Of a stretch of 32,000 nucleotides of DNA, positions 1 to 32,000 are shown piece by piece. Numbering within the stretch: the stretch's first letter is position 1; every line of letters begins with the position of its first letter. The stretch comes from Candidatus Saccharimonadota bacterium (GTDB lineage: Bacteria; Patescibacteriota; Gracilibacteria; BD1-5; UBA6164). Made by a program: the position numbers and the translations under genes. Location of the stretch: the NCBI GenBank assembly GCA_965227835.1, contig OZ245768.1, positions 480,001 to 512,000 on the forward strand. Direction: 5' to 3'. Under the pieces are notes generated by a model. That model was not told where the DNA came from. It did no database searches and saw nothing but the letters and a program-made list of their open reading frames with translations.

Positions 1-569
1 ATTTTTTCTATTTCTTTTAAATAATTTTCTATGAATTTATAAAAAAATACATTTGCTAATACATCTAATTCTTTTTTTACACTAAAATCTCTTTTTGTTA
101 TTCAAATTCAATACCTATTTATAAACTCTTTTTTATGATTATTTAATATTTTATCATCTATAATTTCATTTCCGAAATCTTGTAAGTAAATTAAAAAATT
201 ATAGATTTTTATATAAGAATTAATATCAATTGAATTAAACAAATTCATATAAGGTTCCATATTAATTCAATTGTACATAATTTTTAATCGTATTTTTTTA
301 TTTATTACATCTATTATATTTATTAAATATGTTCTATTTATTATATTATTTAAATTATCTATAGGTATTCAGCTTAAATCTAAATCTCAGTAAATTCAAA
401 TTAGAAATCAATGATCATAAAAAAAAGTATGTTTTTCTAATTTCTCCCAGGAAATAATACCTTTAGATTCTTTAACTATTTTTTCATAATGGTTGAATTG
501 TAGAGGAAGTAACTTTCTTCTTAATTTTTCTTTCGAAGAAAAATAATTTTTTATTTTATTTAAAAGCAT
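1..569 (-). CDS. LRR-like repeat family protein, paralog 1 (C-terminal end runs off the window)
   Basis: ATG at 569-567 on the minus strand. The frame is free of TAA/TAG to position 1 with TGA read as Gly. The N-terminus MLLNKIKNYFSS and blocks of the C-terminal half are nucleotide-identical to the 613..1518 gene. Only one GDLDLSG-type repeat unit is present. Confidence 0.75.
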
Positions 570-612
570 TTATTTAACTATTAAAATTATAATTTTTAAA
601 TTATTTCTATTT

Positions 613-1518
613 TTAATTTGTTTTTCATATAGCTCTTTGAAGTTCATTACAAATCCTATTTTTTATTTCTTCTCAAAAATAATACTCTATATAATCAAGT
701 TTTTCTTCTAATTTTTTATAAACTTCTTTAGCATAATTTTTTCTTTCTTCCTCGCAGACTCAATTATTTTTCATTAGATTTATTTTTTCTATTTCTTTTA
801 AATAATTTTCTATGAATTTAACATAAAATATATTTATAAATAAAGACAATTGTTTTTTTACTATATTTGATCTTGCCATTTTTCAAGTTCAATATATGCT
901 TATAAGTTCTTCTTTATAAACATTTATTAATTCTTTATCTATATCTTTATCTTCAAAATCTTGTAAGTAAATTAAAAAATTATAGATTTTTATATAAGAA
1001 TTAATATTCATTGAATTATAAATACCCATATAAGGTTTCATATTGGTTCAATTGTATATAATTTTTCATCATATTTTTACTTCTTTTTTACCTATTTCAT
1101 ATAGTATATTACTTAAAGTATCTATAGTTATTCAACTTAGGTCTAAATCTTTTCAAACATATTCTAAACCTTTCAAATTTTCTATAAGAGATCAGTTTAA
1201 ATATAAACTTCATTTAATAATTTTTGATATTATTAAATCTTTTATTTTAGAATTAGTTAAATATAAATCTCATGAAATACCTTTTAAAAGAACTAAAAAT
1301 TCTATCGATACTCAGCTTAAATCTAAATTTCATTCCCAATAAATTGAAATTAAAATTCAATCTTCATGAAAAATACTATATTCTTCTAATTTTTCCCAAG
1401 TAATTACACCTTTAGATTTTTCAATTATTTCTTTATAATACTTGAATCTGCTAGTAAGTAATTTTTTTCTCAACCTCTCTTCGGAAGAAAAATAATTTTT
1501 TATTTTATTTAAAAGCAT
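613..1518 (-). CDS. LRR-like repeat family protein, paralog 2
   Basis: 301-codon minus-strand ORF, checked codon by codon, with stop TAA at 615-613. It has about four 20-22 aa units of the type LxxLxxVGxDLxLxGxxI (e.g. LKGLEYVGKDLDLSGITIDTL). No signal peptide is evident. Confidence 0.8.
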
Positions 1519-1628
1519 TTATTTAACTATTAATTACAGAATTATCTATTTTAGATAATATATTTATTTTCTTATTTGTCAAGATTGCTTTTACCTTAAT
1601 AATACTATTTTAAAGACTTATAGAAATT

Positions 1629-1655
1629 AAAAAAATCTTCTAAAATATTAGAAGA
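1629..1655 (-). terminator. Putative intrinsic terminator of the ABC-F gene
   Basis: 8-bp stem tcttctaa/ttagaaga (1636-1643 / 1648-1655) with a 4-nt loop. On the minus strand it is followed by a run of seven U (1629-1635). It lies 28 nt downstream of the stop at 1683. Confidence 0.55.
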
Positions 1656-1682
1656 GTTCTAAAAAAATAATATCAAAAGATT

Positions 1683-3428
1683 TTATCTTTTATTCTTTCA
1701 AAACTTATCTTTCATTCTTTTAATTTGCCTATCACTTAGCTTTTCTTCTAAAACTAAATTAAGTTCGGCTTCATTATCAAATAAATTAAAATCCATATCT
1801 ATACCATTTTCAAGTTTAAATTTATAATCTTCATAATTACCATAAGAGACTGATAGTTCTCAATCACTTATAAACCATATATTCGTAGCTAGTTTATTTA
1901 CAAAATATCTATCATGAGATATAAAAAGTATAGTTCAGCTATATTTGGATAAACTATTTTCAAGAGCTTCTCTAGTATCGTAATCCATATGATTTGTAGG
2001 TTCATCAAGTATCAATAAATTTGAATCTATTTGACCCAAAATAGCAAATAAAAGTTTGGAAGTCTGCCCACCAGAAAGTTCACAAACTTTTTTGTCTAAA
2101 TCTGTTTTTTCAAATAAATAGTGATTCAAAAGTCATATTAAAAATTCATCTTTGTATCAAAATCCAAACTTAAAAAAATTTTCTCTTATACTTTTTTTCT
2201 TATCTAGTTCTTCATGAAGTTGAGAATAATAAACTATTTTACAGCTTTTTCATTTACTAAAAAGTCATTCTAAAACTGGTATTTGTCATATAATAGTCTT
2301 AAGCAAAGTTGATTTTCAAACACCATTATCTCAAACTATACCTATTCTTTGATTTCTAAATAGCTGTAAATCTCTTATATAAAATAAAGGATCTTTTCTT
2401 CATATAAAAACCTCTTTGAATATAAGCATTTTCTCTGAAGATTCAGGATAACACTCAAAAAAGAATTTAGTTTTTTTAGGAATTTGAGGTTTTTCAACTT
2501 TATCCATTCTATCAAGCATCTTTTCTCTTGATTTTGCCCAAGATGCTCTAGATCAAGCTCTAAATCTATTTACCAAAACCTCTTGTTTTTTTAAATATTC
2601 TTTCTGTCTCTCCCATTCATTAATTTTCTTTTTTTCTCTCTTCTCTCTTTCAATCACATAATTTGAATAATTAGAATGATAAAAATCTATTCCCAAACTT
2701 CATTTTAACTCATAAGTTTTATCACAAGTTTTATCAAGAAATTCTCTATCATGAGATATTATTACATATCAGTTTTTCCATTTATTTTTTAAATATGATT
2801 CTAGCCATTCAACTCAAGCTATATCTATGAAATTTGTAGGTTCGTCTAAAAATAACAAATCAGGTGATTGTAAAAGTATTTTTGCCAAAGCAACTTTAGT
2901 CCTTTGTCATCAACTAATCTCTTTTAATTTTTCATTCAAAAGTCATAAAATTCACAATCAACTAGAAACATTATGTATTTTATTATCAAGTTCATATCAT
3001 CAAATATTTCTAAACTGTTCTAAAATGGAGGTATATCTTTCTATCAAATTTATATTTTCATTTGAGACATCCATATTTTCAGATCATTTTTCTGAATTTA
3101 AAAGGACTTCCTCTTCCATTTTTTTCAAATCTTTTTCCATATCTAAAACATCTTTAAAAGCTTGTCTTAATTCTTCTTTTACTGTAATTCCTTCATTATC
3201 TCAATAAATTTGAGTTAAATATCAAACACTTATTCATCAAATATTATCTATAAATCAATCAAAATCTTTATATTCTCAAGTTAATATTTTAAAAAAGCTA
3301 GTTTTTCAAACTCCATTTGGTCAAACTATGGCAACTCTATCGTTTATATTTAAAATAAACTCTATATTTTTTAAGATTTCTTTATCTTTAAACTCAAGTT
3401 TATTTATCTTTATTTTTAAATGCTTCAT
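1683..3428 (-). CDS. ABC-F family ATPase (two ABC domains, no membrane domain)
   Basis: 581-codon minus-strand ORF, checked for in-frame TAA/TAG. The N-terminal Walker A is GPNGVGKT, with both flanking Gly written as TGA. The second domain has the signature LSGGQ and the Walker B motif LILDEPTNHMD (track ORF 1935..2129 is in the same frame). Confidence 0.9.
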
Positions 3429-3480
3429 TTATGAAAGTTTTTTATAAAATTTATTCAGTAAAGTTATTTATATATTTTTC

Positions 3481-3503
3481 AAATGGCTAAAGCCATCTGT
3501 TGC
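3481..3503 (-). repeat. Intergenic hairpin repeat, copy 1 (CAACAGATGGCTTTAGCCATTTG on the minus strand)
   Basis: Member of a 7-copy family. The stem is CAGATGGC/GCCATTTG with loop TTTA. It lies in the leader between the divergent ABC-F and ftsH genes. Confidence 0.8.
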
Positions 3504-3617
3504 TAGAAAAATGGAATTATTATTTCATGTATCTAAAGCAAATTATTGGCAAAAAAATGAAATTTTTGATTTCAAATAGTTAAATATGTATGTTACTAAA
3601 AACAAAGCTCCTAACCC

Positions 3618-3640
3618 CAGATGGCTAAAGCCATCTGTTG
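3618..3640 (-). repeat. Intergenic hairpin repeat, copy 2 (CAACAGATGGCTTTAGCCATCTG on the minus strand)
   Basis: Perfect 8-bp stem CAGATGGC/GCCATCTG with loop TTTA. Same orientation as copy 1. Confidence 0.8.
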
Positions 3641-3828
3641 TAAAGTTGTAAAAATATATATTATTTATAATATTTTTAATTTTCAAATTTTTTAATTATT
3701 TTTTTGCAAATATAATCATTTAAAATAAAATGCCTTAGCTAATATAGATTTACTATATTTAAAAAAATAAGACCTATTTGAAATATAGCTAAAATCAATA
3801 AAAAAGATATATTTTAATCCATAAAAAA

Positions 3829-5754
3829 ATGCCTAATAAAAACAAAAAATTCATTCCAAAAATAAATTTCAAAAAACCACAAAAAAAACCAAACAGCACC
3901 AAACCATTTTTGGTTTTGTTTTTAATATCAGCCCTTTTTGTTTTAGTTTTGCCATATTTAAAGAAAGGTGAAATTTACACAGACACTAAAATAGGAATTA
4001 ACAAACTAGAAAAAAATTTTTCACAAGGGAAATATGAAAAAATTCTAATAGATAAAAATAAAGCATTTGCTACCTATTCTTGAACATGAGAACTAAGTGA
4101 TAAATGAAGAATGGTTGTAATAGATAATTGAATGAAAAAAATTGCTAGAGATGTGATAATACTTCCAAATAATGATTCTATAGAAGAACTAGGATTAAAA
4201 AACAATGAAATAGATACAATAATAGAAGTAAAAGATAACAGCCGTGCTCAATTTTGGGCAAATATGCTACCTACTATTCTCACAATATTACTTTTTTGAT
4301 TAGTAGCTTTTTTCCTTCTTTGAAAAATGTGATGAATGGCAAATAGTGCTATGACATTTAGTAAATCAAGAGCTAAACTTTATGACAAAGAAAAAGACAG
4401 AGTACTTTTTAAAGATGTAGCATGAGCAGAAGAAGAAAAACAAGAACTTTTAGAAGTAGTTGATTTTTTAAAAAATCCTAAAAAATATAAAGATTTATGA
4501 GCTAAAATACCTAGATGAACACTTCTTGTAGGTCCTCCTGGAACTTGAAAAACTTTGCTTGCAAGAGCCGTAGCATGAGAATCAAATGTACCATTTTTAA
4601 GTATAAGTTGATCTGAATTTGTAGAAATGTTTGTATGAGTATGAGCAGGTAGAGTAAGAGATTTATTTCAAAATGCTAAAAAAATGGCTCCAGCTATAAT
4701 ATTTATAGATGAAATAGATGCTATTTGAAAGAAAAGATGACCTTGAAATTGAGGATGACACGATGAAAGAGAACAAACATTGAATCAAATATTAACTGAA
4801 ATGGATTGATTTGACAATGACACAAATGTAATAGTTATGTGAGCAACAAACAGAGCAGATGTACTAGATAAAGCTCTTCTTAGACCGGGTAGATTTGATA
4901 GAAAAATAACTGTTAATCTCCCTAATTTATCAGATAGGGAAGAGATACTAAAAGTACATTCTAGGAATAAAAAAATTTCTAGAAATATAGATTTTAAATC
5001 ACTAGCAAGTCAAACTGTATGATTTTCATGAGCAGATATGTGAAATTTATTGAATGAAGCTGCAATAATAACAGCTAGAAAAAATGAGAAATCTATATGA
5101 AATAAAACTATAACTGAAGCTTTTGAAAGAATAGTTATGTGACTTAGAAAAAAATCTCAAGTAATGAATGAGCAAGAAAAGGAAATTACAGCTTATCATG
5201 AAGTATGACATGCTTTGGTATGAAAATTATTAAAAAATACAGATCCTGTACACAAAGTTAGTATAGTTTCTAGATGATGAGCTCTTTGAGTAACTTGGTT
5301 TTTACCAGAAAGAGATGCACTTCTTACATCAAAAGCTAAATATTTAGATGAACTAGCAACCCTTTATTGATGAAGAGCAGCTGAGGAAATATTTTTTGGT
5401 GAGCAAAATATAACAACATGAGCAAGTAATGATATAGAAAGAGCTACAAAAATAGCAAGAGCTATGGTTATGAGATTTTGAATGTTTGAAGAAATTTGAG
5501 CTGAAAATTTTGTTTGAGAACTTGATATTTATTCTGGACAATGACAAAAAATGAGTATATCCGAAGAAACAACAAAAAAGATAGATGAAAAAGTAAAAAA
5601 TGTATTGAAAGAAGCTTATAATATTGCACTTGATCTTATAAAGAAAAATAAAAAACTTCACGATAAAATATCAAAAGATTTACTTGAAAAAGAAGAAATA
5701 AGCAGGGAAGAGTTTGAAGCTTATTTTACGGAAAAAAGTACTCCTAAATCTTAA
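3829..5754 (+). CDS. ftsH: ATP-dependent zinc metalloprotease FtsH
   Basis: 641-codon ORF. It has an N-terminal TM segment, Walker A GPPGTGKT (the Gly after T is TGA at 4546-4548), Walker B IIFIDEID and a C-terminal M41 protease region. Track fragments 3829..4083 and 5551..5754 are in the same frame. Confidence 0.95.
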
Positions 5755-5762
5755 AGAATTAT

Positions 5763-6422
5763 ATGGAAAGTAACAGTTTCTTAGAAGCCAAAAGACATAT
5801 ATTTATATGAGATATACACTGATGTTTTGATGAGTTTATGCTTCTTTTGGAAAAATTAAAAATAACCATAAAAGATAAAATTTATCTGACAGGGGACTTG
5901 ATAAATAAATGACCAAAATCTTATGATACTCTGAAATTTGTATATGAAAATAGAAATAGATTTTTTTGTGTAATGTGAAATCATGAGAATTGATTTTTAA
6001 AATGGTTAAAATGAAATATCAAAACTAAAAATAACAAAGAAACTTTTTTAGATTTAAAAGAAAAACTTGATTTAGAACCACATTTAATGGATTTCGTAAA
6101 AGATTTGCCTTTGTATATAGATAAAGAAAATTTCTTACTTTTGCATTGATGAATAATACCTTGAAAAGATTTGGAAGAACATATTGCAGATGAAATAACT
6201 GAACTTAGAGAATATGAATGAAAAGCTTGGTATGAATATTATAAATGAGATAAAAAGATAATTTATGGACACTGGGCTTTAGGTTGATTAAATATAAGAG
6301 ATAATACAATATGACTTGATTCATGATGCGTGTATTGATGATACTTATCGGCTTACATTTTGGAAACAGGGGAGCTGATTAAACAAAAAGCTCTAAAAAC
6401 TTACAAAGAAATTAAAGTTTAA
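5763..6422 (+). CDS. Metallophosphoesterase (PPP family, ApaH/PrpE-like)
   Basis: 219-codon ORF, checked codon by codon. Motifs GDIHGCFDEF, GDLINKGP, GNHEN and HGG appear in the canonical order. Confidence 0.85.
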
Positions 6423-6446
6423 AAAAGAAAGAATATAGTTAACTTT

Positions 6447-6469
6447 CAACAGAGAGCTTTAGCTCTTTG
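6447..6469 (+). repeat. Intergenic hairpin repeat, copy 3 (CAACAGAGAGCTTTAGCTCTTTG)
   Basis: Stem CAGAGAGC/GCTCTTTG with loop TTTA, 25 nt after the phosphoesterase stop. Identical to copy 7 (17599..17621, opposite strand). Confidence 0.8.
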
Positions 6470-6560
6470 TAATTGTATTTAATACAAAAAAACTTTATTT
6501 TCTATGAATATATAAATTTGGTTTAACCCTAGTAAGACATTACCCTAAGTTACCAATCGG

Positions 6561-6637
6561 ACCTCACACCCAATTTCTCTCCAACTCCACTTAACCCTAA
6601 CTATTTCCTATAAAACCTCACCCTAACCCTCTCCTTA
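6561..6637 (+). other. G-free, C-rich tract (77 nt, about 43 percent C, no G)
   Basis: Counted directly: 33 C and 0 G in 77 nt, in a genome that is otherwise about three quarters A+T. Copies of ACCCTA (= TTAGGGT on the minus strand) occur in and just upstream of the tract. Confidence 0.9.
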
Positions 6638-6739
6638 GAGTAGAGAGAATAGAACAGAGGGAATAGAATAGGAGGATAATAAAAATAGACAAAAAAGAAC
6701 TTTCTTTATATTTGCTCTGAATAATCTTACTTCAAAGAC

Positions 6740-6757
6740 AAGGGGTCTTGACCCCTT
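6740..6757. repeat. Perfect palindrome AAGGGGTC-TT-GACCCCTT abutting the 20-bp repeat array
   Basis: 8+8 bp dyad read directly. A near-identical copy plus the following TTGCATTTT occurs at 17702..17726. Confidence 0.85.
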
Positions 6758-6896
6758 GCATTTTGTCTTGAATTACTGCATTTTGTCTTGAATTACTGCA
6801 TTTTGCCTCGATCCATTGCATTCTATCCTAAACTCTTGCATTTTGCCTCAACCCCTTGCATTTTATCCTAAACTCTTGCATTTTAGATATTGATCT
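6757..6896 (+). repeat. Seven tandem 20-bp direct repeats (TGCATTTTGYCTYRA-N5), iteron-like
   Basis: Units start at 6757, 6777, 6797, 6817, 6837, 6857 and 6877, each beginning TGCATT(T/C)T. Units 1 and 2 are identical. A 20-bp period is not a multiple of 3, so the array is non-coding. Confidence 0.9.
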
Positions 6897-7017
6897 AGTA
6901 ATTAATTAAGAAAATCCTAAAGATTAACATCTTTGTTATTACCAAGTAATTGATTCTTTATATAACAATAAAGATTCTATTATAAGGTTCAAAAATTTAT
7001 AATTTATTATTAAAAAA

Positions 7018-7629
7018 ATGAATGAAATTATAAGCTATATAGTTAATATAGCAGAACAATTTGGTTATGTTTGAATTTTTGTGATGATGACAATAGAATC
7101 AAGTTTTATACCTTTTCCATCTGAAGTTGCTATGATTCCTGCTTGATATTTATCAAGTATATGAAAAATGAATTTTTCAATAGCCTTTATAGCTTGAACA
7201 GCTTGAGCTTTACTAGGTGCAACTATAAATTATGTATTAGCTTATCATTTATGAGAAAAATTAACAGTTAGACTTATAAGGAAATATTGAAAATATTTCT
7301 TCTTAGAAGAATCTTCTTACCTAAAAGCTGAAAAATATTTTTTAAAACACTGAATTATAACTATTTTTCTAGCTAGATTTATTACTGTTATAAGGCAATT
7401 AATAAGTTTACCAGCATGAGCTTTTAGGATAAATTTTGCTAAATTTTTCTTTTATACAGGACTTGGAGCATGAATGTGGAATTTAGGTTTAATGTTTGTT
7501 TGATATGTGGCTTGAGAAAACAAAGAGCTCATAGAAAAATATTCCTATGAGCTTTTGATATGAGGATTAATTTTTATAATTGCTGTTTGAAGTATTTATA
7601 TTTATAGAAATTCAAAAAAGAAAGTTTAG
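7018..7629 (+). CDS. DedA family membrane protein
   Basis: 203-codon ORF, checked codon by codon, with stop TAG. Sequence features include YVGIFVMMTIESSFIPFPSEV...PAGY, several TM segments and the FxARFIxVIRQLISLPAG motif typical of DedA/SNARE-associated proteins. Confidence 0.85.
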
Positions 7630-7637
7630 AAAAAATT

Positions 7638-8060
7638 TTATGCATTTAAAGCTTCATTTACTCTGTTTGGAGTAGAATCATTTAGTAATTCTTCTTCTGC
7701 ATTTATTTGTCTTTGTAGTCTAAGAATAGCACCTTGCTTATTCATTGGATTATATAAATCTATAGAACAAAATGATAGCATGGTTTCTTTTCTACCATTG
7801 ACATTATTATGTTCCTTGAGAAAATCATTATCTCTTTGAGTAGTTTCATATATTTCTAATGCTATTTTACTTAAATCATCATCATCACTGGTTGATTCTA
7901 TTGCATCTAAAAATGCTTGAAATAACTCTTTGTAAAAAAATGCGCATGAACCGGCTATTTCTACTGATTTAAGTTCAAGTGTACCATTTAATCTTTCATA
8001 AACTTTTTCTATTCATTCTAAAACTCAAGGTTTTTGTGTGTCACTATTATTAATTGTCAT
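7638..8060 (-). CDS. Hypothetical protein (140 aa)
   Basis: Minus-strand ORF, checked codon by codon (ATG 8060-8058, TAA 7640-7638). I recognise no motif. A TTGACT -35-like box lies upstream. Confidence 0.65.
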
Positions 8061-8138
8061 AAGTAAAAAATTAAAAAAAATAAAGTATTGTTATTATAAT
8101 AATTTAAAAAATAAGTCAAATTAAGGTTTTTGGAAGGA

Positions 8139-8453
8139 TTATTCGTCAACAGTATGAGGATTTATTAGTTTATTATAATCTACTTCACCACTACTTATTT
8201 GTTCTTCTTCAAATCTTCTAAATTCATCTTTGTCTAGTAATTCTACTTCATCTAATCAATAAGATCAATTTTTTCAAGAACTATTTATTGCATTTGAATT
8301 TAAATAATAATCCTCTCAATTTTCTCCTGAATCTAAAATTTCTCAAGTATTAACACTAAAACAATCTAAAAAATTTTCCACATCTGAATCTAGTCATAAA
8401 CTTCAAAATCAAGAATTATCTAACCCGTCAGATATTAATTCAGCATTTGCCAT
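8139..8453 (-). CDS. Hypothetical small acidic protein (104 aa), N-terminus MANAELISDGLDN
   Basis: Minus-strand ORF, checked codon by codon, roughly a quarter Asp/Glu. It shares its promoter, 5' UTR and first 13 codons with the 8768..9265 gene. Confidence 0.7.
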
Positions 8454-8484
8454 AATTATAAAAATTAAATATTAAAGTATAATA

Positions 8485-8513
8485 ATTATAATATACTTAA
8501 TAAATTAAGTCAA
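8485..8513 (-). promoter_or_regulatory. Consensus sigma70-type promoter of the 8139..8453 gene
   Basis: On the minus strand: TTGACT (8513-8508), a 17-nt spacer, then TATAAT (8490-8485). It lies about 30 nt upstream of the ATG. Confidence 0.6.
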
Positions 8514-8658
8514 AAATCTAAAAAGTTTTTTTATTTATTCATTTATTATTATTTCTGGAGTAAGTAAGATCTATTTTAGAATCTTGAAATAGAATATATG
8601 AAGTTAAAACAATAGGGAATTATAGAATAATTTATTTTAAAATTTAAACACCAAAAGC

Positions 8659-8689
8659 AAAAATAGATACTTTTTAAGTATCTATTTTT
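8659..8689 (-). terminator. Hairpin terminator downstream of the 8768..9265 gene
   Basis: 13-bp stem aaaaatagatact/agtatctattttt with a 5-nt loop. Both arms carry T/A runs, so it could work in either direction. Confidence 0.5.
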
Positions 8690-8767
8690 AGAAATTTTAA
8701 ATACTAATAATTAAATTATTTTTTTAGGCTCTTTATATCATAAAATTTAAGTTCTTTAGAATCCACA

Positions 8768-9265
8768 TTAAAATTTACGTTTTTTAATCTTTGGATTATA
8801 TAATTTAGCTCCTGAACTATTTGCGATTTTTTCTTTACTATTTGGCCTTTCCCATTTGATTGAACCTTCATACGGTCCGAACATGATTCCTGTTTCTGCT
8901 CCAAATCAAAATTCACGTGTTTTACTAAGAATTTTCTGGTGTAAATATTCAATATCAACAAGATCAAAACCTTCTAAATTAAATCATGTTCTTTCAGCTT
9001 CATCTAATAGAGCTCTAAACTTATTATAATTTTCTAAAACATAGTGAATAGGCTCACTATCATAAAGAAGAGATAAAGCCTGTAATTCTAATAACATATA
9101 AATTACATTTGAAGGTTGAACTAATCTACCTATGATACTTTTCGTTCAATCTAAAGTTCTTAAAGTATTCTTTGACAATGAATCAATATTATTTCATGAA
9201 TTTAAACTTTTATCAACATTTAACTCATTATCTAACCCATCAGATATTAACTCACCATTTGCCAT
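8768..9265 (-). CDS. Hypothetical protein (165 aa), N-terminus MANGELISDGLDN
   Basis: Minus-strand ORF from ATG 9265-9263 to TAA 8770-8768; every in-frame tta/cta was checked. It is out of frame with the track ORF 8716..8967, which I judge to be an artefact. Confidence 0.7.
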
Positions 9266-9297
9266 AATTATAAAAATTAAAAATTAAAGTTATAATA

Positions 9298-9326
9298 ATT
9301 ATAATATACTTAATAAATTAAGTCAA
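9298..9326 (-). promoter_or_regulatory. Consensus sigma70-type promoter of the 8768..9265 gene
   Basis: On the minus strand: TTGACT (9326-9321), a 17-nt spacer, then TATAAT (9303-9298). It is part of the 150-bp duplicated block. Confidence 0.6.
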
Positions 9327-9347
9327 AAATCTGAAATTTTTTTCAAA

Positions 9348-10586
9348 TTATTCATTTATTATTATTTCTGGGACTTCAGGATGAGACAAAAAACCTTGTG
9401 GGGACATAGACTTTCAATATGCTCCAGACTGTGGCATAACCACATAATCTCATATATTTGCAGTAATTCAAGTTTTTCATTTAGCTAAATAATCAACAGA
9501 AGTACAAAAAGGTCAGTATATATTTACTAAATCTTCACTACAAACTCTTGCCTCCTCCAATCATAAATTTTTTAAAACATAGTTTATATCATCTTTTGTC
9601 TCAATATTTACTACATCTATATGATAATCTATTCACAAAACTTGAGGTCTTTTATGTGCATTTGTTCAAGCATAACAAAGTATTCATTTACTAGACTTTC
9701 ATACTTTTTTTATATCATTTATCTTAGTTACAAAATATCACATATCTGCTCACAAATATCTTCATAATTCTAATATAAAAGTCTTTTCTCAAAAACCATA
9801 TTTATCTATTAACTCTCATAATCACTCACTATATTTTTGTATATCAAACTTACTAAATCAACCGTAATCAACTCAAAATCATCAACCAAAATCTATAGTT
9901 CTAAAATTTTTTCAAGTTTTATTTTCTATTTCAGCTACAAACTTAAAAGTTTCATCTACACTTCTTAAAAGAACTCAAGCACTCATTATTCAAGTAGCTG
10001 GATACATATGAAATCAATCAACTTTTATATTTTCAAACTTAGATAATATCTTTAAAATTTCTATTGTATCATCTTGTGCTACTCAAAATTGTGTATCTCA
10101 ACTTCAAAGTTTTACTCAAGCCTCTCAATCCAAAAATTTATGTTTGGTATTTAGTCTAAGAAGTATATTTTGAACAATTCAGATTTCTCTAGCTTTTTTA
10201 TTTATCCTTATAGCTTCAACTAAAGATTCTACATTTAGATATCATATATTATTTTCTATACAAAAATCTAGCTCTTTAGAAGTTTTACTTGGTCATGTAT
10301 ATATGACACGACTTAGATCCTTCTCTCAGTTTGATAAAACTATATCTATCTCTCATCTAGATGCCACTTCTATTCATTTTATATTAGAATGTTTCAAAGC
10401 TTCATTTACCACTTTTTTATGAGGGTTTACCTTCATAGCAAAATAAGTATCTACTTTGCTTGGAAGACAAGATAAAATAGACATTTTAGATCTCATTACT
10501 TCAAGATCATATATATACATAGAATCAAGACTAGTATTTTCTCTTATAGTATTTACTATATTTTCAGGAGTTTTATATCTTTCCAT
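9348..10586 (-). CDS. Group IV PLP-dependent decarboxylase (diaminopimelate/ornithine/carboxynorspermidine decarboxylase family)
   Basis: 412-codon ORF, checked for stops. Motifs seen: YFAMKVNP (the PLP lysine), GIEVASRGE, GPSKTSKEL, IDFGGGFG, and C-terminal SGAYGKSMS. Confidence 0.85.
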
Positions 10587-10595
10587 ATTTTATTG

Positions 10596-11441
10596 TTAGA
10601 TTTTTCATATAAAAAATACTTCTACTTCTTTTTTTATTATGCTTTCTTTTTTAGGCATTATAAGAATCATATCCTCTTTTGCTATTACAGGTATTCATAA
10701 ATCTTTTCCTATCTCTTGTCATTTGTTTATTTTTAAAAAATTTCTTGGTTTTATAGAATATTTGAAGCTATTAGATTTAGCCACATAATATCATATTATC
10801 TCTGTTTGTGTCTTTTTTCAATTTATTTCTGTGTAGTGTTTTTTATCAATTAATCATAAAACAGATAAAAAATTTAGTACTATCTTATATGAAATATTTT
10901 CTCAATTTGGATTATCATGATTTCATGCTTCAAAAGTAATAGCTTGTCATCAATTATTATTCATATAACTTTCAGTAGTTCCGTCTATATTTTGTTTACC
11001 CTTTTGTTCACTTAGCTTTGTCCAACCAGATATAATATTATTTATTCCGGTTTTTTTAGCTAAACTTAAAGAATTTTCTTCTGAAAATGCAAAAGGTTCA
11101 GATTCTCATGATGTAGAATGTAAGTCTAGTAAATAATCAGATTCTTTTATTAATCACATAAGTTCTTTAGCTCTAGATGATTCATAACAATTGGGCTTTA
11201 TAGAGTCTAAAAATATCCTATTCATATTCTTATTTATCTCTCTTTTTCATTCTAATATTGCTTTTTGATTAGCTTCTACTACCAATATAAGACTTCATTT
11301 TTTTATCTTTATTTCTCCTGAAAGAATTTTTAGAGCAAGTTTTTTATTAGCTTTTATTCAAGAGGTTTCATTTCAATGAATACCTGAAAAAATCAGAACT
11401 TTAGGTTTTTTAGAAACTAGTCAATCTTGTTTAAATATCAT
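10596..11441 (-). CDS. Succinylglutamate desuccinylase/aspartoacylase (AstE/AspA, M14-like) family protein
   Basis: 281-codon ORF, checked for stops. It has the zinc-binding GIHGNE motif near the N-terminus and a later DLHS motif. Its stop is 10 nt upstream of the decarboxylase start, so the two probably form an operon. Confidence 0.8.
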
Positions 11442-11841
11442 TTACAATTTTTTAAAAGTAAGTTTAATTATATTTAAATATTTGTATAAATCAATACGAA
11501 TTTTACATTTTTTTAAGTAAAGGCTGAAAAATTCTTTAATTCATATAAAATAATAAATTTTTTAGTAAAAATTAGAAAAAAAGAATTGTTTTTCTTTTAA
11601 ATGAATTTTTCAAGGTTTCATTAAATATTTACTATTATATATCAAATTTAGATAAATAAAAAAATTTATTTTTGGATAACTATAGTTTTAAAATTTATAT
11701 AAAAATAGGGAAGTATAGAATATAAAAATTGTTATAAAGGTTTTATTTTTTTAAAATATGTAATATATAGCTTGTATATTTAAAATTAGAATTATTCTAT
11801 ATATTATAAATAAAGCAAAATGGGGAAGTTAAGAAAATTAA

Positions 11842-11875
11842 ATCACTTAACATAATATAACTTATGTTAAGTGAT
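11842..11875 (-). terminator. Strong hairpin in the 650-bp AT-rich spacer (possible aspartate kinase terminator)
   Basis: 14-bp perfect stem atcacttaacataa/ttatgttaagtgat with a 6-nt loop. It lies about 230 nt downstream of the stop at 12103. Confidence 0.4.
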
Positions 11876-12102
11876 ATTTAGAATAACATTTAGATAAATA
11901 ATACTCATAAAAAATAACAAAATATAAAAAATTAATCATAAAAATAAAAATTTAGATTTCATCAATTTAAAAAGTTTTAATTTTTTAGTTTAATAAATTT
12001 TTGAAATACGAAAAAGATTTTAATCATATTGAAATCTTATTTAAATTTATAACTCAAAATATTTATTTTAAAATTTTTAAGATCTACTCATAACAATAAA
12101 TT

Positions 12103-13578
12103 TTAATTTATAAATTCTTTATGTAATAAGTTTACAGCTTTTCTCATAGAAGAACTTTCTATTCCAAAAACCATAGATCTTTCCATAGCTCCTTGGGAAA
12201 CCAATATAGCATTTATTTGTCAACCCCAAAATACTTTGGAAGCTCTTGCTAAACTTCATAAAGTATGATTTAGATTTTGTCCTATACAAAAAATTAAGGC
12301 TTTATTTCTAGCATATTTTACAAAATTAGCTTCATTTTCTTCATTTATTCATAAAGATTCTCTTATATCATTAGAAACACCTTCAAGTATTTCATTGCTT
12401 ACTCAATTATCAATAGTGAAACTTACCTCTGTTTCTGAAGTTCAAACTATATCTACTGAAACTCCATAATTATGTGTAACTCAAAATATTGAAGAAAGTA
12501 TTCAAGACGAGGACATATCCCAAGAACTTATTGTAAAAAAAATTATATTATCTCTAGATCATATATATTCAACTCAGCTAGAATTATTGTTTTTATATCT
12601 AGATATTATAGTTCATTTTGTTTCTGAAAATGGATCAAAAAGTTTAATTTTTATTCAAGTATTTAAAAGTTCTTTTCTAAGTACTTGAGAATGAAGTAAT
12701 TTAGCTTGTGATCATCTTACTCAAGTAATCTCTTTGGCAGTTATATAATCTAAGCTTTCTATAAGTTTAGGTTTTTCATCATCTAATAGTCTAGGATCAG
12801 CACTAAGTACTCATTCAACTGATTTTTGTATTTCAAGTGTAATATCATAAACACTTGATAATCATATAGCTGTTATAGAAGCAGTAGCATCTGAGTATCC
12901 CCTTCAAATAAAGTTTTCTATTCATTTATCAAATCAAGGTATATATCAAGGTATTATTGGTATTTTTCATTCGTTTAATAATATCAAAATCCTATTTTTT
13001 ATAGATATAGCCAACTGAGAAAATATATCTTCTTGTTTTTCTCCTAAATTTTCAATTATTCAATTTAAATCTAAAACATCAGCCTTTAGTCAATATACAT
13101 TTAAATCATTTATAAGTTCTTTTTGTACAAAAGCAGATAACTCTTCTCAAAATCATATCAAAGATATTTTCTTGTCCTTATAATTTATACAATAATCATT
13201 GTCTTTACAAGGATACAGTTTATTATTTTGATCTAGCTCATTCCAATATTTTATGACTTTGGTAAGATTTAAATCAAAGTAATTTATTATTTGTCTTTCC
13301 ATATAATCATTCTCTCAAATTTTTTCTTTCAAAGTTTTAATATGGAAATTTTTTAACTCTTCTATTTTCTTGTAAGCTAAATTAATATCTTTGGTTATAA
13401 GATTAGCTAGCTCTATTAAATTATCAGTAGTATTAAATTTAGAGCTTCTTATAGCAGATACTACAACCAATTGCTTATTTCATTGTAAAAAATCATCCAG
13501 TATATTTTGAGGTGATTTTCTAAATTCAGAGGCATTCTCTCCTCACCATTTTTTAACCTTTAGTTTTTCAAAAGACAT
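12103..13578 (-). CDS. Aspartate kinase with C-terminal ACT domains
   Basis: 491-codon ORF, checked codon by codon. Motifs seen: KKWGGE, VVVSA, GRGYSD, SADPRL, GSQAKLLHSQ, followed by ACT-like IIFFTISS...GVSVDIVGTSETEVSF. Confidence 0.9.
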
Positions 13579-13600
13579 ATAAAAATAATAAAAAAATAAA

Positions 13601-13629
13601 AGAGCTTTTAGTAATTCTCTAAAAGCCCT
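13601..13629 (-). promoter_or_regulatory. Terminator-like leader hairpin 22 nt upstream of the aspartate kinase start (candidate attenuator)
   Basis: On the minus strand: GCUUUUAG / CUAAAAGC stem (13626-13619 / 13611-13604) followed directly by UCUUUUAUUUUUUU and then the ATG at 13578. Confidence 0.45.
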
Positions 13630-13905
13630 AATTTTTAATGCAATAAAAAAGACTTAATAGAGATACTCTATAAGTTTAATTATAATGGTTTTCATAATTA
13701 ATTTATACATAACCTTTTGCATTAAATATTACAAAATCATTATATAAATGATTTTATAATGTCAAAATTTTTTAAAATAAATCATTAAAAATTTATAAAT
13801 TTTTAATGATTTTTGATTCAATTCAACATCTTTTTACACCTTCTACAAATATTTTTCAATCATTCTCATCTCAGACTATGACTCAAAAAATAAAAAAATA
13901 TATAT

Positions 13906-14538
13906 CTAAAAATTAAAAACATTAACTACTTTACCATTAACAGTTATATTATCACTTTGAGATAATATAATAGGCTTGTGGTATTCATCACTACTATCTG
14001 GCATTAAATAAACTTCATTTTGTTCTTTTTTATATTTTTTTATAGTGGCTCAACCATTTACACTAAATAAAAAAACATCTTTAGAATTTAGCCTAGTATC
14101 AGTTTTTTTTACTAATACATAACTTCAATTAACTATAGACTTTCAATTTAACTCTACCCTATCCATTGATGTTCACTCAACCTTTAATACAAAATAATTA
14201 TCTTTATTTCATCAAGAAATAAGTTTTTTAGAAACAGGTAAAACTCAATAATCTGATTCTTGAGCATCAATTAAAGGAGTCCCTGCATTAGCATATCAAA
14301 GTATTGGAATATTTAGTGTAGTTTGGAATCACACAGAATTTCAAAGAGTTATAGATCTATATCATCTCCCCCTTGTTATAAATCATTTTTTTTCTAAACT
14401 TTCTAAATACTGCACTACTCCCCTTTTTGACCTTTGATTTAAAATTATACTAAGTTCTTCTATTGTTGGTGATTTTCAGTACTGAGATATATAGTCTACT
14501 ATTTTATCCAAGACTAATTGTTGTTTATCTGTAAGCAT
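13906..14538 (-). CDS. lexA: LexA repressor (S24 peptidase)
   Basis: 210-codon ORF, checked codon by codon. N-terminal winged helix LTDKQQLVLDKIVDYISQYGKSPTIEELS...LESLEKKGFI. C-terminal S24 domain with VEGTSM and GATIKKY (the Ser/Lys dyad). Confidence 0.9.
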
Positions 14539-14583
14539 AATAAATATTAATTAGAGGTTAAAACAAATATTTTTTTAAAATAT

Positions 14584-14600
14584 TATATACTCAGTATATA
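14584..14600. promoter_or_regulatory. 17-bp perfect palindrome TATATACT-C-AGTATATA, candidate LexA operator
   Basis: 8+1+8 dyad read directly. It contains the self-complementary AGTATATACT and overlaps the -10 box of the lexA promoter. Confidence 0.5.
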
Positions 14601-14620
14601 CTCACAAAATATTTTGTCAA
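14593..14620 (-). promoter_or_regulatory. lexA promoter
   Basis: On the minus strand: TTGACA (14620-14615), a 16-nt spacer, then TATACT (14598-14593). It lies about 55 nt upstream of the ATG at 14538. Confidence 0.5.
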
Positions 14621-14873
14621 AAAAAATTAAAAAATTGCAAAGTCTATCTATTGATTTTTATAATGTATGATTATAATTAATAAAATTTCAGTAATAATTT
14701 AAAGAGTTAATTTATAATCTTGTTCTATACTATTAATTATAATTAAGAAATTTAAAATTAGGTTTGTTCAAATATAAGTTAGGATTAGATTTTGATATAT
14801 ACAAAAACTTAGTGTAAAGTCCAAAATTTAAGATTAAGTAAAATTTAGGCTAATTAAAAATTAAATTCTAAAT

Positions 14874-15281
14874 ATGGAATCAATAAAAGGTTCTTGTCAT
14901 TGTAAAAAGATAACTTTTGAATTAAATGGCCCCATAATTTCTGCATATAATTGTCATTGTAAACAATGTCAACAGTTACATGGTTCAGCCTTTGTTACTC
15001 GGATTGGATTTAAACATAAGAATATAAAAATAAACGATAAAGAAAATAACTTTAAAACTTTTGATTCTGAAACTGCTCAAAGAGGTTTTTGCCTAAATTG
15101 TTGAAGTACATTTTATTTCAAATATACTGAGAAATGTATTTATGAAGATCAGAAAGAAGATGTGCATATCGCATACTCAAATATTGAAACAAAAATAAAT
15201 TTTAAACCTACTGAACATATTTATTATAATTCCCATGTTTCTTGGTTTGAATCTTTAAATAATCTACCTAAAAGGAAATAA
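14874..15281 (+). CDS. GFA (glutathione-dependent formaldehyde-activating / CENP-V-like) zinc-binding family protein
   Basis: 135-codon ORF. Cys pattern GSCHCKK...CHCKQCQQLHG...FCLNCGS (the Gly after C is TGA), typical of the GFA fold. Confidence 0.8.
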
Positions 15282-15329
15282 CTAAACTTAAATTTAAAAA
15301 TAACAAACTTTAAAAATAATCATATAAAT

Positions 15330-16142
15330 ATGAAAATACAAGAAGACAAAATAAAATCTGTAATAGTAGAAGTGGAAAATATGAAATCTCAAAAAGAATT
15401 TAGAAAAGCAAGAAAATTTATAGAAAACCATATAATGAAATTCAGTGATGATTATAGACTTTATGAAGAAATGGCAGATATAGACATCTACATATGAAAC
15501 TTAAACAAGGCTGAAAAATCTATAGATTATGCTCTTGAATTAAACAAAATGTCTGCTACTTGAAACTATTTAAAATGATTTATATTGCTATCAAAAAATA
15601 AACCTAAAGAATCATTGAAATATTTAGAAAAATCAAACGAACTACTTTGAAATAACTCTGAAGTATTAAGGAACTTATGATGGGCATATACTATGAGCAA
15701 CAATGTAGAAAAAGGTATAGCAATACTTAAAAGAGCTTTAGTTTTGGCTCCATGAGATACATTAATAGCTGAAGATCTCGCTATGGCCCTTATTTGAAAA
15801 TGAGAAATAGCTAAATGAAATAAAATACTTGAAGAAATTAAGAAGAGTATAAAAAAACAAAGTATGTAGAGCAAACTATAAAAAAATTAGCATATATTGA
15901 AAAGTAATCTTTTTATTTTTAGTAGGCAGATGGCTTTAGCCATTTGATATTTTGGAAAATTACTCTTTACTTGTTATTTACAATTATATAGCAAAACAAT
16001 TTGTACCTTAATTTACTATAAAATAACTAAACAAAAAAAATTATTCATAAACATTATCCAAAAAATCCTTTATTTTTATGATAAAAAAATAATTTTACTA
16101 CGGGTACTAAAAATTATGAAAAATAAAAATGAAACATTTTAA
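15330..16142 (+). CDS. TPR-repeat protein; 3' end uncertain (no in-frame TAA/TAG until 16140-16142)
   Basis: Codon-by-codon tracking. The first ~185 codons look like TPR helices (e.g. AEDLAMALIGKGEIAKGNKILEEI). The frame then stays open across repeated intergenic modules and overlaps the ftsA start by 14 nt. Confidence 0.6.
15927..15946 (+). repeat. Intergenic hairpin repeat, copy 4 (CAGATGGCTTTAGCCATTTG)
   Basis: Same stem and loop as copies 1 and 2. The 5' flank is GG instead of CAA. Confidence 0.75.
15974..16012 (+). repeat. Intergenic module B (TTATTTACAATTATATAGCAAAACAATTTGTACCTTAAT)
   Basis: About 80 percent identical to 17534..17571. Both copies lie on the + strand just after a hairpin or terminator. 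Confidence 0.7.
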
Positions 16143-17343
16143 AAAAAAAGAAATACAATCTGAAATAGTAGGTATAATAGATGTTTGAACCTATAAAATA
16201 AGAGTTGCTATATGCCAGTTTAATAAAGAGGATATAAAAATATTATGATTTTCAGAGAAAAGACAATCAAGTCTAGATATTGTAAATAATGACATAAAAA
16301 ATCTAGAATGAATATGTGAAAATATAAACCTTGCTTTTAAAAAAGCAATTGAACAATCATTAATAACTCCAGAAAAAATGGTTATAAATCCTATTTTTTG
16401 AAAGAGTTTTTTTTCAGCAAAAAAACTAAGCCATACAAGAAAAGATAAATACAGACTTATAAACCAAAATGAACTAAAATTCATCACTAAAAACTTAGAA
16501 AAAATAAGCTATATTACAGCTACAAAAACTATATTTGATAATTATCTATACCCTGAATCAGATCTAGAAGTAATTATATCAAATGTATCGGAAATAAAGA
16601 TAGATAAAGTTTCAGTTTCTGATCCAATACAAAAAAATGGAGAGAAAATATCTTTTGGTTTACTAAATATATTTTTATCAAAAAACAATATAGAGCTTTT
16701 AAATTATATAGCAAAATATTTAAAAAAAGATTTAGAAAAAATACTACCAGAAGAATTTTGTACCTCAAAAATATGAAGAGATAACGAAGAGTTAGTAATA
16801 ATAAATATATGAAATACATCTAGTTCTATAACTGTAAAAGACTCTGGGAATAATATAGAGTGAAGTTTAAATATATCTGTTTGAATAGACTCTTTAATAA
16901 AAAAAATAAAAAAAGAGAAAAATTTTTCTCAGGCTGATATAATAAAAAAAATAGATAGAAATGATTTTGCTTTGGAAGAAAAAGACGAATTTTTAGAAAT
17001 TTATTGTTTCCTAATTGCTAATTGATTAAAAGAAATACTCCAAGATAGGAATTGTCCGAGCAATTTTTTTGTAGTTGGATGATGAGCAGAAAATAGTTTT
17101 TTAAAGACATATATAAGGAATTTTGATTTTTCCAAACATATAAAAATAGATTCAAAAATAAAACTTGTTACCGCTGATGTTTGAAAAATAAAAAAAATAG
17201 TCAATGTGGAAAATATACTAAACAATTCAAACTTAAATATTATATCAATGATTATTGCCTACAATGATTTGAGGAATAAAAAAAATGATCAAGTTGAAAT
17301 TTGTTTAAAAGAAGCTTTAGAAGAGATAGTTAAAGAGGTTTAA
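16129..17343 (+). CDS. ftsA: Cell division protein FtsA (actin-like ATPase)
   Basis: 404-codon ORF, checked codon by codon. Phosphate-1 motif GIIDVGTYKIRVAI, then VIINIGNTSSSITV, and the adenosine motif VVGGGAE, in which two Gly are TGA (17080-17085). Confidence 0.85.
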
Positions 17344-17368
17344 AAAATTAATTTCATCAAATCCTAAT

Positions 17369-17391
17369 CAACAGAAGACTTTAGACTTTTG
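17369..17391 (+). repeat. Intergenic hairpin repeat, copy 5 (CAACAGAAGACTTTAGACTTTTG), degenerate stem
   Basis: The conserved flanks and loop are retained; the stem has one A.A mismatch. It lies 26 nt after the ftsA stop. Confidence 0.7.
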
Positions 17392-17440
17392 AGTTTTTTA
17401 GTACAGAAAATCATATATATTTTAATTTTGTTAGAATATT

Positions 17441-17463
17441 CAACAGAAAGTTTTAGCCTTTTG
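17441..17463 (+). repeat. Intergenic hairpin repeat, copy 6 (CAACAGAAAGTTTTAGCCTTTTG), degenerate stem
   Basis: The flanks CAACAGA and TTTTG and the loop TTTAG are retained. The stem is only partly complementary. Confidence 0.6.
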
Positions 17464-17490
17464 CTATTGTAGAAAGTTTATCTTTTTTAC

Positions 17491-17524
17491 AAAAACTCCC
17501 CTGTTTAAATCGAGGAGTTTTTTA
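17491..17524 (+). terminator. Intrinsic terminator of the ftsA transcription unit
   Basis: Stem AAAAACTCC(C)...(G)AGGAGTTTTT followed by a T run. It lies downstream of hairpin copies 5 and 6, which would therefore sit in the 3' UTR. Confidence 0.65.
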
Positions 17525-17533
17525 GTTTATTAT

Positions 17534-17571
17534 TATTTATAATATATATAGTAAAACAGTTTGTACTTAAT
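17534..17571 (+). repeat. Intergenic module B, second copy
   Basis: TTATTTATAATATATATAGTAAAACAGTTTGTACTTAAT; see 15974..16012. Confidence 0.7.
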
Positions 17572-17598
17572 CTATTCAGAGAGCTAAAAAAGAACATT

Positions 17599-17621
17599 CA
17601 AAGAGCTAAAGCTCTCTGTTG
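17599..17621 (-). repeat. Intergenic hairpin repeat, copy 7 (CAACAGAGAGCTTTAGCTCTTTG on the minus strand)
   Basis: Identical to copy 3 but on the opposite strand. It is in the same sense as the upstream minus-strand ABC ATPase gene and about 145 nt after its stop. Confidence 0.8.
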
Positions 17622-17701
17622 ATAAATTTTTACAAATTATATTTAATTTATAAAGCTGGTTTAAAATCATTGATTTTAAGATATATAATAAATACTTAGA
17701 C

Positions 17702-17726
17702 AAGAGGTCTTGACCCCTTGCATTTT
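17702..17726 (+). repeat. Second copy of the palindrome plus TTGCATTTT module (AAGAGGTCTTGACCCCTTGCATTTT)
   Basis: 24 of 25 nt identical to 6740..6764. Confidence 0.8.
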
Positions 17727-17765
17727 ACTCCCTTACTATAATCCCTTGCTTAAATAAAATTACTA

Positions 17766-18488
17766 CTACCTAGGAGAAACTTTTTTTATGAAAAAATCCT
17801 CTAATGATGATTTAGCTAAAATATTTTTAACTCTCTCTCACTCAACTATCAATTTACCTTTATCTATTATAGAAACTCTATCACATATACTTTCCACATC
17901 AGACAATATATGAGTATTTAAAAAAACAGTAGTTTTTTTCTTTTTCAAATCAGAAATAAGATTTTTTACATCCATTCTTCAAATAGGATCAAGTCAACTC
18001 ATAGGTTCATCTAAAAATAAAAGCTTAGGATTATTTATTATAGATTGAGCCAAACCTATTCTTTGAAGCATACCTTTAGAAAAATTTTTTAAATATTTAT
18101 CTCATTCTCATTTAAGTCAGACTTTATCTAACAAATCCAAAACAGTTTTTTTAAGTTTACCTCAAGATAATCAAAAAAACTTACCGTTAAATTCTAAAAA
18201 CTCATTTGCTTTTAAATATTTATACAGATAAGTATTTTCAGGCATAAATCATATATTGTTCTTATTTCCTATATTAAGACCTTTTTCTCATAAAACCTCT
18301 ATATTTCAAACATCAAAAGAAGAAATTCACATTATACACTTCATAGTAGTAGTTTTTCAAGCTCAATTAGGTCATAAAAATCAATAAATTTCTCATGGTT
18401 TCACATCAAAACTTATATTATCAAGTATTTTTTTTCAATTTATAGTTTTTGTTAATCATTCCACTTTTAAAACCATTTTTGATTTCAT
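17766..18488 (-). CDS. ABC transporter ATP-binding protein (single ABC domain, no adjacent permease)
   Basis: 240-codon ORF, checked codon by codon. Walker A GPNGAGKTT, signature FSKGMLQR and Walker [13 protein letters not shown]. Confidence 0.9.
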
Positions 18489-18526
18489 ATTATATTGTAA
18501 AAAAAGATAAAATAATTATAGTAATA

Positions 18527-19633
18527 ATGAAAAAATTACAAAATAAAAAAACAGATATGAATCCCCAAATTATAGTTTGATTAGATTTGAGATTTATAAA
18601 AATAAATGACCCCTATTCTAGTTTTGTTATAGAATTAATTAATTTTATAATTCGAAGCAAGAAAGATTTTTTTTATAATATCTATATAAACAAAGATATA
18701 GAAAGACTATTTGAAAAGAATAATAATGTAAAAATATTTAAAATAAAAAGTAAAGTTTCAAGTTTCAAAGATCAAATATTTTTCAAAGATAAAACACAAA
18801 ATGAAGATTTATTTATATTTTTTGACTGGAGGGTACCTATAAACATAAAAAAGAAATACATAGTTTTTATACCGGATTTAGCAGAACTACATTTCTTGCC
18901 AAAATTGAGCTTTATACAAAAAGCAATAAAAAACTACATATTTACATCAAGTTGTAAAAAAGCAAAAAATATAGTTTGTTTCAATGATATTTTATCAGAA
19001 GAAATAAATGATAAACTAAATATAAGAGAAGATAAAATAAAGGTAATAAAGGCATTTTTCAAAAAATATGAACAAATAGATAAAGATGAAGAAATAAATA
19101 TAAATATAAAAACTAGATATGGGATAGAGTGAGAATATTTAATATATGATTGATGAAATTCACTGGAAAAATGATTAGATAAACTCATAGATGTTTTTGA
19201 GAAGATTAGAGAGCAAAAACTAGATATTTCTCTTTTGATTTTGGATACGCAAACTATAAAAGATATAGAATTTAGAAAAAAAGTATTGGCAAAAAATCTA
19301 AATGAAAGAATATTTTTTATTTGAGAGGTAAACAGATTTGAAACAAAGTATTTTTATAAAAACTCTCTAGGGGTTATATATCCTGTACTTTATAGTATTT
19401 TCCCTTTTTTTATGGAAAAATCTTTGAATTATAATTGTAATATATTATCATCAAATTTGAAAACCATAAAGGATATATTTTGAGATAATATAGGATATTT
19501 CAATCCAAATATAAGTGACACTATTTTAAAATCTATAACAAAATTGAAAAAGAAGAAAAACAATTATTCAAAGATACTTGAAAGAGAATGATTTGATAAG
19601 TCTTGTGAAACTTTGATTGAATTAATATATTAA
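18527..19633 (+). CDS. Glycosyltransferase (GT-B fold, group 1 / GT4-like)
   Basis: 368-codon ORF, checked. N-terminal IVGLDLRFI, typical of GT4 enzymes; the C-terminal half has ...IGEV...Y.... Assignment is by overall pattern only. Confidence 0.65.
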
Positions 19634-19656
19634 TAGGTAAATATAATTTCAAAAAA

Positions 19657-20340
19657 ATGCAACTAACAGATAGAAATATACTTATATTAAAAATAATAAT
19701 AGAAGAATTTTTGAAAAATGGTGATTTAATAGGCTCAAAACTCTTACTTTCAAAGTTTGATTTATGAGTAAGTCCTGCGACTGTTAGGTGAGATATGGCA
19801 AAACTTGAAAAAATGAATTTAGTTTTTCAACCCTATAATTCTGCATGAAGAATGCCTACTTCAAGCTGAATTAGAGTATATGTAGATTATATGATGAAAG
19901 AAACTCCTTCATATTTTTTAAATGAGAACAATGTAGAGATATCTTGAAATATAAAAAACTTTTCTGATTATGTTTATAATATAACGAATTCTTTGTCAAA
20001 AAATACTATGGAGTTGAGTTTTTTTAGTATCCCTGAACAAAACATATTATGATATTCTTGAATATCAAACTTTATAAAAATAAATAAGTTAGAAGATAGC
20101 AGTAAGATAATAGAAATGCTTGAAGATAAAATAAGGTTTATGGATTTTTTATCTAGTTTATCATTAAAACCTGGGATAAATTTATTTATATGAGACGAAA
20201 ATAGTATAAATTATCTTAAAAAATTCTCAATAATTATAAAACCTATAATTATAAACAGTGAAAAGGGTTATATATGAATAATATGATCAATCGGGCAAAA
20301 TTATAGCTTTAATATAGCTGCTATAAAAGGTATAATATAA
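19657..20340 (+). CDS. hrcA: Heat-inducible transcription repressor HrcA (short form, 227 aa)
   Basis: ORF checked codon by codon. The N-terminal winged helix LTDRNILILKIIIEEFLKNGDLIGSKLLLSKFDLGVSPATVRGDMAKLEKMNLVFQPYNSAGRMPTSSGIRVYVDYM matches the HrcA consensus (SAGRxPTxxGYRxYVD). Confidence 0.85.
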
Positions 20341-20345
20341 AAAAC

Positions 20346-20373
20346 TTGACTTATTAATAAAAACTATTAAGAT
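20346..20373 (+). promoter_or_regulatory. Promoter of minigene A
   Basis: TTGACT (20346-20351), a 16-nt spacer, then TAAGAT (20368-20373). An identical copy lies 252 bp downstream. Confidence 0.5.
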
Positions 20374-20409
20374 ACAAAATACAATTTTATTTTTTAACTA
20401 TAAAAAGTT

Positions 20410-20592
20410 ATGGAAAACAATGACGTAGGTATTCAATGTAAAGGTCCTCAGACTATAACAGACTTAAGCAAACTAAAATATATTTGATCAAATTTAGATT
20501 TAGGTTCTATTGATCATTTACCTCAACTAATTAAAAGTTCTACGGGACAAATCCTAGATTCAATTAATAATGATTTGAGTGATTCTAAATAA
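20410..20592 (+). CDS. Small protein A (60 aa) with one LRR-like unit
   Basis: MENNDVGIQCKGPQTITDLSKLKYIGSNLDLGSIDHLPQLIKSSTGQILDSINNDLSDSK. It is preceded by an in-frame TAA and ends at TAA. The first 23 codons are identical to minigene B. Confidence 0.65.
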
Positions 20593-20597
20593 AAAAC

Positions 20598-20625
20598 TTG
20601 ACTTATTAATAAAAACTATTAAGAT
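20598..20625 (+). promoter_or_regulatory. Promoter of minigene B
   Basis: Exact copy of 20346..20373. Confidence 0.5.
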
Positions 20626-20661
20626 ACAAAATACAATTTTATTTTTTAACTATAAAAAGTT

Positions 20662-20823
20662 ATGGAAAACAATGACGTAGGTATTCAATGTAAAGGTCCT
20701 CAGACTATAACAGACTTAAGCAAACTAAAATGTGTTTGATTAGATTTTGATTATATCGAAAGTGAATCTGAATTAGCTAGAAGCTCTACAGAAAAAATTT
20801 TAGGAAAACCTCAAGATAAATAA
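20662..20823 (+). CDS. Small protein B (53 aa), paralog of A with a divergent C-terminus
   Basis: MENNDVGIQCKGPQTITDLSKLKCVGLDFDYIESESELARSSTEKILGKPQDK, ending at TAA. Confidence 0.65.
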
Positions 20824-20836
20824 TATAAAGCAAAAC

Positions 20837-20864
20837 AAAAAAAGACAACTAGTTGTCTTTTTTT
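20837..20864. terminator. Bidirectional terminator between the minigenes and trxA
   Basis: Perfect 28-bp palindrome aaaaaaagacaact/agttgtcttttttt, with A and T runs on either side. It sits between convergent genes. Confidence 0.7.
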
Positions 20865-20881
20865 GTTTTTCAAGTTAATTT

Positions 20882-21196
20882 CTACATATGGCTATTCAAA
20901 GCAGATTCAAGTTCATCCAAAGATTTTACTCATACAAGAGGTTCTTGAGCCAATTCTCAATCTTTAAAAATAAGAATTGTAGGAATAGACATAACTCTAA
21001 ATTTGGAAGCCAAATCTGGATTTTGATCCACATTTATTTTAGCTATTTTAGCTTTTCAATCCATTTTCTCAGAAAGTTGCTCTAAAACAGGAAGCATAGT
21101 TTGACAAGGACCACACCATTCAGCCCAAAAATCAACCAAACTAACACCAGAAGAAATCTCTTGCTGGAAATTATCATTGTTTAATTCTACTGCCAT
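20882..21196 (-). CDS. trxA: Thioredoxin
   Basis: 104-codon ORF. Active site WCGPC, with Trp encoded by TGG (21118-21116). Typical motifs [15 protein letters not shown] and F.DG are present. Confidence 0.95.
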
Positions 21197-21419
21197 AATT
21201 TTTCATTTTAAAATTTAAAATAATAATTTCTTGAAAAGTTAAAAACCTAAAAATATATTATTTCAAGAAACACAACTGAAAAATACTATTAAAATATTTG
21301 AAAAATGCAAAAATAAAAACTACCAAAGATTTTTTGATGTTTCTTTGTAAATAATTAAGATGTATATTCTTTTAAAAAACTAAAAGGGGATCTAAAAATT
21401 AACATCTATTAAAAAATAA

Positions 21420-22442
21420 ATGCTAGAAAATTATTTTTACATCATACTTTTTATATTTTGAAGCATATTTTGAAGTTTTGCATCAGTACTGATATATAGA
21501 CTAAAATCAAAAGAAAGATGAATATTTGCCTGAAGAAGTCATTGCAATAAATGTAACCATAAACTGTGAGCTCTAGAATTAATCCCATTTTTATCTTGGA
21601 TAAAAAATTTTTGAAGATGTAAATATTGTAAAGAAAAAGTATCTATTATTTATCCCCTTCTTGAATTATCTACATGAGTATTGTTTTTTCTGATATGATA
21701 TTTCTTGATAGATTTTGAGTTAATAAAAAATTGAAACTCAAACGAAACCATAAAATTATTTTTTTGGCTTATAATAGGATTTATAACTATAATATATAGC
21801 TTTTATGATATATTATTTTTAGAGATACATGATTGAGTTATGATAGTTTGAATAGTAATTTCATTAATAGCTATAATACTTGAATCTCTTGGTGTAATAA
21901 ACATATTTCCCTATCTATCCATAGGAAATACAGATATAGTTTTAAATATTGTATCAATAATAATATTGATATACAGTATATGACTTTTGTATATTATAAT
22001 GTTTAAAGAACTTCAAATAAAATATGACTTTTTAATACTTATTCTAATATGAACAATTATTTACTTCTTTTTGAGATGAACAAATAGCAGTATTGAAGAT
22101 TTTATAGCAATTAATTCTCTTGTTTGAGTAATTATAATATTTGGTTTTTTATTTTTACAAATAGCAGTAAGTAACGGTGCTTGGATGTGATGATGAGATT
22201 TGAGAATAGCAATACTTTTATGAATTTTAGTTTGATACAGTTTTAGCATTGAAACATTATTTTTAACATATATAGTATGAAGTATTATATCAATTTTTTT
22301 TATAATTTATAAAAAATCTAAACTTTGATTTAAAAATAAAATAGAAACTCAAGTACCTTTTTGACCTTTTTTAGCTATATGATTTTTTCTAAGCATTTTT
22401 ATATGACTTCCCTTAACTTCTATAATATTGATATATAACTAA
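21420..22442 (+). CDS. pilD: Type IV prepilin peptidase / N-methyltransferase-type A24 peptidase (full length)
   Basis: 340-codon ORF, checked codon by codon, with ATG directly after an in-frame TAA. N-terminal Cys-rich domain GSFASVLIYRL...CNKCNHKL...IPFLSWI...GRCKYCKEKVSIIYPLLEL. Catalytic regions YDILFLEIHD and GGGDLRI (GGG written as three TGA, 22188-22196), plus PFGPFLA. The gene is invisible in the standard-code track. Confidence 0.9.
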
Positions 22443-22702
22443 AAGGAATTCAAACAAAACTAGAATCTATAAATAAATAACTTTTGATAATAGCTTTATA
22501 ATTTGTTAATAATAAAGTTATTTTTAAATTAAGAGTTATTAAAATTAGACAAATATTTTCTTTTAGAAAAAATAATTTTTCAAGAAACTATTCCCCAAGA
22601 CCAAAATAAATTACTTGTAAATAATATAAAGTTTTACATTTTAAATAAAAAAATATATAATTTTTTTAATGAATTTTATAATACATAAAAATAAAAACAA
22701 AT

Positions 22703-23242
22703 ATGGACAACAAAAAAACTATTCTTGCTATTAAAGATTTTATAGTAACAAGTGAAAAATCCCTAAAATCAGCAAAGAAGCTACTTGTATGATTAGCAAA
22801 AGAAAATGATGTGGATTTAGATTCTAGTGTAGATTTAGATACATCATGACTGCATTCTTACAATGATGATGATGCGAAAATAATAGAATGAGTGTTTACT
22901 GGTGATTCTATGCTTTGAAGTGATGGTAAAAAATATCCTGTACCGTTTAACTATGCTTCCAAATCAAAAATAGTTCAATGAGATAAACTAAAATTAAAAG
23001 TTGATGGTGTTTGAAAAATGACTTACAAGCAAATAGCTCCCATAGAAAGAGAAACAAGGACATGATTAGTTACAAAAGATATGTGAAAATTCCAAGTTGT
23101 ATGTGATTGAGATGTTTATGACCTACTTCCAGCTGCTGTTACACATTTCAAATGTGAAATATGAGATAATATTTCAGTTCTACTACCTAAGTGAAAACAA
23201 GCAAGTTTTGCTGCTATAGAAGCTATAATTCCAAAAGAGTAG
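22703..23242 (+). CDS. Hypothetical protein (179 aa)
   Basis: ORF checked codon by codon, with stop TAG. I recognise no motif. There are several in-frame TGA. Confidence 0.65.
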
Positions 23243-23255
23243 AAAACAATTTTAA

Positions 23256-24737
23256 ATGCTAAAAAAAATCGTTTCATCAACCATATCTCAAATAATATCA
23301 AAGCTTATTACATCCATAATAAGCATTTTTTTACTAAGCCTAATAACAAACTATCTCACAGTTGAGCTTTTTGGTATTTATAATAAAATTTTTAACTACA
23401 TATTTATATTTGCTTTTTTGCTGGATTTGGGGCTTTATGCGATGACAGTAAAAGAAATATGAGCAAATAAAAAAAAATCACAGCATATATTTTGAAACAT
23501 ATTATCTTTGAGAATAATTAGTGGATTTCTAGTTATATTTTTATCTCTAATTATAGCTTATTTCCTACCTTGATATAATGATTCTCTAGTGTTTTTCTGA
23601 ATATTTATAGCTTCTATATTTACTTTTTTCTCTCTTATAAATTCAAGTTTACTTGCTCTTATGCAAGCTCATATGAAAATGGAATTTTCAGTTTTTTCAG
23701 TTGTAGTTAATAAAATTTTTGTACTTATATCTACTTTTATACTTATAAAATATTTAATACCTTTATCAGATATAAATTGAAACTTAGATCCTAATTATGA
23801 CAAAGCTTTTTTATTGATAATAACAATAGTAGCAATATGAATGTTTATAAATATGTTTTTAAACTATTTATATGCGAGAAAAATAATAAAAATAACACTA
23901 AATTTTAATTATAAGTACATAAAGGAAATCTTTTTTAAGACACTCCCCTATTGAATTGCCCTTTTTTTATCTGTAGTATATACAAAAATAGACATAGTTA
24001 TTATAAGTTTTATAGAAAAATGAATATTAGCCGATAGAAGTATAGCTCTTTATAGCCTACCTCTTAAAATAATGGATGTATTTATTATAATAGCATCTTT
24101 TTTTATGAATTCATTATTACCTAGTATGTCTGAAAACTATAAAAACTCTAATCTAAAAAAAGTTGAAGAAATTATAAAAAATTCTTTTAAAATAATGTGG
24201 AGTGCTTGAATTATAATAATATCTCTTGGTTTGGTTTTAAGAGATAATATAGTAGAAATAATAGCAAATAAAGATTATTTACAAAGAACTGATTTGAATC
24301 TCTTTAACTCATCAGATGCTTTTGTTTTAATACTTATTATGATATTATTTTTCTATATCGGGATAGTTTTTTCATATTTGCTAATTGCCTCCAATAATCA
24401 AAAAAAACTTCTAAAAATAAGTATTATACTAACTCTTATAAATATAATATGAAATCTAGTTCTCATCCCTTATTATAGTTTTATTTGAGCTTGAATAATG
24501 ACAGTTTTAACTCAAATGGTTTTCTTGGCTTTGGTTTACAAAGAATCTTTAAAAATAGTTTATTTTAAATTTCCTTTTCTATTTATGTTAAAAATATCTT
24601 TAATATGAGTTTTAATTTATTTATTTTCAGAGTTTATTATCGCAAAATATCATATTAATTTATATCTTGATATATTGTATTTAATACCTATATTTATCTT
24701 TTATTGCCTTGGTATTTTTAAGATGATGAAAAGTTAG
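23256..24737 (+). CDS. Polysaccharide/oligosaccharide flippase (Wzx / MOP superfamily)
   Basis: 493-codon ORF, checked codon by codon. It is highly hydrophobic with about 12-14 predicted TM helices. The N-terminus KLITSIISIFLLSLITNYLTVELFGIY is typical of Wzx-like proteins. Confidence 0.75.
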
Positions 24738-24788
24738 AAATAAATTTTTATTACTCACACTATACAAACTAACTAAAATAAATTAAAA

Positions 24789-26321
24789 ATGCAGATAAGT
24801 ATCAAAAAAAACGACATACTTAAAAATATTTTTATAGAAAAGCTAATTTTTTGATGAAAATGATTGGCTACTTTAAAACATGAAAACCCAGATTATAATT
24901 GAAGAAAATTAATAGTAATATGATGAGTTGTTCCAGAATCCAGAGTAAATCTAAGAGTTTTAAAAAAGAAAAAATCATTTTTAGAAACCCAAGTTGTAGA
25001 AGTAGTAAAAAAATCCAGATTTGAACAAGAAAATATAAAAAATCCTTATTGAGAATGTGGATGATGTAAACGGATAAATATAATATATGAAAAACAATTA
25101 GAAATGAAACAAGAACAAGTAGAAGAAGCAATAAGACTTTTGGAAAAATATTTTTTAAAAAAAGATAAAAAAGAAGTATTTTTAAGTATAGAAAAAAGCC
25201 CTATAATTACTTGATATAGAAACAAGGTAGAATTTTCATTTTGAAAAAATATATCTTTAAAAAATCAAAAACAGGAGCATTTCAATGTATGATTTCATAA
25301 ACAGTGAGAATTTTCAAAAATACAGGATATAGATTGATTCATTTTAATAGATGAAAAGCAAAATGAAATATACAGAGAAATTAAAAAATTTGCTAAAAAT
25401 TCTTGATTAGAAGTATATGATCAGTTTAACTGAAAATGATTTTTTAGACATATTCTTATAAGAAAAACTTATTTTACAAATGAGATGATGATAATTTTAT
25501 CATTCAACCCCAACTATTTTGAGGACAAAAAAGAAATTAGTAAAAAAAATAGTCTAGAGAGAATAAAAAAATTCTTTCTAGACCTAGCTTTGAAATACAA
25601 AATAATAAAATCAGTTTATTTATCTCACAACACAAATAAATCCGATACATGTATTTGAGAATTAGAACTTATATATTGAGAAAAAACCATAAAAGAAAAA
25701 ATACTTTGACTCAATTTCAACATCTCCCCTACATCTTTTTTTCAAACAAACAGTAGTGCTTGCGAGAAACTTTATAGTATAATACTAGATTTTGCTTCTA
25801 GTTTTTTAGCTAAGGGAGAAAAAAAAATTGAAGATATAAACATGCTTGATCTATATGCTTGAACTTGAACAATAGCTATGATTTTTGCAAAAAAGTGAGT
25901 CAAAAATATTGTTAGTGTAGAGTTAGTAGAATCAGCTTCAAAAGATTGAAAAGAAAATGCTAAAATGAATAATCTAAATGATATAAAATTTGTTAACGCA
26001 AAAGTGGAGGATTTTCTAAAAGTTTATTTGAAAGATTGAGAAAAAACAGATTTATTAGTTATAGACCCCCCAAGGGCTTGAATGCATCCAAAAGCACTAA
26101 ATGACATAGTTAAATTTGATTCAAAACAGATAATATATGTAAGTTGTAACCCTGCTAGTTTAGCTAGAGATCTAGAATATATATTGAAAAATAGTAATTA
26201 TAAAGTTGAAAAGATAAAATGTTTAGATATGTTTCCACATACTCACCATATAGAAACTGTGGTTAGTTTAGTCTCAAGCTCAAACAACTACCTTAGCATA
26301 TCTCAAAACCCTTCCGTCTAA
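24789..26321 (+). CDS. rlmD: 23S rRNA (uracil-5-)-methyltransferase, RlmD/RumA family
   Basis: 510-codon ORF, checked codon by codon. It has a TRAM-like N-terminus, an Fe-S Cys cluster (..YGECGGCK..), the SAM-MTase motifs LDLYAGTGTI and DPPRAGM, and the catalytic motifs YVSCNPASLARD and DMFPHTHHIE. Confidence 0.9.
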
Positions 26322-26828
26322 TAAATATCATTTTTCAAACTCATCACATATTATATTTTCCTTTTTTCAAGGAACTCTTGTCATAACTTCATGTTTATCT
26401 GGATCAGCTTCTTCTCAAACAGAAAGGAAAGGTTTAACTCACATTTTTTCTAAGTCTAAATTCAATTTTTTATGTAAAGCAATAGCTCATTCATAAATAG
26501 GAGTTTTTTTATCTTCTTCGGAGCTTGATTTTATAATTCTATCTAGATCGTCTAAAACAGGAAGGATTTTTTTGAATATATCTTGTTTTAAAAAAAATAT
26601 CATATCAGTTCTATCTCTATCTACTCTAGCTTTGAAATTAGCAAAATCAGCCTGTATTTTTACCAATTTATCCATACATTTTTCATCTTCCTCATCTTCT
26701 GGATTCATAGTATCCTCTAGTTTATCTTCATTTATACTACCATCATCGTTTTCAATCTCTTCTATTTCATCTTCCATTTGATCTAAGATATCTTCATTTT
26801 CTAAATATTGTTTTTCTTTTTTACTCAT
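26268..26828 (-). CDS. grpE: Nucleotide exchange factor GrpE
   Basis: 186-codon ORF. Acidic N-terminus, then FANFKARVDRD, ILPVLDDLDR and C-terminal GYLLDGRVLRYAKVVVG. It extends past the track ORF 26487..26828 by reading through TGA. The last 54 nt overlap the rlmD 3' end. Confidence 0.9.
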
Positions 26829-26848
26829 ATTTTTTTATATTTATAAAG

Positions 26849-27457
26849 TTAAATGTTTTTTAAAAGATATTCAGGAATAGGAAATTTTTTAAATTCATCC
26901 AAAAGACATTTCCCATGCATAATTCTATTTAAAACTTCAGCTTCACATTTAGCTCACATCAAAGCATTATGAGGCTTTGGTTCTCAACCTTTTATTCAAA
27001 CAAATTCAAGAGATTTATCCAAATTTATTTTATATCTATCATCTTCTACAGGTATTTCCATACCTAATTCAAAGTGTTTCATAATAACAACACTATGTGT
27101 ATCAATACTTCTATGTCCCAAACTATATTCTATATTTGAAAGCTCATAACTACTTTCCAAAAAATCTATATCAGATTTGGGATTATGTCATATAAACATA
27201 TGGGGTTTAGTAGTTTTTTTAAGCCAAGTATCAAAATCATTTATAAGTTCTGCAAGTTTTTTTTTACTAGGGTCATTTATATCTTGGACAGAAAATCAAT
27301 TTACTTCCAAAGCTTCTTCATCATATAAGGCTCAATCTCTGATACGGCATTCTCAATAAAATTGGTTTTCAGGGCTTCGAAAATCCAAAGCTCATAAGCT
27401 CAAAAGAGAATGTTTTTTATAGTCAAGCCCACTAAATTCTCAATCTATAATTATCAT
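26849..27457 (-). CDS. DEDDh 3'-5' exonuclease (DnaQ/epsilon-like)
   Basis: 202-codon ORF, checked codon by codon. ExoI IIDGEFSGLD, ExoII IGHNPKSDIDFL and ExoIII HNALMGAKCEAEV. Its stop is 21 nt upstream of the grpE start. Confidence 0.85.
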
Positions 27458-27578
27458 AAAAAACTAAATATAGTAATAATTTTTAGGAGTCTGTGGTAAA
27501 TCTAAGCAAAAAATTTTTGAATTAAAATTAGCAAAAAAGATTACTTTTTAATAGATGTTAATTTTGCCACAGGCTCCT

Positions 27579-27917
27579 TTACATACCAGGTAGTTTAGGA
27601 ATACCTCCATTTCACATATCAAGTCACATTGCTGACATAACTCATTGCATATTTGAGGCTGCAACTTCCTGAGATTTTTTAACTCATTTATTAACTGCTT
27701 CTGCAATAGCATTGGATAAAGATTCTTTTTGAGAATCATTTAATCAAGGAATCAAACTATCATTTTCAAATTCTACTTTTTCAACTTTCATTTTCCCGTT
27801 TATAGAAACAACAAGCCCCCCTACTTCTGCTTCTATTAGTGTATTTTCAAGTTCTTTTTCTATTTTCATAGCTTCTTGTTGTAATTTCAACATTTCTCAT
27901 GCTTTTGAAAAATCCAT
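27579..27917 (-). CDS. ybaB: Nucleoid-associated protein YbaB/EbfC
   Basis: 112-codon ORF, checked. Sequence MLKLQQEAMKIEKELENTLIEAEVGGLVVSINGKMKVEKVEF...AIAEAVNKGVKK... The track ORF 27548..27739 is out of frame with it. Confidence 0.85.
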
Positions 27918-28038
27918 ACTTTTAAAAGTTATATATTTAAATTTTTTGTAAAAATGATTATATAAACATTAAATTTTTTGCAAATAGTTTTTTATTGTGT
28001 TAATATATGAGTGTATTTTAAAAAATAACTTTTTAATT

Positions 28039-28962
28039 ATGTCTACTACAAGTACAAATGATGATGATTTAATAATCATAGAAGATGATACTAAAGAGCT
28101 AGAAAGTGAATGAAATAAAGAAGCTCAAAAAGTTGATTCTTTAAAAATAGATAATGATGACAAACAAGATTTAATATCTTTTGATGATGATGAAGAAAAA
28201 AAGGATGAAGAAAAAATAGAGATTAATACTGATGATGAAAATCAGTGAGAAAAGAAAGTTGAAAAAGAAGGTGATTCTTCAGAATTAAATATAAATTTAG
28301 GAGATGAAGATAATTCTTTAAATATAAATTTAGAAGAAGATGATGAAAGTAAAGAATTAAATTTGGATTTAGATACTGAGAATGAAAAAGAAACTTCAAA
28401 TTTAGATTCTGACGATAATAAAAATGAGCTAAATTTAGATAGCTTAAATTTAGATAATACTAATGATAATTCATGAATAGATTTAGAAGAAAAAACAGAT
28501 GATAAAAAAGAAGAAGAAAATTCTTTATCATTGTGAGATTCAAATGAATCAAAATCATCTTTAGATTTAGAAGAAGAAGAAAATAAAGAACAAGAATTTA
28601 CAGATAATTCTTGAACTGATGATAATAAAGATGAAACTATGTCTTCTATATTGTGAGATACTATTGATAAATTAAATACTAGAAAGAATGTATTGGAAAC
28701 AGATATTGAAAATAAAGAGATAAATATAAAGGATATAGAAATGGAAATAAGTAAATTACAAGAAGAAAAAAGACAAATTAGAGTTGAAGTTAAAGATTTA
28801 CAAAATGAAAGTAAAAAGATAGAGACAAATATAGATTCACTAGAAAAAATGAAAAATGAAGAATCTGAAAATACTATTAGGAATCACAATAAAGAAAGAA
28901 GATCAGCTAGAGGAAATTTCAATAATATAGCTCCTAAAAAAGATAACAAAATCTCTAAATAG
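28039..28962 (+). CDS. Highly acidic low-complexity protein with a C-terminal coiled coil (307 aa)
   Basis: ORF checked codon by codon. The N-terminal 200 aa are rich in D/E/N with reiterated LN(I/L)(N/D)L motifs. The C-terminal segment ETDIENKEINIKDIEMEISKLQEEKRQIRVEVKDLQNESKKIE has heptad character. Confidence 0.7.
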
Positions 28963-28972
28963 TATAATATTG

Positions 28973-29012
28973 AAAAAAGAAGCTAAAACATAAAAATTTT
29001 AGCTTCTTTTTT
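28973..29012. terminator. Bidirectional terminator between convergent genes
   Basis: 16-bp stem aaaaaagaagctaaaa/ttttagcttctttttt with an 8-nt loop. The right arm overlaps the stop codon of the LRR gene (29001-28999). Confidence 0.7.
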
Positions 29013-30123
29013 TTGTCAATTTTTCTTTCATCTCTTTTCTAAACTCATCTAAGAGTCTATTTTTTATTTCTTCTCAAAAATAATGCTCTATTTCATGAAA
29101 TTTATCATCTAGTTTTTTATAAATTTCTTCTATTTTTTCATCAATTTCATTCTTGGAAGCTCAATTTTTTTGCATTAGTTTTATTTTATGACCATAGCTT
29201 AGAAAATTTTCTACAAACTGATAATAAAATATATTCGCTAGGATATTTAATTCTTTTTTAACTTTATCATCTCTTTTTGCTTTTCAAGATCAATATCTAT
29301 TTATAAACTCTTTTTTTTGATCATTTAATAATTCTTCATCTGTAATTTCATCTTCAAAAACTCAAAAACTATTTAAAAACAAAGAAATATCAATATAACT
29401 TTTAAAATTCGTTCAATCATATATGATTTCTCATCTTACTTTTATAGAATTTGTAATTATTTCTTTTAATATATTTTTTAGAGCATTCCATGATATTCAG
29501 TTTAAAGTTAAATCATTTCAAACAATATGTAACTTCGGTAAATTTTCTATAAGAGTTCATTGTAAATTTAAATCGTATCAAACATATTCTAATTTTGGTA
29601 AATCTTTTATAGAAGTTCATTGTAAGCTTAAATCAAATCAAACATTTTCTAAATTTGGTAAGATTTCTATAAAAGTTCATTGTAAAAATAAACTCAGTCA
29701 AACTTCTTTTAATTTTGGTAAATCTTCTATAGAAGTTCACTGTAAGTTTAAGTCAAATCAAACATTTTCTAAATTTGGTAAGCTTTCTATAAGAGTTCAT
29801 TGTAAATTTAAATTCATTCAAACTTCTTCCAATTTTGACAAACTTTTTACAAAAGTTCATACTAGCACTAAAGTTCATCAAACACTTTTTAAATATGATA
29901 AATCCGTTATAGGTTTATACTTTAAATTTAAATCTCATTTCCAATAAATTCAATCTAATCCTCAACCAGATTTAAATTTGCTATATTTTTCTAGTTTCTC
30001 CCAAGACATAATACCACTTGATTCCTTAAACATTCTTTCATAGTCTATAAATTGTTCAGGAGTTAGTTTCCTTTTAAGATTTTCTTTCGGAGAGAAATAA
30101 TTTTTTATCTTTTCTAAATTCAT
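28999..30123 (-). CDS. LRR-like repeat family protein, paralog 3 (about 8 repeat units)
   Basis: 374-codon ORF, checked codon by codon. The N-terminus MNLEKIKNYFSPKENLKRKL is related to paralogs 1 and 2. The centre is a tandem run of 20-aa units LPxLExVGxDLxLQGTxIEx. The C-terminal domain is shared with the paralogs (FINRYG.GK...ANIFYY.F.EN). Confidence 0.8.
29497..29940 (-). repeat. Tandem 60-bp coding repeats (about 7 units, with a 120-bp alternating super-period)
   Basis: Successive 60-nt sequence lines 29521-29880 align column for column. Units alternate between a ..caaacattttctaaatttggtaag.. type and a ..caaacttcttttaattttggtaaatc.. type. Confidence 0.9.
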
Positions 30124-30206
30124 TTTTTATGTACTATATAGATTTTATATTTAACACTATAGTTGTATAATACATATTGTCAATTACAAAAAGTAGAATT
30201 TAAAAG

Positions 30207-30238
30207 AAAACCCTCAAGTTTTAAAACTTGGGGGTTTT
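30207..30238 (-). terminator. Hairpin terminator downstream of the YtxH-like gene
   Basis: 14-bp stem aaaaccctcaagtt/aacttgggggtttt with loop ttaa. One position gives G.U on the + strand and C.A on the minus strand. Confidence 0.55.
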
Positions 30239-30328
30239 GTAAATTATTTAAAAATTTTATTTTAAAAAATTATCTAAAAAATCTTTACTTTTATAATAAC
30301 GAAATAATTTTGCCATGACTCCTTAAAT

Positions 30329-30808
30329 CTATTTAATTTTTTTTACAATTTCATCTTTTATTTGCATAGCTCAAGATAAAATCTTATCTTTCAGCTCCAA
30401 AGCTTTTTGAGGAGCTATTTCTTTTATTTCATCAATTTTATCTTTTTGCTCATCATAGATTTTATCTAATTCATCTAATCAAGCCTTAGCTGAATTTTTT
30501 CATTTATTTTCTAAATCTTTCAAAGTTTTCTCTGCTTTTTTCATATAAGCATTTGATAATTTTAAAAGTTCTTGTTTTTTGGTTTCAAATTTTTTTCTAT
30601 TCTCAGGAGTCAAAATTTCTTTTTTTAAAGATTCAAATAATTCTTTTTGAGTATCAGTAAAGTCTTGAATTAAAAAAGCAAAAACATCTCATCAATCTTT
30701 TTTTATTTTTTCAATTTTTTTCTTTTTTTTAGGATCAAGAGACGAAACAATCATAGATCAAGCTATGTATCATCAAATAAGAGCAATAGATTTTCAAAGA
30801 AATCACAT
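30329..30808 (-). CDS. YtxH-like general stress protein (N-terminal TM helix plus coiled coil)
   Basis: 159-codon ORF, checked codon by codon. Sequence MGFLGKSIALIGGYIAGSMIV, followed by a long charged helical region; stop TAG. Confidence 0.7.
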
Positions 30809-30988
30809 ACATTTGTTTATTAAGCGAATAAAATTATTTTTGTAAAAGCATTTTTATTAAGATAAAAAGCATTTTATGATAAAATCATTATATATTTTTT
30901 GAAATTTATCGCAAAATATTTTTGTCTTTTAAGACTAAATTTATAATATTGCTTTCAAAAAAATACATTAAAAAATAACAAACAAAAT

Positions 30989-32000
30989 ATGAGTTACAAA
31001 AATTTTTCTGAAAAATATAAAGAAACACTTATAAATTCTGAGATTAAAGTCAAAGAAATATGAATAAAAGATTTAAGAATAGAAGATGTATTTTTAGAAA
31101 TCGTAGCAACGGTATCATTGGCAACAAAAGATGTATTTACTCTATATTGAATAGATGAAAAATTAGTTATGGAAATAATAAATCAATGAGAATTAAACGA
31201 AAAACCAGAAAAAAGAAAATGAGTATATTCTTGAATGAACAGTGAATTAAAAAACATAATATTATCAAGTGTAAAAATTGCTGCAAACTTCAAGAAACCA
31301 AAAGCAAGTATAGAAGATTTTATATTAGCACTATTACAAAACTCCTCTTGGTTACCTAACTTTTTAGACTATATTGGAATAATTCCAAGTGATTTAGAAA
31401 CAAATATAATAGACCTAAACAAAGCATGAATATCTGATTGAGAACAAATTTGAAGCGAGGCAACTAAAAATGAAATAGACGAACTTCTTTGAAGTCTAAC
31501 ACAAAATCTATTTGAATGATTATCATCAGGAATGTCTACACCATTTGATTGAAATAAAAAAGTGGAAAACAAAAAAGATTATGAATCTGAAACACCTATA
31601 CTAGACTTTTTTTCTGAAGATCTTACACATTTAGCCCGTGAAGACAAAATAGACAAGGTAATTTGAAGAGAAGTTGAAATAAACAGATTAATAGCAATAT
31701 TAAACAGAAAAACAAAAAATAACCCTGTATTAATATGAGAACCATGAGTAGGTAAAACAGCAGTAGTAGAATGATTAGCAAGAGCAGTAGCTAACTCAAA
31801 AGTACCTTTTTCAATGAAAAACAAAAAAATACTTGCTCTTGATATAAATTCAATGGTAGCTTGAACAAAATACAGATGAGAGTTTGAAAGCAGAATAAAA
31901 CAAGTTATAGAAGAAGCCTCAAAAATAGAAAATGAAATAATACTTTTTATAGATGAAATACATACAATAATATGAGCTTGATCATGAGAATGAACACTAG
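30989..32000 (+). CDS. Clp/Hsp100 AAA+ ATPase (ClpC/ClpB type), 5' part; continues beyond the window
   Basis: N-terminal Clp_N-like repeats, then [60 protein letters not shown] (Walker A with two TGA Gly at 31736-31738 and 31745-31747) and Walker B ILFIDEIHTI. Confidence 0.9.

What the first reader, a model, noticed from the sequence alone, without database searches (positions are those of the whole stretch)
6737..6896. Iteron-like array: an 18-bp palindrome followed by seven phased 20-bp direct repeats
**Seen directly.** AAGGGGTC-TT-GACCCCTT (6740-6757) runs straight into seven head-to-tail 20-bp units. Each begins TGCATT(T/C)T, at 6757, 6777, 6797, 6817, 6837, 6857 and 6877. Units 1 and 2 are identical and the later ones diverge in the 3' half.

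A 20-bp period is two helical turns and is not divisible by 3. The array is therefore non-coding and would present the conserved TTGCATTTT on one face of the helix. A single copy of the palindrome plus TTGCATTTT recurs at 17702..17726.

**Established knowledge.** Arrays of 17-22 bp phased direct repeats are typical of iteron-controlled replication origins, partition centromeres and some cooperative repressor sites.

**Inference.** No Rep, Par or DnaA gene is adjacent; the flanking genes are a phosphoesterase and dedA. The cognate binding protein is therefore unknown.
Basis: partly seen in the sequence, partly recalled or inferred. Interest (0 to 1): 0.7.

Follow-up and report, generated by a model that had tools for sequence, protein, structure and literature searches.

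The report
Terminator hairpin tail amplified into minisatellite
The seven phased 20-bp repeats are real, but they are most likely tandem copies of the tail of a terminator-type hairpin in a Gracilibacteria chromosome, not a replication origin or partition site, so the finding is a modest curiosity.

Summary
A hairpin (CAAGGGGT-CTTG-ACCCCTTG, 6739-6758) runs into seven head-to-tail 20-bp units (6745-6884), and a 29-nt copy of hairpin plus TTGCATTTT recurs at 17698-17726.

The window comes from a Candidatus Gracilibacteria chromosome (23.7% GC, TGA = Gly, no Shine-Dalgarno use).

- **The hairpin element.** It is an imperfect 30-bp palindrome with an A-tract on one side and a T-tract on the other. 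This is the design of a bidirectional intrinsic terminator. Copy 2 lies between convergent genes, 45 nt after a stop codon.
- **The repeat unit.** It is exactly the last 20 nt of that element.
- **Internal history.** The array shows recent duplications: two pairs of identical units and a 40-bp higher-order period.
- **Variable columns.** Nine of the ten two-state variable columns are transitions.
- **Comparative evidence.** The array is absent from every retrievable relative. In those, ftsH and dedA sit about 76 bp apart, against 598 bp here.
- **Origin or centromere.** There is no Rep, Par or DnaA gene, no DnaA-box cluster, no skew switch, and no similarity to plasmids or phages.
- **A parallel case.** An unrelated, cosmopolitan hairpin shows the same "hairpin plus phased arm repeats" layout.

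Best reading: a lineage-specific minisatellite derived from a terminator. A protein-binding role cannot be excluded, because the 8-nt core is far better conserved than the 12-nt spacer.

The parts
5763..6422 (+). Metallophosphoesterase gene (code 25), immediately upstream of the spacer
   Evidence: Code-25 translation. Homologs carry PF00149 and are named metallophosphoesterase, Gracilibacteria.
6449..6470 (+). First terminator-like hairpin after the phosphoesterase gene. It belongs to the dispersed CAGAnnGCTwwAGCnnTCTG hairpin family.
   Evidence: Terminator scan. Stability -12.1 kcal/mol, z -3.9. Other family copies at 3480, 3618, 15927 and 17599 (D12).
6561..6637 (+). A 77-nt G-free, 43% C tract with the strongest C-over-G bias in the window. 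It overlaps a degenerate copy (6613-6652) of the GC-rich hairpin family CCTCACCCTAACCCTCTCC...GGAGAGGG.
   Evidence: 34 C and 2 G in 80 nt; the next best region has 22 and 2. BLAST matches to L021 and L024.
6734..6764 (.). Copy 1 of the terminator-type element. It is an imperfect 30-bp palindrome with an A-tract on the left and a T-tract on the right. The stem-loop CAAGGGGT-CTTG-ACCCCTTG is at 6739-6758.
   Evidence: D14; I3. Stability -12.9 kcal/mol on + and -14.8 kcal/mol on -.
6745..6884 (+). Seven head-to-tail 20-bp units of the form RYCYYRAMYYMT + TGCATTTT. Unit 0 is the loop, 3' arm and tail of the hairpin element.
   Evidence: (D6).
6885..6904 (+). Possible decayed eighth unit (AGATATTGATCTAGTAATTA)
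   Evidence: Read directly. It keeps roughly 7 of 11 positions of ...TCTTGCATTTT. Weak evidence.
7018..7629 (+). dedA gene (code 25). Its start lies 134 bp downstream of the array.
   Evidence: PF09335; DedA family protein, Candidatus Gracilibacteria.
17698..17726 (.). Copy 2 of the 29-nt element, in single-copy form with no array. It lies between convergent genes, 45 nt downstream of the stop codon of the minus-strand ABC ATPase gene.
   Evidence: (D14). The minus-strand RNA hairpin is -11.3 kcal/mol, against -6.0 on the + strand.

Best explanation
**What it is.** The palindrome plus TTGCATTTT is a dispersed stem-loop element of the bidirectional intrinsic-terminator type. It has a GC-rich 8-bp stem and a 4-nt loop, with an A-tract upstream and a T-tract downstream.

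**How the array arose.** At 6745-6884 the last 20 nt of this element (loop, 3' arm and T-tract) have been amplified head-to-tail into seven units, perhaps eight. The likely mechanism is replication slippage or unequal exchange seeded at the hairpin. Older units then decayed, mainly by transitions at G/C positions.

**Context.** The result is a lineage-specific minisatellite. It sits in a repeat-laden 595-bp spacer that, together with the phosphoesterase gene, has been inserted into an ancestrally tight ftsH-dedA pair.

**Possible function.** If it does anything, it acts with the two hairpins and the C-rich tract as a transcription stop or insulator between the upstream genes and dedA. It is not a replication origin or a partition site.

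**Shown:** the anatomy, the identity of the unit with the element's 3' end, the internal duplication structure, the absence from relatives, and the lack of origin or partition features.

**Inferred:** the slippage mechanism, the terminator activity, and the lack of a dedicated binding protein.
For: 1. The hairpin passes the terminator test on the + strand. It is the terminator-like site with the most G-C pairs in the window.
2. It extends into a 30-bp imperfect palindrome with A and T tracts and is stable on both strands.
3. Copy 2 lies between convergent genes, 45 nt after a stop codon. This is the expected place for a bidirectional terminator.
4. The single-copy form ends exactly at ...TTGCATTTT, and the array unit equals its last 20 nt.
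5. Units 1 and 2 are identical, units 4 and 6 are identical, and the 40-bp period fits better than the 20-bp period (83% against 72%). This is the signature of recent slippage or unequal exchange.
6. Nine of the ten two-state variable columns are transitions, and every variable column involves a G or C state. This fits AT-biased decay in a 24% GC genome.
7. The array is absent from 24 Gracilibacteria/Peribacteria dedA loci. The median spacer upstream of dedA is about 76 bp in 18 relatives, against 598 bp here. The 75% relative has a 19-20 bp gap.
8. The spacer also contains two other repeat families, so it is a repeat-accumulating region.
9. The same layout exists for an unrelated hairpin in L027: blocks of 3, 5 and 3 repeats of 21 bp, the first two ending in the perfect hairpin and the third in a one-mismatch copy. 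It also occurs in high-GC viral contigs L065 and L078. In that family and in the window, the period equals the hairpin length, 21 and 20 respectively.
Against: 1. The 8-nt core TGCATTTT is much better conserved than the 12-nt spacer. One of 8 core columns varies against 10 of 12 spacer columns (Fisher p = 0.0045), and per-site difference is 0.05 against 0.45. Neutral decay of whole units would not predict this.
2. AT-biased mutation explains only part of that contrast. My own hand calculation from the columns, restricted to G/C-containing columns, gives 10 of 11 variable in the spacer against 0 of 2 in the core (p about 0.04).
3. The period-equals-hairpin-length regularity fails in two other arrays flanked by hairpins: L035 (27 against 18) and L037 (25 against 22).
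4. Terminator activity is untested, and the T-tract is interrupted (UUGCAUUUU).
5. Copy-number variation between strains could not be examined, because the closest genome (93% protein identity) was not retrievable.
Confidence: 0.5

Rival explanations
1. The array is a true iteron-like platform. An unknown DNA-binding protein recognises the TGCATTTT core at seven phased sites and regulates dedA, or organises local DNA. Copy 2 would be a single site.
For: - Conserved core and variable spacer.
- Strict 20-bp phasing without indels.
- Position -273 to -134 relative to the dedA start.
- The purine/pyrimidine pattern of the spacer is preserved, with nine transitions to one transversion.
Against: - The core is the T-tract of a terminator-type element, and the unit boundary coincides with that element's end.
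- No candidate binding protein is nearby. LexA's own operator is unrelated, and Pfam finds no other regulator next to the array.
- The motif is not enriched elsewhere in the window.
- The array is absent from all relatives with the same gene neighbourhood.
- The analogous L027 arrays repeat a different part of their hairpin (the arm plus the 5' flank). This argues for a structural or mutational origin rather than a specific protein-binding site.
Confidence: 0.17
2. The array is part of a small non-coding RNA on the minus strand. That RNA would consist of seven 20-nt repeats (AAAAUGCA plus a purine-rich block) followed by the hairpin as its terminator, acting as a multi-site sponge or decoy RNA.
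For: - The hairpin is more stable on the minus strand in both copies: -14.8 and -11.3 kcal/mol, z -3.8 and -3.5.
- The one substitution in copy 2 is a G-U wobble on the minus strand but an A-C mismatch on the plus strand.
- The minus-strand array RNA folds with z = -2.8.
- The first two L027 modules likewise read as repeats followed by a hairpin.
Against: - There is no sigma-70-like promoter on the minus strand between the array and dedA, although real genes here have near-consensus promoters.
- No Rfam family matches.
- The organism does not use Shine-Dalgarno sites (0 of 31 genes), so an RBS-mimic role is unlikely.
- One transition is only coin-flip evidence for the strand.
- The fold z-score comes mainly from repeat-to-repeat pairing.
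- The array is not conserved in relatives.
Confidence: 0.1
3. The array is a replication origin (iteron-controlled or oriC-like) or a plasmid/chromosome partition centromere.
For: Only the morphology supports this: 20-bp phased direct repeats next to a palindrome.
Against: - No rep, dnaA, dnaN or par genes are present in the 32 kb window.
- No DnaA box with up to 1 mismatch lies in 6420-7017, and there is no cluster elsewhere.
- GC skew tracks gene orientation, with no switch at 6.8 kb.
- The gene content is ordinary chromosomal housekeeping: ftsH, lexA, ftsA-like, hrcA, grpE, trx.
- Nothing similar exists in plasmid or phage records.
- Relatives with the same synteny lack the array.
Confidence: 0.03
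4. The C-rich, G-poor plus-strand sequence is a Rho-utilisation (rut-like) loading zone. It comprises the G-free tract at 6561-6637 and the array itself. It would enforce termination between the phosphoesterase gene and dedA, and the repeats would be retained because they supply regularly spaced YC-rich RNA.
For: - The strongest C-over-G bias of the whole window is at 6556-6635, and the array ranks among the top regions.
- The spacer is the most GC-rich intergenic region, at 0.30 against 0.09-0.24 for the others.
Against: - Whether this organism has Rho was not tested.
- The C-rich tract is partly a degenerate copy of a dispersed GC-rich hairpin family.
- Two intrinsic terminator-like hairpins are already present.
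Confidence: 0.08
5. The array is an assembly artefact in which the repeat number was inflated or invented by the assembler.
For: None directly. No reads are available.
Against: - The units are diverged (72% matches, five distinct unit types), so reads can be placed uniquely.
- The whole array is only 140 bp long and can be spanned by single reads.
Confidence: 0.02

Closest known systems
Bacterial intergenic minisatellites (VNTRs) formed by slipped-strand or unequal-exchange amplification
   Same: - Head-to-tail units of 10-100 bp.
- Identical neighbouring units and a higher-order 40-bp period.
- Lineage-specific presence and a non-coding location.
   Different: - The unit is derived from, and still joined to, one half of a terminator-type hairpin.
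- The 8-nt sub-motif is much better conserved than the rest of the unit.
- Copy-number polymorphism, the defining property of a VNTR, could not be tested.
Bidirectional Rho-independent terminators and REP/BIME-type dispersed palindromic elements
   Same: - GC-rich stem-loop with flanking A and T tracts.
- Repeated in intergenic regions, with copy 2 between convergent genes just after a stop codon.
- Clustered with other hairpin families in one spacer.
   Different: - BIMEs are mosaics of whole REPs in alternating orientation. Here only one arm plus the tail is reiterated, always in direct orientation.
- Only two copies are visible.
- The genome-wide census and the presence of a RAYT transposase could not be tested.
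Iterons of theta-replicating plasmids (for example pSC101, R6K, RK2, P1) and partition-site repeat arrays
   Same: A phased array of about 20-bp direct repeats with a conserved core, next to an inverted repeat.
   Different: - No rep or par gene, no DnaA boxes and no plasmid or phage context.
- The chromosomal housekeeping neighbourhood is syntenic with relatives that lack the array.
- The period is 20 bp, whereas iterons typically have 21-22 bp.
Arm-repeat arrays next to the cosmopolitan hairpin GTCAyCCTGAA-CTTGT-TTCAGGrTC (L027, L065, L078). To my knowledge this element has no name.
   Same: - A hairpin with a CTTG-type loop has one arm that is also the terminal unit of a phased direct-repeat array.
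- The period equals the hairpin length.
- The location is intergenic, between convergent genes in L027.
   Different: - The sequences are unrelated.
- There the 5' arm plus the upstream flank is repeated and the arm is the conserved part. Here the 3' arm plus the tail is repeated and the tail is the conserved part.

Membership tests
Iteron-controlled replication origin | Tandem 17-22 bp direct repeats with a conserved core | tested here: met
   Seven 20-bp units; the core TGCATTTT is conserved.
Iteron-controlled replication origin | Adjacent gene for the cognate Rep initiator | tested here: not met
   The neighbours are ABC-F, FtsH, metallophosphoesterase, DedA and small acidic hypothetical proteins with no Pfam hit. 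No Rep was found anywhere in the 32 kb window.
Iteron-controlled replication origin | DnaA boxes or an origin-associated skew switch | tested here: not met
   No TTATCCACA match with up to 1 mismatch in 6420-7017. GC skew follows gene orientation.
Iteron-controlled replication origin | Plasmid or phage replicon context | tested here: not met
   No phage hit, and one chance 41-nt plasmid hit. The locus is syntenic with chromosomal loci of relatives.
Partition centromere (parS/parC type) | Adjacent parA/parB or parM/parR operon | tested here: not met
   None is present among the code-25 ORFs of the window.
Rho-independent (intrinsic) terminator | GC-rich stem-loop followed by a T/U-rich tract | tested here: met
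   The stem has 8 bp, of which 5 are G-C, and a 4-nt loop. The tail is CATTTTGT. Stability is -12.9 kcal/mol on + and -14.8 on -.
Rho-independent (intrinsic) terminator | Position shortly downstream of a gene's 3' end | tested here: inconclusive
   Copy 2 lies 45 nt after the ABC ATPase stop on the minus strand, which meets the feature. Copy 1 lies about 320 nt after the phosphoesterase stop and behind another hairpin.
Rho-independent (intrinsic) terminator | Transcripts end at the site | not testable with these tools
   This needs Term-seq, RNA-seq or in vitro transcription.
Minisatellite / VNTR | Head-to-tail repeats with internal evidence of recent duplication | tested here: met
   Two pairs of identical units, and a 40-bp higher-order period at 83%.
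Minisatellite / VNTR | Copy-number variation between strains | not testable with these tools
   The closest genome (93% protein identity, 1.49-Mb contig) could not be fetched. The exact 19-mer is absent from GTDB representatives, JGI metagenomes and IMG/VR, apart from chance hits.
REP/BIME dispersed palindromic elements | Many dispersed intergenic copies of an imperfect palindrome | tested here: inconclusive
   There are two copies in 32 kb, where chance expects none. A genome-wide count was not possible.
CRISPR array | Repeats of about 23-50 bp separated by unique spacers of similar length | tested here: not met
   The conserved part is 8 nt. The 12-nt spacers are related to each other and two pairs are identical.
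Structured non-coding RNA (Rfam) | Match to a curated covariance model | tested here: not met
   No hit at gathering score. Permissive scanning gave only hits with E >= 0.16.

The most novel reading that the evidence does not exclude
"Hairpin plus phased repeats of one arm and its flank" could be a recurrent, functional element class rather than replication debris. It is seen here, in another Gracilibacteria genome, and next to a cosmopolitan hairpin in high-GC contigs. It might be a multi-site platform for an unknown DNA- or RNA-binding protein, with the window's TGCATTTT core under selection. Alternatively it might be a small repeat RNA ending in the hairpin.
Probability: 0.12. Interest if true: 0.6.

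Novelty: new member of a known kind. Interest (0 to 1): 0.25.

Why it matters
**If the main reading is right**, the array is an ordinary by-product of hairpin-associated replication slippage. Its value is then practical in two ways. It could serve as a strain-typing (VNTR) marker. It also marks a spot where an ancestral ftsH-dedA unit was split by a gene insertion plus a stack of terminator-type repeats.

**Two observations are mildly interesting.**
- The core is about nine times better conserved than the spacer.
- Arm-repeat arrays recur next to unrelated hairpins, with the period equal to the hairpin length in two families.

If these arrays prove to be selected, they would point to an unrecognised protein-binding or RNA element class in CPR bacteria, whose gene regulation is almost unknown.

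Tried and rejected
1. **Origin of replication.** No DnaA boxes, no skew switch and no rep or dnaA gene.
2. **Known RNA family.** Rfam at gathering score and at permissive thresholds gave nothing credible, and there are no tRNA or tmRNA genes.
3. **Structured RNA across the spacer.** Fold z-scores are -0.1 (+ strand, 6500-6770), -1.1 (- strand, 6500-6900) and -0.9 (+ strand, array).
4. **Decayed CYTH gene.** This gene occupies the slot in the 75% relative. tblastn found nothing.
5. **Coding.**
   - The 74-aa minus-strand ORF (6600-6821) has no Pfam hit.
   - Its glycine codon use is atypical, with 5 GGN against 2 TGA, where real genes use mostly TGA.
6. **Minus-strand units as RBS-plus-AUG mimics.** Rejected, because 0 of 31 genes have an SD-like motif.
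7. **LexA as the binder.** Its own operator is a different palindrome.
8. **Reiteration of the arm downstream of copy 2 (about 14-nt period).** Not significant: 123 of 2000 shuffles do as well, and TRF finds nothing.
9. **Finding the element elsewhere.**
   - The exact 19-mer is absent from GTDB representatives and IMG/VR.
   - The three metagenome hits are chance matches in DNA of 36-60% GC.
   - The 14-mer hairpin core is absent from all fetched loci.
10. **Fetching the closest genome (93% DedA and phosphoesterase identity).** Neither protein is on record in the contig index.
11. **Literature.** No paper on such arrays in Gracilibacteria or on the cosmopolitan hairpin sequence.
12. **"Period equals hairpin length" as a general rule.** It holds for two hairpin families but fails for two other arrays.

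Full report
**Source and genetic code.** The window has 23.7% GC. Under table 11 it has only 15 ORFs of at least 100 aa, against 58 when TGA is read as sense. In every gene TGA outnumbers GGN, for example 40 against 11 in ftsH, while TGG is still used. TGA falls at conserved glycines of DedA. DedA and phosphoesterase homologs are named Candidatus Gracilibacteria. The window is therefore a Gracilibacteria chromosome fragment using code 25. None of 31 genes has an AGGA/GGAG/GAGG motif upstream. Several genes have near-consensus sigma-70 promoters.

**The observation.**
- The sequence is as described.
- TRF finds 6745-6884 with period 20, 7.0 copies, 72% matches and no indels. A 40-bp period gives 83% matches.
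- None of 200 simulated 32-kb sequences reaches this score.
- The palindrome recurs at 17702-17719 with one mismatch, where chance expects none.
- The shared element is 29 nt long: AGACAAG(G/A)GGTCTTGACCCCTTGCATTTT (D14).
- The bare 9-mer is not enriched outside the array.

**Anatomy of the locus.**

| Coordinates | Feature |
|---|---|
| 1686-3428 (-) | ABC-F gene |
| 3829-5751 (+) | ftsH |
| 5763-6419 (+) | Metallophosphoesterase gene |
| 6423-7017 | 595-bp spacer |
| 7018-7626 (+) | dedA |

The spacer is the most GC-rich intergenic region in the window, at 0.30 against 0.09-0.24 for the others. It holds four features:
- **6449-6470:** a terminator-like hairpin of a dispersed family (D12, 37, 75).
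- **6561-6637:** a G-free, 43% C tract with the strongest C-over-G bias in the window. It overlaps a degenerate copy of a GC-rich hairpin family also present in L021 and L024.
- **6739-6758:** the hairpin CAAGGGGT-CTTG-ACCCCTTG. It passes the terminator test and has the most G-C pairs of any terminator-like site in the window.
- **6745-6884:** the array.

**The hairpin element is of terminator type.**
- It extends into an imperfect 30-bp palindrome, AAAgaCAAGGGGTC-TT-GACCCCTTGcaTTT. An A-tract lies on one side and a T-tract on the other, which is the design of a bidirectional terminator.
- Copy 2 lies between convergent genes, 45 nt after the stop of the minus-strand ABC ATPase gene.
- Both copies fold more stably as minus-strand RNA: -14.8 and -11.3 kcal/mol, against -12.9 and -6.0 on the plus strand.
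- The single substitution in copy 2 is a G-U wobble on the minus strand and an A-C mismatch on the plus strand. One transition is only coin-flip evidence for the working strand.

**The array is the element's last 20 nt, amplified.**
- The single-copy form ends at ...TTGCATTTT, and the array restarts from GTCTTG inside the loop.
- Units 1 and 2 are identical, units 4 and 6 are identical, and units 3 and 5 differ at 4 of 20 positions, 3 of them in the spacer. This indicates a 20-bp duplication and a 40-bp duplication.
- Nine of the ten two-state variable columns are transitions, and all variable columns involve a G or C state. This is as expected for AT-biased decay.
- The core is far better conserved than the spacer. 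One of 8 core columns varies against 10 of 12 spacer columns (p = 0.0045), and per-site difference is 0.05 against 0.45.
- Mutational bias explains only part of this contrast. This is the main reason a binding function cannot be dismissed.

**Comparative evidence.**
- The element's 19-mer is absent from GTDB representatives and IMG/VR. Its only metagenome hits are chance matches.
- No phased TGCATTTT array exists in 24 Gracilibacteria/Peribacteria dedA loci.
- In the 75% relative, dedA follows a CYTH gene after 19-20 bp. In L044, ftsH, dedA and the phosphoesterase gene are tightly packed, with one pair overlapping.
- Across 18 relatives the spacer upstream of dedA has a median of about 76 bp, usually with ftsH directly upstream.
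- The array and its spacer are therefore a recent, lineage-specific addition.
- The 93% relative could not be retrieved.

**Tests of the origin and centromere reading.** All were negative:
- No Rep, Par, DnaA or integrase gene.
- No DnaA boxes in the spacer.
- GC skew follows gene orientation.
- No similarity to phage or plasmid records.

**A parallel case.**
- In about 355 kb of Gracilibacteria DNA, the only other GC-enriched short-period arrays with at least 2.8 copies are three blocks in L027. A 2.6-copy 14-bp repeat in L021 was the only other hit.
- The L027 blocks are 21-bp repeats, CCGTCATCCTGAAYNCCACAA. In the first two blocks the last unit is the 5' arm of the hairpin ATCCTGAA-CTTGT-TTCAGGAT; the third block ends in a one-mismatch copy of it (TTCAGAAT), which the hairpin scan did not report. 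The blocks lie between convergent genes.
- That hairpin core is cosmopolitan. It has 73 IMG/VR loci with GC from 28% to 71%.
- Eight of 71 hairpins have extra 5'-arm copies upstream, most often at 21-bp spacing. These include the high-GC contigs L065 and L078.
- In that family and in the window, the period equals the hairpin length (21 and 20). Two other arrays flanked by hairpins do not follow this.
- The regularity suggests duplication by slippage of a nascent-strand hairpin. This is an inference only.

**Verdict.** The best explanation is a lineage-specific minisatellite made from the tail of a terminator-type hairpin, with confidence 0.5.

| Rival explanation | Confidence |
|---|---|
| Protein-binding platform | 0.17 |
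| Minus-strand repeat RNA | 0.10 |
| Rut-like termination zone | 0.08 |
| Origin or centromere | 0.03 |
| Assembly artefact | 0.02 |

Interest is low to moderate.

Noticed in passing
whole window: The genome is recoded. TGA is the main glycine codon (code 25), for example 40 TGA against 11 GGN in ftsH. None of 31 genes has a Shine-Dalgarno-like motif, and start contexts are A/T-rich. Table-11 ORF lists are therefore misleading here.
   Followed up: yes
window 3829-7626, compared with L004, L044 and 16 other loci: ftsH-dedA adjacency with a gap of about 25-90 bp is the common state in Gracilibacteria/Peribacteria. In this lineage a metallophosphoesterase gene plus a 595-bp repeat-rich spacer lies between them. 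In the 75% relative a CYTH gene lies there instead.
   Followed up: partly
window 6561-6637 (+): A 77-nt G-free tract with 43% C, in a 24% GC genome. It has the strongest C-over-G bias of the window on either strand and resembles a Rho-utilisation site. Whether this organism has Rho was not tested.
   Followed up: partly
window 6613-6652; L021 3896-3935 and 4140-4185; L024 15643-15720: A GC-rich hairpin family (...CCTCACCCTAACCCTCTCC-loop-GGAGAGGG...) is shared at about 90% identity between different Gracilibacteria genomes. The window's copy is degenerate.
   Followed up: partly
window 3480, 3618, 6449, 15927, 17599 (and similar hairpins at about 17375 and 17441): A dispersed family of terminator-like hairpins, CAGAnnGCTwwAGCnnTCTG, lies in intergenic regions.
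   Followed up: partly
L027 17370-17700; L065, L078, L099, L062, L102: A cosmopolitan hairpin, GTCAyCCTGAA-CTTGT-TTCAGGrTC, has 73 exact 17-mer hits in IMG/VR across 28-71% GC. In some genomes it is preceded by 21-bp tandem reiterations of its 5' arm. In L102 it is repeated as a 94-bp module. No Rfam family or paper was found for it.
   Followed up: partly
window 20337-20500 and 20589-20752: A 164-nt direct duplication (97% identity) covers a promoter-like region and the first 24 or so codons of a small ORF (MENNDVGIQCKGPQTITDLSKLK...). It looks like a recent tandem duplication of a small gene's 5' end, downstream of hrcA.
   Followed up: partly
window 8415-8558 and 9227-9371: Two paralogous small acidic proteins (MANAELISDGLDN... 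and MANGELISDGLDN...) share 87-94% identical upstream regions, each with a near-consensus promoter (TTGACT-17-TATAAT). They have no Pfam hits.
   Followed up: no
window 3-569, 616-1518, 29002-30123; coding repeat 29496-29860: Three paralogs of a protein family share a conserved N-terminus (ML(L)NKIKNYFS...). They carry 60-nt (20-aa) leucine-rich-type coding repeats. No Pfam hit was found for the one tested.
   Followed up: no
window 14584-14604: The palindrome TATATACTGAGTATATA overlaps the -10 region of the lexA promoter (TTGACA-16-TATACT). It is a likely SOS box for this lineage.
   Followed up: no

What the first reader, a model, noticed from the sequence alone, without database searches (positions are those of the whole stretch)
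17344..17765. Family of seven short intergenic hairpins with compensatory stem changes, embedded in mosaic (BOX/BIME-like) spacers
**Seen directly.** The element CAACAGA-NNNN-CTTTAG-NNNN-TTTG occurs seven times:
- Minus strand: 3481..3503, 3618..3640 and 17599..17621.
- Plus strand: 6447..6469, 15927..15946, 17369..17391 and 17441..17463.

The flanks and the TTTA loop are constant, but the stem exists in two versions. ATGGC/GCCAT is found in copies 1, 2 and 4; AGAGC/GCTCT in copies 3 and 7. They differ by two base pairs, both changed in a compensatory way. Copies 5 and 6 are degenerate.

In four copies the third stem pair is G-T in the CAACAG sense. That is tolerated as G.U in RNA of that sense but gives C.A in the opposite sense. 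Every copy is in the same sense as the adjacent gene.

After ftsA, two copies precede a canonical terminator (17491..17524), so the hairpins themselves are not the terminators.

The same spacers share other modules: module B (15974..16012 and 17534..17571) and the palindrome plus TTGCATTTT (6740..6764 and 17702..17726). This gives a modular architecture reminiscent of pneumococcal BOX or enterobacterial BIME/REP elements.

**Inference.** This looks like a transcribed, structure-selected RNA element (mRNA stabiliser, processing site or protein-binding site), or the footprint of a hairpin-recognising mobile system. I know of no described equivalent for this lineage.
Basis: partly seen in the sequence, partly recalled or inferred. 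Interest (0 to 1): 0.7.

Follow-up and report, generated by a model that had tools for sequence, protein, structure and literature searches.

The report
REP-like hairpin repeats in Gracilibacteria
The seven hairpins are copies of a short palindromic DNA repeat (a REP-type element) that is spread through many Gracilibacteria-type genomes and, in relatives, brackets the small tyrosine transposase gene thought to move it; this is a new family of a known kind of selfish repeat, not a dedicated RNA regulator.

Summary
A covariance model finds exactly seven copies of CAA-CAGANNNC-TTTA-GNNNTYTG in the window, and the stem covaries strongly.

The window uses genetic code 25 (TGA = Gly), so it comes from a Gracilibacteria/Absconditabacteria-type CPR bacterium.

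The same hairpin is a multicopy repeat in more than 12 related MAGs: 102 model hits in 406 kb. In nine relatives, a 152-aa Y1 (HUH) transposase gene has this hairpin or a close variant next to it. Its best NCBIfam match is REP-associated tyrosine transposase. In eight of the nine the hairpins sit on both sides in inverted orientation, and where the 3' copy is intact the stop codon lies in its loop.

One filled/empty comparison shows a clean 24-nt insertion (AACAGAGGGCTTTAGCCCTTTGAA) after TTRTC, with no duplication. About a quarter of copies in relatives lie in frame inside genes, encoding TEGFSPL.

Best reading: a REP/RAYT-type element family. No RAYT was seen for the window's own genome. Verdict: new member of a known kind, moderate interest.

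The parts
3480..3502 (-). REP-like hairpin copy, CAACAGATGGCTTTAGCCATTTG. Stem ATGGC/GCCAT, G.T at the third pair. It lies 51 nt upstream of the ABC-F gene start.
   Evidence: Exact pattern match. Covariance model R1 scores 45.4 bits.
3618..3640 (-). REP-like hairpin copy, CAACAGATGGCTTTAGCCATCTG. The third pair is G-C here.
   Evidence: Pattern match with one mismatch. R1 scores 37.8 bits.
6447..6469 (+). REP-like hairpin copy, CAACAGAGAGCTTTAGCTCTTTG. It lies 25 nt after the stop codon of the metallophosphatase gene.
   Evidence: Exact match. R1 scores 46.9 bits. RNA fold is -12.1 kcal/mol, z = -4.5.
15927..15946 (+). REP-like hairpin copy that lacks the CAA leader (AGG-CAGATGGCTTTAGCCATTTG). 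It sits between the TPR gene and ftsA.
   Evidence: Repeat family D12. R1 scores 41.6 bits.
17369..17391 (+). Degenerate REP-like copy, CAACAGAAGACTTTAGACTTTTG, with one A.A mismatch. It lies 25 nt after the ftsA stop codon (17343).
   Evidence: Exact pattern match. R1 scores 44.8 bits. The fold is no better than shuffled sequence, z = -0.5.
17441..17463 (+). Degenerate REP-like copy, CAACAGAAAGTTTTAGCCTTTTG, with one A.C mismatch and one T.G pair.
   Evidence: Exact pattern match. R1 scores 35.2 bits. The fold gives z = 0.0.
17599..17621 (-). REP-like hairpin copy, CAACAGAGAGCTTTAGCTCTTTG, the best match in the window. It lies 144 nt downstream of the stop codon of the minus-strand ABC ATPase gene (17766). 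Its 5' flank is TTATC, the same as the empty MnmA site.
   Evidence: Exact match. R1 scores 51.2 bits. RNA fold is -10.5 kcal/mol, z = -3.8.
6738..6758 (+). Second hairpin type, ACAAGGGGTCTTGACCCCTTG, followed by CATTTT. It resembles the AACAAGGGG...CCCCTTGTT hairpins at the ends of the more distant RAYT-like genes. It is possibly a second REP family.
   Evidence: Compare the L096 hairpin and others.
17700..17720 (+). Second copy of the type-B hairpin, ACAAGAGGTCTTGACCCCTTG, followed by CATTTT.
   Evidence: The minus strand folds at -11.3 kcal/mol.
17534..17571 (+). Module B, a roughly 38-nt block repeated at 15974-16012. It is part of the mosaic spacer. Its role is unknown.
   Evidence: Pairwise alignment.
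17491..17524 (+). Terminator-like hairpin with flanking A and U tracts, between the convergent ftsA and ABC ATPase genes. It is not a member of the repeat family.
   Evidence: RNA fold -8.3 kcal/mol, z = -2.1. Not flagged by the simple scan.

Best explanation
The seven hairpins are copies of a REP-type (repetitive extragenic palindrome-like) DNA element family. The family is shared by code-25 CPR bacteria (Gracilibacteria and relatives).

**The unit.** It is a 24-nt sequence, AA-CAGANNNC-TTTA-GNNNTYTG-AA. As single-stranded DNA it folds into an 8-bp hairpin with a conserved G.T mismatch and a TTTA loop.

**How it most likely spreads (inferred).** The copies are generated by a RAYT-like Y1 (HUH) tyrosine transposase. 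Such an enzyme recognises the hairpin on one DNA strand and cleaves and joins at its foot. New copies land 3' of a TTGTC-like pentanucleotide without target duplication, as IS200/IS605-family enzymes do. Because the unit is 24 nt, it can also settle in frame inside genes.

**What is shown.**
- The family, the covariation and the multi-species spread.
- The transposase gene next to the hairpin in relatives, in most cases bracketed by inverted copies.
- One clean 24-nt filled/empty pair.

**What is inferred.**
- That the transposase is the mobilising enzyme.
- The target rule.
- Any activity in the window's own genome, where two copies are already decaying.
- Transcribed copies may secondarily act as mRNA 3' hairpins, as proposed for other REPs. 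Nothing here requires that.
For: **1. Family in the window.** Seven model hits at 35-51 bits, against 13.8 bits for the next hit.

**2. Structure.**
- 98.4% of cells paired, 31 double compensatory changes, 0 of 500 shuffles reach this.
- The unconstrained inner triplets are fully paired in 57 of 63 matches in loci below 30% G+C. The figure is 3 of 31 in the loci at or above 30% G+C, which are mostly chance matches in other taxa.

**3. Lineage-wide multicopy repeat.**
- There are 102 model hits in 406 kb of those loci.
- These genomes are only about 70% identical to the window in conserved genes.

**4. Cognate transposase.**
- In L007 and L054, a 152-aa gene has an inverted hairpin 20-140 nt upstream and a forward hairpin overlapping its stop codon, with TAG in the loop.
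- Pfam Y1_Tnp scores 33-34 bits (gathering threshold 23).
- The best NCBIfam hit is NF047646, REP-associated tyrosine transposase, at 53/46 bits. The IS200 model scores 27 bits.
- The HUH motif DHVHL and the Tyr of KYTLEN align with ISDra2 TnpA, including its QKYIESQ segment.
- The same geometry appears in L091, L092, L093 and L124, L125.
- L123 has a variant hairpin on both sides. L122, a truncated gene, has hairpins upstream only.
- JGI annotates family members as 'REP element-mobilizing transposase RayT'. Each protein cluster is seen on only 1-2 contigs, apart from one cluster seen on seven.
- More distant homologues carry a different hairpin (AACAAGGGGTTGCAACCCCTTGTT), so the hairpin varies with the enzyme clade.

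**5. Insertion.**
- The MnmA gene of L064 has 8 extra codons (TEGFSPLN) relative to orthologues that are 78-80% identical.
- At DNA level the empty site reads TTATC|TAGTTGG. The filled site reads TTGTC[AACAGAGGGCTTTAGCCCTTTGAA]TAGTTGG.
- The 5' flank TTGTC is 71-94% conserved across 84 copies.

**6. Doublets and clusters.** These occur at contig ends in UBA6164.
Against: - No RAYT gene lies in the window.
- None of the 54 family members found is on a contig of 1,489,121 bp, which is the contig that carries the window's proteins. The window's genome may therefore lack a close RAYT. This is a weak negative, because that search needs shared 5-residue words.
- The NCBIfam RAYT score is below the curated cut-off (53 bits against 80). 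The solved E. coli RAYT structure was not retrieved by sequence.
- The hairpin lacks the GTAG or CGTC tag that characterises most described REPs (PMC3733652).
- Only one clean filled/empty pair was obtained. A second host (PyrC) was ambiguous.
- The strong bias of coding copies to one sense frame (23 of 30) is not explained by the model.
- No transposition has been demonstrated experimentally here.
Confidence: 0.8

Rival explanations
1. The hairpins are primarily RNA elements. They would be selected to act in transcripts as 3' stabilisers, processing sites, protein-binding sites or non-canonical terminators.
For: - In the window, five copies lie 25-145 nt downstream of a co-oriented gene.
- Intact copies fold well as RNA, at -10.5 to -12.1 kcal/mol.
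- The conserved G.T pair would be a tolerated G.U in RNA.
- The simple scan flags two copies as terminator-like.
- Many REPs are thought to be transcribed and to function as RNA elements (PMC3733652).
Against: - Orientation in tandem intergenic regions of relatives is 9 sense to 10 antisense.
- The two copies directly after ftsA have broken stems and fold like shuffled sequence.
- Most copies have no U tract.
- The element sits in frame inside housekeeping genes such as MnmA, AroA, AroE and SerC. A terminator or cleavage site there would be harmful.
- It flanks the transposase gene in inverted orientation.
- There is no Rfam match.
Confidence: 0.1
2. The hairpins are the ends, or miniature derivatives (PATE/MITE), of an ordinary multicopy IS200/IS605-type insertion sequence. 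On this reading they are not a REP/RAYT system with a single domesticated gene.
For: - The closest solved relatives are IS200/IS605 transposases: ISDra2 TnpA, PDB 2xm3, E = 3e-7.
- Insertion 3' of a pentanucleotide without duplication is the IS200/IS605 mode.
- The NCBIfam RAYT score is below its cut-off.
Against: - The hairpins that flank the gene are in inverted orientation. From general knowledge, IS200/IS605 ends are in direct orientation.
- No tnpB lies next to the gene.
- Nearly every protein cluster is seen on only 1-2 contigs.
- Solo hairpins vastly outnumber the gene: 102 hairpins against 3 genes in 406 kb.
- The NCBIfam RAYT model scores about twice the IS200 model.
Confidence: 0.07
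3. The motif is a DNA uptake signal, or another sequence tag such as USS/DUS. It would accumulate in place in both coding and non-coding DNA.
For: - It occurs in both genes and spacers, with a strongly preferred reading frame.
- It is conserved across species.
- There is no length change against a distant MnmA structure.
Against: - Close orthologues show that the coding copy is a clean 24-nt insertion, not in-place drift.
- The variable inner stem covaries, which a double-stranded sequence tag does not need.
- The element is associated with a transposase gene.
Confidence: 0.02

Closest known systems
REP elements and their RAYT transposases (REP/BIME of Enterobacteria, REPINs of Pseudomonas; PMC3733652, PMC3116915, PMC3337134)
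   Same: - A short imperfect palindrome of 20-40 nt in many copies, mostly in spacers near gene ends.
- Copies occur as singles, inverted doublets and clusters mixed with other modules.
- A small Y1 (HUH) transposase gene is bracketed by inverted copies.
- The hairpin sequence varies with the enzyme clade.
- Intragenic copies are also known for some REP families.
   Different: - There is no GTAG or CGTC tag. The unpaired ends are AA...AA, and the conserved 5' flank is TTGTC.
- The host is a code-25 CPR bacterium.
- The enzyme is divergent (below the NCBIfam RAYT cut-off).
- The unit is exactly 24 nt and is frequent in frame inside genes.
- The stop codon of the transposase gene lies in the hairpin loop.
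IS200/IS605 family single-strand transposition (ISDra2, IS608)
   Same: - The Y1 HUH enzyme is the closest solved relative (2xm3).
- Hairpins are recognised on one strand.
- Insertion is 3' of a short specific sequence without duplication. From general knowledge, the targets are TTGAT for ISDra2 and TTAC for IS608.
   Different: - The flanking hairpins are inverted, not direct.
- There is no TnpB.
- The gene appears to be single copy, while solo hairpins are numerous.
Rickettsia palindromic elements (RPE) and intragenic REPs of Opitutus terrae (PMC3733652)
   Same: Palindromic repeats are inserted in frame into functional protein-coding genes, adding short peptide segments in loops.
   Different: - RPE-1 is much longer.
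- The REP super-family that contains the short rickettsial repeats (RPE-4 and RPE-6) apparently lacks a dedicated transposase (PMC3733652).
- The lineage and the sequence are different.
Pneumococcal BOX elements
   Same: Both are modular intergenic repeats.
   Different: No boxA/B/C architecture and no sequence similarity were seen. BOX elements have no associated Y1 transposase. The resemblance is superficial.

Membership tests
REP/RAYT system | Short (20-40 nt) imperfect palindrome that forms a stem-loop and is present in many copies | tested here: met
   - Seven copies in 32 kb.
- 102 copies in 406 kb of related DNA.
- 8-bp stem with covariation.
REP/RAYT system | Mostly intergenic, typically near the 3' ends of genes | tested here: met
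   - Window: 7 of 7 copies are intergenic.
- Wider set of 96 regex matches (window included): about two thirds are intergenic, many within 40 nt of a stop codon. About a quarter to a third lie inside ORFs.
REP/RAYT system | Unpaired GTAG or CGTC tag at one end (the two described super-families) | tested here: not met
   The ends are AA...AA, and the conserved 5' flank is TTGTC. Neither tag is present.
REP/RAYT system | A RAYT gene flanked by two REPs in inverted orientation | tested here: met
   - Met in relatives: L007, L054, L091, L092, L093, L124 and L125, plus L123 with a variant hairpin. L122 has hairpins upstream only.
- Not testable for the window's own genome: there is no such gene in the window, and none was found on its contig.
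REP/RAYT system | The enzyme is a Y1 HUH transposase with an HUH motif and a catalytic Tyr | tested here: met
   - Pfam PF01797 at 33-34 bits, gathering threshold 23.
- DHVHL and the Tyr of KYTLEN align to ISDra2 TnpA.
- NCBIfam RAYT is the best hit but below its cut-off.
REP/RAYT system | RAYT is single copy and vertically inherited | not testable with these tools
   Only a hint: all but one of the protein clusters are seen on 1-2 contigs. Whole genomes were not available.
REP/RAYT system | Inverted doublets (REPIN) as a common arrangement | tested here: inconclusive
   - Doublets about 35-40 nt apart recur in UBA6164 loci and in L125, L020 and L051.
- In the window, copies are single or in tandem. 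The one convergent pair is 135 nt apart.
IS200/IS605 insertion sequence | Left and right end hairpins in the same orientation around tnpA (often with tnpB) | tested here: not met
   The flanking hairpins are inverted, and there is no tnpB neighbour.
IS200/IS605 insertion sequence | Insertion 3' of a specific 4-5-nt target without duplication | tested here: inconclusive
   One clean filled/empty pair and a conserved TTGTC 5' flank. A second host was ambiguous.
Intrinsic (rho-independent) terminator | G+C-rich stem directly followed by a U tract, oriented with the upstream gene | tested here: not met
   - Only 2 of 7 copies are flagged.
- The consensus 3' flank is AA.
- Antisense and in-frame coding copies are common.
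DNA uptake sequence (USS/DUS type) | A sequence tag that accumulates in place, with no need for base pairing | tested here: not met
   The coding copy is a 24-nt insertion, and the stem covaries.
Rfam RNA families | Match to a curated covariance model | tested here: not met
   No hit at gathering thresholds in the window. Only sub-threshold noise in the spacer.

The most novel reading that the evidence does not exclude
A single 24-nt hairpin, not a doublet or a longer MITE, is itself the mobile unit of a CPR RAYT clade. It is inserted 3' of TTGTC into single-stranded DNA.

Both hairpin types of this enzyme clade are exactly 8 codons long and open in the preferred frame (TEGFSPL(N/K) and NKGLQPLV). 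The elements, and in some lineages the whole transposase gene, therefore colonise protein-coding genes without breaking them. This would make short palindromic insertions a regular source of protein loop variation in reduced CPR genomes.
Probability: 0.35. Interest if true: 0.65.

Novelty: new member of a known kind. Interest (0 to 1): 0.45.

Why it matters
REP/RAYT systems have been studied almost only in Proteobacteria. In the full-text searches made here, no paper held both REP/RAYT terms and CPR or Gracilibacteria terms.

This family matters for four reasons:
- It provides a direct filled/empty example of a solo 24-nt REP insertion.
- It suggests a candidate target sequence, TTGTC.
- It gives a compact enzyme and substrate pair that could be tested in vitro.
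- It explains the assembly breaks and the odd peptide inserts (TEGFSPL) seen in Gracilibacteria MAG proteins.

For annotation, these hairpins should not be called terminators or small RNAs by default.

Tried and rejected
- **Table 11 or table 4 translation.** Only TGA = Gly gives proper Walker A and FtsA motifs.
- **Promoter idea.** The opposite strand reads hairpin-TTGACA, which looks like a -35 box. No consistent -10 box or spacing follows, and the conserved flank is TTGTC(AA) rather than a promoter.
- **DNA uptake sequence or in-place accumulation.** The alignment to the solved MnmA structure showed no length change. Close orthologues then showed a clean 8-codon insertion.
- **Bulged-stem alternative** (TCAA/TTGA with a CAG bulge; DNA fold). 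The T-to-C change at the third pair gives G-C in the continuous stem and would break the bulged one.
- **Rfam and tRNA scans.** Nothing found.
- **Viral contigs.** Six chance matches (four distinct sequences), none with a fully paired inner triplet.
- **Second filled/empty test on PyrC.** Ambiguous, because many orthologues carry diverged inserts at the same site.
- **Fetching the window's own genome.**
  - Code-4 translations exist in the protein collection, on a 1,489,121-bp contig. They are not in the contig index.
- **Structure prediction of the transposase.** Not attempted.

Full report
**Source organism.** The window is 23% G+C. Under table 11 it shows almost no long ORFs. Reading TGA as a sense codon restores a dense gene map. 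TGA falls where glycine is required (Walker A GPNGVGKT, FtsA IDVGTYK), so the code is 25. The source is therefore a Gracilibacteria/Absconditabacteria-type CPR bacterium.

Pfam places the hairpin-bearing spacers next to these genes:
- an ABC-F gene and ftsH (3429-3828)
- a metallophosphatase gene (6423 onward)
- a TPR gene and ftsA (15870-16128)
- ftsA and a convergent ABC ATPase gene (17344-17765)

**The observation.** The pattern as literally written finds nothing. The real 23-nt element, CAACAG-N5-TTTA-N5-TTG, gives five exact copies and a sixth with one mismatch. A seventh lacks the leader. The stem is 8 bp, CAGANNNC/GNNNTYTG, with G.T at the third pair in six of seven copies.

ATGGC/GCCAT is in 3480, 3618 and 15927. 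AGAGC/GCTCT is in 6447 and 17599. The two copies after ftsA each have a broken pair and fold like shuffled sequence. Intact copies fold at -10.5 to -12.1 kcal/mol as RNA.

**Beyond the window.** Most hits lie in more than a dozen Gracilibacteria, 'Peribacteria' and Patescibacteria MAGs. None of these is the window's species: conserved genes are about 70% identical.
- The dominant form is TTGTCAA-CAGAGGGC-TTTA-GCCCTTTG-AA.
- The three inner positions left free by the pattern are fully paired in 57 of 63 matches in loci below 30% G+C. The figure is 3 of 31 in the loci at or above 30% G+C, which are mostly chance matches in other taxa.
- None of the chance matches in viral contigs is fully paired.
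- On 78 distinct copies, 98.4% of cells pair, with 31 double changes over five pairs. No shuffle and no slid register comes close.
- A covariance model finds exactly the seven window copies, at 35-51 bits against 13.8 for the next hit.
- The same model finds 102 copies in 406 kb of related loci.

**What it is.** Screening ORFs in the loci for an HUH motif turned up a 152-aa gene in L007 and L054. It is preceded by an inverted hairpin and ends inside a forward hairpin, with its TAG stop codon in the loop.
- It passes Pfam Y1_Tnp.
- Its best NCBIfam model is REP-associated tyrosine transposase, about twice the IS200 score but below the cut-off.
- Its HUH motif and C-terminal Tyr align with ISDra2 TnpA.

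A metagenome scan with this protein gave 30 loci. The three closest (66-72% identical) show the same bracket of inverted hairpins. Four more loci came from the protein search. L124 and L125 show the same bracket. L123 has a variant hairpin on both sides. The truncated gene in L122 has hairpins upstream only.

JGI already labels some members 'REP element-mobilizing transposase RayT', and nearly every cluster sits on one or two contigs. More distant homologues end in a different hairpin, AACAAGGGGTTGCAACCCCTTGTT. The hairpin therefore tracks the enzyme clade. This is the REP/RAYT arrangement.

**Mobility.** In relatives, about a quarter of copies lie inside long ORFs of unrelated housekeeping genes. 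Twenty-three of 30 are in one sense frame, (L)S-TEGFSPL-(N/K/Q). One copy carries a compensatory stem change that alters the peptide from Ser to Asn.

Against a distant solved MnmA structure there is no length change. However, MnmA orthologues that are 78-80% identical lack exactly eight codons at that point. The DNA comparison shows:
- empty site: TTATC|TAGTTGG
- filled site: TTGTC[AACAGAGGGCTTTAGCCCTTTGAA]TAGTTGG

That is a 24-nt insertion with no duplication. The 5' flank TTGTC is conserved at 71-94% across 84 copies. The 3' AA is conserved at only 56-60%. This fits a target preference of the IS200/IS605 kind. A second host, PyrC, was ambiguous.

**The RNA reading.** Within the window, orientation agrees with the neighbouring gene. 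In relatives, copies in tandem intergenic regions are 9 sense to 10 antisense (cruder count). Few copies have a U tract. In-frame copies inside essential genes argue against a terminator or cleavage role. The conserved G.T pair also distinguishes the two DNA strands for a single-strand hairpin enzyme. A secondary RNA effect of transcribed copies is not excluded.

**Limits.**
- The window holds no RAYT gene.
- The window's proteins, in code-4 translation, are on a 1,489,121-bp NCBI/ENA contig. None of the 54 family members is on a contig of that length. The enzyme may be missing or divergent in this genome. That would fit the two decayed copies.
- The rest of that genome could not be read.

**Literature.** REPs, RAYTs, REPINs and intragenic REPs are described in other phyla (PMC3733652, PMC3116915, PMC3337134). 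Most described REPs carry a GTAG or CGTC tag, which this family lacks. In the full-text searches made here, no paper held both REP/RAYT terms and Gracilibacteria or CPR terms.

**Verdict.** The family is a new member of the REP/RAYT kind, of moderate interest.

Noticed in passing
whole window: The genetic code is 25 (TGA = Gly). Every gene called contains 1-40 in-frame TGA codons, and glycine motifs appear only under this reading. The source is a Gracilibacteria/Absconditabacteria-type CPR bacterium. The window's proteins (in code-4 translation) are on a 1.49-Mb NCBI/ENA contig.
   Followed up: yes
L098 1258-4896; also L026, L095, L097, L099, L101, L104, L108, L110, L113: In more distant relatives, the RAYT-like Y1 domain sits in frame inside a long MmeI/Eco57I-type restriction-modification methyltransferase ORF.
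- It always lies between ...NIKCGNSLIDD...EFPxIF and GGFDVVIGNPPYV.
- In several of these loci a hairpin lies at its end.
- Pfam on L098 finds Eco57I split in two, with Y1_Tnp at residues 607-707.

This could be a nested transposase gene or a domain fusion at a fixed site.
   Followed up: partly
L064 7195-7214 and MnmA orthologues P0001-P0120: One loop of MnmA is an insertion hot spot. Different Gracilibacteria lineages carry different short inserts at the same point: TEGFSPLN, SPLGGKYPKGDRGL, SPLAPLLSIEGK and SPHPSPLPKSEG.
   Followed up: partly
L078 1515-3776(-), L044, L013; window 6520-6660: A second kind of in-frame repeat peptide occurs several times in single proteins of one MAG.
- Examples are PLLxKEGxGVV, SPLLQRRGAGGEV and KYPKGDRG.
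- It appears as an insertion of about 13 aa against solved AroA structures.
- The window has an unusually G+C-rich non-coding stretch at 6520-6660. It might be related, but no nucleotide similarity was found.
   Followed up: no
window 6745-6884: Seven tandem 20-nt units, each ending in TTGCATTTT (period 20, also readable as period 40). They start at the type-B hairpin at 6738-6758. One further hairpin plus CATTTT lies at 17700-17726. The function is unknown. The ORF at 6597-6821(-) that overlaps the repeats is probably spurious.
   Followed up: partly
window 15974-16012 and 17534-17571: Module B is a block of about 38 nt (TTATTTAYAAT(A)TATATAGYAAAACARTTTGTACYT) shared by the spacer upstream of ftsA and the spacer downstream of it. 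Its role is unknown.
   Followed up: partly
window 20337-20500 and 20589-20752: A 164-nt direct repeat at 97% identity, 252 nt apart. It overlaps a 60-codon ORF.
   Followed up: no
window 1-1518 and 28999-30123: Three paralogous genes for repeat proteins with no Pfam match. They have 60-nt internal repeats and conserved N- and C-terminal parts.
   Followed up: no
window 8415-8558 and 9227-9371: Two neighbouring minus-strand genes share their first codons (MAN[AG]ELISDGLDN) and about 100 nt of upstream sequence, at 87-94% identity.
   Followed up: no
related loci, coding copies: Coding copies are strongly biased to one sense frame (23 of 30), although four of the six frames are open under code 25. 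Intergenic copies show no orientation bias. This is unexplained. It could reflect peptide tolerance or strand-specific insertion.
   Followed up: partly

What the first reader, a model, noticed from the sequence alone, without database searches (positions are those of the whole stretch)
20338..20864. Twin minigenes: a 252-bp tandem duplication with 142 bp of perfect identity, then abrupt divergence (constant N-terminus, variable C-terminus)
**Seen directly.** 20338-20479 and 20590-20731 are identical base for base. The identical stretch covers a TTGACT-16-TAAGAT promoter, the 5' UTR and codons 1-23 (MENNDVGIQCKGPQTITDLSKLK). From codon 24 onward identity drops to roughly half:
- A: YIGSNLDLGSIDHLPQLIKSSTGQILDS...
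- B: CVGLDFDYIESESELARSSTEKILGK...

The proteins still align, so the two genes are homologous over their full length. The sharp boundary therefore argues for recent gene conversion, or strong nucleotide-level constraint on the 5' module, rather than uniform divergence.

The conserved part and the start of the variable part resemble one unit of the LRR-like family in this window (compare ITDLSYLKSVGGTLVL in 28999..30123).

**Inference.** These could be a leader-plus-variable-core peptide pair, mini-LRR modulators or decoys of the large LRR proteins, or donor cassettes for repeat variation. The prepilin peptidase gene lies 600 bp downstream, but the peptides lack a G/F prepilin cleavage motif.
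Basis: partly seen in the sequence, partly recalled or inferred. Interest (0 to 1): 0.7.

Follow-up and report, generated by a model that had tools for sequence, protein, structure and literature searches.

The report
Twin LRR-derived minigenes beside hrcA
Two tiny adjacent genes in a Gracilibacteria genome (which reads UGA as glycine) are a lineage-specific tandem duplication of a fragment related to the organism's own leucine-rich-repeat proteins; their front halves were probably made identical by gene conversion, so the feature is real but is an ordinary young, weakly constrained gene pair of unknown use.

Summary
20337-20479 and 20589-20731 are identical (143 nt, period 252). After that, nucleotide identity falls to 63%. 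The genome uses code 25 (UGA = Gly). Read that way, the units encode a 60-aa ORF (20410-20592) and a 53-aa ORF (20662-20823).

In five independent relatives, conserved synteny leaves only 5-139 nt (a terminator) between hrcA and trx. The 2x252-nt module is therefore a lineage-specific insertion.

No other member was found in 5.8 billion proteins, 1.84 billion representatives, GTDB genomes, JGI metagenomes or IMG/VR.

Residues 16-40 are homologous to one 20-residue repeat of a nearly genome-specific LRR family (three genes in the window). The TGA-encoded Gly sits at the same position in both.

The tails have dS of about 0.5 and omega of about 0.7-1.1. The heads have 0/143 differences (P about 4e-29) and no RNA structure. 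This points to recent gene conversion.

Codon usage in both tails is gene-like, so translation is plausible.

I found no leader-peptide, prepilin, DGR, RiPP or cassette features.

Verdict: a young LRR-fragment micro-ORF pair riding on the hrcA transcript, function unknown. Low to moderate interest.

The parts
20337..20479 (+). Identical block, copy 1 (143 nt). It contains the last bases and TAA stop of hrcA, a promoter-like site, a 36-nt leader, and codons 1-23 plus the first base of codon 24.
   Evidence: identical base for base to 20589-20731
20589..20731 (+). Identical block, copy 2 (143 nt). It starts at the TAA stop of minigene A.
20346..20373 (+). Promoter-like site TTGACT-16-TAAGAT upstream of minigene A. 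Unverified: 9/12 consensus match.
20598..20625 (+). Identical promoter-like site upstream of minigene B.
20410..20592 (+). Minigene A, 60 aa under code 25: MENNDVGIQCKGPQTITDLSKLKYIGSNLDLGSIDHLPQLIKSSTGQILDSINNDLSDSK. Codon 26 (20485-20487) is TGA = Gly. Residues 16-40 form one LRR unit.
   Evidence: codon-usage LLR +17.2, typical of genes
20662..20823 (+). Minigene B, 53 aa: MENNDVGIQCKGPQTITDLSKLKCVGLDFDYIESESELARSSTEKILGKPQDK. Codon 26 (20737-20739) is TGA = Gly. The LRR consensus survives only in residues 16-28, and the stop comes earlier than in A.
20832..20869 (.). Hairpin terminator (17-bp stem, with T-runs on both strands). It is the only terminator-like site in 19500-21500. It corresponds to the ancestral bidirectional hrcA/trx terminator seen in relatives.
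19657..20340 (+). hrcA (227 aa). No terminator separates it from the minigenes, so read-through transcription is expected.
   Evidence: (PF01628)
20882..21196 (-). Thioredoxin gene, convergent with the minigenes. It marks the right edge of the ancestral gap.
28999..30123 (-). LRR-family gene F3 (374 aa, eight 20-residue repeats of the form VGxDLxLQGTxIExLPxLEx). It is a homologue of the minigene repeat unit.
613..1518 (-). LRR-family gene F2 (301 aa).
1..569 (-). LRR-family gene F1. The N-terminal 189 aa lie in the window; the full protein is P0127 (245 aa).

Best explanation
This is a lineage-specific pair of tandemly duplicated micro-ORFs, and the explanation has five steps.

1. **Insertion.** In an ancestor of this Gracilibacteria strain, a stretch of about 250 nt was inserted between the hrcA stop codon and the shared hrcA/trx terminator. 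Its coding part derives from a repeat unit of the organism's own fast-evolving LRR family. (The insertion is shown. The derivation is shown by homology. The donor gene is not identified.)
2. **Duplication.** The unit then duplicated in tandem. Each unit begins at the TAA stop of the preceding gene. (Shown.)
3. **Divergence and conversion.** The two copies diverged to about 63% nucleotide identity. A recent gene-conversion tract then re-homogenised the 5' 143 nt, covering the promoter-like site, the leader and codons 1-23. (Inferred from 0/143 differences against a tail dS of about 0.5.)
4. **Transcription and translation.** No terminator precedes the minigenes, so they are at least transcribed as the tail of the hrcA mRNA, and possibly from their own promoter-like sites. 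Their start context and codon usage match real genes of this genome, so they are probably translated into acidic, soluble peptides of 53 and 60 aa carrying about one LRR unit. (Inferred.)
5. **Constraint and function.** Selection on the tails is weak (omega about 0.7-1.1), and copy B has lost most of the LRR consensus. The pair behaves like young proto-genes with no demonstrable function. If the peptides do act, the most likely mode is as single-repeat LRR mimics that pair edge-on with the family's solenoids or with their ligands. (Speculative.)
For: **Duplication and boundary:**

**Code 25:**

**Insertion**
- Synteny is ABC-GT1-hrcA-gap-trx-pilD-179aa in L002/L003, L004, L005/L006, L007/L008 and L012.
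- The gap there is 5-139 nt and holds only a terminator hairpin.
- No DNA or peptide remnant of the unit is present.
- The gap in the window is about 545 nt.

**Orphan status:**

**LRR derivation**
- blastp of A residues 16-56 against F3 gives E = 4e-7.
- The repeat-unit HMM scores A at 20.5 bits and B at 13.1 bits, with 0/1000 shuffles as high.
- phmmer against 1.84 billion representatives hits family member P0130 at E = 1.8e-5.
- A residues 16-34 are 68% identical to the P0130 repeat junction, E = 3e-9.
- The TGA-encoded Gly is at the same repeat position.

**Gene conversion**
- The head has 0 differences; the tail has dS of 0.47-0.60; P = 4e-29.
- The 5' RNA has no excess structure, z = 0.10.
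- Mismatches are of ordinary kinds.
- The same mosaic pattern occurs at 8415-8558 / 9227-9371 and between F1 and F2.

**Coding**
- Codon-usage LLR is +17.2 for A, +18.3 for B, and +12.6 and +10.5 for the tails. True genes give 20.6 +/- 7.3 and wrong frames give -31.5 +/- 9.1.
- No gene in the window uses a Shine-Dalgarno sequence, and the minigene start context is typical.
- There is one terminator only, and it lies after B.
Against: - There are no expression data.
- Omega of about 1 in the tails fits non-functional drift equally well.
- Under neutrality both ORFs would stay open with P of about 0.12, so their intactness is weak evidence.
- The promoter-like match is weak (9/12) in an AT-rich region full of such matches.
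- The donor LRR gene is not identified, and DNA similarity to the LRR genes in the window is nil.
- The closest relative (L009 organism, ClpB 98% identical) could not be examined at this locus, so the age of the insertion is unknown.
- Conversion cannot be told apart from a second, partial re-duplication of the 5' block.
Confidence: 0.6

Rival explanations
1. The units are untranslated relics. An LRR-gene fragment was inserted and duplicated, and it now decays as non-functional DNA in the 3' UTR of hrcA. The open frames are leftovers.
For: - Omega is 0.68-1.08 in the tails.
- B has lost the LRR consensus and ends earlier than A.
- No homologue exists anywhere.
- Neutral ORF survival is not very improbable, about 0.35 per copy.
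Against: - Both diverged tails keep frame-specific codon usage at the mean of real genes.
- The only clear indel is in frame.
- Each unit keeps an ATG with a typical start context and a -35/-10-like site.
Confidence: 0.22
2. The identical 143 nt are held by nucleotide-level constraint, such as a regulatory RNA, an operator or a promoter module, rather than by gene conversion.
For: - The block covers a promoter-like site and a leader.
- It contains a TTATTAATAA palindrome between the hexamers.
- A second gene pair in the window also shares its 5' module.
Against: - There is no Rfam match.
- The RNA fold gives z = 0.10.
- No CIRCE element is present.
- Constraint strong enough to fix every one of 143 positions, including about 13 synonymous sites, is implausible for an element absent from all relatives.
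Confidence: 0.07
3. The pair are precursors of secreted peptides, with a conserved leader and a variable core (bacteriocin, RiPP or pheromone), or substrates of the prepilin peptidase.
For: The layout has a constant N-terminus and a variable C-terminus. A prepilin peptidase gene lies 600 nt downstream and an ABC ATPase lies upstream.
Against: - There is no GG/GA/GS leader end with the LSxxELxxIxGG spacing.
- There is no G|F(M) site followed by a hydrophobic segment.
- There is no signal peptide or hydrophobic stretch (sequence).
- pilD, trx and the ABC gene are in the same places in relatives that lack the minigenes.
- There is no Pfam, NCBIfam, PADLOC or PHROG hit.
- The 'leader' is homologous to an LRR repeat.
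Confidence: 0.04
4. The units are silent donor cassettes that recombine with the large LRR genes to vary their repeats, or a DGR template/variable-repeat pair.
For: - The LRR family is hypervariable. The F3 orthologue is only 58% identical in a strain whose ClpB is 98% identical, and the repeat number differs.
- The minigenes carry one repeat unit.
Against: - The longest DNA match to any LRR gene in the window is 13 nt, too short for homologous recombination.
- Each unit has its own start, stop and promoter-like site.
- Mismatches are not adenine-specific.
- No reverse transcriptase is evident among the ORFs of the window (not scanned exhaustively).
Confidence: 0.03
5. The tandem arrangement is an assembly artefact that merges two strain variants of a single minigene.
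For: The perfect repeat of 143 nt is close to common maximum k-mer sizes and read lengths. Reads are not available.
Against: - The A-tail to unit-B junction is a novel sequence. It shares only about 9 nt with the hrcA to unit-A junction, so a graph mis-join is not expected.
- The contig is 1.49 Mb.
- The tails differ by 37% and by an indel, which is far more than typical strain variation.
Confidence: 0.03

Closest known systems
Concerted evolution (partial gene conversion) between tandem paralogues, for example families with homogenised 5' regions such as the Mycoplasma vlp genes or duplicated tuf genes (from general knowledge, not tested here)
   Same: There are two adjacent paralogues. One tract is kept identical, here the promoter, leader and first codons. 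The rest diverges, and the boundary between the two parts is sharp.
   Different: The family has only two members and is confined to one genome. There is no signal peptide or surface-antigen character, no phase-variation tract, and no evidence of selection on the variable part.
20-residue beta-solenoid LRR proteins of the VGGxLxLxxTxIxxLP type (solved example: Vibrio FlrP, PDB 8z5u)
   Same: The window's F-family matches the FlrP chain over its repeat region (E = 7.7e-7). The minigene peptides carry one unit of the same repeat.
   Different: The minigenes have about 1-1.5 units, too few for a solenoid. They lack the family's N- and C-terminal domains. FlrP has a Sec signal and is a flagellar component, and nothing of that applies here.
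Taxonomically restricted (orphan) small ORFs, or proto-genes, born from fragments of existing genes
   Same: There is no homologue outside one genome. The ORFs are short. Omega is about 1. They lie in a 3' UTR-like position downstream of a conserved gene. They derive from a pre-existing coding repeat.
   Different: Here the ORFs are duplicated and partly homogenised. Their codon usage is already fully gene-like.
Double-glycine leader peptides / class II bacteriocin or pheromone precursors
   Same: The peptides are small, arranged in tandem, with a conserved N-terminus and a variable C-terminus.
   Different: There is no GG-type cleavage motif, no C39-peptidase ABC exporter, no immunity gene, and the peptides are hydrophilic and acidic throughout.

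Membership tests
Leucine-rich repeat (20-residue bacterial beta-solenoid class, FlrP-like) | Sequence match to the repeat consensus (I-x-x-L-x-x-L-x-x-V/I-G-x-x-L-x-L) | tested here: met
   The unit HMM scores A at 20.5 bits and B at 13.1 bits, with 0/1000 shuffles as high. blastp against family repeats gives E as low as 3e-9.
Leucine-rich repeat (20-residue bacterial beta-solenoid class, FlrP-like) | An array of several consecutive repeats able to form a solenoid | tested here: not met
   Only residues 16-40 of A and 16-28 of B align to the repeat. That is at most about 1.5 units.
Lineage-specific F-family (N-domain + LRR array + C-domain; F1/F2/F3, P0124-P0128, P0130) | Conserved N-terminal domain of about 60 aa (…KLxPxxFxDYExMVxESxGIISWEKLE…IYW) | tested here: not met
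   Minigene residues 1-15 show no similarity to it.
Lineage-specific F-family (N-domain + LRR array + C-domain; F1/F2/F3, P0124-P0128, P0130) | Conserved C-terminal domain of about 150 aa (…IIYDG…HYFGEEIKNR…) | tested here: not met
   It is absent: the peptides end after 53 and 60 aa. The tails do not align to it.
Lineage-specific F-family (N-domain + LRR array + C-domain; F1/F2/F3, P0124-P0128, P0130) | The repeat Gly of the V/I-G motif is encoded by TGA | tested here: met
   Codon 26 is TGA in both minigenes. The family shows W (table-4 reading of TGA) at the same position.
Double-glycine leader peptide precursors | A leader ending in GG/GA/GS with LSxxELxxIxGG spacing, plus a C39-peptidase ABC exporter nearby | tested here: not met
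   The sequence lacks the motif. The only ABC gene nearby is an ATPase that is conserved in relatives without the minigenes.
Type IV prepilin-like substrates of peptidase A24 | A short basic leader, G|F/M cleavage site, Glu+5 and a hydrophobic helix of about 20 aa | tested here: not met
   The peptides have no such segment and are hydrophilic throughout. The adjacency to pilD is ancestral.
Diversity-generating retroelement (TR/VR pair) | Differences confined to adenine positions of one copy | tested here: not met
   Mismatches occur at all four bases in both directions, with 23 transitions and 20 transversions.
Diversity-generating retroelement (TR/VR pair) | A reverse transcriptase gene adjacent | not tested
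   No RT-like ORF was noticed in the ORF list, but not every ORF in the window was scanned against Pfam.
Known RNA families (Rfam 15) | A covariance-model match at or near the gathering score | tested here: not met
   Only sub-threshold hits to the terminator hairpin. The 5' block folds no better than shuffles.

The most novel reading that the evidence does not exclude
The two peptides are expressed, heat-shock-linked (hrcA-cotranscribed) single-repeat LRR micro-proteins. They dock onto, cap or compete with the solenoids of the strain's hypervariable LRR family. Concerted evolution keeps a constant head while the tails diversify. This would be a miniature constant/variable modulator system born de novo from a repeat fragment in a CPR bacterium.
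Probability: 0.08. Interest if true: 0.6.

Novelty: new member of a known kind. Interest (0 to 1): 0.25.

Why it matters
If the ORFs are translated, this is a clean, datable example of gene birth in a reduced, recoded CPR genome. A repeat fragment was captured in the 3' UTR of a conserved gene, then duplicated, then partly homogenised by gene conversion.

It also shows that the genome's LRR family and several small gene pairs evolve by mosaic recombination.

There is a practical point too. The public translations of this genome use table 4 (Trp) where the code is 25 (Gly). This corrupts the key Gly of every LRR repeat and would mislead structure or homology work.

Beyond that, nothing indicates a new mechanism.

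Tried and rejected
- **Table-11 ORF calling** breaks every gene. It was replaced by my own table-25 calling.
- **Curated libraries:** Rfam, Pfam, NCBIfam, PADLOC and PHROGs give nothing for the peptides.
- **GTDB genome scan** gave one hit. It proved to be a chance match in a non-coding frame of a Verrucomicrobia MAG.
- **JGI metagenome and IMG/VR scans** found no relatives.
- **Exact-product look-ups** for P0001, P0125 and P0130 found nothing on record. I could therefore not fetch the DNA of the candidate donor paralogue or more of the source genome.
- **The listing of cluster members** gave no accession or name.
The admissible database version carries Trp-26, so I did not use it.
- **Mechanism checks:** a CIRCE search found none. 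A DGR-style adenine bias is absent. An RNA structure in the identical block is absent.
- **Literature:** a search for Gracilibacteria plus LRR found nothing relevant. The search for 8Z5U only showed that the PDB match is Vibrio FlrP, which has the same repeat class but no functional bearing.
- **Weak phmmer hits** P0129 and P0131 are unrelated repeat proteins.

Full report
**1. Observation.**

The sequence shows a tandem direct repeat of period 252. Positions 20337-20479 and 20589-20731 are identical at all 143 positions. Immediately after the block, identity falls. A MAFFT alignment needs one 6-nt (in-frame) indel, and the aligned tail codons are 63% identical at nucleotide level.

Under table 11 both ORFs stop at codon 26.

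**2. Genetic code and organism.**

- The window is 23.7% G+C.
- Reading TGA as sense raises ORF content (ORFs of at least 100 aa) from 1,998 to 12,803 aa.
- TGA sits exactly at Gly positions of invariant motifs: Walker A as XPNGVXKT in ABC-F, GPPGTXKT in FtsH, XPNXAXKTT in an ABC ATPase, and FKDXE / VX in thioredoxin.
- The code is therefore 25.
- HrcA homologues that carry a source name are annotated Candidatus Gracilibacteria, with one annotated Candidatus Peribacteria.
- The public protein collection holds this genome's proteins translated with table 4, so Trp replaces these Gly residues.

Under code 25, minigene A is 20410-20592 (60 aa) and minigene B is 20662-20823 (53 aa).

**3. Local anatomy.**

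- Each unit begins at the TAA stop of the preceding gene: hrcA for unit A, and minigene A for unit B.
- Each unit carries a TTGACT-16-TAAGAT site. It matches 9 of 12 consensus positions, and such matches are frequent here (27 found against 14.9 expected).
- Each unit has a 36-nt A/T-rich leader and an ATG.
- No gene in the window has a Shine-Dalgarno sequence, and the minigene start context looks like that of bona fide genes.
- The only terminator-like hairpin in 19500-21500 lies after B, at 20832-20869. The pair should therefore at least be transcribed by read-through from hrcA.
- There is no Rfam family, no excess RNA structure in the identical block (z = 0.10), and no CIRCE operator in the window.

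**4. Comparative context.**

HrcA's nearest relatives are 68-75% identical. I fetched the locus from five independent lineages: L002/L003, L004 (GCA_000404985.1), L005/L006, L007/L008 (GCA_964586815.1) and L012.

- All show the same gene order: ABC ATPase, GT1 glycosyltransferase, hrcA, gap, thioredoxin (convergent), prepilin peptidase, then a 179-aa gene.
- Their hrcA-trx gap is 5-139 nt and contains only a terminator hairpin.
- Neither blastn nor peptide searches of code-25 ORFs find any remnant of the unit.
- In the window the gap is about 545 nt.
- The module is therefore an insertion specific to this lineage. Its closeness to the prepilin peptidase and the ABC gene is inherited synteny, not a functional link.

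**5. Family size.**

- The word-indexed search of 5.8 billion proteins returned only the two peptides themselves, from a single 1,489,121-nt contig.
- An exhaustive phmmer scan of 1.84 billion representatives returned only the twin as a full-length homologue.
- Pattern scans of GTDB species representatives, JGI metagenome contigs and IMG/VR found no relative.
- Pfam, NCBIfam, PADLOC and PHROGs have no match.

**6. Origin: an LRR repeat fragment.**

The window carries three members of a family with an N-terminal domain, a variable number of 20-residue repeats (VGxDLxLQGTxIExLPxLEx) and a C-terminal domain: F1 at 1-569, F2 at 613-1518 and F3 at 28999-30123, all on the minus strand.

- F3 matches the LRR chain of PDB 8z5u (E = 7.7e-7). 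That chain is Vibrio FlrP, a beta-solenoid LRR protein. This establishes the repeat class only.
- The family is itself almost genome-specific. It has five paralogues on the same contig, plus P0124 and P0130 elsewhere.
- Peptide A residues 16-40 (ITDLSKLKYIGSNLDLGSIDHLPQL) align in register with one repeat. Supporting scores are blastp E = 4e-7 against F3, a unit HMM score of 20.5 bits for A and 13.1 bits for B with 0/1000 shuffles as high, 68% identity over 19 aa to the junction between the last two repeats of the N-terminal half of P0130 (P0130a; E = 3e-9), and a library-wide phmmer E = 1.8e-5.
- The Gly of the V/I-G motif is TGA-encoded in both the family and the minigenes.
- At DNA level there is no usable similarity to the LRR genes in the window (at most 13 nt). 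The donor is either another paralogue (P0125 is a candidate, but its DNA was not retrievable) or the event is old.

**7. Evolution of the pair.**

Nei-Gojobori estimates under code 25 are as follows:

| Region | Result |
|---|---|
| Head | 0 synonymous and 0 non-synonymous differences in 23 codons |
| Head | 0 differences in 74 non-coding nt |
| Tail | dS 0.47-0.60 |
| Tail | dN 0.41-0.51 |
| Tail | omega 0.68-1.08 |

- At the tail's rate, 143 identical positions have P of about 4e-29.
- Tail mismatches involve all bases (23 transitions, 20 transversions). This is ordinary point divergence, not DGR mutagenesis.
- Together with the lack of RNA structure, the simplest account is an old duplication followed by a recent conversion tract covering the 5' 143 nt.
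- The same mosaic pattern is seen twice more in the window. One case is 8415-8558 against 9227-9371, which covers the upstream region plus about 15 codons of two adjacent minus-strand genes at 87-94% identity, decaying to 40-60%. The other is between F1 and F2, whose ends are nearly identical while their middles differ.

**8. Are they genes?**

- A frame-specific codon-usage likelihood trained on 22 confident genes of the window scores A at +17.2 and B at +18.3. The two diverged tails score +12.6 and +10.5.
- True 60- and 33-codon windows score 20.6 +/- 7.3 and 11.1 +/- 4.8. Wrong frames score -31.5 +/- 9.1 and -17.3 +/- 7.1.
- Survival of both ORFs under neutral drift has P of about 0.12, or roughly 0.04 when the in-frame indel is included. 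That is weak support on its own.
- Translation is therefore plausible but unproven.
- The absence of purifying selection, and B's loss of most of the repeat consensus and its earlier stop, indicate weak constraint.

**9. Alternatives.**

- Leader-plus-core secreted peptides and prepilin substrates fail their defining features (no GG or G|F motif, no hydrophobic segment, no dedicated genes).
- Donor cassettes lack DNA homology to their supposed targets.
- An assembly artefact is unlikely, because the A-tail to unit-B junction is a novel sequence and the tails differ by 37% plus an indel. Only reads can settle it.

**10. Verdict.**

The leader/core, pilin and cassette ideas are not supported.

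This is a lineage-specific, LRR-fragment-derived pair of micro-ORFs with a recently homogenised 5' half and no demonstrable function. Interest is low to moderate (0.25). It is a new member of a known kind.

Noticed in passing
whole window (e.g. 1683-3428, 3802-5754, 17766-18515, 20882-21196): The genome uses genetic code 25 (UGA = Gly): TGA occupies the Gly positions of Walker-A motifs and of thioredoxin. Public protein entries for this 1.49-Mb contig are translated with table 4, so Trp is shown instead of Gly. This corrupts, among other things, every LRR repeat.
   Followed up: yes
window 8139-9371 (minus strand): 8415-8558 vs 9227-9371: This is a second adjacent gene pair with a shared 5' module. 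The upstream region has a perfect TTGACT-17-TATAAT site, and the first ~15 codons (MAN[A/G]ELISDGLDN) are 87-94% identical. The bodies (110 and 171 aa, acidic, no Pfam hit for the first) diverge to 40-60% identity. The mosaic pattern is the same as in the finding.
   Followed up: partly
window 28999-30123 vs L009 10001-11011: ENA contig ERZ25074195:ctg43749 comes from a very close relative. ClpB is 98% identical over its N-terminal 336 aa, and DNA is 84-89% identical over window 27852-31998. Yet the LRR protein at the F3 position is only 58% identical and has fewer repeats (336 vs 374 aa). This is a hypervariable locus.
   Followed up: partly
window 1-1518 (minus strand), F1/F2 = P0127/P0128: These tandem LRR-family paralogues have nearly identical N-termini and C-terminal ~60 aa, but different middles and repeat numbers. 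F1 has almost no repeats. This suggests recombination or conversion and repeat loss within the family. The family has only five members in this genome and two proteins elsewhere in the searched collections.
   Followed up: partly
window 6745-6884: An intergenic tandem array of seven 20-nt units (consensus GTCTTGAACTCTTGCATTTT, 72% matches, also readable as period 40) lies between the ORFs at 5748-6422 and 7003-7629. Its nature is unknown.
   Followed up: no
window 19657-20340 and whole window: hrcA is present, but no CIRCE-like operator (TTAGCACTC-N9-GAGTGCTAA, up to 3 mismatches) occurs anywhere in the 32 kb. In this lineage hrcA is not followed by grpE-dnaK.
   Followed up: partly
L010, L011, L013 (relatives' contigs): Several metagenomic contigs from relatives end within a few bases after hrcA. 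This hints at an assembly-breaking feature, or low coverage, just downstream of hrcA in those populations.
   Followed up: no
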